Shown one piece after another: positions 1 to 64,000 of a DNA stretch of 64,000 bases. The position numbers were made by a program, and so were the translations under genes. Positions within the stretch are counted from its first letter, which is position 1, and each line of letters starts with the position of its first letter. The DNA is taken from positions 2,560,001 to 2,624,000 of the forward strand of contig OX638340.1 of NCBI GenBank assembly GCA_951812955.1, read 5' to 3'. This DNA comes from an uncultured Gemmatimonadota bacterium. GTDB lineage: Bacteria > JAAXHH01. Below the pieces are notes generated by a model. That model saw nothing but the letters and a program-made list of their open reading frames with translations, was not told the origin of the DNA and searched no databases.

Positions 1-20
1 ATACACTAAGCATCGCGCGG

Positions 21-1061
21 ATGAGTATCGTTCCATCCGATACCGTCTATGCCTGGGCCAGCAGCCAGTACGCGAATATGATGGAGGGGACGCCGAATCT
101 GGCCGCCGCCCATACCGCCATGGCGATCGTGTACAACCAGGGCGGGTACCTCGACGAAGCGGTCCACCATTACCGGCAGGCTATTGAGGACGATTCCTCC
201 TACGTCGACGCCTATACCAATCTCGGCAAGGTCTATTCAGATACCGAAGAATACGAAATGGCGGCCGATGCCTACGAGAAGGTGCTCACCCTGTCTCCCC
301 CAGAGGACCAGTTGCCCAGGATCCATCTCAATCTTGGCGTCTCATACATGGGCATGGACCGCGTCGACGACGCGATCAGGGAATGGAAACGGGCCGTCGA
401 TCTTCAGCCGGACTACGTGGACGCCTACATGAACCTGGGAACCGCATTCCAGAATAAGAATCTGCCGGACAGCACGCGCGTCGTCTGGGAAAGAGCCCTG
501 GAGGTCGGCGGGCAGTCGGTCGTGCCTCGTATCGCATTGGGCCGCCTGGCGTTCGCCGAGGACCGCCTGTCAGATGCCCTGAGCTACTACGGGCAAGTAC
601 TCGAGCTGGGCGCGAGAGATCCCCGCATTTTCGTGGAAATCGCCATGGTACATGAACGGAGTGAAGACTTCGACCAGGCGATTGTCCAATACGAACAGGC
701 GCTCGCCCTGGCGCCGGACAACGCTCAGCTGAAAGCCGCGTTGAACCGTGTCAGGCGGATCGTGGAGGAACGGACGACGGCCATCGAGTCAAACAAGATC
801 CGCGTTCGCCAGATCGTCGTCGCCACGCAGGCGGAAGCGCAGGCGGCGATGAATCGGTTGCAGGCAGGCGCCGATTTCGTCGAACTGGCCCGGGAATTAT
901 CCATCGATTCGAGCAGGGACAGCGGGGGTGACCTCGGGTTCTTCGGCCCGGGAGAGATGATCCCGGAATTCGAGCAGGCCGCGATGGAGCTGAAGGTCGG
1001 TGAGTTAAGCGGGGTCGTTCAAACGCCCATGGGTTTTCACATCATCAGGCGAATCGAGTAG
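21..1061 (+). CDS. TPR-repeat protein fused to a C-terminal PpiC/parvulin-type peptidyl-prolyl isomerase domain; possibly 5' truncated by the window edge
   Basis: N-terminal helical TPR-like repeats (YRQAIEDDSSYVDAYTNLGKVY, YEKVLTLSP). C-terminal parvulin signature (VRQIVVATQAEAQAAMNRLQAGADFVELARELSID...GDLGFFGPGEMIPEFEQAAMELKVGELSGVVQTPMGFHII). No in-frame stop between position 1 and the first Met. Confidence 0.6.
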   Translation: MSIVPSDTVYAWASSQYANMMEGTPNLAAAHTAMAIVYNQGGYLDEAVHHYRQAIEDDSSYVDAYTNLGKVYSDTEEYEMAADAYEKVLTLSPPEDQLPRIHLNLGVSYMGMDRVDDAIREWKRAVDLQPDYVDAYMNLGTAFQNKNLPDSTRVVWERALEVGGQSVVPRIALGRLAFAEDRLSDALSYYGQVLELGARDPRIFVEIAMVHERSEDFDQAIVQYEQALALAPDNAQLKAALNRVRRIVEERTTAIESNKIRVRQIVVATQAEAQAAMNRLQAGADFVELARELSIDSSRDSGGDLGFFGPGEMIPEFEQAAMELKVGELSGVVQTPMGFHIIRRIE

Positions 1062-1110
1062 CGCGCCGCCGCGGGCAGCCGGTCGCGTCCACGGCATTGA
1101 AGGGAAACAG

Positions 1111-2055
1111 ATGGACAAGGAATCCGCTGAAACGAAACAGGTCGTCGTCATCGGCGGGGGGCCGGCGGGTTACACGGCGGCCCTGTATGCGGCCCGGGCG
1201 AACCTTTCCCCCGTCGTATTGACGGGCAGCACGGTCGGCGGACAGTTGTCGCTTACCAGCGAGATCGAGAACTTCCCGGGATTCCCCGAAAGCCTGGGAG
1301 GCATGGATCTCATGGACCGCATGAGGGAACAGGCCGAGCGTTTCGGCGCCGAGATGAAGTACGAGGAAGTCGTCTCGGTGGATTTTGAACCGGGAGCCCA
1401 CCGGATACGCACGGACCGGAGCGAATACACGGCGAAAACCGCGGTGATCAGTACCGGTTCGTCGCCCAGACTGCTCAACGTGCCTGGCGAGGATACCTTC
1501 TTCGGCCGGGGCGTTTCCACCTGCGCGACCTGCGACGGCGCCTTCTACCGGGACCGGAAGGTCGCCGTGGTGGGCGGAGGCGACAGCGCCATGGAGGAGG
1601 GACTCTTCCTGACGCGGTTCGCAAGCCAGGTCTGGATCATTCACCGCCGCAACGAACTGAGAGCGAGCCGGATCATGCAGGAACGGGCCCTGGAACATCC
1701 AAAGATAGCGTTCCAGTGGGGATCCGTGGTCGACGAGGTGCTGGGTGATGAAACCGCGGGCGTGACCGGGGTGCGCGTGCAGGAACTGGAAACGGACCGG
1801 GTACGGGTGCTGGACGCCGAGGGCCTCTTCATCGCTATCGGGCATACGCCCAATACCGGACTCTTCAGAGACAAGATCGACCTGGACGAACAGGGCTACA
1901 TCCTGACCGACAGGAGGCAGCGCACCAGCGTGCCCGGCGTGTTCGCGGGCGGGGACGTGCAGGACCACGTCTATCGCCAGGCGATTACGGCGGCGGGAAC
2001 GGGATGCGCCGCCGCCATGGAGGCGGAGAAGTATATCGCGGGGAACGGGGGCTAG
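1111..2055 (+). CDS. trxB: thioredoxin-disulfide reductase
   Basis: FAD-binding GGGPAGYTAALYAARA, redox-active CATCDGAFY, NADPH-binding VVGGGDSAMEEG; length 314 aa. Confidence 0.9.
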   Translation: MDKESAETKQVVVIGGGPAGYTAALYAARANLSPVVLTGSTVGGQLSLTSEIENFPGFPESLGGMDLMDRMREQAERFGAEMKYEEVVSVDFEPGAHRIRTDRSEYTAKTAVISTGSSPRLLNVPGEDTFFGRGVSTCATCDGAFYRDRKVAVVGGGDSAMEEGLFLTRFASQVWIIHRRNELRASRIMQERALEHPKIAFQWGSVVDEVLGDETAGVTGVRVQELETDRVRVLDAEGLFIAIGHTPNTGLFRDKIDLDEQGYILTDRRQRTSVPGVFAGGDVQDHVYRQAITAAGTGCAAAMEAEKYIAGNGG

Positions 2056-2060
2056 GCCGC

Positions 2061-2183
2061 CGGGTCAGGGCGTTCGATCAGGTCGTTCGGGTCAGGGCGT
2101 TCGATCAGGTCGTTCGGGTCAGGGCGTTCGATCAGGGCGTGCGGGCGTCGTTCAGGGCGTTCGTTCAGGCCGTTCGGGCGTCG
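2061..2183. repeat. 27-bp tandem repeat (gtcagggcgttcgatcaggtcgttcgg) x about 3 plus degenerate copies, between convergent trxB and cysE
   Basis: Direct reading. The units decay in identity toward the cysE stop codon; the last cysE codons lie in the degenerate part. Confidence 0.85.
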
Positions 2184-3085
2184 TGCTTTACCACGTCCAG
2201 CTTCGGGTTTCCGATGGTAACCTTGGAATGGGGCGGCACCGGTTCCGTCAGCCAGACGTTGGCACCGATCACGGAATCGTGTCCTATGGTCGTTCCGCCA
2301 CCCAGGATCGTCGCACCCGAATAAATGACCACGTCGTCTTCAATGGTGGGGTGGCGCTTGCCGCCCTTAACGAGACGTCCGCCCTCATCCTTCCTGAAAC
2401 TCAGCGCGCCCAGCGTTACGCCCTGGTATAACTTGACGTTGGCGCCGATCAGCGCGGTCTCCCCGATGACAACGCCCGTGCCGTGGTCGATGAAGAAGCG
2501 GGTGCCGATGGTCGCGCCGGGGTGGATGTCGATACCGGTGCGGCTGTGGGCGTGTTCGGACATGATCCGCGGGATGAGCGGCGTATTCCTCAGATAAAGT
2601 TCATGGGCGAGCCGGTATGTGGCGATGGCTGCCATGCACGGGTAGCTGAGTATGATCTCGTCATGACTTTTGGCCGCGGGATCCCCGTCGTAGGCCGCTT
2701 CCACGTCGCCCATGAGCAGCTTTCGGATCCCGGGAATCGTCTCCAGGAGTTCGAGGGTGATCCCGTCGGCGATTTCCTGGCAGGCCGCCGGATCCTCCTC
2801 CCGGCACGGGGCGTCGTGCATCAGGCTTCGGGCGATTTCCTCCCGCAGCCTGATATAGATGGCGTCCACCAGCCCGTCGACGAAAAAGGCCACGTTCTTC
2901 GTCATGAGCGGTTCGTTCCCGAAATACCCCGGGAAACAAAGGACCAGCAGGTCCCTCAGGATGCCGTAAATCCGTTCCCGCGAAGGCAGGTTATTTCCAT
3001 CTTTGCGGTTCAGGCCACCGACCGAGTCGTAGGATCGTACGATCTGGGATGCCAGCGCGCCGAGCTGGCTGCGCGTCTCCGACAT
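2165..3085 (-). CDS. cysE: serine O-acetyltransferase (start moved to internal MSETRSQ; track ORF extends to 3160)
   Basis: Left-handed beta-helix hexapeptide repeats (DIHPGATIGTRFFIDHGTGVVIGETALIGANVKLYQGVTLGA) and an N-terminal SATase helical domain. Confidence 0.8.
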   Translation of the reverse strand: MSETRSQLGALASQIVRSYDSVGGLNRKDGNNLPSRERIYGILRDLLVLCFPGYFGNEPLMTKNVAFFVDGLVDAIYIRLREEIARSLMHDAPCREEDPAACQEIADGITLELLETIPGIRKLLMGDVEAAYDGDPAAKSHDEIILSYPCMAAIATYRLAHELYLRNTPLIPRIMSEHAHSRTGIDIHPGATIGTRFFIDHGTGVVIGETALIGANVKLYQGVTLGALSFRKDEGGRLVKGGKRHPTIEDDVVIYSGATILGGGTTIGHDSVIGANVWLTEPVPPHSKVTIGNPKLDVVKHDARTA

Positions 3086-3405
3086 GGTGAGATTGCAGAT
3101 CGGCACCACCTTCTCACCCGAAGTCTCATCGCGCCTGGAACGTTTCATGATGCTCCGCATCGGTTTTCAGATACCGGTTTCCGCACAGGTCAGAATCGGT
3201 GCCGGGCTTCTCTTCCCGGCCCTTTCGCCGCTGTCTGAATTTCGAGGAACCATCGCGGTAAGTCAAGCGATTTCTTTTGTTAACGGCTGTGCCATGATCG
3301 TTCGGCAGACGCTACAAAGCAGTTGCCTGAGGAAGCGGTACGGCCTTATATTGCAGTAATTTCGCGTCGCGTTTCGATCCCCGGTACACCAGGCAGCGGT
3401 CCCCT

Positions 3406-5364
3406 ATGGATATCAAACGAACGCTCGTCGTTCTTTCCCTCTTTCCATGCCTGCTTGCAACCGGCTTGCCGGTCGCGGGCCAGTCTGCCGGCGGGTACAT
3501 GGCTATCACCGAGGTGCAACCGGGCATGCGCGGATACGGCCTCACAGTTTTTCAGGATGCCCGGATCGATACCTTCGAGATCGAAGTGCTGGGCGTCATG
3601 AAGAACATTTTCTACGCGAAACACGATATCATCATGGTTGGAGTTTCGGGTCCCTACGTCGACGATGCGGGTGTAATCGCGGGGATGAGCGGCAGCCCCG
3701 TGTACATAGACGGAAAGCTCGTCGGCGCGTTGGCGTACCGCTTCGGGACGTTTCCGATGAAACCCATCGGCGGCGTCACGCCAATCGGCCATATGCTGGC
3801 CATACGCGATGCCCTGGAGACCGAACCGGCGCGGGACCGCAGTGCGCCCGGAGGAAACCTGGGAGGGCAGGGCGAGTTCCGGGGTGAAACCGGACCGGGT
3901 GAACTGGGTGGAACGGGCGGACCGGACGGTCCGGACGAAGCATCCGCGGATCCGGTATTCCCCGGTTCGCTTTGGCCGGGTGAAGACGGCATCGAAACGG
4001 AGTACTCCGGGCAGCCGGGTATCCCTTCTGGTCCGTCCAACCTCAAACCCATCGCCGTGCCGATGGTGTTTTCGGGTTTCCATCCCATGACGGTCAGTCT
4101 GTTCGAAAACGACCTGCGCCGTCGCGGACTCGTACCCCTGGCCGGGGGCGCTTCCAGCGGGACGTCCGGCACGGTTCCAGCCGGCGACGACTCGGTTACG
4201 GAACAGGCCGGTCCGGCGTCCAGCGGTGGGAGATCCTCCCTGGAACCCGGCGCCGCCGTGAGCGCGCAGCTCATACGGGGCGATTACAATCTTTCGGGTA
4301 CCGGTACGGTCACCTGGCGCGATGAAGACGCCATACTTGCCTTCGGGCATCCCTTTCTGTGGACGGGCGCCCTGAACATACCGATGAACCGGGCCGATAT
4401 CATTACGGTCATTCCGGACCAGATCGGATCCACGAAAATCAGCAGCGTGGCGGATGAAGTCGGTTCGGTCCTGTGGGACCACACAAACGGGATTTACGGC
4501 CAACTTGGCGATACGGCGCGCATGATACCGGTGGAACTCTCCTACGACGATGCCACCGGCACGCCCCGTACCTACCTGTTCGACGTGATGATGGCGAACG
4601 GCTGGACGCCTCTGCTGGTAAACATGGCGGTGGCGAATACGATTATCGCGAACGGCAGGGCGGCCGGCGAGCGAACGATAACACTCGGCGGACGGATCGA
4701 GCTGCGGGGCCATCCGGATGTCGTCTTCGAAGACCAGTTTTCCGGACAGGGGTCCCTCTCGGCATTGGCCAGAGATGTGAACGGCGTGCTCGACTTCGTG
4801 CTCGACAACCGCTTCGTGACCCCGATGATCGAGTCACTGAGTATCGAGATACAATCGTCGAACGAGCGCAGGACGGCCGTCATCGAAGACGTCTGGTTCG
4901 GATCGGAAACCGTGAAGCCGGGCGACACGCTGGAGGTCAGGGTATTCCTTCGGCCCTACCGAGGCGACCGCGTGGTCAAGCGGCTCGACGTGACGATCCC
5001 CAAGACCATATCCAACGGACCGGTACAGGTACTTGTCGGTTCCTCCCAGGCCGTTCTCCGCCACGACCTGAATGCCGTTCCCCAGCGGTACAGGCCCACG
5101 GACGGTCCCCGGCTGATTGAACTGCTCAACAACCGCCGTACCGGAAACCGGGTATATCTGAAGATGTTCCAGGGCGGCGCGGGGGGCATGGTGAAGGGCA
5201 GGGAGATGCCCGGACTGCCTCCATCGGTCCTCGCCGTCATGAATTCAGAGCGGACGAAGGGCAGTTTCCTGCCGATCCGCGAGAAGGTGGTCGCCGAGGA
5301 AACGGTCCGAACGGACTATGTCATCGCCGGGCAGAACTGGAGCCGGCTGACCGCAAAGCGATAG
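3406..5364 (+). CDS. secreted SpoIVB-like peptidase S55 family serine protease with a Gly/Pro-rich internal linker
   Basis: Signal peptide MDIKRTLVVLSLFPCLLATGLPVAGQ. Ser-protease motif AGMSGSPVYIDGKLVG and His motif AFGHPFLWTG resemble SpoIVB/S55. Low-complexity GPG-rich segment in the middle. Confidence 0.55.
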   Translation: MDIKRTLVVLSLFPCLLATGLPVAGQSAGGYMAITEVQPGMRGYGLTVFQDARIDTFEIEVLGVMKNIFYAKHDIIMVGVSGPYVDDAGVIAGMSGSPVYIDGKLVGALAYRFGTFPMKPIGGVTPIGHMLAIRDALETEPARDRSAPGGNLGGQGEFRGETGPGELGGTGGPDGPDEASADPVFPGSLWPGEDGIETEYSGQPGIPSGPSNLKPIAVPMVFSGFHPMTVSLFENDLRRRGLVPLAGGASSGTSGTVPAGDDSVTEQAGPASSGGRSSLEPGAAVSAQLIRGDYNLSGTGTVTWRDEDAILAFGHPFLWTGALNIPMNRADIITVIPDQIGSTKISSVADEVGSVLWDHTNGIYGQLGDTARMIPVELSYDDATGTPRTYLFDVMMANGWTPLLVNMAVANTIIANGRAAGERTITLGGRIELRGHPDVVFEDQFSGQGSLSALARDVNGVLDFVLDNRFVTPMIESLSIEIQSSNERRTAVIEDVWFGSETVKPGDTLEVRVFLRPYRGDRVVKRLDVTIPKTISNGPVQVLVGSSQAVLRHDLNAVPQRYRPTDGPRLIELLNNRRTGNRVYLKMFQGGAGGMVKGREMPGLPPSVLAVMNSERTKGSFLPIREKVVAEETVRTDYVIAGQNWSRLTAKR

Positions 5365-5373
5365 GAGCGACTC

Positions 5374-7674
5374 TTGAACCAGGTCACGGGATGGCGCGTA
5401 CCACTCTTGGCTTCGGTCCTTCTGATGGCCGCGTTCGGCGCCCTCGCGTCGACGCCGGTAATCTGGAAACAGGCCGGACACGGGGACTTTCTCAGAGGAG
5501 AAACCCGCGGCGTTTCCATAACCGGAAAGGGCCGCCTGACCCTGTCACCGGTCCTGGATCCCGTTTTCGAGAGCGACGAACCGCTGATATGGAGTATCGC
5601 GACCGATTCCAGCGGTAATATCTACGCGGGTACGGGAAATGACGGCAGGCTGTACCGTGTGGATTCCTCGGGCCAGACCGAAGTGTTTTTCGACGCGGAA
5701 GAGCTTGAAATCCGCAGTGTCGCGATTGATGGCGACGACAGGATCTACGCAGCCACCTTCCCCGACGGCCGGATCTACCGGATCGACCCGGACGGGACCC
5801 ATACAGTGTTTTTCGATCCAGCGCGCGATGGCGGCTCGGACGACGGGAATGGCGGCTCGGACGACGGGAATGGCGGCTCGGACGACGGGAATGGCGGCTC
5901 GGACGACGGGACGGGCTACATCTGGTCGCTGGCGCTGGACGGGGAGGGCGGGCTTTACGCGGGAACGGGTGATCAGGGAAGGATATATCGTATCGACGAG
6001 CATGGCGACGCACACCTGCTGGCCGAGCTGGAGGAGGCCCATGTCATGGCCCTGGCCGTGGATGGATCGGGCCGACTGATCGCCGGCACCGAGCCGGGCG
6101 GAAGAGTCTACCGCATGGAATGGACCACGCCCGACGGCCCCCTTTCCCTTTCGGTCCTCCACGATTCTCCCTACGGCGAAATCAACGCCCTTCAGGTTGA
6201 CGCGGAGGGCGCCGTGTTCGCCTGCGCGCTGAGTGGACCGCGCCGGGGCGGCCGGGGCGGGGGAGCGATGTCTCCGCCATCCCGGAGCACTCCCGACGAG
6301 CCTGGCGGCGAATCCGCACGCAACACGGTCGAAGTGACGGCATCGGCGGATGGCGCGGACCGGCCGACAGTCCGCAGTTTCGCCGCGGGGGGCAGTGTGG
6401 TCTTACGGATAGATCCGGATGGACGGGTGGAAGAATGGTGGCGATCCCAGGCGGACGTATGCCTGTCTCTGGCGGTTCGAGGAGAAAAAGAACTGCTCAT
6501 TGGCACCGGGCAGCGCGGCCGGCTGTACAGCGTCCGGGAACGGGGCCGGGGCACGCTGCTGAACGAATTGCGGGATTCGCAGATCACGGCGCTGATGCCT
6601 GTCGCAACGGACGGGGTTTTGGTGGCGACGAGTAATCGCGGCAACCTGTACCGTCTGCTTTCCCGGCCCGTGCGCGAGGGCGAATACGAATCCGATGTCC
6701 GGGATACCCGGGGCATCGCGCGGTGGGGCCGTATACGATGGGAAAACGAGCAGCCCGCGGGGACGACGGTCCGCCTGTATGCGCGGTCGGGCAATACGGA
6801 TGCTCCCGACCAGACCTGGAGCGAATGGACCGGTCCCTACACCGACCCGGAAGGAGAAGCCCTGGCATGCCCGCCCGCCCGCTATCTGCAGTGGAAGGCG
6901 GTGCTGAACACGCGGAACGAGCAAACCCCCTCGGTCTCTTCCGTTTCGGCCTCGTACCTGACGCGAAACAATCCGCCCAGGGTGCACTCGGTCACGGTAT
7001 ACGAGCCGGGCGTCCAATTGCGGGACGCCGCGCCAGGTTCAGGCTTACAGACCGATCTTCCCCCGGGCATCGCAGCGCAGGTCGGTGGCCGTGGCAACGG
7101 CCGCGGCCAGAACGCATCGGCCGGCTCCCCCACCTACCGGAAGGGCATGCGGGCCATCGCGGTCCAGGCGAGCGATCCTGACGGGGACGGACTGTCCTTC
7201 GAAATCTATTTCCGGGGCGCGGCTGAAGAAACCTGGAAACTCCTGGAGTCGGAACGGCGCACCCCTTCCTATTCCTGGGATTCCGAGACTTTCCCGGATG
7301 GAGAATACGTCATACGCGTCGTGGTCAGCGACGCGTCGTCGAACCCGCCTGACCAGGCACTGGAGTCGGATCACCTCACCGAACCTTTTCTGGTGGACAA
7401 TACCGGTCCGCTGGTAACCCGGATCAACATATCAGACGGACTGTTGTCCTTTCTTGTCCAGGATAACGCCAGTCCCCTTTTTCGCGTGGAATACGCCATA
7501 GACGGGCGCGATTGGCGGGTGGTTCACCCCGTGGACGGCGTTACGGATTCGAAGACGGAGTCATTCGAGATCACCCTGGACGGACTGGAACCCGGCGAAC
7601 ACACCCTCGCCGTTCGCGCCAGGGACACATCAAATAACACGGGTACGGGGAAACGGGTCGTCAGGATCCCCTGA
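5374..7674 (+). CDS. secreted beta-propeller repeat protein with C-terminal Ig/FN3-like beta-sandwich region; contains in-frame GGSDDGN x4 repeat
   Basis: Signal peptide. Recurrent ~40-aa blade-like units (GNIYAGTGNDGRLYRVD, DRIYAATFPDGRIYRID, GGLYAGTGDQGRIYRID, GRLIAGTEPGGRVYRME). C-terminal beta-rich region. Immediately follows the S55 peptidase on the same strand. Confidence 0.5.
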   Translation: MNQVTGWRVPLLASVLLMAAFGALASTPVIWKQAGHGDFLRGETRGVSITGKGRLTLSPVLDPVFESDEPLIWSIATDSSGNIYAGTGNDGRLYRVDSSGQTEVFFDAEELEIRSVAIDGDDRIYAATFPDGRIYRIDPDGTHTVFFDPARDGGSDDGNGGSDDGNGGSDDGNGGSDDGTGYIWSLALDGEGGLYAGTGDQGRIYRIDEHGDAHLLAELEEAHVMALAVDGSGRLIAGTEPGGRVYRMEWTTPDGPLSLSVLHDSPYGEINALQVDAEGAVFACALSGPRRGGRGGGAMSPPSRSTPDEPGGESARNTVEVTASADGADRPTVRSFAAGGSVVLRIDPDGRVEEWWRSQADVCLSLAVRGEKELLIGTGQRGRLYSVRERGRGTLLNELRDSQITALMPVATDGVLVATSNRGNLYRLLSRPVREGEYESDVRDTRGIARWGRIRWENEQPAGTTVRLYARSGNTDAPDQTWSEWTGPYTDPEGEALACPPARYLQWKAVLNTRNEQTPSVSSVSASYLTRNNPPRVHSVTVYEPGVQLRDAAPGSGLQTDLPPGIAAQVGGRGNGRGQNASAGSPTYRKGMRAIAVQASDPDGDGLSFEIYFRGAAEETWKLLESERRTPSYSWDSETFPDGEYVIRVVVSDASSNPPDQALESDHLTEPFLVDNTGPLVTRINISDGLLSFLVQDNASPLFRVEYAIDGRDWRVVHPVDGVTDSKTESFEITLDGLEPGEHTLAVRARDTSNNTGTGKRVVRIP
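5830..5913 (+). repeat. perfect 21-bp tandem repeat x4 (ggcggctcggacgacgggaat), in-frame within propeller gene, encoding GGSDDGN x4
   Basis: Direct reading of the sequence; three identical units followed by one variant unit. Confidence 0.9.
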
Positions 7675-7683
7675 GGAGGCAAG

Positions 7684-8433
7684 GTGTCCGGGCATTCCAA
7701 GTGGAGCACGATCAAGCGGAAGAAGGAACAGAAAGACGCCGCTCGCGGGAAGATCTTCACCCGCGTCATCAAGGAGATCACCATCGCCGCGCGGCAGGGC
7801 GGCGGTTCGGTGAACGTCAACCCTCGGCTCAGGACGGCCATACTGGCCGCCAAGACGGAAAACGTGCCGCAGGCCAACATCGACCGGGCCATCGCGCGAG
7901 GCACGGGCGAACTGGACGGCGTTCATTACGAGGAACTGGTCTACGAGGGATACGGGCCATCGGGCGTTGCGTTGATGGTGGAAGCGGTGACGGACAACAA
8001 GAACCGCACCACCTCCGAGATGCGCCATGCCTTCACTAAGAACGGCGGCAACATGGGGGAGGCGGGCTGCGTGGCCTGGATGTTCGACCAGAAGGGCACG
8101 ATCGTCGTGGACAAGAATGGGGTCGACGAGGACGAGGTCATGATGATCGCCCTCGAAGCCGGCGCGGAAGACATCCTGGACGAAGGAGATACCCTGGACG
8201 TATACACCGCCGTTTCCGATTACGAATCGGTGCGGGCCCAGCTCGAGGAAAACGGGTTCGCCCCCCTGCGGGCTGAAATAGGCCGCATTCCGCAGTCGAC
8301 CGTGGCGGTCGAGGGCAAGGACGCGGAGCAGCTTCTCCGGTTGATGGAGGTTCTCGAGGACCACGACGACGTCCAGCACGTCTACGCTAATTTCGACGTG
8401 GACGACGGGATGCTGGAGAAGATGAACGGGTAG
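7684..8433 (+). CDS. yebC: YebC/PmpR family DNA-binding transcriptional regulator (GTG start)
   Basis: N-terminal MSGHSKWSTIKRKKEQKDAARGKIFTRVIKEITIAAR is the YebC signature; 249 aa; directly upstream of ruvC as in many bacteria. Confidence 0.9.
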   Translation: MSGHSKWSTIKRKKEQKDAARGKIFTRVIKEITIAARQGGGSVNVNPRLRTAILAAKTENVPQANIDRAIARGTGELDGVHYEELVYEGYGPSGVALMVEAVTDNKNRTTSEMRHAFTKNGGNMGEAGCVAWMFDQKGTIVVDKNGVDEDEVMMIALEAGAEDILDEGDTLDVYTAVSDYESVRAQLEENGFAPLRAEIGRIPQSTVAVEGKDAEQLLRLMEVLEDHDDVQHVYANFDVDDGMLEKMNG

Positions 8434-8442
8434 CGGGTATAC

Positions 8443-8961
8443 ATGATCATCCTCGGAATCGACCCGGGCAGCGTAATTACGGGATACGGCGTGATCGACA
8501 CCCGGGGCAGGAACACTCGGCTATTGGACTGCGGCGTGGTGCGGACGGGGTCGCGCAAGGCCCTTCCGGATCGGCTGAAGTTAATCTACGACGGCCTGTG
8601 CGAAGTAATCGACCGAAACCACCCGGAACTGGTGGCCGTCGAGTCCACCTTCGGCGGGCGGTTTCCCAAAGCGGCCCTCGTACTGGGACACGCCCGGGGG
8701 GTCGCCCTCCTGGCCGCGGCGAACCGGGGACTGCAGGTCTGGGAATACGCCCCGCGCGATGTGAAAATGGCCATTACCCGCGCGGGTGGCGCGTCGAAAC
8801 AGCAGGTTCAGTACCTGGTGCGCGCCATGCTGAACCTCGACCGGGACCCCGACCGAAAGCCCATGCCGGAAGACGCGTCGGACGCGCTGGCGGTCGCTAT
8901 CTGTCACTTTCACAGGATAACCGGAGGGATCCAGGCGGTTGATCGCATTCGTCGAAGGTGA
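8443..8961 (+). CDS. ruvC: crossover junction endodeoxyribonuclease RuvC
   Basis: MIILGIDPGSVITGYGVID N-terminus with catalytic Asp; 172 aa; operon position before ruvA. Confidence 0.9.
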   Translation: MIILGIDPGSVITGYGVIDTRGRNTRLLDCGVVRTGSRKALPDRLKLIYDGLCEVIDRNHPELVAVESTFGGRFPKAALVLGHARGVALLAAANRGLQVWEYAPRDVKMAITRAGGASKQQVQYLVRAMLNLDRDPDRKPMPEDASDALAVAICHFHRITGGIQAVDRIRRR

Positions 8962-9547
8962 ATTGGTCGACAAGCAACCCGACGGCATCACGGTGTCCGT
9001 CGGCGGGATCGGCCTTTACATGGACGTCCCCCTCTCCACGGTCCAGGCCCTCGGTGCCCAGGGTTCGCGCGTGCGCGTGGAAACGGTGCTCCACAGCCGG
9101 GAGGACGGCATGCAGCTCTATGGTTTCGCAACCGTGGACGAGAAGCGCCTCTTCGAAGTGCTGATCACGCTGCCTGGCATAGGGCCCGGCGTGGCCCTGA
9201 ACATCCTGTCCGGCGCGACGGTCGCCGAGTTTACCGCCGCGATCATTAACGAAGACGTGGGCAAGCTGGTCTCACTGCCGAAGATCGGCCGGAAGACCGC
9301 GCAGCGGTTAATCATGGAGCTACGCGACAAGCTCGCCTCCATGGATACCGGCAAGGGGGAAGCGCTGCCCGTGGCGCCTTCGGGAGAGGCCCCCGAAGTG
9401 GACGATGCGATCATGGGCCTGGTGGCATTGGGCTACGACCAGCCTGAAGCCCGTAAGCAGGTCATCCGGGTGATGTCCGATAGCGCGGAAACCCCTGCGG
9501 CGGAGGAGATCATTCGATTGGTGCTGCGGAACCAGGGAGGGCGGTAG
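8939..9547 (+). CDS. ruvA: Holliday junction DNA helicase subunit RuvA
   Basis: MIAFVEGELV start, HhH motifs LITLPGIGPGVALNILSG, ~200 aa; overlaps the ruvC end. Confidence 0.9.
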   Translation: MIAFVEGELVDKQPDGITVSVGGIGLYMDVPLSTVQALGAQGSRVRVETVLHSREDGMQLYGFATVDEKRLFEVLITLPGIGPGVALNILSGATVAEFTAAIINEDVGKLVSLPKIGRKTAQRLIMELRDKLASMDTGKGEALPVAPSGEAPEVDDAIMGLVALGYDQPEARKQVIRVMSDSAETPAAEEIIRLVLRNQGGR

Positions 9548-10582
9548 ATGGACGAACGGGACTACCCGTTGTCCGACCCGGACCGGTTCGACGAGGATAA
9601 CGAGTTCGACCGCGTGCTGCGGCCGGGCCGTTTCGATGAATTCCCCGGCCAGGAAAAGGCCAAGGCGGAGCTGCAGCTGTATATCGAGGCAGCGAAGACC
9701 CGCGGAGAGAACCACATCGACCACGTGTTGCTCCACGGACCGCCCGGATTGGGCAAGACTACGCTGGCCACCATTCTCGCCAACGAAATGGGCGTGGAGA
9801 TCCGTCAGACCGCCGGGCCCGTGCTGGACAAACCGGCCGACCTGGCGGGCCTGTTGACCAACCTGCAGCCGGGAGACGTGTTCTTCATCGACGAGATCCA
9901 CCGCCTGAACCACGTGGTGGAGGAACACATGTACGCCGCCATGGAGGACTTCAAGATCGACATCCTGGTCGACCGGGGGCCGAGCGCCCGTTCGCTCTCC
10001 CTTAACCTGGATCACTTCACGCTGGTAGGCGCGACGACGCGCACGGGCCTGCTTACGGCGCCGCTCCTGGCGCGTTTCGGCATCCCCATCCGCCTCGATT
10101 TCTACACGCCGGAAGAACTCTTCCTGATCGTAACGCGGGCGGCCGAAATCATTGGCGTGGAGACCGATAAAGGCGGGGCGATGGAGATCGCCCGGCGGTC
10201 ACGGGGTACGCCCCGAATCGCCAACCGGTACCTGAAGCGGGTGCGGGACTACGCCCAGGTCAAGCGCGACGGCCGTATTACCGGGGAGACCGCGACGGCC
10301 GCGTTCGACATGCTGGGCGTGGATCACATGGGTCTGGACGACATGAACCGCCTGATCCTCACGGCCATCATCGAGAAGTACGAGGGCGGTCCCGTGGGCC
10401 TGAACACGCTGGCCGTGGCCGTAGGTGAGGAGAGCGGGACGCTCGAGGAAGTATACGAGCCATATCTCATCGTCCAGGGCCTGATCAAGCGCACGCCCCG
10501 GGGCAGGGTGGCCACCGAGCTGGCATACGGGCACCTGGGATTCGACGCGAACAAGAGGCCGCGGCCCGGACTGTTCGACTGA
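9548..10582 (+). CDS. ruvB: Holliday junction branch migration ATPase RuvB
   Basis: AAA+ Walker [14 protein letters not shown], Walker [11 protein letters not shown], sensor motifs; 344 aa. Confidence 0.95.
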
Positions 10583-10709
10583 CGGCCTGCAGGCTTGCTA
10601 CCGGCGCGGCCGGCGGTCCCCTTAGCCAGCGCGGTCGGCGCAGCGCTTCAGTTTCGTCGCCCGCTCGGCACGGCGGACCCTGAATCCCACTCGGCCGGCG
10701 CGAAAGATC

Positions 10710-11921
10710 TTGCGAGCATCCGTGAATCTAGCCGCATACGATTTTAACCTGCCGGAAGACCTGATCGCCCAGCATCCGGCCGAACACCGCGACGCGTCCC
10801 GATTGATGGTGGTGCACAGGCGCGGCGGTATGATCGAACACCGAGCATTCCGGGACATTGTAGAATACCTGGCCCCGGCCGACGCGCTGGTGCTCAACCG
10901 GACGAAAGTGATGCCGGCGAGGCTGCTGGGGACGCGGCCGGAGACCGGCGGAAAGGTCGAAGTCGTGCTGGTCCGCCAGGTCCGCGAGTCCGCGCCCGCC
11001 CTCTGGGAAGCCCTGCTGAAGCCCGGCGCCCGGCTCGCGAGAGGGACGCGCTTGGATCTGGAGGGCGGCGTACTTACTGCCACGGTGGAGGACGACCCCG
11101 GTCCGGACATACGCCATGTTCGATTCGGCGGGAACGAGGACGTTACGCGGGTCATAGAGCAGGTTGGCCGCACGCCGCTGCCCCCCTACATACGCCGTTC
11201 GCCGGACGCGACCGACAGGGATCGGTACCAGACGGTCTACGCGGAGGAATACGGCGCCGTGGCCGCTCCCACGGCCGGGCTGCACTTCACGGCCCCCCTG
11301 CTGGACCGCATCCGGTCGCGGGGAACGGCCGTGGTGCCGATCCTGCTCCACGTCGGGCCGGGTACGTTCCAGCCGATCCGCTCTGCCGCCGTGGAAGACC
11401 ACGAAATGGACGCGGAATACTACCGTATGGAGGCGCACGAAGCGGAAGCGATCCTGAAAAAGCGTGGCGAGGGCCGCGTGGTCGCCGTGGGAACCACGGT
11501 CGTGCGCGCCCTGGAAACGATCGCGGCCGGGTCCTCCGCCGTCGACGCAGGATCCGGGCCCGATAGAGCATCCGCGGACGCAGGATCAGGGCCCGATAGA
11601 GCATCCGCGGCCGGTGGCGCGTCCGAAGGCGGAGGTGGGTTCGGCCCAGGCGGTCCACGCGATCCAGGCGGTCCAGGCGACCCAGGCGGACATGGACTCG
11701 TTCCGCGCCGGTACGAGGGGCGCACCCGGTGTTTCATCTATCCCCCCTACAATTTCCGGCTGGTCGACGCGCTGCTGACTAATTTCCATCTGCCGAAGTC
11801 GACGCTCCTCTTGCTGGTCAGCGCCTTCGCCGGAAGGGAACGGATCCTTTCCGCTTACGAGGAGGCGGTCAGGGAGAAATACCGGTTCTACAGCTATGGC
11901 GACGCCATGCTGATCGTATGA
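10710..11921 (+). CDS. queA: S-adenosylmethionine:tRNA ribosyltransferase-isomerase with a ~55-aa low-complexity insertion
   Basis: Conserved QueA blocks (DFNLPEDLIAQHPAEHRDASRLMVV, TAGLHFT, CFIYPPYNFRLVDALLTNFHLPKSTLLLLVSAF) interrupted by AVDAGSGPDRASADAGSGPDRASAAGGASEGGGGFGPGGPRDPGGPGDPGGHG. Confidence 0.85.
   Translation: MRASVNLAAYDFNLPEDLIAQHPAEHRDASRLMVVHRRGGMIEHRAFRDIVEYLAPADALVLNRTKVMPARLLGTRPETGGKVEVVLVRQVRESAPALWEALLKPGARLARGTRLDLEGGVLTATVEDDPGPDIRHVRFGGNEDVTRVIEQVGRTPLPPYIRRSPDATDRDRYQTVYAEEYGAVAAPTAGLHFTAPLLDRIRSRGTAVVPILLHVGPGTFQPIRSAAVEDHEMDAEYYRMEAHEAEAILKKRGEGRVVAVGTTVVRALETIAAGSSAVDAGSGPDRASADAGSGPDRASAAGGASEGGGGFGPGGPRDPGGPGDPGGHGLVPRRYEGRTRCFIYPPYNFRLVDALLTNFHLPKSTLLLLVSAFAGRERILSAYEEAVREKYRFYSYGDAMLIV
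11544..11609 (+). repeat. 33-bp tandem duplication (gacgcaggatccgggcccgatagagcatccgcg x2) inside queA, followed by a GC/Gly-Pro-rich tract to about 11700
   Basis: Direct reading; encodes DAGSGPDRASA x2. Confidence 0.9.
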
Positions 11922-12661
11922 GGAGGACAAAGGCCGTGAAATCCGCTATGGGCATCATCCCCGCGGCCGGTCTCGGCCAGCGTATGCGGTCGGATGAGGA
12001 GAAACCATACATCACGATCGGCGGAAGGTCGATCCTGGCCCACACCCTTTCGGCCTTCGAGGCGTGTCAGGCCGTGGAGGGTTACGTGCTGGTGGTAGAG
12101 CCGTCGCGCGTGCAATTCTGCAAGGCGCAGCTGACCGGGCCGTTCGGGCCGTCCGAGCCGTCCGGTCCGGGTGTTGCATATCCGAAGCTTGCCAAAGTGG
12201 TCGCCGGTGGAAGCACGCGCCAGGAGTCTGTATACCGCGGCCTGATGGCCCTGGACGACGAGACCGGGTACGTGCTGGTCCATGACGCGGCGCGCCCCTG
12301 CGTCGAGCCCGGCGCGCTCGAAGCTTCCGTCCTCGGTTGCGCCAGGCACGGCGCCGTGATCGCGGCCACCCCGTCGACGGATACGATGAAGATCATCCGC
12401 GACGGCGTGGTCGAGGCGACACCGGACCGATCGACGATCTGGCGGGCGCAGACGCCCCAGACGTTCGCGTACGGGATGCTCCGGACGGCACACGAACGGG
12501 CGCGGGAACAGGGATACGTCGGGACCGACGACGCCGAACTGGTGGAACGGGCCGGTTACGTGGTTCGGGTCCTGGAAGGCGCCCCAGACAACATCAAGGT
12601 GACCACGGCCGAGGACCTGGAAACCGCGGAGCGCATCTTGCGGCGGCAGGGGCGGATCTGA
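11918..12661 (+). CDS. ispD: 2-C-methyl-D-erythritol 4-phosphate cytidylyltransferase
   Basis: GIIPAAGLGQRM nucleotide-binding motif, VLVHDAARPCV; 247 aa; followed by ispF. Confidence 0.85.
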   Translation: MRRTKAVKSAMGIIPAAGLGQRMRSDEEKPYITIGGRSILAHTLSAFEACQAVEGYVLVVEPSRVQFCKAQLTGPFGPSEPSGPGVAYPKLAKVVAGGSTRQESVYRGLMALDDETGYVLVHDAARPCVEPGALEASVLGCARHGAVIAATPSTDTMKIIRDGVVEATPDRSTIWRAQTPQTFAYGMLRTAHERAREQGYVGTDDAELVERAGYVVRVLEGAPDNIKVTTAEDLETAERILRRQGRI

Positions 12662-12702
12662 CAGCGGATTAACCTGAGATTACATCATGAGGCTTTCTTG
12701 CC

Positions 12703-13194
12703 ATGGATGACATACGCGTAGGAACCGGCTACGACGTGCACGCCTTCGCGGACGACAGGCCCTGTGTACTGGGCGGCGTGACCGTTCCCCACGAACGCGG
12801 GCTGCAGGGCCACTCGGACGCGGACGTGCTTTCGCACGCCATCGGCGACGCCCTCCTGGGCGCAGCCGCGCTGGGCGATATCGGGATTCACTTCCCCGAT
12901 AACGAGTCCCGTTACCGTGGGATTTCCAGTCTCGTCCTGCTCCAACGGATTGTTGACGCACTGGGCGAATCCGGTTATACTGTATCGAATGTGGACGCCA
13001 CCGTCGTCGCGGAACGTCCGAAACTGTCGCCATTCGTGCCGCTGATGCGCCGCCGGATCGGCAAAGCCCTCGGACTGCCGGAAGACCGCGTGTCGATCAA
13101 GGCCACAACTTCAGAAAGACTCGGATTCACGGGACGGGAAGAAGGCATCGCGGCCCATGCCGTGGTATTGATCCGTTCCGATGGCGGCGGGTGA
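12703..13194 (+). CDS. ispF: 2-C-methyl-D-erythritol 2,4-cyclodiphosphate synthase
   Basis: GTGYDVHAF...HSDADVLSHAIGDALLGAAALGDIG metal-binding signature; 163 aa. Confidence 0.9.
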   Translation: MDDIRVGTGYDVHAFADDRPCVLGGVTVPHERGLQGHSDADVLSHAIGDALLGAAALGDIGIHFPDNESRYRGISSLVLLQRIVDALGESGYTVSNVDATVVAERPKLSPFVPLMRRRIGKALGLPEDRVSIKATTSERLGFTGREEGIAAHAVVLIRSDGGG

Positions 13195-13249
13195 GTTACG
13201 TTCCCGCGCGCGCACCGATTCTGCTTATGCGCGTCGTAGTGGGGTATTT

Positions 13250-14053
13250 ATGGGCAAGGTCATTTCGATCGCGAATCAGAAGGGCGGGGTGGGCAAGACG
13301 ACCACGTCCGTCAACCTGTCGGCCTGCCTTGGCGTCGCTGAGAAGAAGACGCTGCTGATCGACCTGGATCCGCAGTCGAACGCCACGTCGGGACTCGGCC
13401 TGCAGGACCGCACGCTGGACGTGACGATATACGAAGTCCTGCTGGACGAACGCAACATCGAGGAAGCCGTTCAGCAGACCGAGATCCCCGCGCTTCACGC
13501 AGTTCCGGCCCATCGGCGGCTGGTGGGCGCCGAAATCGAACTGGTATCGGCCATCGCCCGGGAACGGAAACTGGAAGAGGCAATCAAGCCCATACGCGAC
13601 GAGTACGATTACATCCTGATCGACTGCCCGCCTTCCCTGAGCCTGCTCACCCTGAACGCCCTCACGGCGGCCGACTCGGTGTTGATTCCCATACAGTGCG
13701 AGTATTATGCCCTCGAGGGACTCGGGCAACTGCTCAGTTCGATCCGGAAGATCCAGAAGCATCTGAACCGCAGCCTGAAGATTGAAGGCATCCTCCTGAC
13801 GATGTACGACAAGCGGCTCAATCTCACGAGACAGATCGAGGTGGAAGCCAAACAGTATTTCGCGGACAAAGTCTATCAGACTACCATCCCGAGAAACGTT
13901 CGTCTGAGCGAAGCGCCGAGCTTCGGCAGTCCGATCATACTGTATGATATTCTCTCGTCGGGAGCGGAAAGCTATATGAATCTAGCCAGAGAGGTAATTG
14001 CCAATGGCAGCCAGGAAAGTGCTGGGACGGGGGCTCGAAGCGCTGATTCCTGA
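13250..14053 (+). CDS. parA: chromosome partitioning ATPase ParA/Soj (start at internal MGKVISIA)
   Basis: Deviant Walker A KGGVGKTTTSVNLSA, DLDPQSNATSGLG, ParA family length. Confidence 0.9.
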   Translation: MGKVISIANQKGGVGKTTTSVNLSACLGVAEKKTLLIDLDPQSNATSGLGLQDRTLDVTIYEVLLDERNIEEAVQQTEIPALHAVPAHRRLVGAEIELVSAIARERKLEEAIKPIRDEYDYILIDCPPSLSLLTLNALTAADSVLIPIQCEYYALEGLGQLLSSIRKIQKHLNRSLKIEGILLTMYDKRLNLTRQIEVEAKQYFADKVYQTTIPRNVRLSEAPSFGSPIILYDILSSGAESYMNLAREVIANGSQESAGTGARSADS

Positions 14054-14864
14054 TCTTCCGGAAGATCAGGAAGACCGGCAAAGCGTGCTCCAGGTGCCGA
14101 TAGACCGGATTTCGGCCAATCCCTACCAACCACGGCAGTCGTTCGACCAGGCCAGGCTCGATGAACTGGCCCGGTCCATCCTCGAAAAGGGCGTTATTCA
14201 GCCGATCGCCGTCCGAAGGAAAAACGAAAAGGATGAATACGAACTGATCGCCGGGGAGCGAAGGCTCCGGGCCGCCCGTCAAACAGGCTACCAGACCATA
14301 CCGGCCATCGTCATGGCGGTTTCATCCCCCGAAGAAATGATGGAACTGTCGCTGATCGAGAACATCCAGCGGGACGATCTGAATCCGATCCACGAAGCCC
14401 GTGCATACCTTCGGTTGCAGGAAGAATGCCACCTCACGCAGGAAGAGGTCGCAACCCGCGTGGGAAAAAACAGGACGACGGTAGCCAACACGCTCCGGCT
14501 GTTGAAACTGCCGGCCGAAGTCCAGAAGTGCCTCCTGGCAGATGAGATCACCATGGGCCACGCGCGAGCGCTGCTCGGACTCGAAAACCGCGCGGAACAG
14601 GCCGATTTGTCCAAACAGATCGTAAAGAAGGGCCTGTCGGTGCGCAAAGTGGAAGAACTCGTGAAGAAACGCTACCAGGAGAAGCGGGAAAGCGCGCCGG
14701 CACACAAGCCTCACGACCTCTCGGCCGCCGAGACCATCATGCAGCGCATACTGGGAACGAAGGTGAACATCAACCGCAGGCAGCACAAGGGGAAGATCGA
14801 AATCGAGTTCTATTCCACCGATGACCTGAACCGCATCCTCGAACTGCTGAAAGTCCGGCTGTGA
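14004..14864 (+). CDS. parB: chromosome partitioning protein ParB
   Basis: ParB box GERRLRAARQTGYQTIPAIV, HTH region; follows parA. Confidence 0.85.
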   Translation: MAARKVLGRGLEALIPDLPEDQEDRQSVLQVPIDRISANPYQPRQSFDQARLDELARSILEKGVIQPIAVRRKNEKDEYELIAGERRLRAARQTGYQTIPAIVMAVSSPEEMMELSLIENIQRDDLNPIHEARAYLRLQEECHLTQEEVATRVGKNRTTVANTLRLLKLPAEVQKCLLADEITMGHARALLGLENRAEQADLSKQIVKKGLSVRKVEELVKKRYQEKRESAPAHKPHDLSAAETIMQRILGTKVNINRRQHKGKIEIEFYSTDDLNRILELLKVRL

Positions 14865-14927
14865 AGCCCGCCGAACCCCGTACACGTCCCTCGCCCGTCC
14901 AACCCCCGTTATTTTAACCGATATCCT

Positions 14928-14955
14928 TTGACATTTCGGCCCGGCGGCCTATATT
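14928..14955 (+). promoter_or_regulatory. sigma70-like promoter candidate: -35 TTGACA (14928-14933), 16-nt spacer, -10 TATATT (14950-14955)
   Basis: Near-consensus hexamers read directly; located in the parB to M23-peptidase intergenic region, oriented toward the downstream + strand genes. Confidence 0.5.
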
Positions 14956-14971
14956 TATGCCGTCGCGCCGA

Positions 14972-14994
14972 TTCCGTCACGAGACGTGACGGAA
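14972..14994. promoter_or_regulatory. 23-bp perfect palindrome ttccgtcacg-aga-cgtgacggaa, just downstream of the promoter candidate and overlapping the annotated GTG start
   Basis: Two 10-nt arms are exact reverse complements with a 3-nt spacer; operator-like position. Confidence 0.5.
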
Positions 14995-15891
14995 CAAGGA
15001 CGGATGTACGAATCCGGGGTGGTATCGGTCATGCCCAGAATGCACTGGATGTCACTGGTTTTCGTCTCTGACCGATCGGGCCGGGCGCACGAGTTGCGCA
15101 TGCCGAGGTTCCTGTTTGTCGCACTCGTCTCGATGTTGGGACTCGGCTTGCTCGCGCCGGTGGTTGCCCTGGTCCTCCCGGCGGGTATAGCCGAGGTTTC
15201 TTTCGGCCAAACCTGGAAAACACAGATAAAGTCGGTAGAGGAAAAGTCCATGGAGCTGACCCGGCAACTGGAGGAACTGAAGGACACCGCCAGGTCGATA
15301 CGCAGGCTGGCGGGCGTCGAGCGGTTCGATTCCGAATCCCCGGTACGCGTGGACGATGAAAACGGCCTCCTGTCCGCCAACCGGGACGGGTTGCCTTTTC
15401 TGACGGACGACGGCCTTCCGGCGAGGGTGGAAGCCGCCGCCGGGGAAAGCGCGGCGCTGTTACGATACGTGCCGTCCATATGGCCGGTCGCCGGCTGGGT
15501 GACGCGGGAGTACGAACATGGGGACGATCCCATCACCGGGACTCATTTCGGCCTGGACGTCGCCGCCCGTGAAAGCGCGCCGGTCAGGTCCGCCGCCGAT
15601 GGGACCGTGACCTTCGCGGACTGGGATCAGAACCTGGGCTGGCTGGTCGAGATAGACCACGGATACGATATGTCGACGCGTTACGGTCACAACGCCATGC
15701 TGCGGGTCGACCGCGGACAGACGGTCCGTCGCGGGCAGATCGTCGCCCTGGTCGGGAATACGGGCCGCAGCACGGCGCCGCATCTGCATTACGAGGTCTG
15801 GAAAGACGGCGTCCCCGTCGATCCTCGCGGCTACCTGCCCGAGGTCATCCACTGGGATGATCTGCTGTTGAGCCTGCGAACGCAGCGCTGA
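14986..15891 (+). CDS. M23 family metallopeptidase (LytM/NlpD-like) with N-terminal membrane anchor and coiled coil; start uncertain
   Basis: M23 catalytic motifs HFGLDVAA, DHGYDMSTRYGH, TGRSTAPHLHYEV. Confidence 0.8.
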   Translation: MTEQGRMYESGVVSVMPRMHWMSLVFVSDRSGRAHELRMPRFLFVALVSMLGLGLLAPVVALVLPAGIAEVSFGQTWKTQIKSVEEKSMELTRQLEELKDTARSIRRLAGVERFDSESPVRVDDENGLLSANRDGLPFLTDDGLPARVEAAAGESAALLRYVPSIWPVAGWVTREYEHGDDPITGTHFGLDVAARESAPVRSAADGTVTFADWDQNLGWLVEIDHGYDMSTRYGHNAMLRVDRGQTVRRGQIVALVGNTGRSTAPHLHYEVWKDGVPVDPRGYLPEVIHWDDLLLSLRTQR

Positions 15892-15892
15892 C

Positions 15893-16300
15893 ATGTTCGG
15901 ATCATCAGGTGCAGGACGTTTTCGGGAGCTCGGTATGACGATCATCGCCAAGGGCACTGAACTGAACGGATCGGTGGACGTTGAAGGCAATATCCGGGTA
16001 GACGGCACCGTGAACGGCGATGTCAAAGCCACCGACGGTGTAGAGGTCGGAAAGTCCGGCCGGATCGTAGGGTCGTCCATTGAGTCCAAGACGGCGGTCA
16101 TTCATGGTTACGTGGAGAGTCAGCTTATTGTATCGCAACACGTACTCCTGGGCGGCAAATCCATTCTGGTCGGTGACTTGAAGACCAAGTCCCTCGTCAT
16201 CGAAGAAGGGGCTGTCTTCCACGGGAATTCGTCCATGTCCGAAGAATACGCCGGAACGGACCGTGTGATGGGCGGAGACGACCGTACGGATGGGGCTTAA
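15893..16300 (+). CDS. bactofilin family cytoskeletal protein (alternative start at 15935 MTIIAKG)
   Basis: Beta-helical bactofilin core repeats (GTELNGSVDVEGNIRVDGTVNGDVKATDGVEVGKSGRIVGSSIESKTAVIHGYVES); ~120-135 aa. Confidence 0.75.
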   Translation: MFGSSGAGRFRELGMTIIAKGTELNGSVDVEGNIRVDGTVNGDVKATDGVEVGKSGRIVGSSIESKTAVIHGYVESQLIVSQHVLLGGKSILVGDLKTKSLVIEEGAVFHGNSSMSEEYAGTDRVMGGDDRTDGA

Positions 16301-16339
16301 AACCCGAACGAGCGTTGATTGAGCGTTGACTGATGGTAT

Positions 16340-16609
16340 ATGGCACGGGATACGCAGGGCAAATGGCAGTACATGAGGGAAGCCGGAGAGCTTGCCGTAA
16401 TCGGCCTGACCCTGGTTTTCGCCACGGCGATAGGATACTTTCTGGGTCACCAAGTCGAACTGGCCTGGCCTGAGTGGAATCCCTGGGGCGGCGTCGTCGG
16501 CGCCATGCTCGGCGTCGTGGCCGGGTTCCTGGAAATGGCGAGGACGCTGAAACGTCTGAACAGAAAGCTGGAAGCGGCGGAGCGGGAGAGCAATGGCACA
16601 AAGCACTGA
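16340..16609 (+). CDS. atpZ: AtpZ/AtpI-family small membrane protein preceding the ATP synthase genes
   Basis: 89 aa, two predicted TM helices, immediately upstream of the atp operon on the same strand; resembles the ATPase_gene1 family. Confidence 0.55.
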   Translation: MARDTQGKWQYMREAGELAVIGLTLVFATAIGYFLGHQVELAWPEWNPWGGVVGAMLGVVAGFLEMARTLKRLNRKLEAAERESNGTKH

Positions 16610-17126
16610 GCGTGACGGCGAAACATTGATCGGCGGCATGTCGACGGCCGGAACGGCGACGGACGCGGAATCTCCGTCCGGAAACAACGATGAACCGTTG
16701 CGGCGGTTCCTGCCCCGAGTCTACCGGATAAGCGCCGTGCTGACCGTGGTCGGCACCATCGCGTCGCGCGTAGCGGGCGCGGACCTGCTTGCCGTCAATT
16801 TCTTCACCGGATCGTTTATCGGACTGTTGCTGCTGTATGTCACGGCCTGGCTGGTCCGCCGTTACATGACGCCCGTCGCGCACATCAAGCGGAACCGCAA
16901 CCGGTTGTTCCTGCTTCTGATGGCCAAGCTGCCGCTGCTGGGAATCGTGTTGTATTTCGTGACTTCGGGGGACTGGTTCCACCCGATCGGGTTTTTGATG
17001 GGTGTGTCCTTGACGCCATTCACGCTGACCCTGTGCGGATTGATCCTGCTCACGAGGCAGGGCTCGGGGGATGGGCGGCCCGACTGGACCGCCGTACTGG
17101 ACAAGACGAAGCGGTCGTACCGGTAA
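16593..17126 (+). CDS. putative ATP synthase protein I-like integral membrane protein; start uncertain
   Basis: Hydrophobic 3-4 TM protein between atpZ and atpB; position matches atpI in many operons. Confidence 0.4.
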   Translation: MAQSTERDGETLIGGMSTAGTATDAESPSGNNDEPLRRFLPRVYRISAVLTVVGTIASRVAGADLLAVNFFTGSFIGLLLLYVTAWLVRRYMTPVAHIKRNRNRLFLLLMAKLPLLGIVLYFVTSGDWFHPIGFLMGVSLTPFTLTLCGLILLTRQGSGDGRPDWTAVLDKTKRSYR

Positions 17127-17138
17127 GGAGGTTTTCCT

Positions 17139-17951
17139 TTGACTACTCCGTGGTCGAGTGTCCTCTCTCTGAAGATGGCGTCGGAGGGAGGAAGCGGTGA
17201 AGCGCACTACTCGATACTACATGGGTTGTTTCTATTGCTGGGCCCGCTGGCCGAATGGATTCCCAGGCCGGTCAGGCAGCCGGATCTCCTGCTGAACACC
17301 CTGCTCGTCTTCGTAATCGTCCTCGTTCTCGTAACCATCGCGGTAAGAACGCTCAAGCGTATTCCCGAAGGCTCGATCCAGGCCCTTTTCGAAATGGCCG
17401 TCGAAGGGCTGACCGATTTCTTCCTCAATATCGTAGGGGAGCGCGGCAGGAAGTACATTCCCTTTTTCGCCTCCTTTTTCATCTACATCTGGTTCATGAA
17501 CATGCTGGGCGTCATACCCGGCATGCAGTCGCCCACCGCCGATCTGAACACCACGCTCGGATTCGCCCTCATCTCCGTCGTCGCGGCCCATCTCATCGGC
17601 CTGCGCGAGATAGGGATCAAGGCCTATCTCTGGCATTTCTGGGGTGAGCCCAGGTGGATGGGCGTGCTCATGTGCCCGCTCCATATAATCGGCGAGTTCG
17701 CCAAGGTCGTCTCGCTTTCGATACGGCTTTTCGGGAATGTGTTCGGGGAGGAAATGATCCTCCTCGTGCTGGCCGGCCTGTCCCCGGTGCTGCTTTTAGG
17801 CGCCCTGGAAGTGCCCTTCGTGCCGCTGCAGGTCCCGATGTTGATGTTCGCGGTGTTTTCCGGGACGATTCAGGCGATGATCTTCTCGGTGCTCAGCGCC
17901 GTGTACGTAGCCCAGTTCCTGGATCATGGTCACGGGGAAGAAGACCACTGA
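17139..17951 (+). CDS. atpB: F0F1 ATP synthase subunit a
   Basis: Conserved essential Arg in LSIRLFGNVFGEE; multi-TM; operon position. Confidence 0.9.
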   Translation: MTTPWSSVLSLKMASEGGSGEAHYSILHGLFLLLGPLAEWIPRPVRQPDLLLNTLLVFVIVLVLVTIAVRTLKRIPEGSIQALFEMAVEGLTDFFLNIVGERGRKYIPFFASFFIYIWFMNMLGVIPGMQSPTADLNTTLGFALISVVAAHLIGLREIGIKAYLWHFWGEPRWMGVLMCPLHIIGEFAKVVSLSIRLFGNVFGEEMILLVLAGLSPVLLLGALEVPFVPLQVPMLMFAVFSGTIQAMIFSVLSAVYVAQFLDHGHGEEDH

Positions 17952-17977
17952 CGTGCTGTAGGTGCGTATGCTGTGTA

Positions 17978-18018
17978 ACGAGTTCAGAATGTTTCAAAAC
18001 GAGTTCAGAATGTTTCAA
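17978..18018. repeat. two direct copies of acgagttcagaatgtttcaa in the atpB-atpE intergenic region (relatively AT-rich)
   Basis: Direct reading; 20-nt units separated by 2 nt. Confidence 0.85.
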
Positions 18019-18073
18019 TATGACGTTATGATGCTGCTGTAATTCGTTCTCCATTCCGAAAGGAGTTTGCTTC

Positions 18074-18346
18074 ATGCTGTACTATATGGGTTTGGGACTA
18101 GGCGTGGCCCTTGCTGTTTCCGTCGCCGCCATCGGCGCCGGCGTTGGACAGGGTATCGCCACCGGTCTGGCCTGCCAGGGCATTTCCCGTCAGCCCGAAG
18201 CCGCCGGCCGCATTCAGCTGGTGATGATCATCGGCCTGGCGTTCATGGAATCGCTGGCTATCTACGGCCTGCTGGTTTTCTTCATGCTCCAGGGCCGGTT
18301 GCCTTCATTCGAGCAGGTCATGCAACTGACTCAGGTCGGACAGTAG
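18074..18346 (+). CDS. atpE: F0F1 ATP synthase subunit c
   Basis: Hairpin of two TM helices with GxGxGxG glycine motif and conserved carboxylate ([10 protein letters not shown]); 90 aa. Confidence 0.9.
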
Positions 18347-18421
18347 GATGCAAACGGACTGCATGGCTTGCGGCGCGCGTCCATCCGGCGCGTGTTGCCG
18401 GCGTTCGAAGGAGCATAGCGC

Positions 18422-18931
18422 GTGTTAGATATCTTGCACGATCTTGGCATTGACCTGAGCACCCTGATCATCCAGATGATCGGGTTCGCCATCCTGTTCT
18501 TCGTCCTGAAGAAGTACGTTTTCGGCATGATCGCCCAGGCCATCGAGGACAGGAAACGGGATATCCGCGACCGCATGGCCGGACTGGACGCGGACCGGGC
18601 GGAACTGGACCGTCTCCACGATGAAGCCAGGCGGCGGCTCGAGGAAATAGAGGCCGAGGCCCGTGAGAAGGTGCAGGCCGCGGTCGACCAGGCCAACGCG
18701 GAGCGCGGCCGGATCCTCGAGCTGACCCAGCAGGACACGGAACGCGAACTGGAGAAGGCGCGCAACACCATCCGGCGCGAGAAGGAACACGCGGTGGCCG
18801 AACTGCGCGCGCAGGTGGGCGACCTGGCGGTGGAGATCGCGGGCAAAGTCCTGAACAGCACACTGGACGCGGCGGAACATCGTAAGGTCGTGGACGAATT
18901 CATCGCACAGATACCCTCTGCGAAGGAATAG
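18422..18931 (+). CDS. atpF: F0F1 ATP synthase subunit b
   Basis: N-terminal TM helix followed by long charged coiled coil; 169 aa; operon position. Confidence 0.8.
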   Translation: MLDILHDLGIDLSTLIIQMIGFAILFFVLKKYVFGMIAQAIEDRKRDIRDRMAGLDADRAELDRLHDEARRRLEEIEAEAREKVQAAVDQANAERGRILELTQQDTERELEKARNTIRREKEHAVAELRAQVGDLAVEIAGKVLNSTLDAAEHRKVVDEFIAQIPSAKE

Positions 18932-18940
18932 CGGGGAACC

Positions 18941-19480
18941 ATGGCCAGTATGAAAGACATCGCACACAGGTATGCCGGGGCGTGGCTGGAAGCCGCGGCG
19001 GAAAGGGAATTGCTGGAACCGGTCCGCGGCGAAATCGCGGCGTTCGAGCAGCTGTGCCGGGATTCCGAACCCTTTGTGGAATTCATCACGGACAAGGTCA
19101 TACCGGCTGACGTAAAGCAGCGCATTCTGGGCGAATTGTTCGAAGGCAAAGTCCAGGACATCACCCTCAATTTCCTATACCTGCTGGCTACCAGGCGGCG
19201 GGCACGCCTCATGCCGGAGATCCTGGAATCGTGTCGGGAGATCCTGGATGAGTGGGACGGAATCGTAAACGCGGACGTCTCGAGCGCGGTATCGCTTTCA
19301 GAGACGCAGGAGAGCGGCCTGAGGTCGAGCCTTGAAGCGCTTACGGGCAAGCGGATACGGATGAAGACTGGCGTGAACCCGGAACTGATCGGCGGTTTCG
19401 TGGTCCGCGTGGGCGACCAGGTCTTTGACAGCAGCCTGGCCACCCAGCTCCAGCGGGTTCGCCAGTCGCTTGCTTCATAA
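18941..19480 (+). CDS. atpH: F0F1 ATP synthase subunit delta
   Basis: 179 aa helical protein between atpF and atpA; OSCP-like N-terminus. Confidence 0.8.
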   Translation: MASMKDIAHRYAGAWLEAAAERELLEPVRGEIAAFEQLCRDSEPFVEFITDKVIPADVKQRILGELFEGKVQDITLNFLYLLATRRRARLMPEILESCREILDEWDGIVNADVSSAVSLSETQESGLRSSLEALTGKRIRMKTGVNPELIGGFVVRVGDQVFDSSLATQLQRVRQSLAS

Positions 19481-19489
19481 TGAGCATCG

Positions 19490-21034
19490 ATGGAGAAGAC
19501 AATGGCGTTTGATGAAATAGCAATTCGTGCGGACGAGGTCTCCGAACTCCTGAAGCAGCAGGTCCTGGACTTCAAGAGAGAGGTCGACATCTACGAAACG
19601 GGTACCGTGCTCCAGGTGGGCGACGGGATCGCCCGGGTGCAGGGCCTTTCCAACGTGATGGCGAACGAGCTCGTCGAGTTTCCCAATGACGTGGTGGGCA
19701 TGGTGCTCAACCTGGAAGAAGACAACGTCGGATGCATTCTCTTCGGGGACGACCAGTTGATCAAGGAAGGCGATCAGGTCAAACGGACGCAGCGGATCGT
19801 CGAGTGCGCCGTGGGCGACGGCATGCTGGGCCGCGTGGTGGACTCCCTGGGCCGGCCTATCGACGGCAAGGGGTCCGTCATCGGAACGGAGTCGCGCCCG
19901 ATTGAGACGAAGGCGCCCGGCGTGGTGCAGCGACAGCCCGTAAATGAACCCATGTATACCGGTCTCAAGGTGATCGACAGCATGTTCCCCATCGGAAGGG
20001 GACAGCGCGAGCTGATCATCGGCGACCGGCAGACCGGTAAGACGGCCGTGGCCCTGGACGCGATCATCAACCAGAAGGGCCAGGACGTGGCCTGCATCTA
20101 CGTGGCCATCGGACAGAAGGGTTCGACGATCGCCAAGACGGTCGCGATTTTGGAAGAACACGGCGCCATGGAATACACCACGGTGGTCGTGGCCGCGGCC
20201 AGCGCGCCGGCGCCCATGCAGTTCCTGGCCCCTTACGGCGGGGCGACTATGGGTGAATTCTACCGCGACAATGGCAAGCACGCCCTGGTCATCTACGACG
20301 ACCTGACCAAGCACGCGGTGGCCTACCGTCAGTTGTCGCTGAACCTGCGGCGTCCGCCCGGCCGCGAGGCCTACCCCGGGGACGTGTTCTACCTGCATTC
20401 CCGGCTCCTGGAACGTGCAGCCAAGATGAGCGACGAATACGGCGCCGGCTCGCTGACCGCGCTGCCTGTCATCGAAACCCAGTTCGGCGACGTGTCTACG
20501 TACATCCCGACCAACGTGATATCCATCACCGACGGCCAGATCTACCTGGAGTCCAACCTGTTCTTCGCGGGACAGCGGCCGGCCGTCAACGTGGGCCTGT
20601 CGGTATCCCGCGTGGGTGGCGCCGCGCAGATCAAGGCGATGAAGTCGCGCCAGGTGGCCGGTCTGCTCAGAACGTCGCTCGCCCGCTACCGGGAGCTGGA
20701 AGCCTTTGCCCGGTTCGGCACTTCGGGCCTGGACCAGACCACGCAGCGGGAACTTCACTTGGGCGAAAGGCTGGTCGAACTGATCAAGCAGCCGCAGTAC
20801 CGGCCCATGGCGGTCGAAGAGCAGATCATTTCGCTGTATGTGGGCGTCAACGGCATGTTGAACGACCTGTCCGTGGACCAGGTGCAGCCCTTCGTGGCGG
20901 CCTTTCTCCAACACATGGAGACACATCATTCGGACGTGGGCCGTGAAATCAGGGAAACCGAACAGTTGTCCGAGGATGCGGAACAGCATATCCGGGACGC
21001 GGCCAAGGAATTCAGCAAGACGTTCAACGGTTAG
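19490..21034 (+). CDS. atpA: F0F1 ATP synthase subunit alpha
   Basis: Walker [12 protein letters not shown], alpha subunit signature regions; 514 aa. Confidence 0.97.
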
Positions 21035-21045
21035 AAAGGGTACCA

Positions 21046-23334
<2,289 letters not shown>

Positions 23335-23337
23335 ATC

Positions 23338-23739
23338 ATGGCGGGCGAATTTCCTTTAGTCATCGTTACGCCTTCCTGCATGGCCTATGAAGGCGAAGTG
23401 CGCAACGTGCTGGCGCCGGGCACCGATGGATACTTCGAGGTGCTGATCGGCCATGTGCCCATGCTCACCTCACTGCGGCCCGGAATCCTCTCCATCCGGA
23501 ACGAAGACGGCCGTACCAGGTACGCCGTGTCCGGCGGATTCGTCGAAGTGCTGCGGTCCCAGGTTACCATCCTGGCCGAAACCATCGAAGCGGAAGGCGA
23601 CATCGACGTGGAGCGTGCGCAACGGGCCGAGAAACGGGCGCGCCAGCGCCTGGAATCGGATGAAGACGGCGTCGACGTCGAACGGGCCATGTCCTCGCTG
23701 GACCGGGCGCTCAACCGCATCAAGGCGAGCCAGCAGTAG
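23338..23739 (+). CDS. atpC: F0F1 ATP synthase subunit epsilon
   Basis: 133 aa, beta-sandwich plus C-terminal helices, last gene of operon. Confidence 0.9.
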   Translation: MAGEFPLVIVTPSCMAYEGEVRNVLAPGTDGYFEVLIGHVPMLTSLRPGILSIRNEDGRTRYAVSGGFVEVLRSQVTILAETIEAEGDIDVERAQRAEKRARQRLESDEDGVDVERAMSSLDRALNRIKASQQ

Positions 23740-23860
23740 GACTCTCTGCGGCGAGTCCCTCTGCCGCGAGCTCCTATTCGGCGTGTCCCACTGTCGTGAG
23801 TCCCACTGCGGCGAGTCCCTCTACTGCGGGTTCCTCTGTCTCGAGTCCCTTCGCTGCACC
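23740..23860. repeat. degenerate ~15-nt tandem repeat (consensus ctgcggcgagtccct) x about 8 immediately after the atpC stop
   Basis: Direct reading: ctctgcggcgagtccct / ctgccgcgagctcct / tcggcgtgtcccact / gtcgtgagtcccact / gcggcgagtccct / ctgcgggttcctctg / tctcgagtccct. Confidence 0.8.
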
Positions 23861-23874
23861 AGGCTTAACTTCTC

Positions 23875-24870
23875 ATGAATCCCAAAGGCAGCGGTGTCGA
23901 ACTTGACCTGATTCCAGTCGCATGCGCAATGTGCGGAAGCGCGGAGACCGAACCGCGTCCTGTGTTCGAGGGATACGACTACGAGTACCGGTCCTGCGAA
24001 AACAGGTTCAGGTTCGTCGCGTGCTCGGATTGCGGACACGTGTATCTGTCGCCGAGGGTTCGGCTGGAGGACATCGATCGCATCTATCCGAGCAACTACA
24101 CGCTTCGCATCACGGAAACCGAGTACCCCACCTTTGCTCCGTTCAGGTGGCTGAAGCTTAACATACTCGACCGGGGATGGAACAGGAAAGTGATCTCGAA
24201 TCTCCGGCCCGGTGCCCGGGTGCTCGATATCGGCGCGGGATTCGGAGGGAATCTGACCTTCCTGGCAGAACTGGCGCCTTTTCCGCTCAAACTCTTCGCC
24301 AATGACTTGAAATTCGAGCCTGAAGCCCGGTCATACCTTTCCGATCGCGGCGTAACCCTAATCGAAGGCCCTGTCGAAGACGTCGCATGCGGAGAACGGT
24401 TCGATGCCATCATCTGCCAACAGGTTATCGAACACGTACCCGATCCCGGACGGATGATCCAATGGATTTCGGATCATCTCGCGCCGGGAGGCGTCGTATA
24501 TCTCGAAACGCCCGATCTGAGCGGGCTTTCCCGTTACTTCTTCAAGAACCACTGGCTTGCCTTAAGTATCCCTCGACACTTCCATATGTTCTCTCGAAAG
24601 GCGTTTGCGGCCTGCGTCGGTAAAGTCGACCTGGAGATCGAGTTCCACGGTGCCATCGTCGAAGCGAGTCATTGGCCTGCAAGCCTCCGGATCAAACTGG
24701 GCATGGATCCGCACGCACCCCGCTCGGCCGGTTTCATGTACAGCCTGATCAGCTACGAAAACTTTCTTATCAAGTCGATTAGCTGCATGATCGATCTGTC
24801 GGCCATCCTGCTGGGAATGTCCACGGTGAGCCAGGCGTTGATTGCGCGGAAACCGGACGCTTCAGCTTAA
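23875..24870 (+). CDS. class I SAM-dependent methyltransferase with N-terminal Cys4 zinc-ribbon
   Basis: CAMCGS...CSDCGH zinc-ribbon pairs; SAM-binding motif I VLDIGAGFGGNL; acidic motif II. Confidence 0.7.
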   Translation: MNPKGSGVELDLIPVACAMCGSAETEPRPVFEGYDYEYRSCENRFRFVACSDCGHVYLSPRVRLEDIDRIYPSNYTLRITETEYPTFAPFRWLKLNILDRGWNRKVISNLRPGARVLDIGAGFGGNLTFLAELAPFPLKLFANDLKFEPEARSYLSDRGVTLIEGPVEDVACGERFDAIICQQVIEHVPDPGRMIQWISDHLAPGGVVYLETPDLSGLSRYFFKNHWLALSIPRHFHMFSRKAFAACVGKVDLEIEFHGAIVEASHWPASLRIKLGMDPHAPRSAGFMYSLISYENFLIKSISCMIDLSAILLGMSTVSQALIARKPDASA

Positions 24871-24926
24871 TTTCTACTACGGCCGACGATCGCGAATGAC
24901 TGTATGAATCGATAGGCCGGATTGGC

Positions 24927-25712
24927 CTATCGGTCCTTCCGCAGGAATCCAAGTTCTTGCACCGCCCGCCGAAACCCGTCCTTCAAGACCGGCTCATCGC
25001 CGCCAACGAGAAGCAGACGCACACCTTCTTCTATCTGGCGGCGAACGTTCTCCTCGTCATCTGGTGAGCCGAGCAGGGGGTGTCCCACGGGCTTTCCCGT
25101 TCGCTGGCCGGCTTCCCGCACGCGGCGGAGCGCGTCGAGGTACTTTGGATGGTCGAACCGGAATGGAACTCCGAGGGAAATACACAGGTCCACCGGACCC
25201 ACGATACAGCCATCCACCCCCTCCACGGCCATGATGTCGTCGATGCGCTCGACGGCTTCGGCCGACTCGATTATCGGGAGATAGACCACGACGTCATCGA
25301 TCCCGGCGGTGTATTCCTCTTCAAACAACCCGTATCCCGCGGCTCGGTGCGGTCCCCACCCCCGCGTGCCCCGCGGAGGATAGCGGCAGGCGTCCGCCCC
25401 CAGCTTCGCCTCTTCCGGGGTGTTCACGAAGGGGACGACAATTCCCACTGCGCCCATGTCGAGGTATAATTTGATCAGGTCGGGATCGGTACGGGTAATC
25501 CGAACTATCGGCGCGGCTGGCGTACAGCCCGCCGCCTGGATCTGGGCCTGCACGGTAACCGGCGTTTGCGGCGCGTGCTCCGTGTCGATCAGGATCCAGT
25601 CGAAACCGGCCAGTCCGGCCAGTTCCGCGATGGCGGGGGATCCGAATCGAAGCTGTATGCCGAAGGCGGGCTTGCCTTCGGCCATCAGGTTCTTGAGGTG
25701 GCTGTGAATCAT
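24927..25712 (-). CDS. HpcH/HpaI family aldolase (2-keto-3-deoxy acid aldolase or citrate-lyase beta-like fold)
   Basis: Family-typical blocks GIQLRFGSPAIAELAGLAGFDWILIDTEHAP and RYPPRGTRGWGP. Confidence 0.7.
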   Translation of the reverse strand: MIHSHLKNLMAEGKPAFGIQLRFGSPAIAELAGLAGFDWILIDTEHAPQTPVTVQAQIQAAGCTPAAPIVRITRTDPDLIKLYLDMGAVGIVVPFVNTPEEAKLGADACRYPPRGTRGWGPHRAAGYGLFEEEYTAGIDDVVVYLPIIESAEAVERIDDIMAVEGVDGCIVGPVDLCISLGVPFRFDHPKYLDALRRVREAGQRTGKPVGHPLLGSPDDEENVRRQIEEGVRLLLVGGDEPVLKDGFRRAVQELGFLRKDR

Positions 25713-25725
25713 GGATCGTCTGCGG

Positions 25726-26520
25726 TCATGTCCTGGTCACGTCCTGGTAGAATCCCAGCTCGAAGAGGCGGTCGAGCCATCGCTGCCGTTTTGGCCTGCC
25801 ATCGGGATTGGCAAGCCAGTACGGATCGACCAGGGGATCGCCGGGTCGGTTGTACTTGGCTGTGGCCTTGCCGTTGTTCGCCCCCTGCTCGCGCGTGGTC
25901 TCGACTTCCTCCGGCGTCCTCGGATTGTTGTAGTACACGCAAGTGCACATGCGCCGGTCGCTGGATCCTCCGTAACTCGCATGCCACAACCGGAGGTCGA
26001 ATCCCACTACGTCGCCCGGTTCCGATACGCAGACATGTGACGGCACTTCCGCGACGGACAGGCCCAGACCGGGCATCACCTTTCTCAGTTCGCCATGGTA
26101 AGGATTTTGGTGCGAACCCGGGATGACGCGCAGCGCGCCGGTCTCCGGTCCCACGGGTTGGAGGTAGAAGGCGAACTTGATGCCGTACTGGTGGATACTG
26201 TGTGTATCCGGATGCCATCCCGTGTTGCCGACGTAACGGTTGGCGTCGGTCGCGATCCCCAGCGCATCTTCGCCGTAGAGCTGTTCGGCGACACCACATA
26301 ACCGGGGATCTTCCATGAGACTCGCGAAGAAGGGCGTGGATTTCCCCATCATCGTGACCCAGTGCCGGACCGAGCCGTCGAAAGGCAGGTGACGGTAAGC
26401 CATTTCCAGCCCGTGGTCGAACTCCCCGTTGATCTGGTCCAGTTCGTCCGGCGTGAAGACCTGGCGCAAGACGACAAAACCAAATGTCTTATAGTGTTGA
26501 TATTGTTGTTCGGTCAACAT
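25726..26520 (-). CDS. phytanoyl-CoA dioxygenase (PhyH) family Fe(II)/2-oxoglutarate oxygenase
   Basis: PhyH-like N-terminal block LTEQQYQHYKTFGFVVLRQVFTPDELDQI, HxD...H facial triad candidates (HPDTH ... PGSHQ). Confidence 0.65.
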   Translation of the reverse strand: MLTEQQYQHYKTFGFVVLRQVFTPDELDQINGEFDHGLEMAYRHLPFDGSVRHWVTMMGKSTPFFASLMEDPRLCGVAEQLYGEDALGIATDANRYVGNTGWHPDTHSIHQYGIKFAFYLQPVGPETGALRVIPGSHQNPYHGELRKVMPGLGLSVAEVPSHVCVSEPGDVVGFDLRLWHASYGGSSDRRMCTCVYYNNPRTPEEVETTREQGANNGKATAKYNRPGDPLVDPYWLANPDGRPKRQRWLDRLFELGFYQDVTRT

Positions 26521-26554
26521 GCCGGGCTCCCCTCCATCTCCAGGTTGAAGCGTG

Positions 26555-27271
26555 TCATATGCGGCGCAGCAGGCGCTGCAGGCGCAGCCACCAGACGATC
26601 CATACCGCCTCGTTGATCACGCCCTGGGAGAGTTTCGATGTGCCTGATCGCCGGTCTACGAAGATAATGGGGATTTCACGCAGGCGATATCCCTTTCGCC
26701 AGCACCGGAAATTCATCTCGATCTGGAAGGCGTATCCGTCGGACCGGACTTCATCCAGCTCGATGTGTTCCAATACTTCGCGGCGGAAGCACTTGTATCC
26801 GCTGGTGGTGTCCCGGATCGTCATCCCCGTGACCAGTCGAGTGTAAATGTTGGCGAAGTAGCTGAGCAGTAACCGGGACATGGGCCAGTTTACCACGTTG
26901 ATGCCGCTGATGTACCGGGATCCGATCACCACGTCGCAGGACGCGATCTCTTCGATGAACCGCGGAACCATGGCGGGATCGTGGGAAAAGTCCGCGTCCA
27001 TCTCGAATACGCAGTCCACGTCCTGTTGGATAGCGTACCTGAAACCCGCAACGTAAGCCGATCCGAGTCCGAGTTTGCCGGGTCGATGCAGGACGCTGAT
27101 CCGTTCATTCTCCGCGGCAAGTTCATCGGCCAGTTTCCCCGTCCCGTCCGGCGAGTTGTCATCCACCACGAGCACGCGGATATCCGGACTCAATGCCATT
27201 AACTCGGGCAAAAGCCGGCGGATGTTCTCGAGCTCGTTGTAGGTGGGGACGATGATCAGGGTTTTCATCAT
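26555..27271 (-). CDS. GT2 family polyprenol-phosphate sugar synthase (Dpm1/ArnC/GtrB-like)
   Basis: IIVPTYNELENI...VLVVDDNSPDGT...ISVLHRPGKLGLGSAY, the DxD-containing Dpm1-like signature; 238 aa. Confidence 0.8.
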   Translation of the reverse strand: MMKTLIIVPTYNELENIRRLLPELMALSPDIRVLVVDDNSPDGTGKLADELAAENERISVLHRPGKLGLGSAYVAGFRYAIQQDVDCVFEMDADFSHDPAMVPRFIEEIASCDVVIGSRYISGINVVNWPMSRLLLSYFANIYTRLVTGMTIRDTTSGYKCFRREVLEHIELDEVRSDGYAFQIEMNFRCWRKGYRLREIPIIFVDRRSGTSKLSQGVINEAVWIVWWLRLQRLLRRI

Positions 27272-27286
27272 TTTACGGTTCCGGTG

Positions 27287-29746
27287 TCAGGCCCGGGCCT
27301 TCAGGCGTTTTCTGATGTGCATCGCACCCGCTGAAATCAACCCGGCGAGGATCAGTGCGCTGGCGATCCGGCTTATCAGGAGGCCCGTGGCGAAGGAAGC
27401 GGGGGCGAAAGTCATCACCACGTCATGACGGCCTTCGGGTACGGCCACGGAGCGAAGGACGTAGTTGGTCTTGTGTATTTCCGCCGGCTGGCCGTCAATC
27501 TCGGCGCTCCATCCTGCCGGATAATAGATCTCGCTGAGCACCAGCAAACAAGATGAGGCCGCATCCACTGCCATCTCGATACGGTGCGGTGAGTGCAGGG
27601 TGATCTCCACGGACGAGTCGCCCGCCGGACCGAGCCGTTCCTGGAGAGGTTCTTCCACGATTGCGTATTTGCCGGGATTGAACCCCGGGTCGCTCAGCGC
27701 TTCGAAGATGGCGTCCTTCCCGGCAATGACGCGCACACTGTCCACCAGGAAGGCCCGCGGCAGCGCGTCGTCGTTCCGATACAGGTATCCACCGTCGGTT
27801 TCGGCCACGGGTGCGAGCGCGGCTTCAGGGAGCGGCTGTCGAGACACCAGGTAACGGGTATTCAGCATGTTCAGAACCGGAAAGGAACTGAGTCCCACCT
27901 GGTCCATGAGTTCCTGGTAGATGCCCAACTTGGCGGCGTGGTAGCCGCCAATACTGGATATCCCGAAGTATCCGTATTCATTCGAAGAGAACTCGGAGAG
28001 CGGCAGGATGCGGTACAGGCTTGTGTCGTCTTCCAGGGCTTTCACAATTTCGTTGTCTCGGGCGGTGTAATAGGCTTCGATCCGCGCGGGATCATCTTGG
28101 GGGTTCACGATCCGCGAGGCCACGAGCGATAGATCGATGGAGACGAGTATGCATACGCCCGCGGCAAACAGTGACGGGCTCATCTTTCGGGTGGCGAAAA
28201 GCAGCGCCGCAGCCGCGCAGAGGAACAATGCCATGGTCCACAGATCGCCCATGAACAGGTCGAATCGCATGGCGTTGAGCCTGGCATGGTAGTCCACGTT
28301 GTCCAGGAGGGCCGCGCGCGAACCATGGGCCGCATCCGCCTGCGAATAGACGCCCGTCATGAAGGACTGGAAGGAGGACTCGAATACGGTCAGTACCAGG
28401 ACCAGCAGGAGGACTCCGCCGGCTACGCAGCACAGTTTTTTCGCGAAGCTCCCCAGGCTGTCCCGGCCGGCACGTATCCGTTCGATCACCGCGTGCACGC
28501 CGTATCCCGCCAGCAGGGCTGCCGCGAACTGCAGGATCACCAGGATCATGACCGGCGCGCGGAACTTGCCGAAGAAGGGGACGAAGTGGAGCATGACGTA
28601 GGACAGGGGAGGCAGGTGCCGTCCGAAGGAGACCAGAAGGGCCAGCACGGCCGCCAGGACGAGAAACAGGGTCATGCGCGAACTTCGCAGCAAGAAGCCC
28701 GCCAGGGCCAGGACAACGACGACGACGCCCAGGTAGTTCGGGAAATCCGTGAAGGGCATTTCTCCCCAGTAGAAGAGACCGCCGAACCCGGCGAAGGAAG
28801 GGATGATGAAGGTCAGTACTTCGATGGGAGGGAACGACCAGCTCGTGGCGAAGGGGACGTTGACGCCGCTACCGCCGACTGAGAGGCCCCGAGCGGAATA
28901 CTGCGCGTATTCCTGCATGGGAAAGACCAGCACCGCCGCGACGGCGACGGCCAGGACGATACCGCCCACAAAGAGACCGGATTTTCGCAGTATCTCGCGT
29001 GCAGGAGTCCTGTCCCTCCATTCATTGATTACGGCGTATGCGGCGTACAGGCCGATCAGCATGGCCGTGTAGAAGGCGATCTGGGGATGAAAGGAACACA
29101 ACTGCGAGCCGAACGCGCCTCCGAGCAATACCATGTCGAACACCCCGCCGCGATCAAATACGCGGTAGGCTGCCAGGAAGACGAGGGGGACATGCATGAA
29201 GCAGATGAACCGGTTCGCGTGTTCCGTGGCCATCATGTGGGTGGAAAACACGAAGGCCGCCGCCGCGACGAAAGACGCGGGCCTGGAGAGCGACAAGGTT
29301 CGCGCCAGAAGAAACATGGAAACCGCGCCGAGGAGCAGGTGGAAGAAGAAACGGCCGTGCAGCGCGCTGACGAGCCGGTCCGGCAGGACGGCATTGACCA
29401 GGGCTTCGTAGCTGTATTGTAGATGGTGGTACGTGCCGCTGGCCTGGAAGGGCATGCCGCCGAAGATGTGGGGGTACCAGAGGGGCGTTTCGCCGGATCC
29501 GCTTTTAAAGTCCTGCGCGAAGCGGTCGAAGGGAATGGCCTGGCCAATGAAATCGGGCCTGATGTCCATCTTCCCGTCGATGATATAGCCGCGGTACACG
29601 AATACGGCCAGCACCGCGATGATCAGGCAGAACAGGGCGTCCTGGACCAACGGATGCAGGCTTCGGTCCGCGCGCTCCCGACGGCTATCGTCCCGTCCGC
29701 GGATTCGGCGCTGTTCAGATCGTGGTGGGTTTCGCTGCTTCGCCAT
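27287..29746 (-). CDS. large polytopic membrane protein, YfhO-like GT-C family glycosyltransferase candidate
   Basis: 819 aa; more than 12 predicted TM helices in the first ~520 aa plus a ~300-aa C-terminal soluble domain; adjacent to a Dpm1-like GT2, as in CsbB/YfhO, ArnC/ArnT and GtrB/GtrC pairs. Confidence 0.5.
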   Translation of the reverse strand: MAKQRNPPRSEQRRIRGRDDSRRERADRSLHPLVQDALFCLIIAVLAVFVYRGYIIDGKMDIRPDFIGQAIPFDRFAQDFKSGSGETPLWYPHIFGGMPFQASGTYHHLQYSYEALVNAVLPDRLVSALHGRFFFHLLLGAVSMFLLARTLSLSRPASFVAAAAFVFSTHMMATEHANRFICFMHVPLVFLAAYRVFDRGGVFDMVLLGGAFGSQLCSFHPQIAFYTAMLIGLYAAYAVINEWRDRTPAREILRKSGLFVGGIVLAVAVAAVLVFPMQEYAQYSARGLSVGGSGVNVPFATSWSFPPIEVLTFIIPSFAGFGGLFYWGEMPFTDFPNYLGVVVVVLALAGFLLRSSRMTLFLVLAAVLALLVSFGRHLPPLSYVMLHFVPFFGKFRAPVMILVILQFAAALLAGYGVHAVIERIRAGRDSLGSFAKKLCCVAGGVLLLVLVLTVFESSFQSFMTGVYSQADAAHGSRAALLDNVDYHARLNAMRFDLFMGDLWTMALFLCAAAALLFATRKMSPSLFAAGVCILVSIDLSLVASRIVNPQDDPARIEAYYTARDNEIVKALEDDTSLYRILPLSEFSSNEYGYFGISSIGGYHAAKLGIYQELMDQVGLSSFPVLNMLNTRYLVSRQPLPEAALAPVAETDGGYLYRNDDALPRAFLVDSVRVIAGKDAIFEALSDPGFNPGKYAIVEEPLQERLGPAGDSSVEITLHSPHRIEMAVDAASSCLLVLSEIYYPAGWSAEIDGQPAEIHKTNYVLRSVAVPEGRHDVVMTFAPASFATGLLISRIASALILAGLISAGAMHIRKRLKARA

Positions 29747-29878
29747 GAATATCCTTTAGCGGACTGTTTCTGCGCTTCGCAATGAATACCCTATAACGGC
29801 CTGTTGCTGCGATATGAATGGCGGGAACATCCGATTAAATCAATCGATTAAAGCAAACGGTAAATTCTGCTGGTTAAA

Positions 29879-30802
29879 TCAACGAGTATTCGAGGTGATC
29901 GGGGTAGCGAAGCCTTCCCAAATCCCTCGATGGAGCGCGCCCAGGTGGCCCCACCTGCGACGGATGACCAAGATAGCCGCCGACCGAAGATAACGATACA
30001 GAAAAAGGTAAGGCAGGAACGCGAACAGAAACTGCGGAAGCGGCACGTGTTTTCTCGCAAACAGAATCCTGCTGCGTATCATGTGACGCATATAGAATGG
30101 ACTGTTGAAACCGGCCGTCCGTGACCCCTTGTGGTGGACAACGGCCTTTGGCTCCAAAAGCAATCTATATCCGGCTTCCCGCACCTTCATTCCCCAGTCG
30201 AAGTCGTCGAAATAGCAAAAATAATCTTCGTCCATCAGTCCGACCTTCTCCAGGACAGCGCGCTTGACGAGGAGTGCAGTTCCCGTGATGTACGGCATCT
30301 CGGTCGAGGAATCGAACTGCCCCCTGTCCTCTTCCCCGTGACCCAGAAGAAACCCCTGCGCCAGCCACGGGATGGTGCGTGTACCTGCCGAGTCGAGCAC
30401 GCGTTCCTCTCCATACTTGTAGATCTTCGGTCCGGCCATGCCTATATCGCTGGAGCGTTCCGCCGCTCGAACAAGGTTGGCCAATACGTCTGGCTCCACG
30501 ACGGTGTCGTTGTTCAGCAGGAACACGTAATCGGCGTCTTTTGAAAGGGCATGGCGCATGCCCTGGTTGCTACCACGGACGAATCCCCTGTTTTCGGCGT
30601 TACGAATCAGCGTCAAAGGGAGGTTTTCACGCCCCCACCGCTCGATGGCATCAGGCGAGCCGTCTGTCGATCCATTGTCCACAACAATGACCGAAAAGGA
30701 CGGGTAGTCTATACGCGCCAGTGATTCGAGGCACTCCAGCGTATCCGCTTCCCGGTTCCAGTTGAGTATGACGATGGCGACGTGGGGAAGTGATAGACTC
30801 AT
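29879..30802 (-). CDS. GT2 family glycosyltransferase
   Basis: VAIVILNWNREADTLECLESL...VIVVDNGSTDGS...DYVFLLNNDTVV GT2 motifs; 307 aa. Confidence 0.75.
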   Translation of the reverse strand: MSLSLPHVAIVILNWNREADTLECLESLARIDYPSFSVIVVDNGSTDGSPDAIERWGRENLPLTLIRNAENRGFVRGSNQGMRHALSKDADYVFLLNNDTVVEPDVLANLVRAAERSSDIGMAGPKIYKYGEERVLDSAGTRTIPWLAQGFLLGHGEEDRGQFDSSTEMPYITGTALLVKRAVLEKVGLMDEDYFCYFDDFDWGMKVREAGYRLLLEPKAVVHHKGSRTAGFNSPFYMRHMIRSRILFARKHVPLPQFLFAFLPYLFLYRYLRSAAILVIRRRWGHLGALHRGIWEGFATPITSNTR

Positions 30803-30811
30803 AATCCAGGT

Positions 30812-32275
30812 TCAATCCGATGATTGGTGCGGAATGCCCAACTTCCTAATCCAGCCGCGAACGTATTCCTTCTCCGGCTGATCCAGCAACCGGAACGCGT
30901 ACCAGAGGTAGAGCGCCATACCCAGAATCACCAGGGCGACGCTGACCTCGATCCGATCGAAGGTCCACCTGGCCGCGCCGAAGGAGGCTGCTGAAAGGAC
31001 GATCAGGAGAATGTAGGGTTTCCAGGGGAAAAGCCGTCCTACGGTCGTGTCGAGCAGCCGGGCGTACCGGCCCAGATAGTAGATCCATCCGGCGGCGGTT
31101 CCGCACAGGGTGGCGAGTGCCGCGCCCCAGAGGCCGAAGGCCTTGATGAAGACCAGGTTGCCCGCGACGTTGACGATCAGCATGGCGGTCGCTGCCTGGA
31201 CGATGATCGCGTTGCGGTTCAGGGCCCTCGCGAGGACGTCCGGACTGTTGAAGCGGAGCAGGAGGAGCAGCGCGTAGATGCCCAGGACCCGGTGGCCCTC
31301 GAAGTAGGCGTCGGGCAGGATGATGCGGTACAGCACGTCGGAGAAGAGAAAGACGAAGATCCCCGCCGGTATGATGGCGATCATGCCGCAGGTCGAGCAC
31401 TTGTGCCACAGGGCCGCCATGGACGGATGGTCGCCGCCTTCGGCGTACCCCACGTAGGTGGAAAAGAGCACCGACCCGAACACGCTCATCAGGATGCCGG
31501 CGATGGGCAGTTCGATGGCCGATACGCTGTAGATCGCGAAGCTGGATGCGCCCAGGAAGGCGCTGATCATGATCTTGTCCAGGCTCCCGTTGACGAACGG
31601 AATGAACCCGGCGATACCCAGTCCCAGGGCGTAACGGTACTGGCCCTTGTTGTCGATACTCCGCACCCGGAAGGACAGCAGCTTCCTGTTGAGCAGGACG
31701 AGTCCGTAGAGTAGGGACTGAAAGGCCTCCAGGAGCACGATCAGGACGATGAGTTCGAAAACGGCCGTAATCAGCCCCGAAAACAGCGCGCCGGCGATGG
31801 CCGCGATGCGCAGCAGGTACTGAAACACGCGAAGACCGCTGGCCGCGGCGGTGTGTTCAGTCCCCACCAGGGCGTTGTGTGCGGCCATGTTTACGAATAA
31901 AAACAGGGCGATCAGGAGATAGGCGCCGATCTCCCGTAGATAGGGTCCCAGTTCCGTGTGAACGAGCAGGTAGGGCTTGATGAGAAGATGGAACAGCAGG
32001 AGGAGGGCCAGGAAGATCACCGCACAACTGGCCAGCGTGTTTCCCACGTATCTGCGTGCGTCCGCCGCGTATTTCCCCGATATGAAGTAGAAGACGCTCT
32101 CGATCAGCCCGGCGGCGAACAGGTACGCGAATCCGGCGGTCAGAATGCCGTACCTGTAAGGCGCCAGGTATTCCGGATCGAAGAAATGGGCGACGACGAT
32201 CGACTGGAGTACCTGGAGCGCGCTCGCACCGAGCAGCGCGGTATAGAGTATGACCGCCGCGTTTCGTTTAGACAT
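30812..32275 (-). CDS. polysaccharide/oligosaccharide flippase, MOP superfamily (Wzx-like)
   Basis: 487 aa with about 12-14 hydrophobic segments; Wzx-like N-terminal organization; operon context with GT genes. Confidence 0.6.
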   Translation of the reverse strand: MSKRNAAVILYTALLGASALQVLQSIVVAHFFDPEYLAPYRYGILTAGFAYLFAAGLIESVFYFISGKYAADARRYVGNTLASCAVIFLALLLLFHLLIKPYLLVHTELGPYLREIGAYLLIALFLFVNMAAHNALVGTEHTAAASGLRVFQYLLRIAAIAGALFSGLITAVFELIVLIVLLEAFQSLLYGLVLLNRKLLSFRVRSIDNKGQYRYALGLGIAGFIPFVNGSLDKIMISAFLGASSFAIYSVSAIELPIAGILMSVFGSVLFSTYVGYAEGGDHPSMAALWHKCSTCGMIAIIPAGIFVFLFSDVLYRIILPDAYFEGHRVLGIYALLLLLRFNSPDVLARALNRNAIIVQAATAMLIVNVAGNLVFIKAFGLWGAALATLCGTAAGWIYYLGRYARLLDTTVGRLFPWKPYILLIVLSAASFGAARWTFDRIEVSVALVILGMALYLWYAFRLLDQPEKEYVRGWIRKLGIPHQSSD

Positions 32276-32313
32276 GGTCCCGTCAGGCGGTGGACCTGCA
32301 CCGGCGGTAAGGC

Positions 32314-33696
32314 TCAGACCCCGTCCCTCAGTATCTCCGCGACGGCGGCGACGGCGCGGTCCGCCTCGTCGAGCGTGTTATAGATATGTGGGGAAAGCCG
32401 GACGTTGGGCCCCATGCCCGCGCCGGCCACATGGTACGTGTCGTAGAGCTTTGCGAAGACCTTGCGCGGGTCGAGATCACCTGGTTTGAAGATGACCACG
32501 CCGCCGGAGAGCGCGGGGTCCATGGACGTGGAGAGTGTCACGCCGGGCAGTTCGGTAAGGCCTTCCTTGATGGCCGTGGCCACCTGCCGCATGCGGGCCT
32601 CCACGCGGTCCGGTCCGATCTTCTCGTGGAAATCGACCCCCCGGCCCGTGGCCGTCAGCGCGGCGTCGTCCCGCTGGCCGAGAACTTCGTACTTTCGGGC
32701 GCTATCCACGTCGTCCCGCCATCCGGCGCTCACGATACTGGGCCAGACGGCGTCCTGGCTGTCTTTCCGGACGTACAGCACGCCGACTTCCTTAGGCCCC
32801 ATGAACCACTTGTGGGCGCTTCCGGAGTACGCGTCGCAGCCCATGTCGGCGAGATCGATCTTCAGGGCCCCGAAACTCTGGGCGCCGTCGACGAGGGAAA
32901 ACACGCCCCGTTCCCGCGCCGTCGCACAGAGCTGCCTGGCCGGCATGGAAAGTCCCGTCGTGTTGGACACGTGGGTGAAGGACATCACCTTCGTCGCCGG
33001 GGTGTACGCCCGTTCGAAGGCATCGATGATTTCGTCCTCGCCGCCTGGAATCAAGGGAACCGACACGTAGTTGATCTTAAATCCGTAACGTCTGGACTTG
33101 ACCTCCCACGCCGATTTGTTCGAGGGATGGTTCAGGTCGGACAGGAGCACCTCGTCACCCGTCTGGAGGTGGTAACCGGAACTGATGGCGTTGTTGGCTT
33201 CGCTCGTGTTCCGCACCAGTGCGATTTCATCGGGATGAGCACCCAGGAGCCGCGCCATCTTCTCGCGGGTATCCTCCCGGATCTGCCGGTATTTGATCCT
33301 GTTCTGGAAGGACGCGTCGTAATCCAGGTCGCGGGTATACTTGAAGACCGCTTCCATCACGGGAAAGGGTGACGGGCAAAGGTTGGCGGCGTTCATCAGG
33401 GCCAGGTTGTCCCGGAGGAGGAACTGGTTCCGGACCGCGTGCCAGTACCGTTCGTCGCCGGGGTCTGTGCCGGAGACGGCCGTGTCCAGGTCCTGTGGAG
33501 GCGAAGCGGCGGTGGAGGTGCCGTAACCGGCGACGAGGGCGCCGCCCGCGGCGATACCGCCGGCCAGCCGTTTCATGAACGATCGGCGGGATTCCTGCCA
33601 CGCCGACTCTGGAATACTCTCGATTTTCAATTCGTCCTGGATCATCCTTAAGCCTCCGGATGTGAGGGATAGGGACGCCGCGGAGCGGGATCCCAT
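32314..33696 (-). CDS. class V (fold type I) PLP-dependent aminotransferase/desulfurase-like enzyme with predicted Tat signal peptide
   Basis: Twin-arginine motif SRRSFMKRLAGGIAAGGALVAG near the N-terminus; PLP-lysine motif SGSAHKWFMGP; isopenicillin-N-epimerase/cysteine desulfurase-like blocks. Confidence 0.65.
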   Translation of the reverse strand: MGSRSAASLSLTSGGLRMIQDELKIESIPESAWQESRRSFMKRLAGGIAAGGALVAGYGTSTAASPPQDLDTAVSGTDPGDERYWHAVRNQFLLRDNLALMNAANLCPSPFPVMEAVFKYTRDLDYDASFQNRIKYRQIREDTREKMARLLGAHPDEIALVRNTSEANNAISSGYHLQTGDEVLLSDLNHPSNKSAWEVKSRRYGFKINYVSVPLIPGGEDEIIDAFERAYTPATKVMSFTHVSNTTGLSMPARQLCATARERGVFSLVDGAQSFGALKIDLADMGCDAYSGSAHKWFMGPKEVGVLYVRKDSQDAVWPSIVSAGWRDDVDSARKYEVLGQRDDAALTATGRGVDFHEKIGPDRVEARMRQVATAIKEGLTELPGVTLSTSMDPALSGGVVIFKPGDLDPRKVFAKLYDTYHVAGAGMGPNVRLSPHIYNTLDEADRAVAAVAEILRDGV

Positions 33697-33714
33697 CGCT
33701 AGAAATCCACTTGG

Positions 33715-34572
33715 CTAGAAATCCACCGCAATTCCGAGGTGGGCTGTAATGAGATCGGTGGTCGACTTGGTTATGTTGAGTTCGGCCGTACCCGACCTGC
33801 GGACGATGTCGCCCCGCTTCAGGTAGTCGGCCTCGGACCCGTCATGGTAGCGCATCCTGACATCCAGGGATACGGACCGCACGGTGCGGTTCTGCGACGT
33901 CCGGTCTTCGCCGGCTCCCCACACCTCGATCAGCACCCCGCCGCCCACACCCTTGGTAAATGCGAAATCATCGAGGTTCGTGGAACTGGCGATCTCCTCT
34001 CCGCTGAGACGGGGAAGGTTCTCGATCGCCGTACTCGTGAAAAGGTAGTGGAAGCCCACGACGCCTTCTACGTAGAAACGCAGTGGGGCGGTGGTACCGG
34101 TCATCAGACGAAGAAAGGCGTTCATCGAAAAGATGTTGTTCTCGGTGACCACGTCGACGAGGACGTCGGGGATGGTAAGGCTGAATTGCTCGGTGCGCCG
34201 CTCGTGGCCGTAGATCATGTAACCCAGGTCTAGGCCAATCACGGCCGGTGTACGGGGGATTATGTAGCCCACGAACCCGGACACGCCGATCCCCGGGTTC
34301 TTGACATTGTCGCCGAATTCGCCCGTCGGAAATCCGCCGAGGATGCCGATCCCGGTGATAACGACGGGGGGCACGTCCGCGGTTTCCCCTTCCTGCGCGT
34401 TGGCCGGCGCCGGACGCGCCAGGAGTACCAGTCCGACAAGGGCCGCTATGAACGTGGGATAGGTTGCGCGTCGAGTTATTCGGCTAAATATCCGGCGGAA
34501 AATGCGCTGCATTGGGAAGGTGTGTATTCGAGGTTGTGATTTATGCATGGCAGTTCGGGCCTTCCTGATCAA
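33715..34572 (-). CDS. putative outer-membrane beta-barrel protein; start uncertain
   Basis: Signal peptide ending ...LLARPAPANAQ, alternating amphipathic beta-strands, C-terminal ...GIAVDF aromatic terminus typical of OMPs. Confidence 0.35.
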   Translation of the reverse strand: MIRKARTAMHKSQPRIHTFPMQRIFRRIFSRITRRATYPTFIAALVGLVLLARPAPANAQEGETADVPPVVITGIGILGGFPTGEFGDNVKNPGIGVSGFVGYIIPRTPAVIGLDLGYMIYGHERRTEQFSLTIPDVLVDVVTENNIFSMNAFLRLMTGTTAPLRFYVEGVVGFHYLFTSTAIENLPRLSGEEIASSTNLDDFAFTKGVGGGVLIEVWGAGEDRTSQNRTVRSVSLDVRMRYHDGSEADYLKRGDIVRRSGTAELNITKSTTDLITAHLGIAVDF

Positions 34573-34585
34573 CCGCTTGTCGGAC

Positions 34586-35119
34586 TCAGGACGGTAGCTC
34601 TCCGATTTTGGCGAACACGGCGGACCACCGCGTTCGGTGACTGTCCTCTATAAAGTCGGGTACGAATCCCAGGCCGAGATAGGTCCTGATGGCCGGCACG
34701 CGAAAATCATCCGTACCCAGAAAGGCGGCCTGGTAACCATGATCACGCATATAATGAAGCACGGCCAGGGTTACGAGGCGCCCCAATCCCCGCCCCCGGT
34801 GGGCGGGTTTCGCGCATACCATGTGAACCTGCGCGGCGTTGACCCCTTCGGGTGGATTGTCGTAGGCGCAGGCCGTGGCCACGCCCTCCTCGGATTTCGT
34901 TACGAAGAAGCAGCCGTCCGGCAGAAACGGTTCCCGGCCGGTCACTTCCTCCCGGCACTTCTCGACGGTCCAGCCCGTGCCGATGCCCGTGTTCATGATC
35001 TCGCACCAGGCTGCTTCGTCGCCGGGCCGGTAGGTCCTCAGCGCATACCCCGCCGGCACGCCGATTCCCGGAAGGTTATTCAGGTCGGGGCGTACCATCC
35101 GAAGCTGACGTTCAGGCAT
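34586..35119 (-). CDS. GNAT family N-acetyltransferase
   Basis: Acetyl-CoA binding motif AHRGRGLGRLVTLAVLHY; 177 aa. Confidence 0.7.
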   Translation of the reverse strand: MPERQLRMVRPDLNNLPGIGVPAGYALRTYRPGDEAAWCEIMNTGIGTGWTVEKCREEVTGREPFLPDGCFFVTKSEEGVATACAYDNPPEGVNAAQVHMVCAKPAHRGRGLGRLVTLAVLHYMRDHGYQAAFLGTDDFRVPAIRTYLGLGFVPDFIEDSHRTRWSAVFAKIGELPS

Positions 35120-35133
35120 GGACGCCCCGTCCT

Positions 35134-35901
35134 CTACACGTCACATCCGACGCTCCGCAGGTGCGCCACCGAATCCGCCACGCGCCGGCAGGTCTCGTCC
35201 TCGTCAAGCGATTCGCCTTCCACGCCTTCGATTTCCATGGTGAAAGGCCCATAGAACCCGTGGCCGTTCAACCGGTCGAAAACCGCCTTGAAATCGACGA
35301 TTCCCACGCCGAAGGTCGGGAAACACCAGGTCTTGTAACTGCCGTCCGTATCCTTGAGATGCATGCTGCCGATGTAGTCGATGACCTTAACCATCTCGTC
35401 GACGTGGTCCACGTCCCGGTTGTAGTAGTGGATGTTGGCCGTGTCGTAATTCACTCGGATGTTGGGGTGATCGACGCCGCGCATGGTCTCCACCGCGACA
35501 GCCGCGTTGGTGATCAGGTCGGGATGGGTTTCCATGCCGATGGTGATCCCGTACTCGGCGGCCTTTATCCCCGCGCGGTGCAACCGCTCGTAGACCACTT
35601 TCTTGTCCAGTTCCCCGGCCTGCACGCTCACGAAGAGCAATCCGGCGCCCAGGGCCGCGGCGGCATCCAGGTGCGGGGTCAGCCGCGCGTCCACGTCGTC
35701 GTGCTCGACTTCCACCGGACACTGCAGACTGCTGGCCGACAGACCGTGACGTTCGAGCCTGGCCTTGACCTCGTCTATCCGGTCCGGCGCGGGCGCGTCG
35801 ATTTCCACGTGATGAACACCGATCGTGGGCAGATGGGCATAGGCGGAATCGCTGAATTTTCCGTAGCTTGCCGTTCGGCACGCAAGCAGGTTGGCGGGCA
35901 T
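35134..35901 (-). CDS. sugar phosphate isomerase/epimerase (xylose isomerase-like TIM barrel)
   Basis: 255 aa; the alpha/beta barrel pattern of the AP endonuclease 2 / xylose isomerase-like family. Confidence 0.6.
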   Translation of the reverse strand: MPANLLACRTASYGKFSDSAYAHLPTIGVHHVEIDAPAPDRIDEVKARLERHGLSASSLQCPVEVEHDDVDARLTPHLDAAAALGAGLLFVSVQAGELDKKVVYERLHRAGIKAAEYGITIGMETHPDLITNAAVAVETMRGVDHPNIRVNYDTANIHYYNRDVDHVDEMVKVIDYIGSMHLKDTDGSYKTWCFPTFGVGIVDFKAVFDRLNGHGFYGPFTMEIEGVEGESLDEDETCRRVADSVAHLRSVGCDV

Positions 35902-35998
35902 AAGGATCCTTCTTTCGGGAAGCGTTACGTGTGCGGACGGGATGCGTACCTTTCAAAATATAACCGAAGGGTACGAGGGGGTCAAGATATCGTACCGG

Positions 35999-37474
35999 TC
36001 AGATGCCCCGATTTCCCGCTAACCATTTCATCAGGCCTTCAGCGGGCAATTCGGATTTCAGGATGGGCGTCCGTACGCCCTGGGTCCGCAGCAGGGCTTC
36101 GGCGCCCTGGTAACCGCTGCGCACCGCGCTTTCCATGGTAGCCGGCCAGCCCGTCTGTACCCAGTCGCCGGCGAGGAAGAAATTGGAAAGGGGACTGGAT
36201 GGACCGGGGCGCAGTGCGTCGCAACCGGGGTTGGGCGCGAACGTCGCCCTGCCCTCCTTGACGACGATGGCCTTGAGCAGTTCTGCCTGGCGTACGGCGG
36301 GCAGCAGGGACCTGAGATCTTCCATGGCCTGATCGATGATCATCTGTCGCGGCATTTTCATCCATTCATCGGAAGCACTGACTACGAGTCCGAGATAGGC
36401 TCCGTCGTTTTCCATGGCGTTGGTCCCGTCGTTTTCCACGGAGTTGGCTCCGGAGTGCCGATTGGACTGGTTGAATATCCACTGTATCCTCCTTCCGATC
36501 ACCGCGGCGTAGTCCAGTTCCGTCACGGGCCGGTCGAACCAGACGTGGACGGCCGTGATGGGAGAAACCGACAGCCCGGCAAGCATCGCGAAGTAGGGAT
36601 TCGAGGCTTGGCTTTGCGGCAGCAGCCGGCACAAAACATCGAATGGCAGGGCCGAAAGGTATGCCCCGGCCTCGACGGTCGAACCGTCCTGCAGCGAGAT
36701 GGAAGCCACCTTGCCGCCGTGGACGGCAATGCCGGTAACGCCCCGGTTGAACACGACGCGGCCGCCCCGCCGTTCGATGTAATCTATGCACGGCGCGTAC
36801 AGGTCTCCCAGCGGAACGGCGGGCAGCCCCACCTCGTACCCTCGGCGATTGATCAGAAAGGCCCGAACGGCCGTCCCGATTCCGTAATCGGCATCGATGT
36901 CGTCCAGTTCATCGTTGAGCGCACTGATTAGAAAGGGTTTCCAGAAGGCTTCGATGGCCCGCTTCGTTGCGCCGTGGGCTAGAAGCCAGGCAGACATGGA
37001 AACCGGAGACGGTGCTTCGGCGGCCTGATGTGTTTCCGGATAGCCGGTATTCCGTGATCTCATGACGTGGCGGACCATGCCGGCCACGGTGCGGACGATC
37101 GACAGCTTGTCCCGGATTCCCATCGTTTTAAGCCGGAGGAACGATGGAAGCAGGTGCAGGGGCGCGGGGAGACCCGAGGGCCCGATGACCGAAACGCGGT
37201 TGGACTCGTCGATGAATGGAATGGTCTCGTGAAAGTCGATATGGTTCGCGACGCCGAGACGGTCGTAGAAGTCCAGGAGGTTAACACAGCAGCCCAGGAG
37301 CACGTGCTGGCAGTTGTCCACCCGCTCGCCGCTTGACGGGTGTATGAAGGAGGTGGCGCGGCCGCCCAGGATTGGACGTCTTTCGTACAGTTCGACCTCG
37401 AAACCGGCATCGGCCAGCGCAACCGCGCCGGCCAGTCCAGCCAGCCCGCCACCGATTACGATTACCTGGCTCAT
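35999..37474 (-). CDS. hpnE: hydroxysqualene dehydroxylase (FAD-dependent amine-oxidase fold); start at MSQVIVIGGG, overlapping the hpnD stop by 4 nt
   Basis: FAD dinucleotide-binding VIVIGGGLAGLAGAVALADAGFEVELYERRPILGGRA; phytoene-desaturase-like length; directly downstream of two squalene/phytoene-synthase-family genes. Confidence 0.7.
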   Translation of the reverse strand: MSQVIVIGGGLAGLAGAVALADAGFEVELYERRPILGGRATSFIHPSSGERVDNCQHVLLGCCVNLLDFYDRLGVANHIDFHETIPFIDESNRVSVIGPSGLPAPLHLLPSFLRLKTMGIRDKLSIVRTVAGMVRHVMRSRNTGYPETHQAAEAPSPVSMSAWLLAHGATKRAIEAFWKPFLISALNDELDDIDADYGIGTAVRAFLINRRGYEVGLPAVPLGDLYAPCIDYIERRGGRVVFNRGVTGIAVHGGKVASISLQDGSTVEAGAYLSALPFDVLCRLLPQSQASNPYFAMLAGLSVSPITAVHVWFDRPVTELDYAAVIGRRIQWIFNQSNRHSGANSVENDGTNAMENDGAYLGLVVSASDEWMKMPRQMIIDQAMEDLRSLLPAVRQAELLKAIVVKEGRATFAPNPGCDALRPGPSSPLSNFFLAGDWVQTGWPATMESAVRSGYQGAEALLRTQGVRTPILKSELPAEGLMKWLAGNRGI

Positions 37475-38406
37475 ACGCGCTTTCGGATCAGCGCCCGGGC
37501 CGTGATGGAGATTTTCTTCCATGGGGACAGGCCGATGCGCTGGCTATACACGTCGTACTGGCGACGGGGGATTTCTTCAAGGCACGCCCGGTAGATGCCG
37601 ATCATGGCCGCCAGACACGCCCTGCTTGAGAACTGAACCTTCGGAAGGAGCGGCAGCGCTGCGTCGTAGTAGCTTCTGGCGCGTTCCACCTGGAATTCCA
37701 TCAGTCGCCGGAACGAATCGTCTAAAAGTCCGTTCCGCAGACGTTCCTCCGGGTACCCGAAGGCGTCAAGGTCCTCCTGCGGCAGGTAGATACGGCCCAT
37801 CCCCGCGTCCTCCCTCAGGTCGCGCAGTATATTTGTCAGCTGAAAGGCGATGCCACAGGACTCGGCGTGTTTTTTGGCTTCCGCGCCATTGAATCCGAAG
37901 ATGTGTATGCACACCAGTCCGACGGCGGAAGCCACGCGGTAGCAGTACTGGTAAAGTTCTTCGAAGGTGGCGTAACGCGTCACCGTAAGGTCCATTTGCG
38001 CGCCGTCGATAATGGCGTCGAAGTACGCTCTCGGGATGTCGTATCTCCCCACCGTGTCCCTGAATGCCGGCAACAGCCCGCGGACGTCGGGCGGTGTTTC
38101 GCCATAGGCGTCGGCCGGTGGTCCGTCATATGCGTCGGGCGGTGGTCCGTCATAGGCGCGGTCCAGGGACTCGCGGCAGGCGTTCAACCGGTTTTCCTTG
38201 TCCGCCTCCCCGGCCTCCTCGTCGACGATGTCGTCGCAGTAGCGCATGAAGGCGTACACGGCGCACATGGCCCGTCGCCGTTCAGCCGGCAGGACGATAA
38301 AGGAATAGTAGAAGTTCTTAGCCCTCGATTTCGCGATTTCGCGGCAGAAATCATAGGAGCGCTTCAACGATTCCGGATCGGCAGATTGTTTTTTCACAGG
38401 GTTCAT
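37471..38406 (-). CDS. hpnD: presqualene diphosphate synthase (squalene/phytoene synthase family) with an in-frame proline-rich insertion
   Basis: Trans-isoprenyl diphosphate synthase head-to-head motifs (YSFIVLPAERRRAMCAVYAFMRYCDDIVDE, second Asp-rich motif). Insertion AYDGPPPDAYDGPPADAYGETPPDV. Confidence 0.75.
   Translation of the reverse strand: MNPVKKQSADPESLKRSYDFCREIAKSRAKNFYYSFIVLPAERRRAMCAVYAFMRYCDDIVDEEAGEADKENRLNACRESLDRAYDGPPPDAYDGPPADAYGETPPDVRGLLPAFRDTVGRYDIPRAYFDAIIDGAQMDLTVTRYATFEELYQYCYRVASAVGLVCIHIFGFNGAEAKKHAESCGIAFQLTNILRDLREDAGMGRIYLPQEDLDAFGYPEERLRNGLLDDSFRRLMEFQVERARSYYDAALPLLPKVQFSSRACLAAMIGIYRACLEEIPRRQYDVYSQRIGLSPWKKISITARALIRKRV
38086..38157. repeat. 24-nt tandem repeat x3 inside hpnD (gtcggccggtggtccgtcatatgc and variants) encoding a DAYDGPP(P/A) repeat on the minus strand
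   Basis: Direct reading. Confidence 0.85.
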
Positions 38407-38475
38407 GACAACGGCGTTCCATCGTTACGTACAACGAGCACGGTTCGACGAGTACGGTTCGACGCGCACGACCCA

Positions 38476-39435
38476 CTAAGGGGTCGCGGACGGTCCGGTC
38501 CGGTTCCAGATCCGTTTCAGTGCGTATTTCACAAACAGGCTGGTCTTTCGGGCGGGCGACAGGGTGGGCCGACTGGACAGCACGTCGTAACGCCGTCTTT
38601 CGATCTGGTCGAGCAGGGCGGAGCCACAGCGGTTGAACAGTTCGATGTCCAGCCGGACCCGCCCGTCCAACATCCCGCACAACCCGAGCCCCTCATCGAA
38701 CAGCGCTCGCGTCCTGTTCACCTGGTACGCCATCAGTCTCCTGAAACGCTCGTCGACGACCCCGGCCTCGAGGTCCGCCTCGGTGTAATGGTACCGATCC
38801 AGGTCCTCCTGGGGCAAGTAGATCCTGCCTTTTTCCAGGTCCACCCTGACGTCCTGCCAGAAGTTGGCCAGCTGGAGCGCGGTACACGTAGCGTCGGAAA
38901 GGACCTGGCGTTCATTGTCCCGGTGGCCGCACAGGTAGAGCACGAGGTGGCCCACCGGATTGGCGGAGTACCGACAGTATTCGAGCACATCCGCGTAGGT
39001 CCTGTAACGCGTTACGACCTGGTCTTGCCGGAACGCGGTCAGCAAGTCTCGAAACGGGGTTATGGGTATCTCGAATCGGTCGATCGTCTCCCGGAGGGCG
39101 ATGAATACCGGATGCCGGGCGCTACCGTCGTAACAGGCCTGCAACTCGGCGTCCCACCAATCGAGCAGTTCCAGGGAAAGGCCGGTATCGCCGGTTTCGT
39201 CGGCGAGGTCGTCGGACCACCGGCAGTAGGCGTAGACATGGTAGAAGTGCTGCCGCAGCGCGGTGGGCAGGAACCGGGAAACGACAATGAAATTCTCGTA
39301 GTGCTGGCGTGCGAGGTGGCTGCAGTACCGGGTAGCGGACGCCAGGGAGGCGTCGCCGGCGCCGGGCAGCGCGTCGAGGGCGAGGTGATCGAACCGGCGC
39401 ATGGCTTCAGGCAGGTAGTCGGGTAGCTGGGACAT
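38476..39435 (-). CDS. hpnC: hydroxysqualene synthase (squalene/phytoene synthase family)
   Basis: ENFIVVSRFLPTALRQHFYHVYAYCRWSDDLADE and downstream Asp-rich motif; 319 aa; first gene of the hpnCDE trio. Confidence 0.75.
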   Translation of the reverse strand: MSQLPDYLPEAMRRFDHLALDALPGAGDASLASATRYCSHLARQHYENFIVVSRFLPTALRQHFYHVYAYCRWSDDLADETGDTGLSLELLDWWDAELQACYDGSARHPVFIALRETIDRFEIPITPFRDLLTAFRQDQVVTRYRTYADVLEYCRYSANPVGHLVLYLCGHRDNERQVLSDATCTALQLANFWQDVRVDLEKGRIYLPQEDLDRYHYTEADLEAGVVDERFRRLMAYQVNRTRALFDEGLGLCGMLDGRVRLDIELFNRCGSALLDQIERRRYDVLSSRPTLSPARKTSLFVKYALKRIWNRTGPSATP

Positions 39436-39495
39436 GGCCGGTTCGCGTACCCCTCGTTCTCGTTCCGGCCATGGTTCAGCCGGGATTACGCCGCT

Positions 39496-40143
39496 CTATC
39501 CGCCGCTGCAGGCGAATTCCAGTACGAGTTCCTCTTCGAGACGGTATTCGATGAGGTCCTTGATTGTGGCGATCTTCAGATGATGCTCTTCGGCGATTTC
39601 GATCAACCGGGGAAGACGGGCCATGGAGCCGTCCACATCCAGCACCTCGCACAGGACGCCCGCGGGGTAAAGGCCGGCCAGCCTCATCAGGTCGACCGTG
39701 GCCTCGGTGTGTCCGTCCCTTTCCAGCACGCCTCCGTCCCGTGCCTGCAACGGGAAGAGATGTCCCGGCCGTTCGAAGTCTTCCGGCGCCGTATCCGGGC
39801 TCACGAACAACTGGGCGCTGATCGCCCTGTCATGGGCGGAAATGCCGGATGTCACGCCGTTTACGGCATCTACGGACACCGTGAAGGGCGTGTCCGCGAT
39901 CGACGTCTTTCCGTTGACCATGATCGGAATATCCAGCTCTTCAAGCCGCTGCTTCGTGGTGGGCAGACAGATCAGTCCCCGTCCATGCCTCGCCATGAAG
40001 TTGATGATTTCGGGCGTGACTCTCTCGGCGGATACCATGAAGTCGCCCTCGTTCTCGCGGTTTTCGTCGTCGATGACGATCAGTACACGTCCCGCCCTGA
40101 CTTCTTCCACGGCTTCGGGAATGGTACAGAAATGGGATAACAT
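39496..40143 (-). CDS. ribB: 3,4-dihydroxy-2-butanone 4-phosphate synthase
   Basis: RVLIVIDDENRENEGDFMVSAERVTPEIINFMARHGRGLICLP is the DHBP synthase signature; 215 aa (no GTP cyclohydrolase II domain). Confidence 0.85.
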   Translation of the reverse strand: MLSHFCTIPEAVEEVRAGRVLIVIDDENRENEGDFMVSAERVTPEIINFMARHGRGLICLPTTKQRLEELDIPIMVNGKTSIADTPFTVSVDAVNGVTSGISAHDRAISAQLFVSPDTAPEDFERPGHLFPLQARDGGVLERDGHTEATVDLMRLAGLYPAGVLCEVLDVDGSMARLPRLIEIAEEHHLKIATIKDLIEYRLEEELVLEFACSGG

Positions 40144-40350
40144 GCTCCTACCCCCCTTTTCTCGGGTTTAATAAAACATGAACGATACGGTCTCACAATC
40201 GGATTCGCAACCTGGTGGAAGATTAGACTTATGCTCATAGGGGGATTATATTCATTACTGGTATGGAATGCATGAGGTCCCAGTGAGTATTCTGTGAGCA
40301 ATGTGTGAATACTTCGATTTTCGCTACGAAATTCATCCACTGAGCCCCGA

Positions 40351-43104
40351 ATGACGCAACAGACCGCCGCCAAAGGCTTCCGATTCGACGACTTTGTGCT
40401 GGACGTCCAGAACCGCCAGGTTCGACGGAAAGATTCCGTGCTGCCCTTGAGTTCCAGGTATTTCGACGTATTGGTGCTGCTGGTATCCAATGCGGGGCAG
40501 TTGGTGGAGAAAAACCGCATCTTCGACGAAGTCTGGGAAGACGTGATCGTCAGCGATACGGCGCTGACCCAGTGTATCAAGTCGATCCGAAAACAGTTGA
40601 AGGACGACGCGTCGAACCCCAGATACGTCAAAACGGTGCCCAAACACGGATACGTCTTCATCGGCGACGCGGTGGAGATCCCCGAAGAACTTTCCGCGCC
40701 GTCCGTTCAAGGCAAGCCGCCCCGTCCGTACAAGTTCCTCGACTACTATACCGAAAACGACCAGGGCCTGTTCTTCGGCCGCGAGGAGGAGATCGAGAAC
40801 ATCTGCTCCCGCATCCTTGCCCGGCGCTCGTTTCTCCTCTACGGCCGTTCCGGTGTCGGTAAGAGTTCGATTCTACGAGCCGGCGTTATCCCCCGGTTGC
40901 ACGGCCAGGGACATAAAGCGTGTATCATCCGGAGTTTTACCGACCCGTTGCAGCACATGCAACGCATGGTCCGGCGGCTCGTCACCGGTAACGGCGAGGG
41001 CGACGTTGATCCGGACGGTGATGCTCTCGGGGACTTGCTTCACCGCCGATGGTCCGATTCATCGTCCCGGATCGTCGTCATGCTGGACCAGTTCGAAGAG
41101 TTTTTTCTCCTGCTCGATGACGGGGGCCGGCAGGCGTTTATCGATGAACTCGGTGCGATCATGGAGGACGACGAGCTGCCGTTGCAGTTCGTATTCGTGA
41201 TGCGTGAGGACATGCTGGCGGAGATGAGCCGACTCAAGCCGGTGGTACCGGAGATCTTCCACCATGAGTGCCGGCTCGGCCGACTGACGCCCGAACAGGC
41301 CGCCCGGGCCATAACGGGTCCTGCGTGGCGGGTAGGATGCCGGTTTGAAGACATGCTCGTCGACCGCCTGTTGGAGGATCTCTCCGACCAGGACTCTGTC
41401 GACCCGCCCCACCTGCAGATCGTGTGCGACACGCTGTACGATCAGCGCGATGAGAGAAACCTGATCACGGAATCGGCCTATGACCGTCTGGGCGGCGCTT
41501 CACAGATCCTGGCCGACTACCTCTCCCGGGTGCTCCGCCGGTTTTCAGCGGCCGACCTGTCCGTGGTGCAGCAGGTGCTTCTGGCGCTCATTTCCGCGGA
41601 CGAACGGCTCATCGTGGTGCGGGAGGCCGAATTGCTTTCGCGAATCCGGACCGGCGACCGGTACGACGACAATGCCCTAGAAAAACTGCTCGGCGAACTG
41701 GTTGACGCCCGTATCGTCAGGCGTCGAAACCAGGAAGGTGAAGGATGGCTTGAACTCGCCCACGAATGCTTGATTCCGGAGGTGTCCCGCTGGCTGACCA
41801 ATAGCGTTTACGAAGCAAAACAGGCCCGCAGCCTGCTCGAGCGGTCGGTGGAGAATTACCGTACCTACCAGCTCATCATGGACCGTGAAAGTCTGGATCT
41901 GCTTTCGCCCTACCTGGAAGAAATCGGGGTTTCCGGCCATGAAGCGTACCTGCTTTGCATCAGTCTGCTCAACAGGGACCGGCCGGTGCCGGGCTGGCTG
42001 GTTGAAAGGGTGCCGGACGCGCTGAACGTGATCCTGGATGCCACGTACAACGATCGCCAGGAAGTACGCCAGCGGGCGGTGGAGTCCTCCCGGCCCGTGC
42101 GCTGCGCGGCGCTGAACAACCGGCTGAGACACCTTGCGTTGCGGGATCACGAGCTGAAGGTACGCAGGGCGGCCAGCATCGAGCTGGCGGACTGGTTCGG
42201 CTCGGCCGTGGAATCGATTCTGACCCGTCCCACGGGCAACGAGTCCGTGAGCCGCCTGCAGCGCGCGGTCAGCCTGGCGTTTCTGAGGGAACAGAACCGT
42301 TCATTCAAACTTTCCCGGCTGTACCGCGTTATGGTGATGGTCGGTTTCATACTGATGCGCCTGCAACAGGGCGGGATCGACATCATGCAACAGGGGATCG
42401 GCGGAACATTCGGCGGCGCCGTGTCCGGCCTGCTTGGCGGGCTTCTCCTGGGAACCGCACTCGCCGCGGCCGGTTCCGGCCTGCCGTCGGAAGCCCTCTC
42501 ACCCATTTTCGTCCTGGCGGGCCTGGGCCTGTTCGGCGGCGTTTTCGGCGGCGCGGGCGTATCCTTCGGCATGGTCGCGCTGCGGCGCGTATCGAGGATT
42601 TACAGCCGATGGCTCGGCGTATTGGGCGGCGCGCTGGGCGGCGGCCTGGTAGGCGCCGCATTCAATCTCTTCAGTTCCGATACCCTGGAAACCCTGTTCG
42701 GCCGACATCCCGCGGGTCTTACCGGTGGCCTCGAAGGCGCCCTGATCGGGACGGGGGTAGCCCTTGGTCCGGTCGTCACGTATTACCTGGCCGGGCGGTC
42801 CGGGCAGTGGCGAAGCTTTCTCAACATCGTCTTCGGCGCACTGGGAGGCATGATCGCCAGTATCGTCCTGACCGTGATGGGAGGCAGCATGTTCACGGCC
42901 AGCCTGGAGACGCTGCGGCAGTCCTTCGATGCGTCGCAGATACGGCTCGAAACCATCGCGACGATCTTCGGAGAAGGCGAATTCGGCCGCACCACACAGG
43001 TCGCCCTGGGCGCCCTGGAGGGACTGCTCTTCGGTGGCGGCGTTTCGGCCGGCATCGAAACTTTCACCCGCTCGAGGGAGCGGGTCGAGAGACGGTACGA
43101 GTAA
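40351..43104 (+). CDS. multidomain signalling protein: N-terminal OmpR/CadC-type winged-helix DNA-binding domain, STAND-like P-loop NTPase, helical (HEAT-like) repeats, C-terminal glycine-zipper multi-pass membrane domain
   Basis: wHTH block FRFDDFVLDVQNRQVRRKDSVLPLSSRYFDVLVLLVSNAGQLVEKNRIFDEVW...KTVPKHGYVF. hhGRExE motif FFGREEEIENI preceding Walker A LLYGRSGVGKSS. Walker B IVVMLDQFEEFF. HEAT-like LRHLALRDHELKVRRAASIELADW. The last ~270 aa are a run of Gly/Ala/Leu-rich hydrophobic helices (GGTFGGAVSGLLGGLLLGTALAAAG...). Confidence 0.6.
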   Translation: MTQQTAAKGFRFDDFVLDVQNRQVRRKDSVLPLSSRYFDVLVLLVSNAGQLVEKNRIFDEVWEDVIVSDTALTQCIKSIRKQLKDDASNPRYVKTVPKHGYVFIGDAVEIPEELSAPSVQGKPPRPYKFLDYYTENDQGLFFGREEEIENICSRILARRSFLLYGRSGVGKSSILRAGVIPRLHGQGHKACIIRSFTDPLQHMQRMVRRLVTGNGEGDVDPDGDALGDLLHRRWSDSSSRIVVMLDQFEEFFLLLDDGGRQAFIDELGAIMEDDELPLQFVFVMREDMLAEMSRLKPVVPEIFHHECRLGRLTPEQAARAITGPAWRVGCRFEDMLVDRLLEDLSDQDSVDPPHLQIVCDTLYDQRDERNLITESAYDRLGGASQILADYLSRVLRRFSAADLSVVQQVLLALISADERLIVVREAELLSRIRTGDRYDDNALEKLLGELVDARIVRRRNQEGEGWLELAHECLIPEVSRWLTNSVYEAKQARSLLERSVENYRTYQLIMDRESLDLLSPYLEEIGVSGHEAYLLCISLLNRDRPVPGWLVERVPDALNVILDATYNDRQEVRQRAVESSRPVRCAALNNRLRHLALRDHELKVRRAASIELADWFGSAVESILTRPTGNESVSRLQRAVSLAFLREQNRSFKLSRLYRVMVMVGFILMRLQQGGIDIMQQGIGGTFGGAVSGLLGGLLLGTALAAAGSGLPSEALSPIFVLAGLGLFGGVFGGAGVSFGMVALRRVSRIYSRWLGVLGGALGGGLVGAAFNLFSSDTLETLFGRHPAGLTGGLEGALIGTGVALGPVVTYYLAGRSGQWRSFLNIVFGALGGMIASIVLTVMGGSMFTASLETLRQSFDASQIRLETIATIFGEGEFGRTTQVALGALEGLLFGGGVSAGIETFTRSRERVERRYE

Positions 43105-43175
43105 AGCGGATCGGCGGATGGTGGGTAGGAGGATGGCACCGTAAGAGACAGCTTCGAGGATTGTGCATGGATTCG

Positions 43176-43275
43176 CACGTCGCGCCCGCGCGAGAACGAA
43201 TGGATAAACCGTGAGACCTGGATACGTGCGTCACGGCCACGCGAAAAGGAATGGATGAACCGTGGAGAACCGGAA
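43176..43275. repeat. imperfect ~35-nt direct repeat x2 (gcgcgagaacgaatggataaaccgtgagacc / acgcgaaaaggaatggatgaaccgtggagaacc) between the regulator gene and thiL
   Basis: Direct reading. Confidence 0.7.
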
Positions 43276-44305
43276 GGAAGGCAAGGGCCTTCCCACCGAA
43301 TTCGAGTTGATCCGCCGAATCGGGCATGCGCTGCCCGAGACGGATCCGAGCGTCATTTTAGGGATCGGCGATGACGCCGCGGCCGTAGAACCCGGACCCG
43401 GTATGACGACCCTGCTGACGACCGATACCTTCGTGGAAGGCGTGGATTTCGACGTTGCCTTCTCGTCCTGGCGGCAGATCGGATGGAAATGCATGGCCGC
43501 CAACTACAGCGATATCGCGGCCATGGGCGGCGTTCCCCGGCACGCGCTGACGACGCTCTGCCTTCCCGCTCATCGCACTGCGGAAGACGTGGAGGCGCTG
43601 TACGCGGGCATTCGCGACTTGACGCAACACACAGGCCAATCGGTGTCCATCGTCGGAGGCGATCTGAGTTCCACGGACGGACCGACCGTCGTCTCCATCA
43701 TGGTAAGGGGAGAAGCGGCAGAGGAACGCATCACGGCGCGCCGCGGCGCCCGTGTGGGAGATGTTCTCTGCGTCACCGGACACCTGGGCGGAAGCGAGGC
43801 CGGTCTTCGCCTGCTCAAATCGGCGCGGGCGCATCCGGAACCGGGGAGACTGGCGGACCGTTTCGAAGGCGCGCTGCGCCGACACCGCACGCCCGTTCCG
43901 CGTGTCCGAGAAGGCGGCATACTGGCATGCAGCGGTTGGGTACACGCCATGATCGACGTAAGCGACGGGCTCAGTTCGGATGCCCTGCACCTGGCTCGTA
44001 GCAGCGGAGTTGGTTTGAAACTGGATGGGAACGCACTGCCAGTCGCGGATGAGACCAGGCAGGTTATGGAGGAGCTTGGGATCGATCCCGTAGAGACTGC
44101 GCTGGAAAGCGGAGAGGAATTCGAACTGCTGTGCGCCGTTGCGCCGGAGAAGGTGGATCGCCTGGCAGCCGAACTCGGGGAACGTACCGGAACGCCCCTG
44201 ACCCCCATTGGCGAATGCGTGTCCGTGGATCGCGGATGCACCTTTTCGGACCACACCGGACCCCGGCCCCTGCGTCCGGGAGGGTACGAACATTTCAGAG
44301 ACTGA
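43262..44305 (+). CDS. thiL: thiamine-monophosphate kinase
   Basis: PurM-like/AIR synthase-related fold blocks LGIGDDAAAVEP, TTDTFVEGVDFD, ANYSDIAAMGG; 347 aa. Confidence 0.85.
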   Translation: MENRKEGKGLPTEFELIRRIGHALPETDPSVILGIGDDAAAVEPGPGMTTLLTTDTFVEGVDFDVAFSSWRQIGWKCMAANYSDIAAMGGVPRHALTTLCLPAHRTAEDVEALYAGIRDLTQHTGQSVSIVGGDLSSTDGPTVVSIMVRGEAAEERITARRGARVGDVLCVTGHLGGSEAGLRLLKSARAHPEPGRLADRFEGALRRHRTPVPRVREGGILACSGWVHAMIDVSDGLSSDALHLARSSGVGLKLDGNALPVADETRQVMEELGIDPVETALESGEEFELLCAVAPEKVDRLAAELGERTGTPLTPIGECVSVDRGCTFSDHTGPRPLRPGGYEHFRD

Positions 44306-44308
44306 CGG

Positions 44309-44614
44309 CTAGACTTCTATTTCTACGGCATCGCCGGTCACCCGGACCGGGAAGCAGGTGAGATTCTCGTAGGCCGGCGGCGAAAGCACGTCACCCGTAG
44401 TCACGTCAAAAGACGCGCCGTGGAAGGGACACCAGAGATCGGTGCCGTCCAGTTCCCCTTCGCTCAGGGGCGCGCCCATGTGGGGGCAGAAATTATCGGC
44501 GGCATAGTACTTCCCATCCACATTGCACAGGACGATCTCTTTCCCATCGATCGAGACCATTTTCATCTTGCCCGGACTCAATTCATCCAGGTCCGCCGCC
44601 TTGACGTATCCCAT
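44309..44614 (-). CDS. Rieske [2Fe-2S] domain protein (NirD-like small ferredoxin)
   Basis: CPHMGAPLS ... CPFHGASFD Rieske CxH...CxxH boxes; 101 aa. Confidence 0.75.
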   Translation of the reverse strand: MGYVKAADLDELSPGKMKMVSIDGKEIVLCNVDGKYYAADNFCPHMGAPLSEGELDGTDLWCPFHGASFDVTTGDVLSPPAYENLTCFPVRVTGDAVEIEV

Positions 44615-44753
44615 GTAAGGATTCTCCTTTCTCGGAATTTCGATCTCCTGGTCCCGGGGTGCCGGACGGTCGCTACGGCCCTCGGTCAGCCTGGTATGAT
44701 GATCTGCCTGGAGTGATAATCGGCTTGGTTCATTGATTAGCCTGAAATCCTGG

Positions 44754-46496
44754 TCAGCCTGGTATGATGATTCGTTGGCCGATCCTCAACCGGTTGGCCT
44801 GTACATCGGGGTTCGCCCGCATAAGGGCCGCTACGGTAACCTTGAAGACCCGCGCGATACGTGATAGCGTATCCCCCGAGCGGATGTCGTAGGTCACCGG
44901 ACTGCCGACCGTTCCCCTTCCGCCGATCCCGTTCCCAGTAAGGCGAAGCACCTGGCCGGGGCGGATGATGTCTCCCCGCAACCCGTTCGACTGCTTTAGC
45001 GCGGTAACGGATGTCCCGTAATACCGGGCGATGCGGGTCAGTGTGTCGCCGCGCCGCACGGTATGCGAAGTAGCGTTCTTCGGTGTACCGTACGAAGGCC
45101 CCTGGCCTACCCATGTCTGGTTATTGTAGCTGCGCCCGGGCACGCGGAGCATCTGGCCAATGCGGATCAGGCTGCCCCGTATCCGGTTCATGCTCCGGAT
45201 TCTGCTGACCGACGTCCGGAATCTGCGGGCGATATGGCCGAGGGTATCGCCTCGCCGCACGCGGTACCTGCTTACCTCGGGAGGGGGTCTGAAATTCGAC
45301 TCCGGCAGCTCGTCGAGACTGCCGAGCAGGGTCGAGCCTGCGCCGAGGGGCACGCGCAGCGCGTAACCGGTGGGCGGCGTCACGCCGTAACGAATGTCGG
45401 TATTCAGGGCCTTGAGATCGTCCTGCGGCATGTCCAGCATTTCGGCGACGTGCTGCAGCGTGACCGACTTGTCGAGAAGCACCTCTTCGAAGAGGTGGGG
45501 ATGATGGGTCTCCGGCCATTCGACGCCGTATTTCTCGGCGTTCTCGATGATATGCACCACCGCGAGGAATTTGGGTATGTAGTTCCGGGTCTCCCTGGGC
45601 AGCCGCATTTTCCAGTAGTCCCGGTTCCCCGTCCGGTTGATCTCGCGGAGTACGCGATACTCGCCGCAGTTGTATGCCGCGAGGGCGAGAAACCAGTCGT
45701 CGAACATGCCGTACAGGTCCTCCAGGTAGGCGAGTGCGGCCGGTGTGGCCTTGTGGGGGTCAAAGCGGTCGTCTACCCAACCGGATCGGCGGAGTCCGTA
45801 CCGCTTGCCGGTATCGAAGATGAATTGCCACATGCCCGCCGCGGCCGCCCATGAGTACGCCCTGGGCTTGAAGCCGCTTTCGACGATCGGAAGCCACTGA
45901 AGCTCTCCAGGCATTCCGCGGGCGGCGAGCTCCTCACGGATCATGGGTGTGTATCGCCCGGACCGCTGGTACGCGGCCTTGAGTATGTCCAGGCTCCTGC
46001 CCTTGAGAAACTGATTGATTTGCAGGGTGACGCGGCGGTTGAGTTCTCTGGGAATCGAACCCCTGACTTCGGCGGCCGCGCGGTGTCTGTCCTGGATGCG
46101 GTCCACCAGCAGGCCGAGTTGCCTGAGCAGGTCGGCCTGCGCGGGAGTCGCGGCGTGTTTCTGGTCGTCGCTCAGGAGGATGAGCAGCCCGAGCACTTCG
46201 TCGACCGCGTCGCGCGCGGACGTGGTATCGGAACGCTCCAGCGCCGCGAGCGCCGCGTCATAGCGCAGCCTGGCATCGGCGAGAAGACGATCCGGATCCT
46301 GTGTCACCAGGGAGTCGGCCAGGGTGACGTGATCGAGGGTAAGATCCTGACCCGGCATTTGCTCCACCGCGACGGCCGTTCCGGTGGTGTCCGCCGTCTC
46401 GGGAGAGGCCGTGGCGCGCGAGCCCGGTTCAAGGGACCGGTGTCCGGCGCAGCCGGCGAGGATAACAAGGCCTATGAGCGGGAGGTATCTTATCAT
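44754..46496 (-). CDS. mltD: membrane-bound lytic murein transglycosylase D-like (SLT domain plus three C-terminal LysM domains)
   Basis: SLT catalytic region (...GMWQFIFDTGKRYGL...AYNCGEYRV) and three LysM repeats (YRVRRGDTLGHIARRF, HTVRRGDTLTRIARYYG, YDIRSGDTLSRIARVFK); lipoprotein-like N-terminus. Confidence 0.8.
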   Translation of the reverse strand: MIRYLPLIGLVILAGCAGHRSLEPGSRATASPETADTTGTAVAVEQMPGQDLTLDHVTLADSLVTQDPDRLLADARLRYDAALAALERSDTTSARDAVDEVLGLLILLSDDQKHAATPAQADLLRQLGLLVDRIQDRHRAAAEVRGSIPRELNRRVTLQINQFLKGRSLDILKAAYQRSGRYTPMIREELAARGMPGELQWLPIVESGFKPRAYSWAAAAGMWQFIFDTGKRYGLRRSGWVDDRFDPHKATPAALAYLEDLYGMFDDWFLALAAYNCGEYRVLREINRTGNRDYWKMRLPRETRNYIPKFLAVVHIIENAEKYGVEWPETHHPHLFEEVLLDKSVTLQHVAEMLDMPQDDLKALNTDIRYGVTPPTGYALRVPLGAGSTLLGSLDELPESNFRPPPEVSRYRVRRGDTLGHIARRFRTSVSRIRSMNRIRGSLIRIGQMLRVPGRSYNNQTWVGQGPSYGTPKNATSHTVRRGDTLTRIARYYGTSVTALKQSNGLRGDIIRPGQVLRLTGNGIGGRGTVGSPVTYDIRSGDTLSRIARVFKVTVAALMRANPDVQANRLRIGQRIIIPG

Positions 46497-46634
46497 AATC
46501 TGCGTTTAGCGAATCAGAAACCGATTCGGCTTCCGAACGTCGATCCATCGATCGGCACCGGTCACCGCAGCCGTCTGAAATATATCCTTAACCGTCGAGT
46601 AGGCAAGGGTTTTTAAAAAACCTCAGCCTGGTTC

Positions 46635-46691
46635 GTCGGCCATTCGTCGGGCAGTCGGCCATTCGTTAGGCAGTCGGCCATTGGTCGGGCA
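46635..46691. repeat. 19-nt tandem repeat x3 (gtcggccattcgtcgggca) between queG and mltD, adjacent to an AT-only palindrome ggtttttaaaaaacc at 46608-46622
   Basis: Direct reading. Confidence 0.85.
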
Positions 46692-46737
46692 AAGGTTCGG
46701 GCGCGGCACCGGCAGGTACGTATGAGTCAGCCATTCG

Positions 46738-47901
46738 TCACGACGCTTCGCATTCCGTGAGCGCCTGGTCTATTTCCTTGATTACCCACTGATCTACTTC
46801 GGATTTCTTCGCCTGCTCCAGTACCGCGAGCGCCCGGCCGCCGCCGACGTTCCCCAGCGCCCAGGCCGCATGCCCCCGGACCAGCGGCTCGTCGTCGACA
46901 AGCGAATCGGCGAGCGCGGGTATCGCCTCGGGGTCCTTCGTGTTGCCCAGGGCAACCGCGGCGTTCCGCAGCAGGCCCCGCCGCTTGGTCCGTTTTACGG
47001 GACTGCCCCGGAATCGCGTCCTGAATTCCTCCGGCGTCAACCCCAGCATTTCGATCAGGCCCGGCGCTTCGTTCCACGGACGGGAAACGAACGCCGAATG
47101 GCCGGTTTCCGGTGCGCGGCGGTTCCAGGGACAGACATCCTGGCAGTCGTCGCACCCGAACACGCGGTCTCCCATCGCCGCGCGGTACTCCAGGGGGATG
47201 GCGCCTTTCAGTTCGATGGTGTGGTAGGAAATGCAGCGACGCGAATCGATCACGTAGGGCTCGACGATGGCTTCCGTGGGACAGGCCTCGATGCACCTCG
47301 TGCACGTGCCGCAGTGGTCGGCGGCAGGCCGGTCCCCGTCCAGGTCGATGTCCAGGAGAATCTCCCCGATCAACAGCCACGAACCCACGCGCTTGTGTAT
47401 GAGATTGGTGTGCTTCCCGAACCACCCCAGGCCGGCGCGGACGGCGAACTCACGTTCCAGCACGGGCCCCGTGTCCACGTACACCCTGCCCTCCACGGGA
47501 CGTCCGGCCCTTTCCCGGATGAATCCGAGCAGTTCCTGCAGCTTCTCCTTCATTACGTCATGATAGTCGTCGCCCCGGGCGTACCGGGCGATCTTTCCGC
47601 GGTACGTGTCTCCAGGCGTTCCTCGTTGCGTGTCTCCAGGCACGCCGCTGGGGACGGGGTCCGGGTCCGGACACCGGTAGTTCATCGCGACTACGACGAG
47701 GGACCGCGCGTTCGGCAGGATCTGTCCCGGGTCCTGCCGTTTCTCGATCTGCCGGCCCAGGTAGGCCATCTCGCCGGCCATGCCCTGCTCGATCCATTTG
47801 GCGTAATATTCACCGTGACGAGGTGGCTCGGCAGTGGTTACGCCGGATAGATCGAAACCGAGATACGCGGCGTGCGCCTTGATTTCTTCGGTAAGAGACA
47901 C
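46738..47901 (-). CDS. queG: epoxyqueuosine reductase
   Basis: 4Fe-4S ferredoxin motif CGTCTRCIEACPTEAI, cobalamin-binding core, C-terminal HEAT/PBS-lyase repeats (DEPLVRGHAAWALGNVGG); 387 aa. Confidence 0.85.
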   Translation of the reverse strand: MSLTEEIKAHAAYLGFDLSGVTTAEPPRHGEYYAKWIEQGMAGEMAYLGRQIEKRQDPGQILPNARSLVVVAMNYRCPDPDPVPSGVPGDTQRGTPGDTYRGKIARYARGDDYHDVMKEKLQELLGFIRERAGRPVEGRVYVDTGPVLEREFAVRAGLGWFGKHTNLIHKRVGSWLLIGEILLDIDLDGDRPAADHCGTCTRCIEACPTEAIVEPYVIDSRRCISYHTIELKGAIPLEYRAAMGDRVFGCDDCQDVCPWNRRAPETGHSAFVSRPWNEAPGLIEMLGLTPEEFRTRFRGSPVKRTKRRGLLRNAAVALGNTKDPEAIPALADSLVDDEPLVRGHAAWALGNVGGGRALAVLEQAKKSEVDQWVIKEIDQALTECEAS

Positions 47902-47923
47902 GGGTATCCACTACGCGGCGAAG

Positions 47924-49603
47924 CTATCCCGCCGCTTGTCCGCTGGGCGTCGGAGAATGACGCCGGTTCCGGTTTCGTCCGTACGACCTTCGACGTCCGC
48001 CCTGTTGCTGGTCGTCCCGCTTGTTGGTCATCCTGTGCGCGATTTTCTCCCGGATGACGGTCACCTTGATGTGCCCGGGATAGGTCAGATCGTTGCGGAT
48101 CTTCTGGGATATTTCGGAGGCCAGTAAGTGCGTCCGGTCGTCGTCTACCTGGTCCGGCCGGACCATGACCCGGATCTCACGGCCCGCGTTGATGGCGTAG
48201 GCGTCGGCCACCCCGTCGAACGCCCGGGCGAGTTCTTCAAGCTCCACCACCCTGCGGACATAGTCTTCAGGGTCATTCCTGCGGGCGCCGGGCCGGGCAC
48301 CCGAAATCGCGTCCGCCGCGGCGACAAGAAACGTGATCGGCGAGGTGATTTCCTCGTTCTCGTCGTTGTGATGGGCGATAATGGCGTTCTTGACTTCCTC
48401 GGGTTCGCCATACTTCTCCGCGAAGGCCAGTCCGATTTCAGGGTGGGATCCCTCCATCTCGTGGTCCAGGGCCTTGCCGACGTCGTGAAGGAGTCCGCAG
48501 CGCCGGGCGAGCAACTCGTCCAACCCGATCTCAACGGCCATCATACCGGTAAGGAACGCCACCTCCTTCGAGTGATCCAGGGCGTTCTGGCCGTAACTGG
48601 ACCGGAACCGCAGCCGGCCGACCAGTTTCATCATCTCGGGATGCATGGGTTTCAATTTAAGCTGGTTGACGGTCTGTTGCCCTTCCGATAGCAGACGGCT
48701 GTCGATCTGTTCCCGTGCCCGCGTGATGATTTCTTCTATTCGGCTCTGGGTGATCTTGCCGTTGGATACGAGATCGGCCATGGCCGTCCGTGCGATTTCC
48801 CTGCGGATGGGATCGAAACAGGAGATGACCACGGCTTCGGGTGTATCGTCCACCATCACCTTGACTTCGCTGGCCGCCTCGAAAGTCCGAATGTTACGGC
48901 CGTCTTTTCCGATTATACGGGCTTTGATCTGGTCGTTGGGCAGGGGAACCACCGCGACGCTCGTCTGCGTGGACTGATCCACCGCGCACCGGCTGATCGC
49001 CAGCGTGACGACATTTCTCGCTTCCCGGTTGGCATTGGTCTGCGCGGTTTTCAGTATGTCCCTTACCCTGTGCTCCGCTTCCTGCTTCACGTCGTGGATG
49101 AGCTCATCGTGAAGCTGTTGCTTGGCTTCTTCCGCGGTCAGCCGGGCCAGGGATTCCAACCGGTTGCGGTATTCAGAGGCCGCTTCCTTCAGCCGGACTT
49201 GCTGCGTGTTAAATTTCTCTTCCAGCTTTTCCAACTCTTCTTCCCTCAGGCCGGCCTGATCTTCCCGATCCTTCAGGCTGTCGAGTCGCTGTTCGCACTC
49301 TTTCTCCCGGACCATCATATCCTGCTCCTGGTTGTCCAGGGCAGACTGCCTGCTGTTGATTTCTACCTCCTGCGCCTCCCGCGCATCATGCCATTTTCTC
49401 TTTTCCTCGAGCAGTTCAGCCCGGCGCTGCACTTCCATTTCCTTGAAAAGGCGCTGCGCGCGTTTCTGAGCTTTTTCCTCCATTTCGCCGGCTTTGCTGC
49501 GCCGCCAGAGCATGCCGATTGCCAGCCCGACAAGACCGGAAATCACGGCCAGCGCGGCCAGAGGCAGCAATAAATCGTTCAGGTTTTCCAATGGGAATTC
49601 CAT
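47924..49603 (-). CDS. rny: ribonuclease Y
   Basis: N-terminal TM anchor, long coiled coil, KH domain, HD domain (HSKEVAFLTGMMAVEIGL...LLHDVGKA); 559 aa. Confidence 0.9.
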   Translation of the reverse strand: MEFPLENLNDLLLPLAALAVISGLVGLAIGMLWRRSKAGEMEEKAQKRAQRLFKEMEVQRRAELLEEKRKWHDAREAQEVEINSRQSALDNQEQDMMVREKECEQRLDSLKDREDQAGLREEELEKLEEKFNTQQVRLKEAASEYRNRLESLARLTAEEAKQQLHDELIHDVKQEAEHRVRDILKTAQTNANREARNVVTLAISRCAVDQSTQTSVAVVPLPNDQIKARIIGKDGRNIRTFEAASEVKVMVDDTPEAVVISCFDPIRREIARTAMADLVSNGKITQSRIEEIITRAREQIDSRLLSEGQQTVNQLKLKPMHPEMMKLVGRLRFRSSYGQNALDHSKEVAFLTGMMAVEIGLDELLARRCGLLHDVGKALDHEMEGSHPEIGLAFAEKYGEPEEVKNAIIAHHNDENEEITSPITFLVAAADAISGARPGARRNDPEDYVRRVVELEELARAFDGVADAYAINAGREIRVMVRPDQVDDDRTHLLASEISQKIRNDLTYPGHIKVTVIREKIAHRMTNKRDDQQQGGRRRSYGRNRNRRHSPTPSGQAAG

Positions 49604-50026
49604 AGAACACCCCCTGCTATGAAAACAGCTTATCCCTCAGTAGCGTCGAACCAGGGCTTGATTTCGATAAGCTGGCCGCTGCCGATCCGGAGCGTGGCCG
49701 GGTCGGCGTATGCCGGCAGGGGAGTGTTGCTTACGGGCGAGGAAGGTATGGCACCCGTGTTTTTCGAACCGTTCCGCCGCGGTGGTGTTTATGTGCGTGT
49801 TCCCGACGAGCTGCCGTCGAGCGTCTCCAGAGTTGTCCGCTCAGAAATACCTTAGACCTTTCAGCGTCGAGTAAATACATGCACGTTTCCGCGAATCTCA
49901 ATCTGTATTTGAACAGAACCGGATACCACCTGTTTGCCTGGAACGGAGTCGGCCATATGTTGTGCTTGCCATATTGTTTTCCAAGGCGCCCGGACTTCCT
50001 CGGGAGCGCCCCCACCCTGCCTATCG

Positions 50027-50067
50027 AGTTACTAAATCAGGTCGTACAGTTACCAAATCAGGTCATG
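50027..50067. repeat. direct repeat gttac(t/c)aaatcaggtc x2 within the 580-bp rny-ccmF intergenic region
   Basis: Direct reading; the surrounding region is less GC-rich than its flanks. Confidence 0.8.
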
Positions 50068-50181
50068 CATTGTTAAAACACCGGTGCATGATCCGGGTTA
50101 GAGCGTTGCGACATTCGACGCGGATAATTCGACTGACCCTGATGGTTGTGGGTGCCGCGTCCATGATACACACATGGTCTT

Positions 50182-52191
50182 TCAAGCGATCGAATCCCGG
50201 GTCCCGGGCACTTGCGTGCGAGGTTCGCCACGCCCATCTCGAATGCCGGTTTTCCTTCCGAATCGATCCGGGAGCAAGAGGATAATCGTCCCCAGCATGA
50301 GCAGCGCCGTACCGATCCAGACCCAGTTTACTAATGGATTAATGTAGACCTTAAATGTAGCTACGTCAAGCGTTTCGTTCAGTTCGGCGAGGACCACGTA
50401 CAGGTCTTCATTCAGCGTCGACCAGATGGACACTTCCGATGTCACCTGGTCCTGAATGGGGTAGATACGTTTCTCCGGAGCCATCATGACGACGGGCTCG
50501 CCATCCACGGAAAGTCGAAGCAGGCCGGCGTAGGACACGTACTCGCCCATGTTGGTCTCGGTGAGGGAATCGAAGTCCAGCGTGTAGTTCTTGATCTGGA
50601 ACGACTCGCCCTCCCGGACCGCGAAGTTCTCTTCCCGGTCGAAGGCGGCCCCGGTAAATCCCACGAACAGAAGTACGATTGAGATATGAACGACGTAACC
50701 GCCGTACCGGCGCTTGTAGCCCATGACCAGGCGGTAGAAAGCCGCGGGGTAGGATTCATCGTTCGTCGAACGGCGTGCGCGGACGCCGCGGTAGAACTCC
50801 AGTCCGATGGCCCCTACGACGAAGGCGCACATGCTGAAGGAAAGCAGGGCGTAGACGTGCCGGATGCCGATAGCGAACAGGATGCCGGCCACGGCGAGGA
50901 AGCAGGCAACGGGTACGGTGAAGTGCCGTTTCAGGCTTTGCACGGACGTCTTGCGCCAGGCGAACAGGGGCCCCGCTCCAGTAAGGAAGAGGAGGAAGAT
51001 GCCCAGCGGTATGTTGATCTGGTTGAAGTACGGTGCGCTCACCGTAATCTTTTCGCCGCTGACCGCTTCGGAAAGCACGGGGAAGATCGTTCCCCAGAGG
51101 ATGGCGAAACATATGCCCACGAGCGCCAGGTTATTCAGCAGGAAGCTGCTTTCCCGCGAGACGAAAGAGTCGAGTTCGTTGCGGGCCTTCAAGGCGCGGC
51201 GCCGGCTGATCAGCAGGCCGAAGGACAGTACCATCGAGACGATGACGAAACCCATGAACATGGGTCCGATGCCCGAAGTGGTGAAGGAATGCACTGAGGA
51301 AACGACACCGCTTCGCGTGAGAAAGGTACCGAAGTAGACCAGGCCGAAGGTCAGGATGATCAGCGTGAAGTTCCAGATCTTCAGCATGCCCTTCTTCTCC
51401 TGGATCATCACGGAGTGGAGAAAGGCGGTGATGGTCAGCCAGGGCATGAGTGCCGCGTTCTCCACGGGATCCCAGGCCCAGTATCCGCCCCATCCCAGTT
51501 CAACGTAAGCCCACCGGCCGCCCAGTATCAGGCCGAACCCCAGGAAGAACCACGCGTAAAGGGTCCATCTGCGGATCGTCCGGATCCAGGTGTCCCCCAG
51601 TTCGCCGGTCATCAGCGCGGCCATGGCAAAGGCGAAGGGAACCACGGTCCCCACGTACCCCTGGTAGAGTATGGGCGGGTGAATGATCATCAGCGGCATC
51701 TGCAGCACCGGGTTCAGGCCACGGCCTTCGCTGGGCACGAAGGGCAGCAGCTCGAAGGGGTTGGCCACGAAAATGAGCAGGGCGATGAAGAACAGGACCA
51801 CCGACATCATCACCGCATGAACGTACGGGATCAGCGTCTGGTTGCGGTCCCGGTTGGTCAGGTGCACCAGCAGCGCGAAGAGGCCCAGGGTCCATACCCA
51901 CAGGAGCAGGGACCCACTCTGACCGGCCCACAGCGCGGTGATGCGGTAGAATTCGGGCAGGGTGCTGCTGGTGTAGGAGGCGACGTATTCCACCTGGAAG
52001 TTGCCGGTGTACAAATGGTACACCAGCACGACGGAAGCCAGCGTCAGCAGGCCGAAAGTGGCGATGACGCCGTGGGCGCCGCTGGCGATCATCTGCGGGT
52101 TCCGCGCCCGGGCGCCGACCACGCTGGTCACGCCGCCGTAGGTCGCCGTCATGAAGGCGAGCAGCAGGCTGAAGTATCCGATTTCGTTCAT
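50182..52191 (-). CDS. ccmF: cytochrome c-type biogenesis heme lyase CcmF/NrfE family
   Basis: WAYVELGWGGYWAWDPVENAALMPWL tryptophan-rich WWD-type motif, about 15 TM helices; 669 aa. Confidence 0.85.
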   Translation of the reverse strand: MNEIGYFSLLLAFMTATYGGVTSVVGARARNPQMIASGAHGVIATFGLLTLASVVLVYHLYTGNFQVEYVASYTSSTLPEFYRITALWAGQSGSLLLWVWTLGLFALLVHLTNRDRNQTLIPYVHAVMMSVVLFFIALLIFVANPFELLPFVPSEGRGLNPVLQMPLMIIHPPILYQGYVGTVVPFAFAMAALMTGELGDTWIRTIRRWTLYAWFFLGFGLILGGRWAYVELGWGGYWAWDPVENAALMPWLTITAFLHSVMIQEKKGMLKIWNFTLIILTFGLVYFGTFLTRSGVVSSVHSFTTSGIGPMFMGFVIVSMVLSFGLLISRRRALKARNELDSFVSRESSFLLNNLALVGICFAILWGTIFPVLSEAVSGEKITVSAPYFNQINIPLGIFLLFLTGAGPLFAWRKTSVQSLKRHFTVPVACFLAVAGILFAIGIRHVYALLSFSMCAFVVGAIGLEFYRGVRARRSTNDESYPAAFYRLVMGYKRRYGGYVVHISIVLLFVGFTGAAFDREENFAVREGESFQIKNYTLDFDSLTETNMGEYVSYAGLLRLSVDGEPVVMMAPEKRIYPIQDQVTSEVSIWSTLNEDLYVVLAELNETLDVATFKVYINPLVNWVWIGTALLMLGTIILLLPDRFGRKTGIRDGRGEPRTQVPGTRDSIA

Positions 52192-52248
52192 TTTTGGACT
52201 CGGATCGTCTGTGTGTTCGGTCTCTTGCTATGCCGCGAACCGCGGCGT

Positions 52249-52330
52249 CCATTGGACTGAGGCGGCCGACCATAGCCCCCCGGCGGCCATCCATAGCCCC
52301 CCGGCGGCCATTGGTCTGAGGCGAATGGCC
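52249..52330. repeat. nested repeat between ccmF and rpiA: ccattggactgaggcg - catagccccccggcggccat x2 - ccattggtctgaggcg
   Basis: Direct reading. Confidence 0.85.
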
Positions 52331-52339
52331 TTACCGACT

Positions 52340-53050
52340 TCAGCTCCTTCGATCCACTTCGATTCGTCCCTCGCCGGAGATGCTCCCGATCAGAACTTCG
52401 GTGGCCAGTCCGACGAAAAGACCGTTTTCCAGGATGCCGGGTATGTTGTTGAGCGTGCTTTCCATTCCGACGGGGTCGTCGATACCATCGAATCGGGCGT
52501 CTACGACCATGTTCCCCTGGTCCGTGATGACCGGTCCGTCCTTTTGAGCCGCCATGCGCAGCACGGGTTCCCCGCCCAGCGCTTCGACGGCCCGCAACAC
52601 GGGTCGTACGGCCATGGGAAGGACTTCCAGCGGCACGGGGCACTTCGATCCCAGCCGGTCGACCAGTTTCGATTCGTCCACGATGACGATGAACCGATCG
52701 GCCATGCCGTCCACGATCTTCTCGCGAAGATGGGCGGCCCCGCGGCCCTTTATCAGGTTCATATCGGGATCTACCTCGTCCGCGCCGTCCACGGCGATAT
52801 CGACCCGGTCCACATCGTCCGGCGTGAACGTGGGAATGGCGTTTTTTCGGGCCTGCACCGACGCGTCGAAGGAGGTGGGAATGCCCTGGATTCGAAGGTC
52901 CTCGTCCCGCACGCGCCGTCCCAGTTCCTCGATCATGAACACCGCCGTCGAGCCCGTGCCCAGTCCGACCACGTCCCCGTGCCGGACCATCCGGGCGGCC
53001 TCGACGCCAACGGTTTGCTTCATCTTACGGGTCAGTTCTTCGGATGGCAT
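52340..53050 (-). CDS. rpiA: ribose-5-phosphate isomerase A (start at internal MPSEELTRK)
   Basis: [30 protein letters not shown] catalytic blocks. Confidence 0.85.
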
Positions 53051-53256
53051 GGCCTGGTTCCCGGGATTCGAGCCGCGTGAACGACAGCGTCCCAAGATAA
53101 GCGGGAACGCCGGGTAAAGTCAACTGATTCCCGTTCTCCTGGAGTCGAGTCCGAATGTCGGCTGGCAGGAATGCACGGGATGGGTCGGCTGGTGATACCC
53201 GGCTTTGCAGGAGCCCGTCCGTGATGCTGGACGGGAAACAGGGCGCGGCGCTTCAT

Positions 53257-53796
53257 TCAGTCGGAACTGCGTCGGAAGGCCATCTGGTTACCGCTGGGGA
53301 AGAAGATCGTGAGAAGGTCTTCTTCGATGGTAATGGTGCAGGGCTCGGAAGGCGCGTCCTCGGCGTCCTTCGGTCTCACCTTCATCGACAGGTCGCTGGC
53401 CTCGAAACCTTCGACCGCATGGCCGCCGGAGAGGTTGTACAGGTGCCGGAAGGTCAGTTTGTCGCCGTCCAGGGTGTAGGTTCCCCCTTCTCCCGAACCC
53501 CGCCGGGGTCCTTCGTCGGTGAAGATGAAGAAGAGGACCGACCAGTCCTTTTTGGTGAACGTGATCAGGCCGGTCAATTCGTGGACCGGTCCGGACTTGA
53601 GCCGGTACGTTTCCGGTTGCCAGGAGCCGCGGATATCAAGCGGTCCGGCCGCGGATTGTGCAGGCGTGTTCGCGGTAGCGTTCGTTTCGGCCGCGGATTG
53701 TGCAGGTGTGTTTGCGGCGGCGGTCGTTACGGCGGCGCCCAGTACCAGGAACGCGGCCAGGGAAATAAGTAGACTCCAGCGCATGGTTGTCCTCAC
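53257..53796 (-). CDS. small secreted protein of unknown function with duplicated ANTPAQSAA motif
   Basis: Signal peptide MRWSLLISLAAFLVLGAAVTTAAA; 42-nt tandem duplication at 53647-53730; no recognisable catalytic motif. Confidence 0.4.
   Translation of the reverse strand: MRTTMRWSLLISLAAFLVLGAAVTTAAANTPAQSAAETNATANTPAQSAAGPLDIRGSWQPETYRLKSGPVHELTGLITFTKKDWSVLFFIFTDEGPRRGSGEGGTYTLDGDKLTFRHLYNLSGGHAVEGFEASDLSMKVRPKDAEDAPSEPCTITIEEDLLTIFFPSGNQMAFRRSSD
53647..53730. repeat. 42-nt tandem duplication inside the secreted protein gene
   Basis: ggccgcggattgtgcaggcgtgttcgcggtagcgttcgtttc / ggccgcggattgtgcaggtgtgtttgcggcggcggtcgttac. Confidence 0.85.
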
Positions 53797-54680
53797 GATT
53801 TCCCGGCCAGGTCTATTCCCGACCGATTCAGATAGTCTTCGATGTACGCGAGAAGGTCCGCCTGGGCGTTTCCCTGGTCCTGGAAACGCCTGAGGATCTC
53901 CTCGACCACAGGGCCGAGTTCCAGCGGGACGTCGAGCGTCCTGGCCAGATCGACGCCCAGGTGCATGTCTTTCACGCCCAGGTCAACGGCCGAATACAAC
54001 GGTTTGCCGTCCAGGAACCGTTTCAGGCACCGTTCCATCATCCGGCTCTGGCCCATGCTGGGCCGGATGGCGTCGATCAACGCATGTGGATCGATGCCCG
54101 CCCGCGCGCCGATGGCCATCCCTTCGCACGCGCCGATGAAATTGATGAACATCATGAAATTGTTGACCAGCTTGGTCGCGACGCCGCTGCCGCTGCCTCC
54201 CATGCGGACCACCGTCTTGCCTACGCCGCGCAAGAGGGGTTCGTACCGGTCGAATACGGCCTGCTCGCCTCCGACGAACACGGTCAGGGTGGCGTCCCTG
54301 GCGCCGAAGACGCCGCCACTGATGGGTGCGTCGAGCACGTCGATCCCCCTCGCAGCGCCTTCCCTGGCGATCCGCCGGATGTGTGCCGGATCGCCGGTGC
54401 TCGTGTCGATGTAGACCGCACCGTGGGCAAGTCCTTCGAACACGCCGTCGCCGCCCATGACCACCTCCTCCACGGCGGACGGCCCGGGCAGCGAAGTGAC
54501 GACCGCGTCGGCGTCCGCGGCCGTCTCCCGGGGAGATGCAGCCCACGAAGCTCCGGCGTCCAGCAGGTTGGCGGCCTTATCCTCGCACAGGTCATGGACC
54601 TGCAGGTCGTGCCCTGCCCGCAGCAGGCTCGCGGCCATGGGATTGCCCATGTTGCCCAAGCCGATGAATCCCACGTTCAT
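53793..54680 (-). CDS. NAD(P)-dependent beta-hydroxyacid dehydrogenase (3-hydroxyisobutyrate / 2-hydroxy-3-oxopropionate reductase family)
   Basis: Rossmann N-terminus MNVGFIGLGNMGNPMAASLL, 6-phosphogluconate-dehydrogenase-like NAD-binding and C-terminal helical domains; 295 aa. Confidence 0.8.
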   Translation of the reverse strand: MNVGFIGLGNMGNPMAASLLRAGHDLQVHDLCEDKAANLLDAGASWAASPRETAADADAVVTSLPGPSAVEEVVMGGDGVFEGLAHGAVYIDTSTGDPAHIRRIAREGAARGIDVLDAPISGGVFGARDATLTVFVGGEQAVFDRYEPLLRGVGKTVVRMGGSGSGVATKLVNNFMMFINFIGACEGMAIGARAGIDPHALIDAIRPSMGQSRMMERCLKRFLDGKPLYSAVDLGVKDMHLGVDLARTLDVPLELGPVVEEILRRFQDQGNAQADLLAYIEDYLNRSGIDLAGKS

Positions 54681-54688
54681 GGCCGGTC

Positions 54689-55111
54689 CTAACGTGTTTC
54701 GTCGATGGTGGGGAAATCACCCGGTATGGTGATTTCAATCACTTCAAAGTCGTCCGAGAATTCCATCAGTTCATGCTTGACGCCGGGCGCCTGGTACCAC
54801 GCGTCGCCCGCGTTCACCTCGATCTCGCCCACGTCCTCCAGATCGATGCGCGCCCAGCCTTTGAGCAGGTAGTTCATCTGGAATTCGAGTTCGTGGGAAT
54901 GATAGCCCATGGGACCGTCGCAGGACTGTGCCGCGCGGATGACGTGGGCCATGACCCTGCCTTCCGTCGCGGTCTTCATGCCCAGGTCGCGGTACACGAA
55001 ATAGGGCCGTAGTCCCTTGACCCATTCGGCGCCGTCGGACGGGGCCGCGAAGGATTTGGATGTTTTGTCAGCCATGGTGATGCTCCCTTCGATTGAGGAT
55101 TGCAGATTCAT
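54689..55111 (-). CDS. cupin domain protein
   Basis: 140 aa small beta-barrel with His-containing cupin motifs (YHSHELEF ... GVKHELMEF). Confidence 0.6.
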   Translation of the reverse strand: MNLQSSIEGSITMADKTSKSFAAPSDGAEWVKGLRPYFVYRDLGMKTATEGRVMAHVIRAAQSCDGPMGYHSHELEFQMNYLLKGWARIDLEDVGEIEVNAGDAWYQAPGVKHELMEFSDDFEVIEITIPGDFPTIDETR

Positions 55112-55182
55112 TCAGGTCCATTCGAGTTCATTTCGGGTTCATTGAGGTACATTTCTGGTTGTATGATTCGGAACAGGGATGT

Positions 55183-55971
55183 TCAAGGAATGCCCCTTCT
55201 CCCGCCGCCATCCATGTAGACCGCAGTACCGAAGACGTAAGAACAGGCTTCCGATACCAGGAAAGTCGCCACGTCGGCGATCTCTTCCGGTTCCGCGATG
55301 CGTCCGGCGGGAAGCCCTTCGCCGGCTTCGCGAAGCAGGGCCTCGACGTCGCGGCCCTGCCGGTCGGCCTCCGCCTGCTGCACGTCCCGGGCTCTCTGCG
55401 TGTTCGTCAGCCCGGGACAGATGGCGTTGACCAGGATGCCGTCTCCGGATACGGCGTCGGACAGGGCCCGGGTGCAGTTCAGGACGGCGATGTTGGCCAG
55501 GCTCAACGGGATGTTGACGCGGTCTGGACTCGTTCCCGCGCTGCCGGCGATATGGACGATGCGACCCCACCTGTTCTTCTGCATATACGGGATCACCAGT
55601 TGCGACATCCGCAGGTATCCGTGGGCCTTGAGCGCCATCCCGTCCTCGATCTGCTCAGTGGGCAGCGCCAGGATGTCTCCACCCCGGGCGGCCCCGGCGC
55701 TGTTGATGAGCATGTCGATACCGCCGAAGGTGTCAACAACCTCCTGGACCACCCTTAGGCAATCATCCGGCGAAGTCAGATCGGCCGCGACCGCAAAACC
55801 TTCGCCACCCGCCGCGTTTATGTCGCGGACCGCCTCGTCGAGCAAAGGACGGTTCCGGGCCGTGACGCATACGCGGGCGCCTTCCCGCGCCAGGGCCAGC
55901 GCGCAGCACCTCCCGATGCCCCGGCTTCCGCCGGTGACGATCGCCCTTTTTCCCTGGAGTTTGAGGTCCAT
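55183..55971 (-). CDS. SDR family oxidoreductase (start at MDLKLQGKRAIV)
   Basis: TGGSRGIG cofactor motif, catalytic YxxxK region; ~260 aa. Confidence 0.85.
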   Translation of the reverse strand: MDLKLQGKRAIVTGGSRGIGRCCALALAREGARVCVTARNRPLLDEAVRDINAAGGEGFAVAADLTSPDDCLRVVQEVVDTFGGIDMLINSAGAARGGDILALPTEQIEDGMALKAHGYLRMSQLVIPYMQKNRWGRIVHIAGSAGTSPDRVNIPLSLANIAVLNCTRALSDAVSGDGILVNAICPGLTNTQRARDVQQAEADRQGRDVEALLREAGEGLPAGRIAEPEEIADVATFLVSEACSYVFGTAVYMDGGGRRGIP

Positions 55972-56034
55972 GGTTTCAGCGTCCCGATTGATAGATACGC
56001 GTGGCCGCGGTCCGGTCACAGATATTCGGTTCGA

Positions 56035-57017
56035 TCAAAGTCCAAGCAGCCGGATCGCATTCCCCCCGAGTATGGCGGTCCGGTCGCTCTCCGACAGATC
56101 CATCGCGTTGATGCTCTCGATCATCTTCGGCATGCTCCCGATCTGGTGGGGATAGTCGCTCCCGGCGAGGATTCGGCCGGCGCCCGCGAAGCCCAGGGCG
56201 AAGTGCAGCGCGTCCACGTCGAAGTTCACCGTGTCGTAGTAGAACTGGCTCTTCAGGTAGTCGGTGGGATGGCGCTCCAGGTTGGCGCGGCACTGGGGAA
56301 AGGCCTCGTAGCACCGGTCGAAGCGTTCGGCGAGGTAAGGCACGGCGCCGCCCAGGTGACCCAGTACCCAGCGAATGTTCGGAAACCGCTCCACCACGCC
56401 GCTGAACAGCAGGCTCGCCGTGGCCAGGGTCGTATCCATCAGGAACCCGACCGCGGGCATGAGCATGTAGTCCTTCATGGCCTCCACGCCCAGGGGGAAG
56501 GTGGGATGGATGAAAACGACCATTTCGCGATCGTCCGCCACCTCGTACATGGGCCAGAACCTCGAATCGCTCAGGGCCACGCCGTTGGCGTTGCTGTACA
56601 CACAGGCCCCCTTCAGGCCCAGCGAGCCTACGGCCCGTTCGAGTTCGGCGGCGCAGGCTTTCGCATTGTTAAGCGGAAGGGTGGCCAGTGCGGGGAAACG
56701 GTCGGGATGTTCGCGCTGAATTTCGGCGAAGAGGTCGTTGACCTTGCCGCTCAGCTCGGCGGACCGTTCCGGCGTCTCGATGAGCGTGCCGGGCGCCGTG
56801 AAGGTGATGAGATGGGTGTCGACCCCGGCTTCCGCCATCACTTCCAGGCGCACGTCCATGAGCCGGTGACCAGGTACGAGGATGTTGTAGTCGCCGGGAG
56901 AATGCAGGACCGGATTGCCGTCCTCGTCGTCCGTCACCGTGTAAGCGCTCGGTCCATTCCGGATTTCCTCGACGTAGGCTGGTGGATAGACGTGGTTGTG
57001 AAAGTCTACGATGGGCA
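56035..57017 (-). CDS. amidohydrolase-2 family metal-dependent hydrolase/decarboxylase (ACMSD-like); start moved to MPIVDFHNHVY, so the Arg-rich N-terminal extension of the track ORF is excluded
   Basis: VDFHNHV metal-binding His pair at the N-terminus, further His/Asp ligands (HPTFP, GSDYPH); TIM-barrel length ~327 aa. Confidence 0.75.
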
Positions 57018-57047
57018 TGGGGTGTTCTCCGGTCCGCGCACTCAAGA

Positions 57048-59594
57048 TCAGGCGCCGTACAGCGCGTTGAATAGCAGCTTGAAGGTGCCGTGGGTCTGGT
57101 TGCGGAAGTTTACCTGGAACCCGTAGAGCACGATCCGTCCCTCGCCGTGACGCACGCTGATCATGGCGGGCTTGCCGGCGATGTGTTCCTCGCCGATCAG
57201 CCACCCGCTCTCGAGCACGTCTTCTTCGGGATAGGCGGCGATCACTTCGTACAGGTCGTTGTAGTGTGACGGGTTGATCGAATATACGGGGCTGGTGCGG
57301 TGCATGGCCAGGGCCTGGTCCGGCATGCCGAATCCGAGGCGGTGGGAATTGTCGACGCGGATCCGCAGCATGGAACCGGGACAGAAGAATGCGCTTTCCG
57401 GCAGGCCGGCGGATACGTCCGTGATATGCAGGCCGAACTTCTCGATGGGTAGCCGGCACGCGCGGCCGACGGCCACGAGCGTCCCGCCCTTTTCCACGAG
57501 GTCCCCAATGGCTTCGATTTCCGGATCGCCCAGGGCGCTCCGGTACGCTTCGGGCTGGGACATGGTCTTCAGGCGACTTTCGATCTCCTGTTCCGTGCCG
57601 GCCATCATGTCCATCGTGTCGTCGGGCAGGATGAGCACGTCACAGAGGTCGCGAAGGCCGCCCCGGATATCGGCGTCCCGCACGCTGCGGTAGGGGAACC
57701 CCGCTTGTTCCAGCGTCATGCGGGTCCATCCCTCGGGCATGTTGCCGCCCCAGTACCGCTGATACATGGCTATGCGCGGCTTCGAGAGCGGTTCTCCTTC
57801 CACCTGCTCCTCGAGTCGATAGCCGATTGCGCCGGTATCGCGTATGATCTGCTCGGCCCGTTCCAGGTCGCCTTCCCTGACGATAAAAGCGCCGGCCGGC
57901 AGTTCGCGGTCGCCTACGGAAAGGGGTCCCGCGGTCCGGCCGATTTCAGCGCCGGTCTCCAGCAGTTCGTTGACCGCGGAGAAAGCGGCGTTGTGCCGGG
58001 GATCGACGGCCATTCCGTGCTCCCCGTCGCCGGTCACGGAGCCATTCACCGGCACAGACTCGATCACCGGATCGAGGTTCAGCGAGCCGATGTCCAGTGC
58101 GGTGTGGGGCACCTCCGAGGGTTCCGCCACGACGCCCATCATCTCCGCCAGCGTGTCCGTCGTCGTATCGAAGATCCGCGTGGGCGAGCCATCGGCCTTT
58201 CTTGCCCAGGCGTCGTCGGGCCAGATGGTCCGTTCAAGCAGCGTCTTGACCACGCCCCGTTTGGGCTGCGCGTTGGAAATGAACCAGGTGCCCGCGGGAT
58301 AAACCCGGGTTCCCACTGTAGCGCGTGTCCGGGTCCGCTGCACGTCGATCCCCTGTCGCACCAGGGCGTTTACCAGGCCGGCCGCGACGGGGGCGTCGTG
58401 CTGATCGGGACGTATGAAGAAACCCGCCGAATCGTCCTCCTGGCCCCTGCCGGTCTGGTGCAGGGCCTTCTGCGCGGCGTTCCGCAGCACGGTATCCCGG
58501 CACCGCGCCGCGATGTCCATGAGACCGATGGCCGCGACGCGCTGCTGGTCCACCATGTCGCGCAACCGCCACCATCCCCCAGGCCACGGGTTTGGAAAGT
58601 TCGTCTGGGGCTTGTAGTGGGGCAGCGTGTGGAGCGTGTCGCCGTCCTCCCCCCTGAGCTGATGGGGATGGACGTAAAGGGGACTGGCCAGTTTCGCCTG
58701 GGCAGTTTCAGTCAGCAGACTCGCTATGTTGTGGTAGTTGCCGAGCCAGTGGAAGCCCATGTGGTACCATGCCGGGAACATGGCGCCGCTGATCACGCCC
58801 TGTTTGCCCGCTTCCTCCAGCTTGTAGACCATGTGCGCCCCGTACCAGTTGATCTCGCGCCAAATGAGCGGATCGGCGTGGGGATGAATGGGTTCGCAGT
58901 ATGGGCAGACGAACAGCCGGGGCTGGTATCCGCCCATTTCGTGGTGGTCCTGGAAGACGTGGGGGTGCCAGTCATTGAACATGATTTTGGCCATGTACCG
59001 GGACTCTACAAGGTTCAACATGAAGGCGTCCCGGTTGTTGTCGTGTCCGCAATACTTGTGATACAGCCACGGTAGTTCGCATCCCTCGTATTCCGTGCCA
59101 AGGTGCTCGTTGTACCAGTCCGACACCATGATCTGGCCATCGGGATTGAAGCACGGAACCATCAGGAATATGACGTTCTCCAGGATATTCTTCGTGGTCT
59201 CGTCGTCGCCCGTGACCAGGTCGTAGGCGAACTGGGGCGCCATCTGGGTCGCGGCGATCTCGCTGGCGTGAAGACCCATGGACTGGCAGACGATGACCTT
59301 TCCCCTGCCGACAAGACCGTCGATTTCGTCGTCCGAAAGGCCCCGGGGATCGCAGATTCGCCGGTTGGTCTCCCGCAATTCTTCCAGGTCGGCCAGGTTT
59401 CCGGCCGAAGTGATAATGGCCAGCAGGAAGGGGTTGTTCTCCGTCGTGGGACCCAGATTAACCACGCGGATGTTTTCGCTCTGCTGGTTCAGCAGGTAGA
59501 AGTACTCCGAAATGCGGTCCCAGCGGGCCATTTTGCAGTCGTCGCCGAGCCGGAAGCCGAAGAAAGATTCCGGACGCTCAACGCGGTCGGTCAT
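57048..59594 (-). CDS. M14 family zinc carboxypeptidase-like protein with long C-terminal extension, no signal peptide
   Basis: HxxE zinc motif GLHASEIAA, PCFNPDG, second His region HHEMGG; 848 aa. Confidence 0.6.
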   Translation of the reverse strand: MTDRVERPESFFGFRLGDDCKMARWDRISEYFYLLNQQSENIRVVNLGPTTENNPFLLAIITSAGNLADLEELRETNRRICDPRGLSDDEIDGLVGRGKVIVCQSMGLHASEIAATQMAPQFAYDLVTGDDETTKNILENVIFLMVPCFNPDGQIMVSDWYNEHLGTEYEGCELPWLYHKYCGHDNNRDAFMLNLVESRYMAKIMFNDWHPHVFQDHHEMGGYQPRLFVCPYCEPIHPHADPLIWREINWYGAHMVYKLEEAGKQGVISGAMFPAWYHMGFHWLGNYHNIASLLTETAQAKLASPLYVHPHQLRGEDGDTLHTLPHYKPQTNFPNPWPGGWWRLRDMVDQQRVAAIGLMDIAARCRDTVLRNAAQKALHQTGRGQEDDSAGFFIRPDQHDAPVAAGLVNALVRQGIDVQRTRTRATVGTRVYPAGTWFISNAQPKRGVVKTLLERTIWPDDAWARKADGSPTRIFDTTTDTLAEMMGVVAEPSEVPHTALDIGSLNLDPVIESVPVNGSVTGDGEHGMAVDPRHNAAFSAVNELLETGAEIGRTAGPLSVGDRELPAGAFIVREGDLERAEQIIRDTGAIGYRLEEQVEGEPLSKPRIAMYQRYWGGNMPEGWTRMTLEQAGFPYRSVRDADIRGGLRDLCDVLILPDDTMDMMAGTEQEIESRLKTMSQPEAYRSALGDPEIEAIGDLVEKGGTLVAVGRACRLPIEKFGLHITDVSAGLPESAFFCPGSMLRIRVDNSHRLGFGMPDQALAMHRTSPVYSINPSHYNDLYEVIAAYPEEDVLESGWLIGEEHIAGKPAMISVRHGEGRIVLYGFQVNFRNQTHGTFKLLFNALYGA

Positions 59595-59628
59595 GAAACG
59601 CTCCTGTCTGGGGATGGCCTGCGGGTTT

Positions 59629-60270
59629 TTACCTGGTTTTTCTCATCACGCTGGTAATCACGACCGGCGGTGTGAGACGCTGGTTTTCGCGGGGAGACTT
59701 CTGGATCTTCCGGATCACGTCCATGCCCCGGGTCACGCGGCCGAAAGCGGCGAATCCCTGTCCGTCCGGGTTGCGTTTGCCGCCGTAATCGAGCTCGGGC
59801 TGATCGCCTATGCAGAAGAAGAAACCCGAGGTCGCCGTGTCCGGTCCCATGCGGGCCATGGAAATGGCGCCGTCCACGTGCCTGATCTCGGTCGAGGTGG
59901 TCCGTTCCAGTGGAATCGGATCGAATCCGCTGTTTGGCGGATAACTGTCATCCCGGAAATCGGGGTTCACGGCGCCCTGTATCACCTCGATCTTCACGTC
60001 GTTGTTCGGCTGGTTGTCCATGGTCACCGTCCGGTGGAAGACTCCGCCGTTGTATTGCCCGGCGTCCACGTATCGCATGAAATTCGATACCGTAACCGGT
60101 GCCCGGACCGGGTCGAGCACGATTTCGATGACCCCCGCTTCCGTAGTCATTTCCAGGGTGATTTCTCTTTCCTGGGCCTGGCCCGGTCCGGCCGGCATGC
60201 CCAGGAGGCCGAAGAGCAGCAGGCCGGACAGGATGCGAATCATTTTCGTCGCCGGATTTCTCATGTGCAT
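59629..60270 (-). CDS. secreted cyclophilin-type peptidyl-prolyl cis-trans isomerase (start at internal Met; signal peptide MIRILSGLLLFGLLGMPAG)
   Basis: Cyclophilin blocks VSNFMRYVDAGQYNGGVFHRTV and FGRVTRGMDVIRKIQ. Confidence 0.8.
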   Translation of the reverse strand: MHMRNPATKMIRILSGLLLFGLLGMPAGPGQAQEREITLEMTTEAGVIEIVLDPVRAPVTVSNFMRYVDAGQYNGGVFHRTVTMDNQPNNDVKIEVIQGAVNPDFRDDSYPPNSGFDPIPLERTTSTEIRHVDGAISMARMGPDTATSGFFFCIGDQPELDYGGKRNPDGQGFAAFGRVTRGMDVIRKIQKSPRENQRLTPPVVITSVMRKTR

Positions 60271-60448
60271 GCTCCCAGCGCAGTAATCGACGCGGTGGCT
60301 GCCGGTAGGGGCCGAATCGTATGACCCGCCCGACCACCAGGATCGGCCGCGACGCGAATGTATGGAAATAGAAGTGGATGGCCGGTTTGACCGGCATGCG
60401 GGACGAACCGCAAAACGTATGGCATGATGAAACCTGGGTAGTTCCCTG

Positions 60449-60540
60449 TCAAGCGTTTTATGGCTGCGCCGGACGGGGTCGCGGGACTTCTGCGTCAAGC
60501 GTTTTGTGGCTGCGCCGGATGAGGTTGCGAAGTCCCTGCG
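60449..60540. repeat. 46-nt direct repeat x2 (tcaagcgttttatggctgcgccggacggggtcgcgggacttctgcg / tcaagcgttttgtggctgcgccggatgaggttgcgaagtccctgcg) in the divergent cyclophilin/tonB intergenic region
   Basis: Direct reading; about 80% identical copies, followed by ttgaca at 60555. Confidence 0.85.
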
Positions 60541-60654
60541 ATACAGCCAAAGACCTTGACAGCACACCCCGCGCGGTGGAACTTATGACCATTGACAGCG
60601 ACGCAAGTTTCCTGCCGGACCGGCCTCCGTGACCGGTCTCCGAGTAGAACTACC

Positions 60655-61521
60655 ATGAACGGTGAATTCGGACAAATCGCGTACCGGGTCGGACGCTTCC
60701 TGGAAAGACTCGAAGCCGATGAACTGGTGCCCCACCCCCTTAAGAGATTCTCGCGTCGTTTTCTGGGCGCCGGAATCTGGTGCGCCGCCTTCGTGCATTT
60801 TTTCGTGGTCGGCGGGGTCTACCTCTACAACGAGATCGAATTCGAACCCATGGTGGAAATCGAGATCATGCCCTATCCCGATCACTTGATCGACCTCATC
60901 GATCCGAGCAGGCTGCTCACATCGGAGCGGGGCGGCGGCCGTCCCGGCCGGCTCGAGCCGCCGGAGGATCCCGGGGACGATATCATGAGCAAGGGCGTGC
61001 CCGTTCCCGTGGTCGTGGGGATACCCGAACCGATAGACGACAGCCTGATCGCCGAGGAGCACGAGATCGCTTCCCAGGAAGAGATGGAAAGTGCCGTGGC
61101 CGTCGCCATGGAAACCGAGGATGAAGTGGGAGACGAGGCAGGGATGGGAGGAGCGGGCTCGGAAGGCGGCGTCGAAGGGGGAAGCGGGACTGGTGGTACC
61201 GGCGGCCTGGGCGAGGGGGGCGATGGTACCTGGAAATACGACACGCCGCCCATTCCCCGGCGCCTCAACATGAGTATTTCCCGGAAGGAGATCCCGCGGA
61301 ATCTGCGCAAAGTAAAGGAGAGCATCGTCCGGTTCGAGTTGCTGATCGATGAACGGGGCAAGGTCGTGGATGCCGCCATGATCGAATCGACCGGATATGC
61401 CGAGATCGACGATCTGCTCCTTCGGAAGATATTCGCTTCCCTGTATCATCCCGCCACCTTGAAACAGCAGCCGGTCAAGGCGTGGATCGCCGTGGGCTAC
61501 GGCTACAAGGTAGGCAGATAG
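60655..61521 (+). CDS. TonB family energy transducer (start at MNGEFGQ)
   Basis: N-terminal TM anchor, Pro/Glu-rich linker (EPPEDPGDD...), C-terminal TonB domain (VRFELLIDERGKVVDAAMIESTGYAEIDDLLLRKIFASLYHPATLKQQPVKAWIAVGYGYKV). Confidence 0.65.
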   Translation: MNGEFGQIAYRVGRFLERLEADELVPHPLKRFSRRFLGAGIWCAAFVHFFVVGGVYLYNEIEFEPMVEIEIMPYPDHLIDLIDPSRLLTSERGGGRPGRLEPPEDPGDDIMSKGVPVPVVVGIPEPIDDSLIAEEHEIASQEEMESAVAVAMETEDEVGDEAGMGGAGSEGGVEGGSGTGGTGGLGEGGDGTWKYDTPPIPRRLNMSISRKEIPRNLRKVKESIVRFELLIDERGKVVDAAMIESTGYAEIDDLLLRKIFASLYHPATLKQQPVKAWIAVGYGYKVGR

Positions 61522-61575
61522 ACTCGCTTCCCGCCGGCGGCCAAGCCCCGGCAGGACCAGGCGGACCAGGATTCC

Positions 61576-62799
<1,224 letters not shown>

Positions 62800-62897
62800 G
62801 CCCGATAACCACGTGCCCCGAAAACTGCGCGGCAGGGCAACTGTGCGGCATATCAGGATTGCAACGAAAGGAACGGCGTCCGGGATCCGGAGGAGAC

Positions 62898-63986
62898 TCA
62901 GGCTTTCCGGAACCAGATCAGGTACACGACGGCGCCCAGCCCGAGGCATCCCAGTCCGGGCAGCGCCTGCAGGAAGTTCTGGGTGACAACCGTCACCACC
63001 ACCCACGCAACCACCACCAGGAACAGGATCGGTACGTAGGGGTAGCCAGGAACCTTATAGGGCCTCCGGGCGTCCGGGAACTTGCGCCGAAGCACGATGA
63101 GGGCGAGGACGTTGAGCCCGTAGTAGAGGTAGACGATGTAGACGAAGGCGTTGATGATAGACTGAAAGTCGCCCAGGAAGGTCCACACGAAACCCATGAC
63201 CGACATGGCAACGATGGCGCGGGATGGCGTCCGGTACCGTGGATGCACGTGGGTGAACCACTTGAAGAACAACCCCGCCCTCGCCATGGCGTAGGGGATC
63301 CGGGGCGTGATGATCATGGTGCCGTTCATGGTTCCGAAGGTCGAGATCATGACGGCCGCCGAAATCAGCGACGCCCCCACGGGACCGATCAGCCTGCTGG
63401 CCGCGTCGGCCGCCACGCGCTCGGAAGCCGCGATTTCGCCGATGCTCAGGACGTAGAGGTAGGACCAGTTGACCGCAAGATATACGAGGGTACAGAGTCC
63501 GAGACCGAAGAAGATCACCCGGGGCAGGATACGCTGCGGATCCTTCACTTCCCCCACGACCATGTTGGTGTTGACCCAGCCCTGATAGGCGAATAGCCCA
63601 CCGATCATCGCGGGCCCCAGCACTGTAAGGATGCTCGTGTCGAGATCCGGAGGAACCAGTGGTTCGAAATGGCTGACGTTCCCGCCGATCCAGGCTGCCA
63701 GCAGCGCCAGGCCGACCAGGGCGGTCACCTTGGCGAAGGTGGTCAGGTTCATTAGGAGGCCGCCGAAACGGACGCCCACATAGTTGACGAAACAGAGGAA
63801 CAGGATCAATGCCCAGACGGCGACCTGCTGGGAAGAGATGGCGAGGGGCCCCAGCGAAAATACGGTGATGTGAGACGAAATCTCCGGGATGAAATAGCCC
63901 ATGTAGCTGGTGCAGATGGCGCCGATGGCGGCCATGCCGGCGCTCTGCAGCAGGATGAACTCCACCCAACCGTAGAGGAAGGCCAC
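62898..63986 (-). CDS. APC superfamily amino acid permease, N-terminally truncated by window edge
   Basis: Polytopic membrane protein with APC-like TM pattern; ORF runs to the end of the window without a start. Confidence 0.7.
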   Translation of the reverse strand: MAFLYGWVEFILLQSAGMAAIGAICTSYMGYFIPEISSHITVFSLGPLAISSQQVAVWALILFLCFVNYVGVRFGGLLMNLTTFAKVTALVGLALLAAWIGGNVSHFEPLVPPDLDTSILTVLGPAMIGGLFAYQGWVNTNMVVGEVKDPQRILPRVIFFGLGLCTLVYLAVNWSYLYVLSIGEIAASERVAADAASRLIGPVGASLISAAVMISTFGTMNGTMIITPRIPYAMARAGLFFKWFTHVHPRYRTPSRAIVAMSVMGFVWTFLGDFQSIINAFVYIVYLYYGLNVLALIVLRRKFPDARRPYKVPGYPYVPILFLVVVAWVVVTVVTQNFLQALPGLGCLGLGAVVYLIWFRKA

Positions 63987-64000
63987 GATCGGTGGAAAGG

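Follow-up and report, generated by a model that had tools for sequence, protein, structure and literature searches.

The window, which is the whole 64-kb stretch of DNA that was analysed, contains on its forward strand a gene for tRNA preQ1(34) S-adenosylmethionine ribosyltransferase-isomerase (queA, positions 10710 to 11921, start codon TTG at 10710), whose product of 403 amino acids (aa) was assigned by HMM, PDB and Foldseek matches. A database copy of the protein (P0001) is 100% identical, with 399 aa and an N-terminus four residues shorter; from the length difference, its start would be the GTG at 10722. The open reading frame (ORF) matches Pfam PF02547 with E = 8e-125 and 416.7 bits (cutoff 25) over profile positions 2-322 of 322, and the protein reaches 429.3 bits against the NCBIfam equivalog for QueA, NF001140 (cutoff 324), and 366.6 bits against TIGR00113 (cutoff 267). 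These matches bear out the identification as QueA made in an earlier, sequence-only reading of this DNA. Other ORFs that cover the queA repeat described below, whether antisense or in a different frame, were rejected, as the GC3 pattern seen in the queA frame is missing from them. The gene order ruvA-ruvB-queA-ispD-ispF-parA is kept in most of the close relatives examined, the exception being L085.

QueA is a two-domain protein, with an alpha/beta domain into which a beta-barrel is inserted (PMC1282579). The sequence of the window protein matches PDB entries 1vky, 1yy3 and 1wdi at E = 1e-89 to 5e-96, and its AF2 model (pTM 0.81, core pLDDT 85-97) has these same three structures as its only significant Foldseek matches (E = 1e-27 to 1e-30). 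It shares the architecture, the family-invariant residues and the family HMMs with the canonical enzymes of Thermotoga maritima (1VKY), Bacillus subtilis (1YY3) and Thermus thermophilus (1WDI), which lack the approximately 50 extra residues that the window protein carries in one alpha-to-beta connection. All of the 75 columns that are invariant across 60 QueA sequences, the window protein included, are kept, and the family motifs TNFHLP, GDAM, PTAGLHF and others are present. The dN/dS of the queA core is 0.11-0.36 against six close relatives, with the values near 1 for L002 and L087 left out as artefacts of an unaligned 9-nt offset in the fixed-window extraction; the core is under purifying selection. 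As judged from its sequence, the protein is otherwise intact and probably functional despite the loop. It is predicted to convert preQ1-tRNA into epoxyqueuosine-tRNA with SAM, for which the purifying selection on the core and the presence of queG in the window give indirect support.

The extra residues form an expanded loop, predicted to be disordered, at residues 276-327 (52 aa, positions 11535 to 11690, forward strand). This is the only segment of the model with pLDDT below 50 (23-48), and DSSP assigns it to coil in the AF2 prediction. Its 52 residues include 18 Gly, nine Ala, seven Pro, six Ser, six Asp and three Arg, and the biased composition together with the predicted lack of stable structure suggests an intrinsically disordered low-complexity loop. 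The loop sits between a helix ending in ...ALETIA and the strand ...YEGRTRCFIYP. On its N-terminal side the anchor is the conserved helix of residues 262-274 (GTTVVRALETIA, positions 11493 to 11531, forward strand), with invariant T262, V265, R266, L268 and E269; on its C-terminal side it is the conserved strand of residues 335-339 (YEGRT..., positions 11712 to 11726, forward strand), with invariant G337 and T339, leading into FIYPP...TNFHLP, both anchors being defined by AF2 secondary structure and invariant columns. As the loop lies within a few residues of invariant E269, G337 and T339, a position far from the functional residues is not evident. The alignment to T. maritima QueA splits at this point, with query residues 7-272 corresponding to 15-271 and query residues 333-402 to 277-346, so that some 55-60 query residues stand in for a loop only about 5-7 residues long. 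In the window, 86 aa separate the E[T/S] anchor from TNFH, compared with 28-36 aa in 61 QueA genes from other phyla, and the loop has 50 residues more than that of P0074, a basal clade member of 346 aa. The region is therefore not a normal conserved part of QueA, and the proposal that about 55 residues had been inserted between conserved blocks agrees with the split alignments to the solved structures. That the insertion is probably tolerated as a surface loop, as was also proposed, fits the restriction of pLDDT values below 50 to this segment, the full set of invariant columns and the low dN/dS of the core, the surface position being a matter of the disorder prediction. Both the disorder and the surface exposure of the loop are drawn solely from AF2 confidence.

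The loop is encoded by in-frame tandem repeats, all read on the forward strand. A 33-bp unit encoding DAGSGPDRASA occurs at 11544-11576 and again at 11577-11609, where L082 and L088 have a 33-bp gap; TRF reports 2.0 copies of period 33 at 11544-11610, with 97% matches. The sequence-only reading had described this duplication as exact; the duplication stands and the exactness does not, since the copies are identical at 32 of 33 positions and differ by TCC (11553-11555) against TCA (11586-11588), both encoding Ser. The 27-nt core of the unit is present twice in the window and in none of 100 shuffles. The second copy is followed by a Gly-rich spacer (AGGASEGGGGF, 11610 to 11641) that is common to close relatives and fast-evolving in the DNA alignment of 10 alleles, and then by a 9-bp in-frame array of about five copies (11642 to 11689; CCAGGCGGT-like, encoding Pro-Gly-Gly/Asp), for which TRF gives periods of 9 (5.3 copies) and 18. 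This CCAGGCGGT-type unit (family D1) has four matches against 0.18 expected. The translated region reads ...AVDAGSGPDRASADAGSGPDRASAAGGASEGGGGFGPGGPRDPGGPGDPGGHG..., in agreement with the two DAGSGPDRASA units and the Gly/Pro tract noted at first sight. With only about five P-G-G/D triplets, and no collagen family in the Pfam scan, the tract does not qualify as a collagen-like (G-X-Y)n repeat. Folding of the two-unit segment is no stronger than that of shuffled sequences (z = -0.22), which lends no support to a DNA hairpin as promoter of slippage, and within the 64-kb window the 33-bp unit has no copies besides those at the queA site.

The length polymorphism between strains that the initial reading had suggested checking is extensive. 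In an analysis that covered 120 listed homologues and 88 loci, at least seven loop length alleles occur in nine relatives with queA cores that are 95-99% identical. The copy number of the 33/36-bp unit among close relatives is one, two or three, that of the 9-bp unit varies from two to seven, and the 10 aligned alleles (window and relatives) differ by unit-sized gaps, with core identities of 95.4-99.9%. The ORF is intact and in frame in all of them, with periods of 33, 36, 9 and 18. The nearest relative, L088 (core identity 99.0%), has a single 33-bp unit and lacks two of the 9-bp units, 33 + 18 bp in all, so the second 33-bp copy in the window is probably a recent duplication. The long unit has a period of 33 bp in the window and of 36 bp in L001, L084 and L081, and some copies share lineage-specific substitutions (AAG in both copies of L084, GGGCCT in copies 2 and 3 of L081), pointing to independent or repeated duplications. 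Between the window and L088, five of 107 aligned loop nucleotides differ (~4.7%), against ~1% in the core, and the changes in the loop are mostly nonsynonymous; constraint thus appears relaxed in the loop relative to the core. The locus has the hallmarks of a coding VNTR, with head-to-tail units, periods that are multiples of three and a copy number that varies between close genomes. The allele of P0002 was found on four contigs and that of P0008 on seven, and genes that are 96-99% identical fall into separate 90% protein clusters, largely owing to the loop.

Tandem repeats are frequent elsewhere in the window. TRF detected 16 arrays with a score of at least 50, whereas 30 second-order Markov simulations gave 0.57 on average and never more than two, and the period is divisible by three in 11 of the 16. 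The neighbouring ispD carries a 9 bp x 3.9 in-frame array (GPFGPSEPSGPG, 12135 to 12169, forward strand), with a 9-bp gap in the nearest relative; the corresponding IspD loop, of 34 aa in the window, ranges from 28 to 34 aa among relatives at species level, and most of the clade has 25 aa. A beta-propeller-like gene (open frame 5365-7671) has a perfect 21 bp x 4.0 array encoding DGGSDDGN (5828 to 5911, forward strand), present in three copies in the nearest relative. On the reverse strand, a hpnD-like gene of the squalene/phytoene-synthase (SQS_PSY) family (open frame 37474-38424) contains an in-frame 24 bp x 3.1 array encoding AYDGPPxD (38085 to 38158), and queG, for epoxyqueuosine reductase (open frame 46741-47910), an in-frame 24 bp x 2.0 array encoding VPGDTQRG/TPGDTYRG (47595 to 47641). 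A comparable expansion is seen in an amine oxidase. The in-frame repeats that had been reported for hpnD and the propeller gene are hence both present. An array at 2061-2184 was rejected as coding and counted as intergenic, as it lies between convergent genes at 1111-2055 (forward) and 2165-3160 (reverse).

Comparison with L088 over 21.1 kb of aligned sequence showed that all five indels longer than 1 bp are changes in tandem-repeat units. They fall in queA, ispD, the propeller gene and one intergenic array, four of the five within genes. Together with the polymorphic IspD loop, this result upholds the suggestion that repeats are being actively inserted into coding regions of this genome. In all five unit-level differences the window allele is the longer one, which pure neutral gain and loss would not predict, with n = 5. 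Relatives also carry out-of-frame tandem duplications at gene boundaries, one of 76 bp that spans the stop codon of queA and the start of ispD, and another of 38 bp x 3-4 over the stop codon of ispD. The density of arrays is 3.5 per 10 kb at the clade loci and 0.77 at loci of other bacteria, two sets whose GC content is unmatched (64% and 46%, respectively).

Across the deeper clade (marine-invertebrate-associated Gemmatimonadota/'Latescibacterota'), which from the records of the relatives appears host-associated, the QueA loop has 0-60 extra residues, with sequences that are unrelated between subclades; where it has grown beyond the usual short connection, the gain is 3-60 residues. P0072, P0074 and P0076 have no extra residues, and relatives down to ~70% protein identity have 5-40, rich in Gly, Ser, Ala, Pro, Asp and Glu. 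A sub-block G-A-G-E-x-A-E-x-V/L preceding LEPRRYEG is common to many members. Other QueA proteins of the clade have a second expanded site, in the beta-hairpin after residue ~91. Expansion and turnover of the loop run through the whole clade, and the 33-bp duplication is just their most recent step.

We consider it very probable that the queA feature is an in-frame coding VNTR, composed of a 33/36-bp minisatellite and a 9-bp array, that arises in a disordered loop tolerant of such changes through slippage or unequal recombination. Units would be gained and lost through replication slippage or unequal recombination between adjacent copies, consistent with the unit-sized gaps and the shared lineage-specific substitutions, and selection would purge only changes that break the frame or bring in residues disruptive of order. 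The Gly/Pro/Ser/Ala/Asp-rich product could thereby persist as a disordered loop, leaving fold and catalysis undisturbed, and the insert itself may have no required function. The loop would then be one of the places where a generally elevated rate of short tandem duplication (9-76 bp) in the lineage shows itself. The indels relative to L088, the ispD polymorphism, the duplications at gene boundaries and the array density all point to a mutational process rather than to an adaptation specific to queA. The queA repeat is real and, on this view, a mechanistically ordinary product of slippage in an unusually repeat-prone lineage.

The persistence of the expanded state across the deep clade could also reflect selection for a flexible linker. 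The loop would in that case be a functional module maintained by selection, a disordered linker or 'bristle', flexible and acidic or neutral, that aids QueA and whose length is tuned by repeat turnover; it might, for instance, serve as a hinge that lets tRNA in, keep the enzyme soluble in the symbiont cytoplasm or make a protein contact peculiar to the lineage. The retention of an expansion at this one site in most of the deep clade, a consistent composition free of hydrophobic residues, the sub-block conserved in many members, the invariant residues that the loop adjoins and the greater length of every window allele relative to the nearest relative's would all suit such a role. Nevertheless, the sequence is unconserved between subclades and three members do without any extra residues, the nucleotide divergence of the loop is about five-fold that of the core and mostly residue-changing, and like expansions are found in unrelated enzymes (ispD, queG, hpnD-like, amine oxidase) as well as in intergenic DNA. 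Taken together, we regard a selected module as unlikely. A broader reading, which we put forward tentatively as possible though doubtful, is that this lineage has an unusual mutational regime: tandem duplications of 9-76 bp would predominate among indels throughout the genome, core enzymes, with QueA, IspD, QueG and an HpnD-like protein among them, would continually gain and lose disordered Gly/Pro-rich loops, and some of these, such as the QueA loop, might be co-opted linkers.

Tandem repeats are a known source of assembly errors (PMC6868369), the exact window allele is recorded on a single contig and the nearest relative has one copy, all of which would be expected if the duplicated segment were an assembly or consensus artefact and the true genome had one copy. 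Yet one synonymous base distinguishes the two 33-bp copies, which a simple product of collapse or stutter would not show; the array spans just 66 bp, shorter than any read, and keeps the reading frame. Furthermore, two- and three-copy alleles appear in independent assemblies of relatives, a short-read Logan assembly and a circular contig built from long reads give the same allele for one relative (P0009), and the source contig, at 3.81 Mb, is a near-complete chromosome. An artefact is accordingly highly improbable. Even slighter is the chance that the insert derives from foreign or mobile DNA (a MITE, an intein remnant or a captured domain) or that queA is decaying to a pseudogene, as might be imagined from a large insertion in a normally compact enzyme of an apparently host-associated lineage. 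Insertion of a mobile element, intein or domain was rejected, since the window QueA has no Pfam domain beyond Queuosine_synth and the unit no dispersed copies in the 64 kb, nor does the unit form any special DNA hairpin. Decay is opposed by the intact ORF, the complete set of invariant residues and a dN/dS well below 1, and both ideas by the conserved gene order around queA in most close relatives examined (L085 apart).

The repeat loop in queA leaves current mechanistic understanding unchanged. In nature QueA accepts foreign residues at two sites, up to 60 in the alpha-to-beta connection and, in relatives, up to 42 in the hairpin at ~91, which can help in enzyme engineering or tagging and in reading family alignments. 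The queA and ispD loops are ready strain-typing markers for an uncultured symbiont clade, and the 21-kb indel spectrum hints at a tandem-duplication bias at the level of the lineage. For annotation, such loop alleles should neither be dismissed as assembly errors nor used to split orthologue clusters.

According to the abstract and outline of Persi, Wolf, Karamycheva, Makarova and Koonin (2023, PMC10120016), low-complexity regions in prokaryotic proteins arise from the proliferation of short repeats, which transiently touches ancestral functions too. On that description, queA has in common with those regions short repeats that expand and contract in frame, a process ascribed to replication slippage, and a biased, probably disordered and fast-evolving segment affecting even an ancestral housekeeping function. 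The queA units (33/36 bp and 9 bp) are longer than classic microsatellites, and the expansion-prone loop persists through a whole clade, whereas those regions are described as transient. Neither QueA nor the present lineage is mentioned in that abstract and outline.

Simple-sequence contingency loci and queA both rely on repeat-mediated gene hypermutability. The queA units, however, are multiples of three and never shift the frame, so that ON/OFF switching does not follow as it does in contingency loci, and a phase-variable locus was rejected on these grounds, all alleles being in frame; the product is also cytoplasmic, while those of contingency loci are surface antigens. Coding VNTR or minisatellite loci used for strain typing, such as mycobacterial MIRU-VNTR, consist of head-to-tail units of tens of bp whose copy number varies between near-identical strains. 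Loci of this type and queA both tolerate in-frame units inside genes. The queA repeat is set within the catalytic domain of a tRNA-modification enzyme that is conserved and cytoplasmic, and it is known only from uncultured metagenome-assembled genomes, whereas MIRU-VNTR type loci are intergenic or in surface-protein genes. Housekeeping enzymes of Plasmodium falciparum carry, genome-wide, disordered and compositionally biased loops of variable length between conserved blocks, which are polymorphic between isolates. The Plasmodium inserts are AT-rich and rich in Asn and Lys, while those of the queA lineage are bacterial, Gly/Pro/Ala-rich and set in 62% GC, their scale being estimated from one 64-kb window. 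If tandem duplication does act in this lineage at the genome-wide scale tentatively considered above, its loops would be a bacterial, high-GC counterpart of the Plasmodium low-complexity inserts.

The open reading frame at 10710..11921 (+), which contains the region 11544-11700, encodes 403 amino acids (aa), and profile and structure matches identify its product as a full-length QueA. The Pfam family Queuosine_synth is matched over positions 2-322 of its 322 at E = 8e-125, the NCBIfam equivalog for QueA (NF001140) scores 429 bits where 324 is the cutoff, and the solved QueA structures 1vky, 1yy3 and 1wdi are matched at E = 1e-89 to 5e-96. The structure alignment falls into two stretches, with residues 7-272 of the query matching T. 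maritima 15-271 and residues 333-402 matching 277-346; therefore, approximately 55-60 query residues replace 5-7 residues of the solved enzymes. This agrees with an earlier sequence-only reading, which had described an insertion of disordered sequence in QueA, and the translated frame carries the same insert peptide as written there (...AVDAGSGPDRASADAGSGPDRASAAGGASEGGGGFGPGGPRDPGGPGDPGGHG...). An AlphaFold2 model built on a 60-sequence alignment has a pTM of 0.81, with ten-residue core blocks mostly at pLDDT 85-97. Exactly one segment, residues 276-327, has pLDDT <50, flanked in the model by a helix at 262-274 (GTTVVRALETIA) and a strand at 335-339. Foldseek comparison of the model with the PDB gave significant matches only to the three QueA structures. 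The QueA fold is a TIM-like alpha/beta domain into which a beta-barrel is inserted (PMC1282579), and in the model the insertion joins a helix to a strand of the alpha/beta domain. The window protein keeps all 75 of the columns that do not vary among 60 QueA sequences, and the queA core has a dN/dS of 0.11-0.36 against six close relatives. Taken with the single segment of low pLDDT, this is consistent with the suggestion that the insert is tolerated as a loop.

Regarding the DNA, TRF detects a tandem array of period 33 at 11544-11610 (2.0 copies, 97% matches) and another of period 9/18 at 11642-11689. The two 33-bp copies (11544-11576 and 11577-11609) are identical at 32 of 33 positions, the sole difference being a synonymous TCC vs TCA; the duplication had been called exact, and of that claim the duplication stands but the exactness does not. 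The core of the repeat unit occurs twice in the window and in none of 100 shuffles, and the window has 16 TRF arrays with a score of at least 50, whereas second-order Markov simulations average 0.57. The queA repeat is thus far beyond chance. Array periods are divisible by three in 11 of the 16 cases.

The queA DNA of nine relatives was compared, with cores 95.4-99.9% identical among one another and to the window. As had been predicted, the loop is polymorphic in length between strains, and the gaps in its alignment are whole repeat units. The long unit (33 or 36 bp) is present once in L082, L083 and L085, twice in the window, L084, L001, L002 and L087, and three times in L081, while the 9-bp unit varies from 2 to 7 copies across the aligned alleles. 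The variable part measures 120, 120, 126, 156, 159, 171, 183, 183 and 201 nt. The sister of the window, L082/L088 (core identity 99.0%), carries a single long unit and is shorter by two 9-bp units; L085, which comes next, likewise carries a single long unit. Therefore, the window duplication most likely arose after the split from both. The period is 33 bp in the window vs 36 bp in the multi-copy alleles of L001, L084 and L081, and copies within a genome have lineage-specific substitutions in common (AAG in both L084 copies, GGGCCT in L081 copies 2 and 3), which argues for several independent duplications. Between the window and L088, 5 of 107 aligned loop nucleotides differ, vs around 1% of the core, so that substitutions accumulate approximately five times faster in the loop.

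Homologues were drawn from a collection of 5.8 billion protein sequences. The closest come from uncultured bacteria and form one clade, annotated as Gemmatimonadota/Gemmatimonadetes or Candidatus Latescibacterota, for which the record titles APA_bin_41, IRC1_bin_16 and Plut_88884 suggest association with sponge or coral hosts. QueA lengths in this clade lie between 346 and 418 aa. Outgroups have 13-23 aa between the anchors ETIA and FIYP, the basal 346-aa members of the clade 21 aa and its other members 24-81 aa. The distance from E[T/S] to TNFH is 86 aa in the window vs 28-36 aa in 61 QueA genes of other phyla, a set that includes a Gemmatimonadaceae MAG; thus, the loop is tightly constrained in length elsewhere and expanded in this clade only. 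The inserts are non-homologous between subclades, yet always rich in Gly/Ser/Ala/Pro/Asp/Glu. A second expansion site lies in a beta-hairpin of the barrel domain after residue ~91, where other members of the clade have up to 42 extra residues, rich in Pro/Ala/Arg/Glu/Thr/Ser, with 18-36-bp DNA repeats (P0032, P0069, P0061, P0071 and others). This site (about 10980-10990) is unexpanded in the window, with 3 extra residues only (RES). The window duplication is the most recent change in a loop that is hypervariable throughout the clade.

The turnover of repeats is a property of the genome rather than of queA. The window and its nearest relative align over 21.1 kb at 97.8% identity with eight gaps. 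Two are 1-bp indels, at 13224 (near the ispF/parA junction) and 14903 (after parB), the only non-repeat indels in the 21 kb; the other six represent five events, in each of which the window has a tandem-repeat unit that the relative lacks. One is a 27-bp unit in the intergenic array 2061-2184, a compound 27/33/13-bp array between the convergent trxB-like (1111-2055, +) and hexapeptide/serine-acetyltransferase-like (2165-3160, -) genes. The remaining four are in genes, which upholds the view that repeats turn over actively in coding regions: a 33-bp and an 18-bp unit in queA, a 9-bp unit in ispD and a 21-bp unit in the propeller gene. The last is an open frame at 5365-7671 (+), beta-propeller-like with weak Reg_prop, SGL and SSL_N matches, in which four perfect DGGSDDGN units (5828-5911) stand against three in L088. 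The ispD gene (11918/11936-12661, +) has an in-frame 9-bp array (GPFGPSEPSGPG) at 12135-12169; the corresponding loop has 34 aa in the window, 28, 31 or 34 in the species-level group and 47 in L003, whereas most of the clade has 25. The in-frame repeats reported earlier for hpnD and the propeller gene were both found, that of the SQS_PSY (hpnD/hpnC-like) gene (37474-38424, -) being 24 bp x 3.1 (AYDGPPxD) at 38085-38158. The adjoining flavin amine oxidase gene (36002-37543, -) has one of 24 bp x 1.9 at 36402-36447. The open frame of queG (46741-47910, -), encoding epoxyqueuosine reductase, the second queuosine-pathway enzyme in the window with an in-frame repeat, has 24 bp x 2 (VPGDTQRG/TPGDTYRG) at 47595-47641, by position in the QueG_DUF1730 stretch (90 residues for a 77-position profile).

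At gene boundaries of relatives, tandem duplications ignore the reading frame, and the window is single-copy. A 76-bp x 2.1 duplication covers the queA stop and the first ~25 ispD codons (L081 2728-2886, L083 2647-2805; window 11918-12001), as a result of which the two genes stand ~90 nt apart and a copy of the ispD start is left behind, dead and out of frame. A 37-38-bp x 3-4 repeat of the last ~12 ispD codons and TGA stop extends downstream of the gene (L001 3429-3585, L081 3508-3623, L084 3405-3526; window 12626-12668), its period unconstrained to multiples of three outside the translated part. In the window, the arrays 29729-29811 (37 bp x 2.2) and 46635-46691 (19 bp x 3.0) have periods indivisible by three and are spanned by no open frame of at least 60 codons. 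TRF array density is 3.5 per 10 kb in clade loci vs 0.77 in equivalent loci of other bacteria, in a comparison that is not GC-matched. Directly downstream of queA, L085 has a 378-aa gene (2739-3875) with a weak SIR2_2 match, possibly a defence-type gene, where the other close relatives examined have ispD; this is a local break of synteny.

The interpretation first proposed is supported, and it is extended by the strain polymorphism and the clade-wide hypervariable loop. On the best-supported reading, the queA repeat is probably a coding VNTR that keeps the reading frame and lies in a disordered, structurally tolerant loop of a functional QueA. Slippage or unequal recombination would generate the repeat-unit changes, in a lineage with a high rate of short tandem duplication, and the only filters on them would be the reading frame and a hydrophilic composition not favouring folding. 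The main alternative, a selected flexible linker, is unlikely: the expanded loop does persist across a deep clade, with constant composition and next to invariant residues, but its sequence is without conservation, its length ranges from 0 to 60 residues, it evolves fast and unrelated genes behave likewise. Although only a single contig, of 3.81 Mb, has the exact allele of the window, it is very improbable that the duplicated segment is an artefact: a one-base difference separates the copies, the array totals just 66 bp, the reading frame is unbroken, alleles with several copies are present in independent assemblies, and a short-read Logan assembly and a circular long-read contig give the same P0009 allele for one relative. 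Least probable of all, and poorly supported, is an insert from a mobile element or a queA pseudogene.

A possible lineage-level mutational regime that continually seeds disordered loops into core enzymes would, if true, deserve more attention. The mechanism of the expansion in queA is of an already known kind. In one published account, low-complexity regions of prokaryotic proteins are products of short-repeat dynamics, and even ancestral functions are transiently affected (PMC10120016); the reading favoured here for the queA loop agrees with that picture.

Follow-up and report, generated by a model that had tools for sequence, protein, structure and literature searches.

A YfhO-family GT-C protein with a Dpm1-like synthase and a MOP-type flippase: a probable periplasmic glycosylation module in an uncultured Gemmatimonadota bacterium

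The GacI/GacJ/GacK/GacL proteins of Streptococcus pyogenes are a type (b) multi-component transmembrane glycosylation system, as set out by Rismondo et al. 2021 (PMC8035078), and their GT-C member adds a sugar to the wall polysaccharide outside the membrane (PMC8035078). Systems with a YfhO-type GT-C protein include CsbB/GtcA/YfhO of Bacillus subtilis and Staphylococcus aureus, and Lmo2550/GtcA/Lmo1079 of Listeria (PMC8035078, PMC7389260). In the archaeon Haloferax volcanii, AglR is implicated in flipping a monophosphate-linked sugar, and AglS adds the sugar to the assembled glycan outside the membrane (PMC3871713). Here, a 64-kb stretch of DNA (the window) from a genome of the Gemmatimonadota/Latescibacterota type was analysed. 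Four of its genes, encoding MOP-487, GT2-307, YfhO-819 and GT2-238, probably specify a multi-component transmembrane (periplasmic) glycosylation system of a diderm FCB-group bacterium, with an envelope polysaccharide as acceptor.

The five adjacent genes of the first-pass annotation were recovered as ORFs, all on the minus strand and at the same coordinates (Table 1), with third-position GC of 0.67–0.83, and the three proteins searched (YfhO, MOP and the PLP enzyme) each have many conserved homologues. They do not form a self-delimited block but lie inside a run of 13 co-directional genes (24927–39435), in which 11 of the 12 neighbouring pairs are separated by gaps of 9–132 nt, the sole overlapping pair being hpnE/hpnD (52 nt). 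Operon structure was inferred from gene spacing only, and a scan of the locus for promoters and terminators gave counts no different from those of shuffled sequence. The hpnCDE genes, upstream in the window, accompany YfhO in close relatives only, and, like the rest of the flanking genes, they adjoin the glycosylation module without being related to it. A hopanoid or squalene link was considered as an explanation of the module and rejected; the window contains no cyclase.

Table 1. Coordinates of the features, with predicted functions
Feature	Coordinates	Strand	Details
GT2-238, DPMS/Dpm1-like polyprenyl-phosphate monosaccharide synthase	26555..27271	-	238 aa, Pfam GT2
YfhO-family GT-C glycosyltransferase	27287..29746	-	819 aa, Pfam YfhO
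Spacer between GT2-307 and YfhO, 132 nt	29747..29878	-	extra genes here in relatives
GT2-307, cytoplasmic GT2 glycosyltransferase	29879..30802	-	307 aa, Pfam GT2
Divergent MOP-superfamily (PST/Wzx-type) flippase	30812..32275	-	487 aa, profile search and fold
Tat-exported class V PLP enzyme, PvdN-like	32314..33645 (ORF to 33696)	-	Pfam Aminotran_5

The 819-aa protein had earlier been likened to YfhO-type GT-C transferases, and both its family and its predicted fold agree with this. It passes Pfam YfhO (PF09586) with 83 bits against a gathering cut-off of 28.5, in two stretches of which the best is C-terminal (residues 710–792), and a precomputed match to the same family is present in most of the 120 homologues listed. 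A confident model of the protein matches solely GT-C enzymes (STT3B, Pmt4, AftD, PglB and ArnT; top Foldseek TM-score 0.47), indicating a GT-C and not a transporter fold, while sequence searches of the PDB, both single-sequence and profile, returned nothing meaningful and no detectable structure of the YfhO family. The predicted layout comprises a basic cytoplasmic N-terminus, about 12 TM helices, a beta-rich periplasmic domain at around residues 547–780, and a C-terminal TM helix. The periplasmic acidic motif of GT-C enzymes has its probable counterpart in D65 (codon 29552–29554), which sits in the first extracytoplasmic loop (EL1), 14 residues past TM1 (33–51), and does not vary in any of 36 sequences, the most distant at 30% identity; it is the sole invariant acidic residue within 52–131. 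EL1 would lie in the periplasm, given the strongly basic N-terminus and the position of D65 after TM1. No WWD occurs anywhere in the protein, and with it the WWDxG motif of oligosaccharyltransferases is missing, as is a DxD motif; a PMT identity finds neither a MIR domain nor a Pfam PMT match. The only NCBIfam matches are to PgfM1 (29 bits, cut-off 1400) and PgfM2 (25 bits, cut-off 1500), and these cover the C-terminal part only.

GT2-238 scores 112 bits with Pfam GT2, and the closest solved structure is the DPMS of Pyrococcus (5mlz, 1e-32), followed by ArnC (1e-9) and GtrB (sll0501, 1e-5). Residues 2–223 align to 23–240 of 5mlz, including the VVDDxSPDxT and MDAD motifs; the DxD (DAD) motif is intact and whole-length similarity is greatest to DPMS. 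At the level of sequence, the protein is thereby shown to belong to the DPMS/Dpm1-type class of polyprenyl-phosphate sugar synthases. For its sugar specificity there was no equivalog-level NCBIfam match, the top scores all being below their cut-offs: AglJ (76 bits, cut-off 325), Dol-P-hexose transferase (60, 375), PpgS (57, 370) and ArnC (42, 529). It has no hydrophobic segment that could act as a membrane anchor (maximum Kyte-Doolittle 1.22), and consists of a catalytic GT-A domain with a short C-terminal amphipathic tail, stopping where the interface helices of DPMS start. Pyrococcus DPMS, GtrB, ArnC and CsbB all possess a TM anchor of their own, and the TM-less form of GT2-238 recalls human DPM1, GacI and mycobacterial Ppm1-D2. 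No gene for a GacJ/DPM3-like partner is visible in the gaps of the locus.

The 487-aa protein gave no Pfam or NCBIfam match at E ≤ 0.01 in a direct family scan, nothing by phmmer against the PDB, and weak hhalign results against two Polysacc_synt proteins (probability 41% and 5%). A profile built from 13 orthologues had 3202 matches among 1.8 billion representatives, 1347 of them at E ≤ 1e-10, and all ten sampled full-length matches exceed the gathering scores of both Pfam Polysacc_synt_3 and Polysacc_synt; eight of the ten also match the MurJ family, seven above its cut-off. An AF2 model of moderate confidence (pLDDT 65, pTM 0.62) matches MurJ (6nc6; E 2e-9, TM 0.71) and WzxE (9g9n; TMt 0.76), then MATE transporters. 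The assignment as a divergent MOP-superfamily (PST/Wzx-type) member, with about 14 predicted helices, came only from searching exhaustively with the profile and from comparing folds. The gene between it and YfhO encodes GT2-307, which scores 94 bits with Pfam GT2, has NCBIfam matches that are all below cut-off, resembles rhamnosyltransferase, MftF and GlfT1, and contains no TM segment. Homologues at 50–55% are directly upstream of YfhO in two loci (L004 and L089), and others at 34–41% occur in the same distant loci that have a GT2-238 orthologue. The spacer that separates GT2-307 from YfhO carries no terminator or promoter signal above chance, and in relatives a gene has been inserted at this position, a methyltransferase in L013 and a GT4 in L094.

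Linkage between the synthase, flippase and GT-C genes is conserved beyond close relatives. GT2-238 orthologues (57–65% identity) are found downstream of YfhO in eight distant loci, including those of Eisenbacteria and Zixibacteria MAGs, where YfhO itself is only 29–38% identical; the distance is within about 130 nt in seven of the eight, and about 1 kb in the exception (L020). Such a Dpm1-type partner is present in only 8 of the 71 distant loci with downstream flank. Upstream of YfhO, 35 loci encode a full-length ArnC/GtrB-type synthase with a C-terminal pair of TM helices, so a donor-synthase partner recurs even when it is not orthologous. Of the 63 distant loci with enough flank, 28 have a MOP gene directly upstream of YfhO and in the same orientation; a MOP gene is not more than 10 kb away in 49 of 76 loci, and the compact triad of MOP, YfhO and GT2-238 occurs in three (L080, L083 and L084). 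Synteny thus supports a four-gene core of MOP, GT2-307, YfhO and GT2-238. Relatives have added sugar-modifying genes into the same gene frame, inside polysaccharide loci: L094, headed by a 55% orthologue of MOP-487, has the order MOP, AsnB-like, sulfotransferase, DegT, acetyltransferase, GT2, GT4, YfhO, GT2, while L080 has GT4, GT9 and a Bac_transf priming enzyme, and L055 a sulfotransferase and a TagF-like gene. The locus in the window is a minimal version of this frame. The logic earlier proposed for the cluster holds: a GT2 paired with a GT-C, alongside a MOP flippase and another GT2. The pairing recurs in distant phyla, and the possibility then raised, that neighbours elsewhere would prove unrelated, is answered by the renewed finding there of the YfhO–synthase linkage.

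A scheme can be proposed in which GT2-238, as a membrane-peripheral enzyme, would load polyprenyl (undecaprenyl) phosphate, on the cytoplasmic face, with a single monosaccharide taken from a nucleotide sugar. The divergent MOP flippase is the most likely translocator of the lipid-linked sugar, as has been proposed for GacK and AglR, and YfhO-819, with the GT-C fold and the conserved D65, would then use this residue to pass the sugar to an extracytoplasmic acceptor that may be held by its C-terminal beta-rich domain. A lipid-phosphate-linked sugar as donor is suggested indirectly by the conserved adjacency of YfhO to synthases of the Dpm1 type (8 loci) or ArnC type (35). GT2-307 probably helps to assemble the acceptor, which would be made on the cytoplasmic side as a lipid-linked glycan; MOP-487 may serve as the flippase for this glycan as well. 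Whether the acceptor was a glycoconjugate or proteins had been left undecided, and gene context, which is the only evidence here, narrows the choice toward polysaccharide: an envelope polysaccharide (O-antigen, LPS-core-like or exopolysaccharide) is most likely, because the homologous pairs and triads sit in Wzx-type polysaccharide loci. No priming phosphoglycosyltransferase of the Bac_transf type was found in the 64-kb window by tblastn with a Bac_transf enzyme, there were no candidates for Wzy, WaaL or GtrA among the family-scanned window ORFs (WecA-type primers and GtrA being outside the specific search), and some 40 other ORFs of the window, when scanned with Pfam, revealed housekeeping genes only, so a polysaccharide acceptor would be made elsewhere in the genome.

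Other readings of these genes differ in the donor, the acceptor or the membership of the module. YfhO-819 could be the last enzyme of a Wzx-dependent pathway, an oligosaccharyltransferase, ligase or polymerase whose donor is a MOP-flipped undecaprenyl-PP-linked oligosaccharide made by GT2-307 and others, replacing Wzy or WaaL, with GT2-238 serving a side branch or another pathway. No gene adjoins this YfhO subfamily more often than MOP (28/63 loci), and no Wzy or WaaL candidate was seen among the ORFs scanned in the window, L055 and L080; however, the WWDxG hallmark and the DxD motif are both lacking, characterised YfhO proteins use C55-P-monosaccharides (PMC8035078), and a user of PP-glycans would have no need of the polyprenyl-monophosphate sugar synthases that are linked to YfhO, so this seems unlikely. 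Slightly less plausible again is O-glycosylation of periplasmic or outer-membrane proteins, in the manner of a PMT or of the streptococcal Pgf system (the GT2 PgfS with the YfhO-family proteins PgfM1 and PgfM2). A protein acceptor would predict a minimal locus with neither priming enzyme nor polymerase, as is seen in the window, and the weak C-terminal matches of YfhO-819 are to PgfM1 and PgfM2, but these scores are far under the cut-offs, the domain and family match that would mark a PMT are missing, and in relatives the same pair or triad belongs to large polysaccharide loci that also contain PGT, GT4, GT9, sulfotransferase and TagF-like genes. A self-contained arrangement of a new layout can also be drawn for this clade, which we regard as improbable, in which the TM-less Dpm1-type synthase docks on the cytoplasmic face of YfhO (e.g., on its basic, disordered N-terminal tail) and not on a GacJ/DPM3-type anchor, the MOP protein and not a GtrA flips the polyprenyl-monophosphate sugar, and diderms of the FCB group would, more generally, rely on MOP–YfhO as their standard pair for periplasmic glycosylation. 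With neither priming enzyme nor polymerase next to the genes, the acceptor in this arrangement would be an envelope molecule that is not a polymer (LPS core, a lipoprotein or an outer-membrane protein).

The PLP enzyme raises the matter of membership. Its identity as a Tat-exported class V PLP enzyme stood: it scores 161 bits with Pfam Aminotran_5, its closest solved structure is PvdN (5i90, 4e-35), and its Tat motif reads SRRSFMK and its PLP-lysine motif SAHK, a Tat-like motif being present in 98 and SxHK in 119 of 120 homologues. The ORF encodes 460 aa, and the most likely start is M18 (at 33645), giving 443 aa, because a database protein of that length is 100% identical. Class V fold, PLP lysine and Tat motif are shared with PvdN, but PvdN proper was rejected as its identity (NCBIfam PvdN, 153 bits against a cut-off of 650), and no pyoverdine genes were found among about 50 window ORFs scanned. 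The claim that did not stand is that of a coherent five-gene unit, in which this enzyme could be imagined to act in the periplasm on the exported glycan, tailoring an amino-sugar or amino-acid group that the glycan carries; we consider this very improbable. The gene is co-directional with the MOP gene across a gap of 38 nt, the two genes stay neighbours in every close relative, to as low as 64% YfhO identity, and there is a precedent in PvdN, a Tat-exported class V PLP enzyme that tailors a secreted metabolite, pyoverdine, in the periplasm. Yet it is only in close relatives that the PLP gene travels with the module, and there the whole 13-gene neighbourhood is syntenic, so that the adjacency is uninformative on function. 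In the sequence examined, relatives with 52–62% YfhO identity have the GT genes and no PLP match; L089, L018 and L004 keep the GT/YfhO genes with no PLP match. The family has more than 4000 members, and homologues at 50–68% are never beside GT genes, being found instead next to an amidohydrolase and squalene-hopene cyclase, PFOR, or unrelated genes (in L091, a homologue adjoins squalene-hopene cyclase). Judged by gene context, the PLP enzyme adjoins the glycosylation module and is not a conserved part of it.

Taken as a four-gene system for decorating an envelope polysaccharide, the module is an ordinary, well-conserved gene set of a known kind and reveals no new principle. It would extend YfhO-type periplasmic glycosylation, so far characterised solely in Firmicutes, to phyla of uncultivated diderms (Gemmatimonadota/Latescibacterota, Eisenbacteria, Zixibacteria, Marinimicrobia and KSB1). 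In these, genes for a MOP-type flippase and for a lipid-sugar synthase of the Dpm1 or ArnC type regularly accompany the GT-C gene. This offers a practical annotation rule for surface-glycan decoration genes in these phyla, and the compact four-gene set is a candidate for heterologous reconstitution.

Among characterised systems, CsbB/GtcA/YfhO has a GT-C protein of the same Pfam family (PF09586), the gene of which adjoins that of a polyprenyl-P-sugar synthase. CsbB, however, is a GT2 of the GtrB type and has TM helices, which the DPMS/Dpm1-like GT2-238 lacks; GtcA is a small flippase of the GtrA type, whereas that of the window is a predicted 14-helix MOP protein; and YfhO-819 shows recognisable similarity to the YfhO proteins of Firmicutes (PgfM1/2 models) chiefly towards its C-terminus. 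The acceptors of CsbB/GtcA/YfhO are teichoic acids, which, to our knowledge, are not known from diderm bacteria. The Gac system resembles the window locus in its clustered genes, its TM-less GT-A/GT2 polyprenyl-P-sugar synthase, its Wzx/MOP-type flippase in place of GtrA, and its GT-C enzyme (PMC8035078). It differs in that GacL is a GT-C of the PMT_2 type and not of the YfhO type, and that GacI requires the small membrane protein GacJ, no gene for which was seen in the window locus; moreover, the window belongs to an FCB-group diderm and has an extra cytoplasmic GT2 between flippase and GT-C. AglD/AglR/AglS of Hfx. volcanii likewise combines a Dpm1-like Dol-P-hexose synthase, a MOP/Wzx-like protein and a polytopic transferase (PMC3871713), and the top NCBIfam matches of GT2-238, all with scores below the cut-offs, are haloarchaeal AglJ and Dol-P-hexose transferase. 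That system is archaeal, with dolichol as carrier and an N-linked glycan on the S-layer protein as acceptor, and AglS is not of the YfhO family. ArnC/ArnE-F/ArnT and GtrB/GtrA/GtrC, which are systems of Gram-negative bacteria, differ from the window in its Dpm1-type synthase without TM helices and its MOP-type flippase, that of ArnE-F and GtrA being small and of the EmrE/GtrA type, and the GT-C protein of the window carries a large, predicted C-terminal periplasmic domain that ArnT lacks.

The five minus-strand ORFs that the first-pass annotation had grouped as one lipid-linked glycosylation unit (26555-33696) were found at exactly the coordinates it gave. Their third-position GC of 0.67-0.83 matches the expectation for real genes in a 61% GC genome, and the gaps between them, in coordinate order, are 15, 132, 9 and 38 nt. 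They are co-directional, as claimed, but are not a self-delimited block, being part of a 13-gene run with a spacing of 9-132 nt except for a 52-nt overlap of hpnE and hpnD. A scan for consensus promoters and terminators gave the same counts as shuffled sequence, so that the DNA does not reveal the transcription units. The nearest database relatives carry Gemmatimonadota or Latescibacterota MAG labels, and the remaining window is housekeeping in content (ruvABC, queA, ispDF, parAB, atp operon, ribB, ccmF and RNase Y). The hpn-like genes lie directly upstream in the same run; no squalene-hopene cyclase is present in the window. The 285-aa protein of the run matches no family; its N-terminus resembles a signal peptide, and its C-terminal end, ...GIAVDF, is of the kind usual in outer-membrane beta-barrels. 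Its gene and the adjoining GNAT gene are both absent from a 64%-identity relative (L001).

Features of the window and of loci encoding YfhO relatives (L numbers)
Feature	Location	Strand	Length or content
GT2-238	26555-27271	minus	238 aa
YfhO-819	27287-29746	minus	819 aa
GT2-307	29879-30802	minus	307 aa
MOP-487	30812-32275	minus	487 aa
PLP enzyme	32314-33696	minus	460 aa
Co-directional run	24927-39435	minus	13 genes
Run, downstream part	to 24927	minus	PhyH dioxygenase, HpcH aldolase
Run, upstream part	ends 39435	minus	285-aa OMP-like, GNAT, xylose-isomerase-like TIM barrel, hpnE/hpnD/hpnC-like squalene-synthesis genes
285-aa protein	33715-34572	minus	
GNAT gene	34586-35119	minus	
hpnE-, hpnD-, hpnC-like	35999-39435	minus	amine oxidase, two SQS_PSY proteins
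917-aa protein	40351-43104	plus	OmpR-type winged-helix DNA-binding domain (Trans_reg_C), nSTAND1 NTPase, glycine-rich multi-helix membrane C-terminus
Five predicted ORFs	52151-53080, 53787-54692, 55298-57126, 60592-61521		285-326 aa, no Pfam match at E <= 1e-5
L094 (55-56% identity)			MOP, AsnB-like amidotransferase, sulfotransferase, DegT aminotransferase, acetyltransferase, GT2, GT4, YfhO, GT2
L013			methyltransferase between GT2-307 and YfhO
L089			formyltransferase, GT2, GT2, YfhO, GT2-237, second YfhO
L089, GT2-237 and flanking YfhO paralogues	L089:4377-10006		paralogues of 821 and 779 aa; formyltransferase and two GT2 upstream
L080			extra GT4, GT9, phosphodiesterases, GT2::Bac_transf priming enzyme
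L055			extra sulfotransferase, TagF-like enzyme
L017, broken GT2-307 homologue	L017:9010-9956		two overlapping ORFs (178, 181 aa)
L012, extra ORF between MOP and GT2-307	L012:8139-8879		246 aa
L015, extra ORF between MOP and GT2-307	L015:8196-8684		162 aa

The Dpm1-like character assigned to the glycosyltransferase GT2-238 was borne out, as it is closest to the dolichyl-phosphate mannose synthase (DPMS) of Pyrococcus (5mlz, 1e-32, residues 2-223), with VVDDxSPDxT and MDAD motifs that align; matches to ArnC (1e-9) and GtrB (sll0501, 1e-5) are weaker. Its top NCBIfam matches (AglJ, haloarchaeal Dol-P-hexose transferase, PpgS) all score far under cut-off, so its sugar cannot be named. GT2-238 lacks the transmembrane segment present in DPMS, GtrB, ArnC and CsbB. 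The second GT2 of the cluster, GT2-307, is indeed a GT2; it is soluble and of the rhamnosyltransferase/MftF/GlfT1 kind. YfhO-819, the large membrane protein, scores 83 bits against Pfam YfhO (cut-off 28.5), and sequence and profile searches found no solved relatives. Its AlphaFold model (36 homologues) is confident (pLDDT 87, pTM 0.84). The solved structures that it matches are all GT-C enzymes (STT3B, Pmt4, AftD, PglB, ArnT), and a Foldseek search concurs; the highest TM-score found by Foldseek was 0.47, so that no close structure exists. In the model, approximately residues 547-780 form a beta-rich domain in the periplasm, which is followed by a final TM helix. Only one acidic residue, D65, is invariant in the loop after TM1 when 36 sequences are compared, the most distant at 30% identity; this loop is assigned to the periplasm because the N-terminus is strongly basic. 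With this residue present and a fold that is not transporter-like, the proposed GT-C reading stands.

MOP-487 had no match in Pfam, NCBIfam or PDB sequences. A profile of 13 orthologues retrieved 3202 proteins among 1.8 billion representatives; all ten full-length matches sampled reached the Polysacc_synt_3 and Polysacc_synt gathering thresholds, and eight of them matched MurJ as well. Its model, of moderate confidence (pLDDT 65, pTM 0.62), resembles MurJ (E 2e-9, TM 0.71), with WzxE and MATE transporters as further matches. MOP-487 is, as first suggested, a flippase of the MOP/Wzx type, although divergent. The PLP enzyme is a class V protein closest to PvdN (5i90, 4e-35), with only 153 bits against the PvdN family (cut-off 650). 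It has the PLP-lysine motif SAHK and the expected twin-arginine signal, SRRSFMK with a hydrophobic stretch after it; a Tat-like motif occurs in 98 of 120 homologues. A 100% identical database protein of 443 aa indicates that translation really begins at M18 (coordinate 33645). In L091 a homologue (68% identical) adjoins a squalene-hopene cyclase.

Synteny was compared between 13 window proteins and 90 loci encoding YfhO relatives. At YfhO identities of at least 64% the whole 13-gene neighbourhood is syntenic, so adjacency there is uninformative on function. Beyond these close relatives, only part of the 13 genes still accompany YfhO. An orthologue of GT2-238 is found in eight distant loci (Eisenbacteria, Zixibacteria and unclassified MAGs), far better kept (57-65% identity) than YfhO itself (29-38%), and its distance downstream from YfhO is at most about 130 nt in seven of them and roughly 1 kb in L020; these loci also have the top GT2-307 homologues (34-41%). 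Searching all ORFs with an HMM from the MOP family placed a MOP gene directly upstream of YfhO, and co-directional, in 28 of 63 distant loci with sufficient flank, and no more than 10 kb away in 49 of 76 loci. Three loci (L080, L083, L084) have a compact MOP-YfhO-GT2-238 triad. In 35 loci a polyprenyl-phosphate glycosyltransferase of the ArnC/GtrB/PgfS type, full-length and with two TM helices at its C-terminus (214 bits with the ArnC model), lies upstream of YfhO, and therefore a lipid-sugar synthase accompanies this GT-C subfamily even when its type differs.

Several relatives have expanded or altered versions. L094, L013, L089, L080 and L055 are typical surface-polysaccharide loci, and the gene context of relatives suggests that the acceptor is an envelope polysaccharide. 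No priming enzyme was found in the window (tblastn with a Bac_transf enzyme), nor a polymerase or ligase candidate among the window ORFs scanned; therefore either the genes of the acceptor pathway lie elsewhere, or the acceptor is something other than a polymer. L089 has neither a MOP nor a PLP gene within 16.8 kb of locus sequence. The broken GT2-307 homologue of L017 reflects either pseudogene formation by frameshift or faulty assembly. The extra ORFs of two close relatives, L012 and L015, have no Pfam match and make this site of the module a hot spot for insertions.

The first-pass annotation had counted the PLP enzyme as a member of the unit, with which it is co-directional. Its homologues of 50-68% identity adjoin an amidohydrolase and squalene-hopene cyclase, PFOR, or unrelated genes, and never GT genes in the loci examined, while L004, L018 and L089 carry GT/YfhO genes with no PLP match within the compared locus sequence. 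Given these unrelated contexts and the distant linkage of the other genes, the supported unit is four genes, not five, and a five-gene unit is highly improbable.

A scheme combining all four genes is considered probable. At the cytoplasmic face GT2-238, from its enzyme class, would load a single sugar onto polyprenyl phosphate. The lipid-linked sugar would be flipped, most plausibly by the adjoining MOP-487, for which GacK of the GacI/J/K/L system and AglR of the AglD/R/S system are precedents (PMC8035078, PMC3871713). The fold and conserved residue of YfhO-819 suggest that it would transfer the sugar, via D65, to an acceptor held by the periplasmic domain, and GT2-307, by its co-occurrence, may contribute to a lipid-linked acceptor glycan. 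YfhO-819 could instead use a MOP-flipped, PP-linked glycan as donor, but this is unlikely, as the oligosaccharyltransferase motif WWDxG is absent from YfhO-819 and the synthases linked to YfhO are of the monophosphate-sugar type. Protein O-glycosylation, Pgf- or PMT-like, appears slightly less likely again, since the loci of relatives have a polysaccharide context.

A full-text search found no papers mentioning YfhO together with Gemmatimonadota. The recurrent adjacency of MOP and YfhO genes across FCB phyla provides a useful annotation rule, but no new principle. The four-gene module fits the 'multi-component transmembrane glycosylation systems' of the review by Rismondo et al. (PMC8035078), specifically the variant in which a GT-A lacking TM helices is combined with a Wzx-type flippase and a GT-C. 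Unlike the GacI/J/K/L system, it has no GacJ-like partner gene, and it differs from that variant in having a YfhO rather than a PMT_2 protein as its GT-C, an extra GT2 within the module, and a diderm host of the FCB group.

Follow-up and report, generated by a model that had tools for sequence, protein, structure and literature searches.

A PvdN-like class V PLP enzyme with a conserved, predicted Tat signal in an uncultured Gemmatimonadota bacterium

PLP chemistry is usually regarded as cytoplasmic. PvdN of Pseudomonas aeruginosa (PA2394; PDB 5i90/5hh9) is a periplasmic PLP enzyme involved in pyoverdine tailoring. Other enzymes of the same fold family are found in the cytoplasm. For instance, the SufS/CsdB proteins are cytoplasmic and have a catalytic Cys loop (HHC or QHC), and the cystine lyase C-DES and the hercynylcysteine sulfoxide lyases EgtE/Egt2 are cytoplasmic proteins that have neither a Tat signal nor a persulfide-forming Cys. 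By contrast, PvdN and PtaA have been shown experimentally to be Tat-exported with PLP bound, and the PLP-lysine mutant of PvdN is not exported; PtaA has been described as a “normal” PLP transaminase (PMC6206403). The signal peptides of PvdN and PA2531 (PtaA) have also been validated by experiment (PMC6085387). A literature search for characterised Tat-exported class V enzymes besides PvdN returned nothing relevant.

In the stretch of DNA analysed here (64,000 nucleotides, hereafter the window) there is a gene that, with a probability that we would place at about 0.72, encodes a PvdN-like enzyme of class V fold (SufS/PvdN subgroup) that works in the periplasm. The gene, which encodes a precursor of 443 residues, is located on the minus strand at 32314..33645 (stop codon 32314-32316), as supported by the list of open reading frames, Pfam and an identical (100%) database protein, P0001, that is also 443 residues long. 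An earlier, sequence-only reading of this DNA had placed the gene at 32314-33696. There is indeed an open reading frame at these positions, on the minus strand (which that reading left unstated), but the gene does not start there: the true start is almost certainly ATG 33645, which opens MIQDELK... and lies 51 nt inside the 460-residue frame, and not ATG 33696. The Shine-Dalgarno sequence that can be read before it, GGAGG, is at 33653..33657 (minus strand), 7 nt upstream of the ATG, and 12 relatives keep both the start and this sequence as a cc/tGGAGG box 6-8 nt before the start. In the relatives, residues 8-26 are kept at the protein level while their codons show synonymous changes, and only about 33 nt separate the end of the upstream gene from the ATG equivalent to 33645, so that ATG 33696 has no counterpart in them. 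The 460-residue reading, which has no Shine-Dalgarno sequence and is not conserved, was consequently rejected.

From its sequence, the gene product belongs to the fold-type-I, class V PLP enzymes, as had already been recognised from the SGSAHKW motif. The Pfam family PF00266 (Aminotran_5) matches residues 117-400 with an E value of 3.8e-47 (161.5 bits vs a cut-off of 21.5 bits). The PLP-lysine motif, S274-G-S-A-H-K279-W280, is read from the sequence at 32806..32826 (minus strand; Lys279 codon 32809-32811) and aligns with S-x-H-K of SufS and T-H-K of PvdN. Both K279 and D253, the Asp contacting the PLP ring nitrogen, are invariant in 99 homologues and match their equivalents in SufS and PvdN. 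The alignments also show D253-G-A-Q256, S276 and R416 to be invariant, and H278 nearly so, and 49 positions of the enzyme stay invariant across phyla. A subfamily motif, N85-A-A-N-L-C90 (followed by P-S-P; 33376..33393, minus strand), is found near the N-terminus of the fold, where it aligns with the “SAATSQKP” region of SufS. Residues N85, N88, L89, C90, P91 and P93 do not vary among 99 sequences; the motif has no counterpart in the aligned PvdN and SufS sequences and occurs only in the closer representatives. The predicted mature enzyme would comprise residues 47-443 (32317..33507, minus strand), with the folded domain beginning at about W68. In the AF2 model (mean pLDDT 89, pTM 0.88), confidence is low over residues 1-60 and high from about residue 65, and the best fold match in the PDB (Foldseek) is PvdN (5i90; TM 0.88, rmsd 2.7 Å).

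The first 46 residues (33508..33645, minus strand) form a predicted Tat signal peptide with a putative cleavage site at its end: its n-region is long, its h-region, which comes after the RR motif, is rich in Gly and Ala, and its c-region is T-A-A; the N-terminus reads ...ESAWQESRRSFMKRLAGGIAAGGALVAGYGTSTAAS, followed by PPQD. The twin-arginine motif, S19-R20-R21-S22-F23-M24-K25 (33571..33591, minus strand), fits the Tat consensus S/T-R-R-x-F-L-K, and R20 and R21 are invariant in two alignments. It is followed by some 25 uncharged residues, with a mean Kyte-Doolittle value of 1.06 and no segment of transmembrane grade, and then by the A-x-A-like T-A-A site. At the equivalent position, orthologues have AFA before S, ASA before S or AHA before A, the target having T-A-A before S. 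Curated models of such signals give a mixed picture: PF10518 (TAT_signal, with a cut-off of 22.7 bits) gives no score on the target and 23.9 and 21.3 bits on two homologues, and the TAT-region model TIGR02811 weakly matches residues 16-47 of the target (E 0.008). Within the window, an N-terminal motif of this type is present only in the open reading frame of the PLP enzyme.

The conservation of this motif extends well beyond the close relatives. At 48% identity or more, RR is present in 117 of 120 homologues, the three exceptions being N-truncated gene calls, and at 79 of 80 species-level genome loci, the lone exception being cut by a contig end. The consensus at these 79 loci is (S/T)-R-R-x-F-(L/M)-(K/R). 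RR is found in 97, and RK in three, of 107 full-length representatives at 30-50% identity, and almost all of the 150 best cluster representatives, drawn from 909 clusters (E <= 1e-30), have RR, down to 30% identity. Additionally, in about nine distant relatives the RR h-region is followed by a lipobox Cys, which independently supports an extracytoplasmic location of the family. The conserved twin-arginine signal indicates that the enzyme probably works outside the cytoplasm, and that the predicted export signal is probably genuine. The sequence-only reading is upheld in describing a twin-arginine signal, and the N-terminal extension that it suggested comparing is retained, together with RR, by the orthologues. 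By contrast, its remark that Tat export is uncommon for such an enzyme was overstated, given the precedents of PvdN and PtaA and the frequency of RR among the best clusters.

Like the target, PvdN has a class V fold and an N-terminal twin-arginine signal that is followed by a short linker. In both proteins this linker leads to a homologous helix, W-x-x-(L/V)-(R/K)-x-Q-F, the PLP lysine is found in (S/T)-H-K-W and the catalytic-Cys loop of SufS is absent. A profile of the target family scores 187 bits on PvdN vs 170 and 155 bits on SufS proteins. However, the PLP-binding residues of the target are more SufS-like than PvdN-like, as DGAQ and HVSN are kept where PvdN has DGVH and WVQS. Likewise, NAANLCPSP in the target corresponds to FANFLLTSHP in PvdN, and the invariant NAANLCPSP and GQRDD motifs of the target family are family-specific with respect to PvdN. 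The raw distances from the target are similar for both groups (0.77 to SufS vs 0.80 to PvdN). In a crude NJ tree rooted on two SufS proteins, PvdN is placed inside the Tat-bearing set, a placement that we do not rely on because the distances are saturated (0.75-0.85). PtaA (PA2531, periplasmic transaminase A, from pseudomonads) can be likened to the target by description, as a functional analogue: it is a PLP enzyme that is Tat-exported in a folded state with its cofactor.

The SufS/CsdB proteins (6wci, 5j8q, 1i29) have the fold in common with the target (TM about 0.8), together with D-G-A/S-Q, H-V-S-N, S-x-H-K and the Arg of the C-terminal R-x-S-x-x-Y-N motif. Their persulfide-accepting Cys loop (“gHHCAqplmkw” or “gqhCAHpll”) aligns as an insertion against the family profile, just as it does against PvdN, and the target has no Cys downstream of Lys279. 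The deletion of this loop implies that the target would not be a canonical cysteine desulfurase, so that desulfurase activity, which had been one of the options suggested for this gene, is unlikely. Enzymes without a persulfide-forming Cys are known in the same fold family. C-DES (1elq) and Egt2 are reached by the family profile at 1.6e-32 and 5e-22, respectively, with scores under those of PvdN and SufS, and TIGR04343 matches the target at 3.7e-23. The existence of such Cys-less lyases indicates that the scaffold supports PLP-regenerating C-S lyase chemistry. As for isopenicillin-N epimerase, a name that the automatic annotation of JGI gives to some homologues, no curated CefD model was found among the NCBIfam matches and no solved CefD among the PDB matches.

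The gene is part of a minus-strand string that runs from 35901 to 24927 with short gaps or small overlaps between genes, and whose products are, in order, XylTIM-like, GNAT, OMP-like, the PLP enzyme, a polytopic membrane protein, GT2, YfhO, GT2, PhyH and HpcH. The sole promoter-like site of the string is upstream of it (35985-35957), and no terminator-like site was found in any of its intergenic gaps. The upstream neighbour (33715..34572, minus strand) encodes an outer-membrane beta-barrel-like protein of 285 residues, which starts with a Sec-type signal and ends in ...VDF. This gene is probably co-transcribed with that of the PLP enzyme and is lineage-specific, adjoining it only in eight relatives of at least 84% identity. 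The downstream neighbour (30812..32275, minus strand), separated by a 38-nt gap, encodes a polytopic membrane protein of 487 residues with 12-13 hydrophobic segments. It heads a GT2/YfhO/GT2 glycosylation module that reaches down to 26555, and adjoins the PLP enzyme gene only in relatives with 72% identity or more. As no match to either neighbour was found in Pfam, NCBIfam or the PDB, their names are descriptive; “flippase-like”, for instance, was given to the 487-residue protein from its size and context only. The genes between 19.5 and 46.5 kb of the window include those for ATP synthase beta, a methyltransferase, an aldolase, PhyH, GT2, YfhO, GNAT, HpnCDE, RibB and a STAND NTPase.

The neighbourhood was surveyed in three ways: 20 window proteins were searched against 84 loci by tblastn, 2378 neighbouring open reading frames were clustered de novo, and 123 immediate neighbours were scanned with Pfam. 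Down to 72% identity, 8-9 relatives show the same gene order, and L009 is one of them despite other changes in its flanks. At 63-68% identity the neighbours differ (e.g., an amidohydrolase and a squalene-hopene cyclase), and at 45-55% identity the 123 immediate neighbours match 118 Pfam families, none of them more than five times. No conserved neighbour was found across the 80 loci, the synteny being lineage-specific only. Some neighbours recur weakly (AdoHcy hydrolase, class I/II aminotransferase and CBS, five times each; GCS2 and RidA, three times each), too few times to be of use, and those recurring clusters that were traced come mainly from related Longimicrobiales/Gemmatimonadota genomes. 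HpnC/D/E are encoded 2.3 kb upstream of the PLP enzyme gene, and a squalene-hopene cyclase gene is located 107 nt downstream of a homologue of 67% identity. A link to hopanoids, which is seen in two lineages only, was not adopted.

The tight same-strand string without terminators makes a cluster-linked role possible in the target's own lineage. In this regard, the sequence-only reading had proposed that the enzyme modifies an amino acid or amino sugar on an envelope polymer, which here would be the product of the adjacent polyprenyl-P-sugar synthase/flippase-like/YfhO module. The single promoter-like site and the order kept down to 72% identity are consistent with such periplasmic tailoring. 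However, the adjacency on which this proposal was built is kept only in those 8-9 close relatives, as it has gone at 63-68% identity and in all relatives at 45-55%, and the invariant positions shared across phyla argue for a common substrate instead. Furthermore, sugar aminotransferases belong to the DegT family and not to class V, and the invariant Arg416 suggests a substrate with an alpha-carboxylate. We therefore regard a role in envelope-polymer tailoring as unlikely. A different possibility is that the enzyme works outside the cytoplasm but keeps its signal, which would tether it through the h-region to the periplasmic side of the inner membrane. The imperfect A-x-A of T-A-A, with a proline at +2/+3, would be in line with this variant of the preferred reading, and some relatives are predicted Tat lipoproteins, so that membrane tethering does occur in the family. 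The h-region, however, is poor in strongly hydrophobic residues and its hydropathy is under transmembrane grade, and close orthologues have cleaner A-x-A sites, as described above, which makes an uncleaved signal quite improbable.

The remaining readings concern what the protein is and whether it is exported at all. A true orthologue of PvdN would act in siderophore tailoring, converting an N-terminal gamma-linked glutamate to succinamide. PvdN is the best match of the target in NCBIfam (NF051467, aligned over positions 3-422 of 425, signal included), among PDB sequences (phmmer, 5i90 at 4e-35) and among PDB folds, and the Tat signal and the missing Cys loop are common to both, but the NF051467 score, 153.4 bits, does not reach the equivalog cut-off of 650 bits and identity to PvdN is only 27%. 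The active-site motifs also differ (DGAQ vs DGVH; NAANLCPSP vs FANFLLTSHP), and the target is outside the pvdMNO/NRPS context of PvdN, as no PvdM, PvdO, PvdP-like or NRPS gene was found among the window genes at 19.5-46.5 kb. Moreover, PvdN is hosted by pseudomonads, whereas the target family is found in MAGs of Gemmatimonadota, Acidobacteriota, Latescibacterota and Rhodothermales. Orthology to PvdN is thus very improbable, and the same can be said of a canonical SufS/CsdA-type cysteine desulfurase or selenocysteine lyase, cytoplasmic or exported. Several homologues carry the JGI name “selenocysteine lyase/cysteine desulfurase”, SufS-like PLP-binding residues are retained and TIGR01979 (sufS) matches at 3e-41; yet its 141.5 bits do not reach the cut-off of 475.1 bits, the catalytic Cys loop is deleted, no SufE, SufU or SufBCD gene was found among the neighbouring window genes and a Tat signal that is conserved speaks against an Fe-S role in the cytoplasm. 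Finally, RR might not be an export signal, either because it is fortuitous or because translation starts downstream of it, at the in-frame ATG 33576 (M24), leaving a cytoplasmic protein. The database gene call P0028 begins at M24 and the Pfam TAT_signal model leaves the target unscored, but there is no Shine-Dalgarno sequence before 33576, the conserved GGAGG precedes 33645 instead, residues 8-26 are conserved as protein while their DNA changes synonymously, and RR-x-F-L-K is kept across phyla down to 30% identity. The start at M24, which would delete RR, was consequently rejected; a start downstream of RR had been named beforehand by the sequence-only reading as the observation that would speak against a signal peptide, and ATG 33645 precedes RR. 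It is thus highly improbable, more so than any of the readings above, that RR is not a signal.

The preferred reading, that of a PvdN-like enzyme working in the periplasm, can be developed into a tentative mechanism. As the conserved start and Shine-Dalgarno sequence show, translation begins at ATG 33645. The protein would then fold, bind PLP at Lys279 and most likely dimerise, all in the cytoplasm, as suggested by its fold family and by the requirement of the PLP lysine for the export of PvdN. The S-R-R-S-F-M-K signal, conserved throughout the family, would bring the folded holo-enzyme to the Tat translocase, and would probably be cut after T-A-A46. Once in the periplasm, the enzyme could form an external aldimine with a free alpha-amino group, belonging either to an L-amino acid or to the amino-acid part of an exported metabolite, while Arg416 would hold the alpha-carboxylate. 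This residue aligns with the SufS Arg of the C-terminal R-A-S-x-x-Y-N motif, which, together with its invariance, points to an alpha-amino-acid substrate rather than to the amino sugar that had been offered as an alternative. Without the Cys loop of SufS, canonical cysteine desulfurase action would be impossible. The likeliest chemistry may be one in which PLP is regenerated without a second substrate, i.e., lyase/elimination or PvdN-type decarboxylation, and not transamination. In any case, the strong cross-phylum conservation and the lack of a conserved operon partner suggest a stand-alone enzyme that would act on a common periplasmic substrate, and not in cluster-specific tailoring.

The target is a member of a large and widespread family, and Tat-exported PLP enzymes have a known precedent in Pseudomonas PvdN. 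The family comprises hundreds of 50%-identity clusters, and its hosts include Gemmatimonadota, Acidobacteriota, Latescibacterota, Zixibacteria and Rhodothermales. The arrangement of a Tat signal with a PLP enzyme is a conserved hallmark of this large uncharacterised family in abundant environmental phyla. For its annotation, “Tat-exported PvdN-like PLP enzyme” would be a better name than cysteine desulfurase, selenocysteine lyase or isopenicillin-N epimerase. More speculatively, the target may be part of a clade of Tat-exported class V enzymes that spans phyla, is marked by NAANLCPSP and GQRDD and by the lack of a conserved operon partner, and carries out an undescribed periplasmic PLP reaction. 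The substrate of such a clade could be a common extracytoplasmic amino acid compound, e.g., cystine, some other S-conjugate, or a lipid or peptide that bears an amino acid. If this tentative view were true, PvdN would be one specialised offshoot of a far larger family of periplasmic PLP enzymes. The family, more than this single gene by itself, is a reasonable target for enzyme discovery, and finding its substrate would define a periplasmic amino-acid transformation and provide a second characterised member beside PvdN.

The minus-strand ORF delimited by the sequence-only reading (32314-33696) does encode the PLP enzyme proposed there: its product matches the Pfam family Aminotran_5 (E 3.8e-47), as expected for a class V architecture, and contains SGSAHKW, the PLP lysine (Lys279) being codon 32809-32811. 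That reading did not give the strand, and its start must be moved. The first ATG, at 33696, was the start adopted there, but the true start is almost certainly the ATG at 33645, which has a GGAGG box 7 nt upstream and is shared, together with this SD, by 12 relatives. Codons 8-26 (IESIPESAWQ.SRRSFMKR) are also kept among relatives, where the DNA differences are synonymous, and a database protein identical to this one has 443 aa. In relatives, the upstream gene ends about 33 nt before the equivalent of ATG 33645 and, consequently, ATG 33696 has no counterpart. The spurious ATG context at 33696 arises from a small tandem duplication (33698-33726, minus strand) that was not found in the relatives examined: the 13-nt GTGGATTTCTAGC spans the final codons and stop of the preceding gene, and its second copy lies 16 nt downstream, within the spacer 5′ of the PLP gene. 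Initiation at the internal ATG (M24) would remove the twin arginine, but no SD precedes that codon. Thus, the objection foreseen in the sequence-only reading, a start downstream of the RR, does not hold, as the conserved start and its SD lie before it.

The N-terminus of the protein reads MIQDELKIESIPESAWQESRRSFMKRLAGGIAAGGALVAGYGTSTAASPPQD. Its S-R-R-S-F-M-K fits the Tat consensus S/T-R-R-x-F-L-K and is followed by about 25 uncharged, Gly/Ala-rich residues, whose mean Kyte-Doolittle hydropathy (1.06) is below transmembrane grade, and by a T-A-A/S site that is replaced at the same place in close orthologues by AFA/S, ASA/S or AHA/A. No other ORF in the 64-kb window has an N-terminally placed motif of this type. 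The AlphaFold2 model has low confidence over residues 1-60, as would be expected for a signal peptide and linker. The n-region before the RR (33589-33624, minus strand; residues 8-19; I-E-S-I-P-E-S-A-W-Q-x-S) has moderate confidence (pLDDT about 75) and is unusually strongly conserved: it is seen throughout the Gemmatimonadota clade and also in certain proteins of 50% identity (e.g., LPESAWRVSRR or ISESCWQVPRR), while it is short in other family members. It could serve as a chaperone or proofreading contact.

Orthologues lacking the N-terminal extension were sought, and the extension proved to be kept. Among the 120 best homologues (48-100% identity), 117 have RR-x-F-L, and the other three are N-terminally truncated gene calls. 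In a second sample, separate from the protein collection and formed by 80 loci with the family motif in species-representative genomes, 79 have an in-frame RR upstream of that motif (the remaining locus is truncated where its contig ends), and their sequence logo reads (S/T)-R-R-x-F-(L/M)-(K/R). Additionally, when 1.84 billion cluster representatives were searched exhaustively with HMMER, 909 clusters matched at E ≤ 1e-30; among the 107 full-length proteins of the best 150 of these (30-50% identity), 97 have RR and 3 have R-K variants. A lipobox Cys follows the RR h-region in approximately nine of these representatives, for instance directly in P0139, P0174, P0189, P0200, P0221, P0239 and P0241 (30-43% identity), so these distant members are predicted to be Tat-dependent lipoproteins, which would place the family outside the cytoplasm independently of the RR evidence. 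The twin-arginine signal noticed originally is therefore upheld, and the protein is predicted from its sequence to be a Tat-exported class V PLP enzyme.

Such export had been considered uncommon, but this was overstated. PvdN, a PLP enzyme of the same fold, is exported folded by Tat, and its PLP lysine is required for transport competence; PtaA is a second PLP enzyme using this route (pyoverdine review, PMC6206403), and both signal peptides have been validated experimentally (PMC6085387). Thus, an enzyme of this very fold already offers a direct, characterised example of the phenomenon. The nearest known protein by every method used is PvdN, the periplasmic pyoverdine-tailoring enzyme. Its model, NF051467, is the top NCBIfam match (positions 3-422 of 425 aligned), and PvdN structures (5i90/5hh9) are the top PDB match of the single protein (4e-35) and exceed SufS proteins with the family profile (187 bits versus 170 and 155). 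The AlphaFold2 model (mean pLDDT 89, pTM 0.88) also matches 5i90 best (TM 0.88, rmsd 2.7 Å, 27% identity), followed by many SufS structures with TM of about 0.8. Nevertheless, we do not consider the protein a PvdN orthologue: it scores 153 bits against an equivalog cut-off of 650, and no pyoverdine genes were found in its neighbourhood. Moreover, PvdN has DGVH and WVQS at the PLP contacts, whereas this enzyme has the SufS-like DGAQ and HVSN, and it is further set apart by two invariant motifs, NAANLCPSP and GQRDD.

A desulfurase activity, one of those suggested originally, is unlikely. In profile alignments, both this family and PvdN lack the loop that carries the catalytic Cys of SufS (HHC in B. 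subtilis, QHC in S. maltophilia), which aligns as an insertion; moreover, no Cys follows Lys279, and the score with TIGR01979 is 141 bits (cut-off 475), all of which argues against a canonical cysteine desulfurase. In SufS, the Arg of the C-terminal R-A-S-x-x-Y-N motif holds the substrate carboxylate; the invariant Arg416 aligns with it, which points to an alpha-amino acid as the substrate. We propose that the protein takes up its PLP in the cytoplasm, where it probably also dimerises, and that Tat would then carry it out folded, with the signal cut near residue 46. Its periplasmic target would be an amino acid, or a metabolite carrying one, attacked at the end where the alpha-amino and alpha-carboxylate groups are free. 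As the weakest step of this scheme, chemistry in which every cycle restores PLP (elimination/lyase or PvdN-type decarboxylation) would be favoured over transamination, because a periplasmic supply of keto-acid co-substrate is not evident.

The gene lies in a same-strand string with short gaps or small overlaps, where no intergenic terminators were found and the sole promoter-like site precedes the TIM-barrel gene. In minus-strand order, it is preceded by HpnC, HpnD and HpnE, a xylose-isomerase-like TIM barrel protein, a GNAT acetyltransferase and an OMP-like ORF. The first three (35999-39435, 2.3 kb upstream) form a complete squalene-synthesis trio (NCBIfam scores of 342, 284 and 429 bits, above cut-offs of 250, 278.6 and 283). 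The OMP-like ORF (33715-34572, minus strand; 285 aa) starts with a Sec-type signal (…FIAALVGLVLLARPAPANA/QE), ends in …GIAVDF, typical for an outer-membrane beta-barrel, has no family match, and is directly upstream of the PLP gene in relatives whose identity is 84% or higher. Farther away, a 917-aa protein (40351-43104, plus strand) combining a winged-helix DNA-binding domain (OmpR/PhoB-type, Trans_reg_C) with an nSTAND1 NTPase is conserved in five relatives (88% identity). After the PLP gene come a 487-aa polytopic membrane protein without Pfam, NCBIfam or PDB match, a GT2, YfhO (a GT-C-type transferase with a PgfM1-like C-terminus), a small GT2 resembling polyprenyl-P-sugar synthases (AglJ/PpgS/PgfS/ArnC; all scores below threshold), a PhyH dioxygenase and an HpcH-family aldolase. 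These genes (24927-32275, minus strand) possibly form an extracytoplasmic glycosylation module, a description that fits better than the roughly right "glycan-export cluster".

The association with this module is shallow. It extends to 8-9 relatives with identities of 72% or higher, but those of 63-68% have different neighbours, with an amidohydrolase upstream and a squalene-hopene cyclase downstream (107 nt from the 67%-identity homologue; locus L001, 9439-11187). Two lineages thus have hopanoid genes close to this PLP gene, which may be a coincidence. At 45-55% identity, across several phyla, 123 immediate neighbours belong to 118 Pfam families, each seen at most five times. In a 9.5-Mb genome (locus L004, 7150-14372), the 51%-identity homologue has four ATP-grasp genes of the RimK type and an MFS transporter around it, a context that, unlike that of the window, suggests peptide or amino-acid ligation. 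By contrast, the enzyme itself has 49 invariant positions across 99 sequences. Since the enzyme is conserved while its partners change, a stand-alone activity on some widespread substrate seems more likely than a function dependent on this glycan cluster; the envelope-polymer role envisaged originally is unsupported beyond lineage-specific adjacency. The enzyme joins the PvdN-like Tat-exported PLP enzymes within a large, functionally uncharacterised subfamily and, as a target for enzyme discovery, the family matters more than this single gene.

Follow-up and report, generated by a model that had tools for sequence, protein, structure and literature searches.

Protein T, a single 917-residue polypeptide encoded on the 64,000-nucleotide stretch of DNA analysed here (the window), joins an OmpR/ToxR/CadC-type winged-helix (wHTH) head to an nSTAND1 NTPase, a HEAT-like helical arm and a glycine-rich membrane-like module. 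We consider it probable, at roughly 0.6, that this protein is a membrane-integrated, nucleotide-gated one-component regulator that binds an array of RTGAG repeats and controls both its own gene and divergent membrane-lipid genes. The gene lies next to its own conserved repeat site and to isoprenoid genes of membrane-lipid synthesis, and therefore protein T probably couples gene expression to the state of the membrane. Coupling of a membrane-sensed signal to transcription was one of two possibilities raised in the first-pass annotation, and it is the one we favor given that the wHTH is the best conserved module, that the upstream array accompanies both the long and the short forms of the family, and that divergence from lipid genes is kept.

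Results

Four modules in one unbroken reading frame

The features of the coding region are as follows.

40351..43104, + strand: complete ORF of protein T, 917 aa (wHTH, nSTAND1, HEAT-like repeats, predicted six-TM module)
40351..40680, + strand: OmpR/ToxR/CadC-type winged-helix DNA-binding domain, aa 1-110 (Pfam, structure and profile matches)
40681..40725, + strand: variable linker, aa 111-125 (~20% identity among distant homologues; pLDDT <50 for aa 112-120)
40726..41853, + strand: nSTAND1 NTPase module, aa 126-501 (PF20703, E = 3.2e-62; motifs; fold matches)
within 40726..41853, + strand: GRExE motif (FFGREEE), aa 141-147 (F141, G143, R144, E147)
40843-40869, + strand: Walker A, aa 165-173 (G165 R166 S167 G168 x G170 K171 S172 S173)
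41074-41100, + strand: Walker B, aa 242-250 (D246 Q247 F248 E249)
41854..42315, + strand: HEAT-like alpha-helical repeats, aa 502-655 (all-helical model; profile matches)
42316..43101, + strand: new Gly-rich membrane module, aa 656-917 (no Pfam or NCBIfam match; no significant solved homologue)

The ORF starts at an ATG and runs in one unbroken frame, and because protein T is colinear with 78 full-length homologues, it is one gene and not a frameshift-joined pair, which confirms the single 917-residue ORF first proposed. All four modules that had been read from the sequence were verified in the order originally given, and this order is kept across phyla. The impression that the architecture was unfamiliar also held, since the C-terminal module has no Pfam, NCBIfam or PADLOC model and neither the architecture nor such a regulator is described in the literature searched on nSTAND1, on STAND combined with wHTH and TM segments, on ToxR/CadC combined with STAND, or on uppS regulators. 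Within the ORF, a repeat search returned only short GC-rich repeats, which mirror the GGxxGG coding periodicity.

The Trans_reg_C domain (PF00486) expected within aa 1-110 was found at aa 31-103 with E = 7.8e-18 and 64.8 bits against a cut-off of 26.2. The best structural matches of the head are the DNA-binding domains of ToxR, CadC and RstA (TM 0.80-0.85), including a TM of 0.83 at 33% identity to the ToxR structure 8b4b, and its profile matches CadC (5ju7) with E = 5.8e-17. The recognition helix spans about aa 67-83 (VSDTALTQCIKSIRKQL), and at ~64% identity among homologues across phyla the wHTH is the most conserved module of the protein.

The assignment of a STAND-type P-loop NTPase is equally well borne out. 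The PF20703 match covers model positions 1-369 of 379 with 211.8 bits against a cut-off of 27.1, and the FFGREEE, Walker A (GxxGxGKS) and Walker B (hhhhDxxE) motifs are intact and invariant in 78 sequences. Fold matches of this module include Cdc6/ORC, CED-4, Avs4/5 and ZAR1. A C-terminal superstructure-forming repeat arm, which is a STAND criterion, is present as a helical solenoid at aa 502-655 that is all-helical in the structure model. Positions 557-651 of the family profile match designed HEAT-like alphaRep proteins with E down to 1.5e-8, and HEAT_2 matches are precomputed for several homologues. The HEAT/ARM-like repeats first described are therefore real, but their length is ~150 rather than ~270 aa because the nSTAND1 model itself extends to aa 501. 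BTAD, NB-ARC and TPR gave no match in protein T at E <= 1.

A glycine-rich, predicted membrane module

The helices assigned to the C-terminal module are as follows.

aa 656-673: predicted interfacial helix H1
aa 675-707: predicted TM helix H2
aa 712-747: predicted TM helix H3
aa 754-783: predicted TM helix H4
aa 793-813: predicted TM helix H5
aa 819-842: predicted TM helix H6
aa 848-858 and 867-872: amphipathic helices
aa 880-916: predicted TM helix H9

In agreement with the membrane module originally proposed, this region is modelled at pLDDT 93 as a helical bundle with about six predicted TM helices. These hydrophobic helices are joined by short loops, extracytoplasmic segments do not exceed about 40 aa, and hydrophobicity is only marginal for H1, H4, H5 and H9. 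Indirect evidence supports an arrangement of six TM helices with N-in/C-in topology, by which protein T is predicted to be inserted in, and anchored to, the membrane. The module is conserved at ~47% identity, as much as the HEAT-like arm (~43%). Two glutamates, Glu795 and Glu890, each lie within an xEGxxxG motif and are nearly invariant across the long and short forms; both are polar residues embedded in predicted membrane helices.

A search of aa 656-917 against Pfam and NCBIfam gave no match at E <= 1, including to the Gly-zipper_* and GlsB/YeaQ/YmgE families, and none of the PADLOC models covers this module. Comparison with the PDB returned nothing significant by sequence or by Foldseek, where the best E was 0.37 with TM <= 0.38 over the whole module, and the fold label is therefore limited to membrane helical bundle. 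Fold-level comparison with the four-helix proteins of the Tim17/Tim22/Tim23-NDUFA11-OEP16 group and with mitochondrial-carrier-type six-helix bundles gave identities of 7-17% and nothing significant. A strict three-fold repeat is not claimed because repeat unit 1 matches units 2 and 3 only weakly (E about 1e-3, probability <20%).

Long and short forms of the family

Orthologues that keep the four-module order were found in at least 173 species genomes at ~50% identity, with identities of about 43-64% across phyla when taken module by module. They belong to Gemmatimonadota/Latescibacterota, Zixibacteria, Blastocatellia (Acidobacteriota), KSB1 and Calditrichota; all long-form hosts are uncultured MAGs, and the gene occurs in one copy per species genome in the loci returned.

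A profile search with the membrane module matched 407 cluster representatives and revealed short forms of about 360 aa in which the same module is fused directly to the same type of wHTH, without the NTPase, the HEAT-like arm or the interfacial helix H1. Trans_reg_C is the sole Pfam domain in 64 of 68 apparently complete short matches (320-566 aa). Short forms occur in Rubrivirga, Fodinibius, Rhodothermales and others, so that they are carried by cultured Rhodothermota and Balneolota, and they are annotated merely as "winged helix-turn-helix domain-containing protein". What the two forms have in common is the homologous membrane module, a wHTH 63% identical to that of protein T with a nearly identical recognition helix, and an upstream array with 9/11/11 spacing.

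A direct-repeat array in the shared spacer

Three elements were located in the spacer between the T gene and ribB.

40272..40309, + strand: predicted operator, four direct repeats 11 bp apart (ATGAG 40272, GTGAG 40283, GTGAG 40294, GTGAA 40305)
40223..40252, + strand: sigma-70-like promoter candidate for the T gene, TTAGAC-N17-TATATT (consensus scan; putative function)
40191..40199, - strand: inverted half-site copy, TCTCACAAT on the + strand and ATTGTGAGA on the - strand (invariant alignment block; putative function)

This spacer is AT-rich, as first remarked, with a GC content of about 0.49 versus about 0.62. The array at 40272-40309 is unique in the window, where 0.03 would be expected by chance, and it hardly changes across 20 related genomes, in which its immediate 3' flank and the ribB-proximal spacer vary. 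The inverted half-site lies about 50 nt upstream of the ribB start.

Both long and short forms are preceded by arrays in which the RTGAG repeat occurs three or four times, with a core spacing of 11 bp. A de novo 6-mer count found TGTGAG in 37 of 57 upstream regions (2.4 expected), and a three-repeat score of at least 12 was reached in 50 of 63 loci compared with 2.8% of random windows; upstream of short forms, the 9/11/11-spaced array is present in 40 of 76 cases versus 0.4% of random windows. When 1.07 Mb of related loci (9-15 kb per genome) were scanned, 81 arrays were found on the strand of the T gene and 0 on the other. Directly upstream of the T gene lie 66 of these, and the other 15 are 0.6-2.6 kb upstream of it; at least 13 of the 15 directly precede DUF4352-uppS, uppS or gene family 39 at loci where another gene intervenes. 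The distance from array to start codon is 13-45 nt in most distant loci.

How would such an array act? Direct repeats 10-11 bp apart are the typical operator form of OmpR/PhoB/ToxR-family wHTH proteins, and the sequence evidence suggests that protein T binds the RTGAG array. Counts in the terminator and promoter scan were at or below chance, and only the promoter-like site gains weight, from its conservation: neither hexamer varies among 20 genomes. Relative to this sole promoter-like site the array is downstream, i.e. in the transcribed leader or proximal region of the T gene, and its position 3' of the promoter and near the start codon fits a repression or leader element better than classical activation of the T gene.

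Divergent genes and genomic context

The genes on the other side of the spacer are as follows.

35999..40143, - strand: divergent gene string ribB-hpnC-hpnD-hpnE, candidate regulated operon of the clade (NCBIfam)
39496-40143, - strand: ribB (NCBIfam above cut-off)
38476-39435, - strand: hpnC (NCBIfam HpnC above cut-off)
37471-38406, - strand: hpnD (NCBIfam HpnD above cut-off)
35999-37522, - strand: hpnE (NCBIfam HpnE above cut-off)

The first-pass annotation had described the T gene as isolated between ribB on the opposite strand and thiL; the flanks are right, but the gene is part of a conserved divergent unit. Upstream of it, hpnE is found in 18 and hpnC/D in 16 close loci, and these genes also appear in 3 loci at 55-62% identity. 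In distant loci, 42 of 59 contain uppS, which is upstream and divergent in all 42 and has differing outer flanks. In the clade of protein T the array faces ribB-hpnCDE (squalene synthesis), and across most distant phyla it faces uppS strings. Co-transcription of ribB-hpnCDE is assumed from the short gaps between the genes, and their regulation by protein T is suggested by the arrangement of the locus.

Other divergent partners are present at all short-form loci and at some KSB1-type long-form loci, and for this reason the isoprenoid link is lineage-specific and not universal. No uppS or hpn linkage was seen at short-form loci, and the divergent membrane-protein neighbours of gene families 45 and 74 are common to short forms and some long-form loci. 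By tblastn, uppS and gene families 6, 12, 23, 24 and 45 are absent from the 64-kb window. The conserved neighbours of the family include the housekeeping genes uppS, hpnCDE, ribB, thiL, glgA and trx. Rfam detected no RNA family in the whole window at the gathering threshold or in either flanking spacer at E <= 1; in particular, neither an FMN riboswitch ahead of ribB nor a TPP element ahead of thiL was found. The direct repeat noted downstream of the T gene exists, in imperfect form (43186-43215 and 43239-43268), but it is unconserved and incidental; it was rejected as part of the feature, given that the T-thiL spacer is hypervariable and holds lineage-specific short repeat expansions.

Discussion

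In the model that we propose, the cytoplasmic N-terminal ToxR/CadC-type wHTH would bind an array of three or four RTGAG repeats whose core spacing is 11 bp, or one helical turn; this array is situated in the spacer common to the T gene and the divergent operon, 3' of the T promoter and 5' of the T start codon. The C-terminal Gly-zipper bundle of some six TM helices, with both ends in the cytoplasm, would serve as inner-membrane anchor and would also be the most likely sensor of a membrane-carried signal. Between head and anchor, the nSTAND1 NTPase and HEAT-like arm may convert this signal into ADP/ATP exchange and, by analogy with STAND proteins, ATP-driven oligomerisation, which would bring several wHTH heads into register along the array. 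The output would be autoregulation together with control of the divergent genes, namely ribB-hpnCDE (squalene/hopanoid precursor synthesis) in the clade of protein T and, in the majority of other phyla, uppS strings for undecaprenyl-diphosphate synthesis; each set includes enzymes that consume farnesyl diphosphate. What the analysis establishes is the architecture and its conservation, the membrane-like character of the module, that the array exists and is specific, and the linkage of the genes, whereas we infer binding of the array by protein T, the sign of regulation, oligomerisation driven by ATP and the identity of the signal.

Protein T could instead be a regulator of this kind in which the membrane module is a mere anchor or oligomerisation scaffold and a cytoplasmic ligand is sensed by the HEAT-like arm and NTPase, as in the characterised STAND regulators MalT and the AfsR type, where the C-terminal repeat arm binds the inducer; the conservation of the arm is in keeping with this. 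However, the short form lacks both arm and NTPase, which leaves the membrane module as the only candidate sensor there, module and arm show similar conservation, and the near-invariant Glu795 and Glu890 represent more conservation than a passive anchor needs, so that we regard this explanation as unlikely. Less likely still is that the RTGAG array is not the operator of protein T but a leader-RNA or translation element of its mRNA, or the site of another factor, with the targets of protein T unlinked. Its position downstream of the predicted promoter, its closeness to the start codon in many loci and its constant sense orientation would all agree with that. Yet the 15 further high-scoring arrays lying 0.6-2.6 kb away cannot belong to the T leader where an opposite-strand gene separates them from it, as is the case for most, and at least 13 stand just upstream of divergent uppS, DUF4352 or family-39 starts. 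Moreover, periodicity of a 5-bp core at one helical turn is a feature of a DNA face, and the array co-occurs with the common wHTH in long and short forms across different phyla.

The other possibility raised at the outset, a STAND conflict protein, merits the same scrutiny. Such a role is typical of nSTAND1 proteins. Here the Gly-rich module would be a pore-forming or membrane-disrupting effector that activation releases, and the wHTH a sensor of foreign DNA or an accessory regulator. The nSTAND1 clade was defined in predicted counter-invader systems and is also found in DGR-linked sensors, Avs4/5 and plant NLRs have a fold similar to that of the NTPase, and Gly-zipper TM modules can form pores. 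Nevertheless, PADLOC matched 0 defence families and no effector domain was detected in protein T; the neighbours are housekeeping genes with no defence-island features. Evolution is slow, with full-length conservation of ~50% across phyla and one copy per species genome in the loci returned. The short form dispenses with the NTPase and still has the wHTH, the module and the predicted operator, and the most conserved part of the protein is the wHTH, with a cognate-looking operator conserved in the host's own genome. A role in conflict is thus disfavoured and appears very improbable.

Returning to the membrane-integrated regulator, we tentatively suggest a narrower version, which we hold to be possible but the less probable outcome: protein T and its relatives may be dedicated sensors of membrane polyprenyl/isoprenoid lipids, in which the module with its intramembrane glutamates monitors the pool of undecaprenyl phosphate, an FPP-derived lipid or a hopanoid precursor, and STAND oligomerisation directly sets transcription of uppS (hpnCDE in the clade of protein T). 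If true, carrier-lipid synthesis would gain its first described transcriptional feedback regulator, and STAND transcription factors their first member with a polytopic membrane domain. To our knowledge, it is poorly understood how uppS is controlled at the level of transcription and how the undecaprenyl-phosphate pool is sensed. The predicted operator and a small predicted regulon (uppS and squalene synthesis genes) are concrete items for testing; confirmation would reveal how membrane-lipid status acts back on the synthesis of isoprenoid lipids in some bacteria, and would add a new sensor domain and a new wiring of the STAND switch.

The proposed design combines features of known systems. The ToxR-like receptors (ToxR, CadC, TcpP, VtrA) resemble protein T in their N-terminal cytoplasmic wHTH of the same subfamily, their membrane tether, their direct-repeat operator (predicted for protein T) and the union of signal input and DNA output in one polypeptide. 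However, they possess just one TM helix, with a periplasmic sensor domain after it, whereas protein T has about six predicted TM helices and no sizeable periplasmic domain, and its head is separated from the membrane by the NTPase and HEAT-like arm, which together make up about 530 aa. The STAND transcription factors (AfsR/SARP-NB-ARC-TPR, MalT, GutR) likewise unite a DNA-binding effector, a STAND NTPase and a C-terminal helical-repeat arm, and their logic, in which a ligand leads to nucleotide exchange, oligomerisation and promoter binding, would be expected here as well. Unlike protein T, with its nSTAND1 NTPase and predicted polytopic membrane end, they are soluble members of other STAND clades (NB-ARC, MalT) with TPR or SUPR arms; AfsR also has a BTAD, undetected in protein T, and MalT a C-terminal LuxR HTH. 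Described nSTAND1 members have death-like, EAD or enzymatic effector domains and variable counter-invader contexts (Kaur et al., eLife 2021, PMC8195603). Protein T shares Pfam family PF20703 with these conflict NTPases but differs in its wHTH head, membrane tail, housekeeping context and slow evolution. Membrane regulators of the ToxR/CadC type and STAND ATP-switch factors have been treated as separate designs, the latter as soluble proteins, and the T family, which is widespread in under-studied phyla, merges both through an unannotated membrane domain.

Domain organization of T

The gene T occupies window positions 40351-43104 on the + strand as one unbroken reading frame of 917 aa, which bears out the single ORF proposed in the first-pass annotation. 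That annotation had also predicted an N-terminal winged helix-turn-helix (wHTH) matching Trans_reg_C and a STAND-type NTPase, and Pfam places both of them ahead of a helical arm and a C-terminal membrane module:

aa 31-103, +: OmpR/CadC-type wHTH, Trans_reg_C (Pfam E = 7.8e-18)
aa 126-501, +: nSTAND1 NTPase, PF20703 (Pfam E = 3.2e-62, 369/379 model positions)
aa 502-655, +: HEAT-like arm, all-helical solenoid
aa 656-917, +: membrane module

CadC and HilA are the top NCBIfam matches to the head, and AlphaFold modelling of full-length T (mean pLDDT 77.9), which the annotation had suggested as a check, recovers the folds of both predicted domains. Foldseek comparison of this model reveals resemblance of the head to ToxR (TM 0.83, 33% identity), CadC and RstA, and of the NTPase part to Cdc6/ORC, CED-4, Avs4/5 and ZAR1. 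Alignment of 78 full-length homologues reveals no variation in the GRExE residues F141, G143, R144 and E147, in Walker A (G165-S173) or in Walker B (D246-E249), and on sequence grounds the NTPase is a true nSTAND1 member. The proposed HEAT/ARM-like repeats are present, since the family profile of the region matches designed HEAT-like alphaRep proteins (E down to 1.5e-8) and HEAT_2 matches occur in several homologues, although they span ~150 aa rather than the 270 aa claimed.

The membrane module

The C-terminal region, aa 656-917, is a new domain family; it matches none of the Pfam, NCBIfam or PADLOC models, and sequence search returned no significant solved homologue. Its glycine content is 20%, and it holds five charge-free runs of 20-36 aa, whereas no such run in aa 1-655 exceeds 14 aa; family-wide, charge-free runs of >=18 aa number 4.96 in the module versus 0.22 in the remainder. 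An apparent insertion energy scan confines TM-like 19-residue windows to this region, where the best value is +0.2 kcal/mol compared with >= +7.1 in aa 1-640. Modelled alone from a 95-sequence alignment, the module forms nine helices (pLDDT 92.9, pTM 0.88). Loop charge alternates throughout the family: the segment before H1, the H1/H2, H3/H4 and H5/H6 loops and the C-terminal tail are rich in K+R, and the H2/H3 and H4/H5 loops are acidic or neutral. This pattern fits a predicted arrangement of six TM helices (H2-H6 and H9) with both termini cytoplasmic and H1 at the cytoplasmic interface, the topology that a cytoplasmic wHTH and NTPase would require. A Gly-rich module of about 6-8 TM segments, as first proposed, survives in predicted form. 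Membrane insertion is strongly indicated, and is short of proven because several helices are just marginally hydrophobic. HHalign identifies units 750-815 and 817-906 as homologues (probability 94%, E = 1.5e-7). Both are built from two TM helices with an amphipathic helix between them, and both carry a conserved xEGxxxG motif (Glu795 and Glu890, respectively).

Long and short forms

The search for orthologues advised by the first-pass annotation found the four-module order kept across phyla at 99% coverage and ~50% identity. Full-length homologues, labelled in source databases merely as "winged helix-turn-helix domain-containing protein", occur in Gemmatimonadota/Latescibacterota (the closest relatives, 80-99% identity), Zixibacteria, Blastocatellia, KSB1 and Calditrichota, in at least 173 species-level genomes, all MAGs. 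Among distant members, conservation is 64% in the head, 56% in the NTPase, 47% in the membrane module, 43% in the arm and 20% in the linker at aa 111-125.

When only the membrane module served as query profile, an exhaustive search matched 407 cluster representatives, and module-bearing proteins comprise a ~900-aa class and a large ~330-390-aa class. Trans_reg_C is the sole Pfam domain in 64/68 apparently complete short matches (320-566 aa), which by domain content marks the module as dedicated to this wHTH subfamily. In T, a long form, NTPase and arm are inserted between head and membrane module. Cultured Rubrivirga and Fodinibius have short forms, as do Rhodothermales MAGs, and the short-form wHTH is 63% identical to that of T with a nearly identical recognition helix.

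A repeat array upstream of T

The ribB-T spacer measures 207 bp and is AT-rich, in agreement with the ~200-bp divergent promoter region described earlier, and it contains:

40191-40199: inverted half-site, nearly invariant in 20 related genomes
40223-40252: promoter-like TTAGAC-N17-TATATT, nearly invariant in the same genomes
40272, 40283, 40294, 40305: four direct repeats 11 bp apart (ATGAG, GTGAG, GTGAG, GTGAA)

The three-repeat pattern is unique within the 64-kb window (0.03 matches expected by chance). The array is also nearly invariant across the 20 genomes, and variation lies in its immediate 3' flank and the ribB-proximal section. Motif-independent 6-mer counting in the upstream regions of 57 distant homologues (300 nt each) found TGTGAG in 37 regions (2.4 expected) and GTGAGA in 40 (3.8 expected), and a three-repeat score >=12 was reached at 50/63 loci versus 2.8% of random windows. 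Mostly located 13-45 nt ahead of the start codon, the consensus reads ..GAGAAAA-ATGAGC-N5-GTGAGAAAGTT-GTGAGAAAATCA. Across 86 loci (1.07 Mb), 81 arrays lie on the T strand and 0 on the opposite strand, with 66 of the 81 directly upstream of T. Short-form genes in metagenomes also have this array upstream, with 9/11/11 spacing as before (such as GTGAGCGGC-ATGAGCAACTC-CTGAGGTTTCG-CTGAAAAATGG), and 40/76 of their upstream regions score >=11 versus 0.4% of random windows.

Operators of OmpR/PhoB/ToxR-type domains usually take the form of direct repeats at 10-11 bp intervals. Here the repeats lie one helical turn apart, and the array recurs with the shared wHTH in different phyla and in both architectures; by inference, the RTGAG array is best read as T's own predicted operator.

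Insertions just 3' of the array differ between relatives: at locus L014 the last repeat is re-duplicated (GTATGAATA; columns 236-277 of the upstream alignment), and at L007 (about 5990-6060) the unit TTCACCTGAACCC occurs twice in tandem, which suggests that this region expands by local duplication.

Divergent neighbours

T had been called isolated, a description that fails on its upstream side, where divergent genes are conserved while downstream genes are not. At 42/59 distant loci a gene for undecaprenyl-diphosphate synthase (uppS; NF011405, E = 3e-103) is present, upstream and on the opposite strand in 42/42 cases. It directly adjoins T in 14; in the other 28, 1-7 ORFs intervene, on the minus strand save two, including DUF4352, a B12-radical-SAM gene and small membrane proteins. 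The outer flanks of uppS loci are dissimilar among Blastocatellia, KSB1 and Calditrichota. No uppS was found across the window, and in its clade the divergent string opens with ribB, or with a Zn-dependent alcohol dehydrogenase gene in its place, and continues with three hpn genes (hpnC, hpnD, hpnE), each scoring above its NCBIfam cut-off; hpnE is present at 18 close loci and hpnC/D at 16, and three loci at 55-62% identity carry the same string. Farnesyl diphosphate is a substrate of UppS as well as of HpnD, so the recurrent long-form partners are branch-point enzymes of isoprenoid membrane lipids. The median distance from an array to the divergent start it faces is ~100 nt, and these starts belong to ribB (16), DUF4352 (14), uppS (12) and the B12-radical-SAM gene (12). 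Short forms are partnered by polytopic membrane proteins of unknown function, family-45-like at 28 loci and family-74/DUF4153-like at 26, and both families are also found near some long forms.

Family 45 (~200 aa, weak DUF6574 match) and family 74 (~380-450 aa, weak DUF4153 match, conserved G-F/L-TPNR motif) recur divergently at short-form loci L081-L166 and are also found near the long forms at L047, L054, L056 and L060. The B12-binding radical-SAM gene, with weak HpnJ, BchE and HpnR-like matches far below cut-offs, lies between T and DUF4352/uppS at loci L026, L040, L045, L048, L057, L058, L064, L067, L069, L070 and L075. These loci carry a perfect array ahead of the DUF4352/uppS string and, ahead of T, a second array with a degenerate middle repeat (TGAT).

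Model for T function

T is by prediction a membrane-tethered wHTH protein like ToxR/CadC-type receptors, but lacks their single TM helix and periplasmic sensor; like AfsR/MalT-type STAND regulators it is by predicted design an ATP-switched transcription factor, but without their soluble BTAD/NB-ARC/TPR or LuxR-HTH architecture. It belongs to neither group. Our literature search found no description of this architecture, membrane module, array or such an uppS regulator, and the family comes with a directly testable predicted operator and regulon.

We hypothesize, with a probability of roughly 0.6, that T is a membrane-integrated, nucleotide-gated one-component regulator that binds the array and controls itself and the divergent lipid operon. 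The six-TM module would anchor T and probably sense a membrane-carried signal, the nSTAND1 NTPase and HEAT-like arm would respond to that signal by exchanging nucleotide and driving oligomerisation, and the clustered wHTH heads would fill the array. The array's position downstream of the candidate promoter and near the start codon suggests autorepression.

An alternative hypothesis, which we consider unlikely, is that the membrane module is a mere anchor and the arm senses a cytoplasmic ligand. Somewhat less probable still is that the array serves as a leader-RNA element or as the site of another factor. Another 15 arrays with high scores are located 0.6-2.6 kb upstream of T. At least 13 of these occupy the gap immediately upstream of DUF4352-uppS, uppS or neighbour family 39, at loci where another minus-strand gene stands between T and that string. 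These distal arrays cannot belong to T's own leader, which argues for DNA-level action on the divergent genes. Finally, nSTAND1 has been described solely in predicted counter-invader systems with other effectors (Kaur et al., eLife 2021, PMC8195603), and T could be such a conflict protein with a membrane effector. We regard this as very improbable: T has no PADLOC matches, is syntenic with housekeeping genes, is found once per species genome in the loci returned and evolves slowly, and the short form exists without the NTPase.

Other features of the window

Genes and repeats flanking T include:

29879-35901, -: same-strand gene string beyond hpnE
35999-40143, -: ribB-hpnC-hpnD-hpnE
43186-43215 and 43239-43268: 27-28-nt imperfect direct repeat
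44309-44614, -: Rieske-type [2Fe-2S] ferredoxin-like protein, downstream of thiL
44754-46496, -: MltD-like lytic transglycosylase with C-terminal LysM repeats, downstream of thiL

The string beyond hpnE encodes a xylose-isomerase-like TIM-barrel protein, a GNAT acetyltransferase, a class-V aminotransferase, a GT2 glycosyltransferase and two ORFs without annotation (284 and 486 aa). The ribB-hpnE string is compact (gaps of 60 and 69 nt, 52-nt overlap), hpnC-hpnD-hpnE constituting the three-enzyme bacterial squalene pathway, and no FMN riboswitch was detected in the 207-nt spacer upstream of ribB. The Rieske-like and MltD-like genes are conserved in the close clade only. The direct repeat reported downstream of T is present but not conserved, and resembles a duplicated thiL start region that has since decayed. 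The T-thiL spacer holding it (43105-43261) is hypervariable among the window and close relatives L001, L002, L007 and L074, with lineage-specific expansions of short GC-rich units (~four copies of GTTAGAGGCTGTCGC in L002), and its conserved part is only the ~30 nt before the thiL GTG start.
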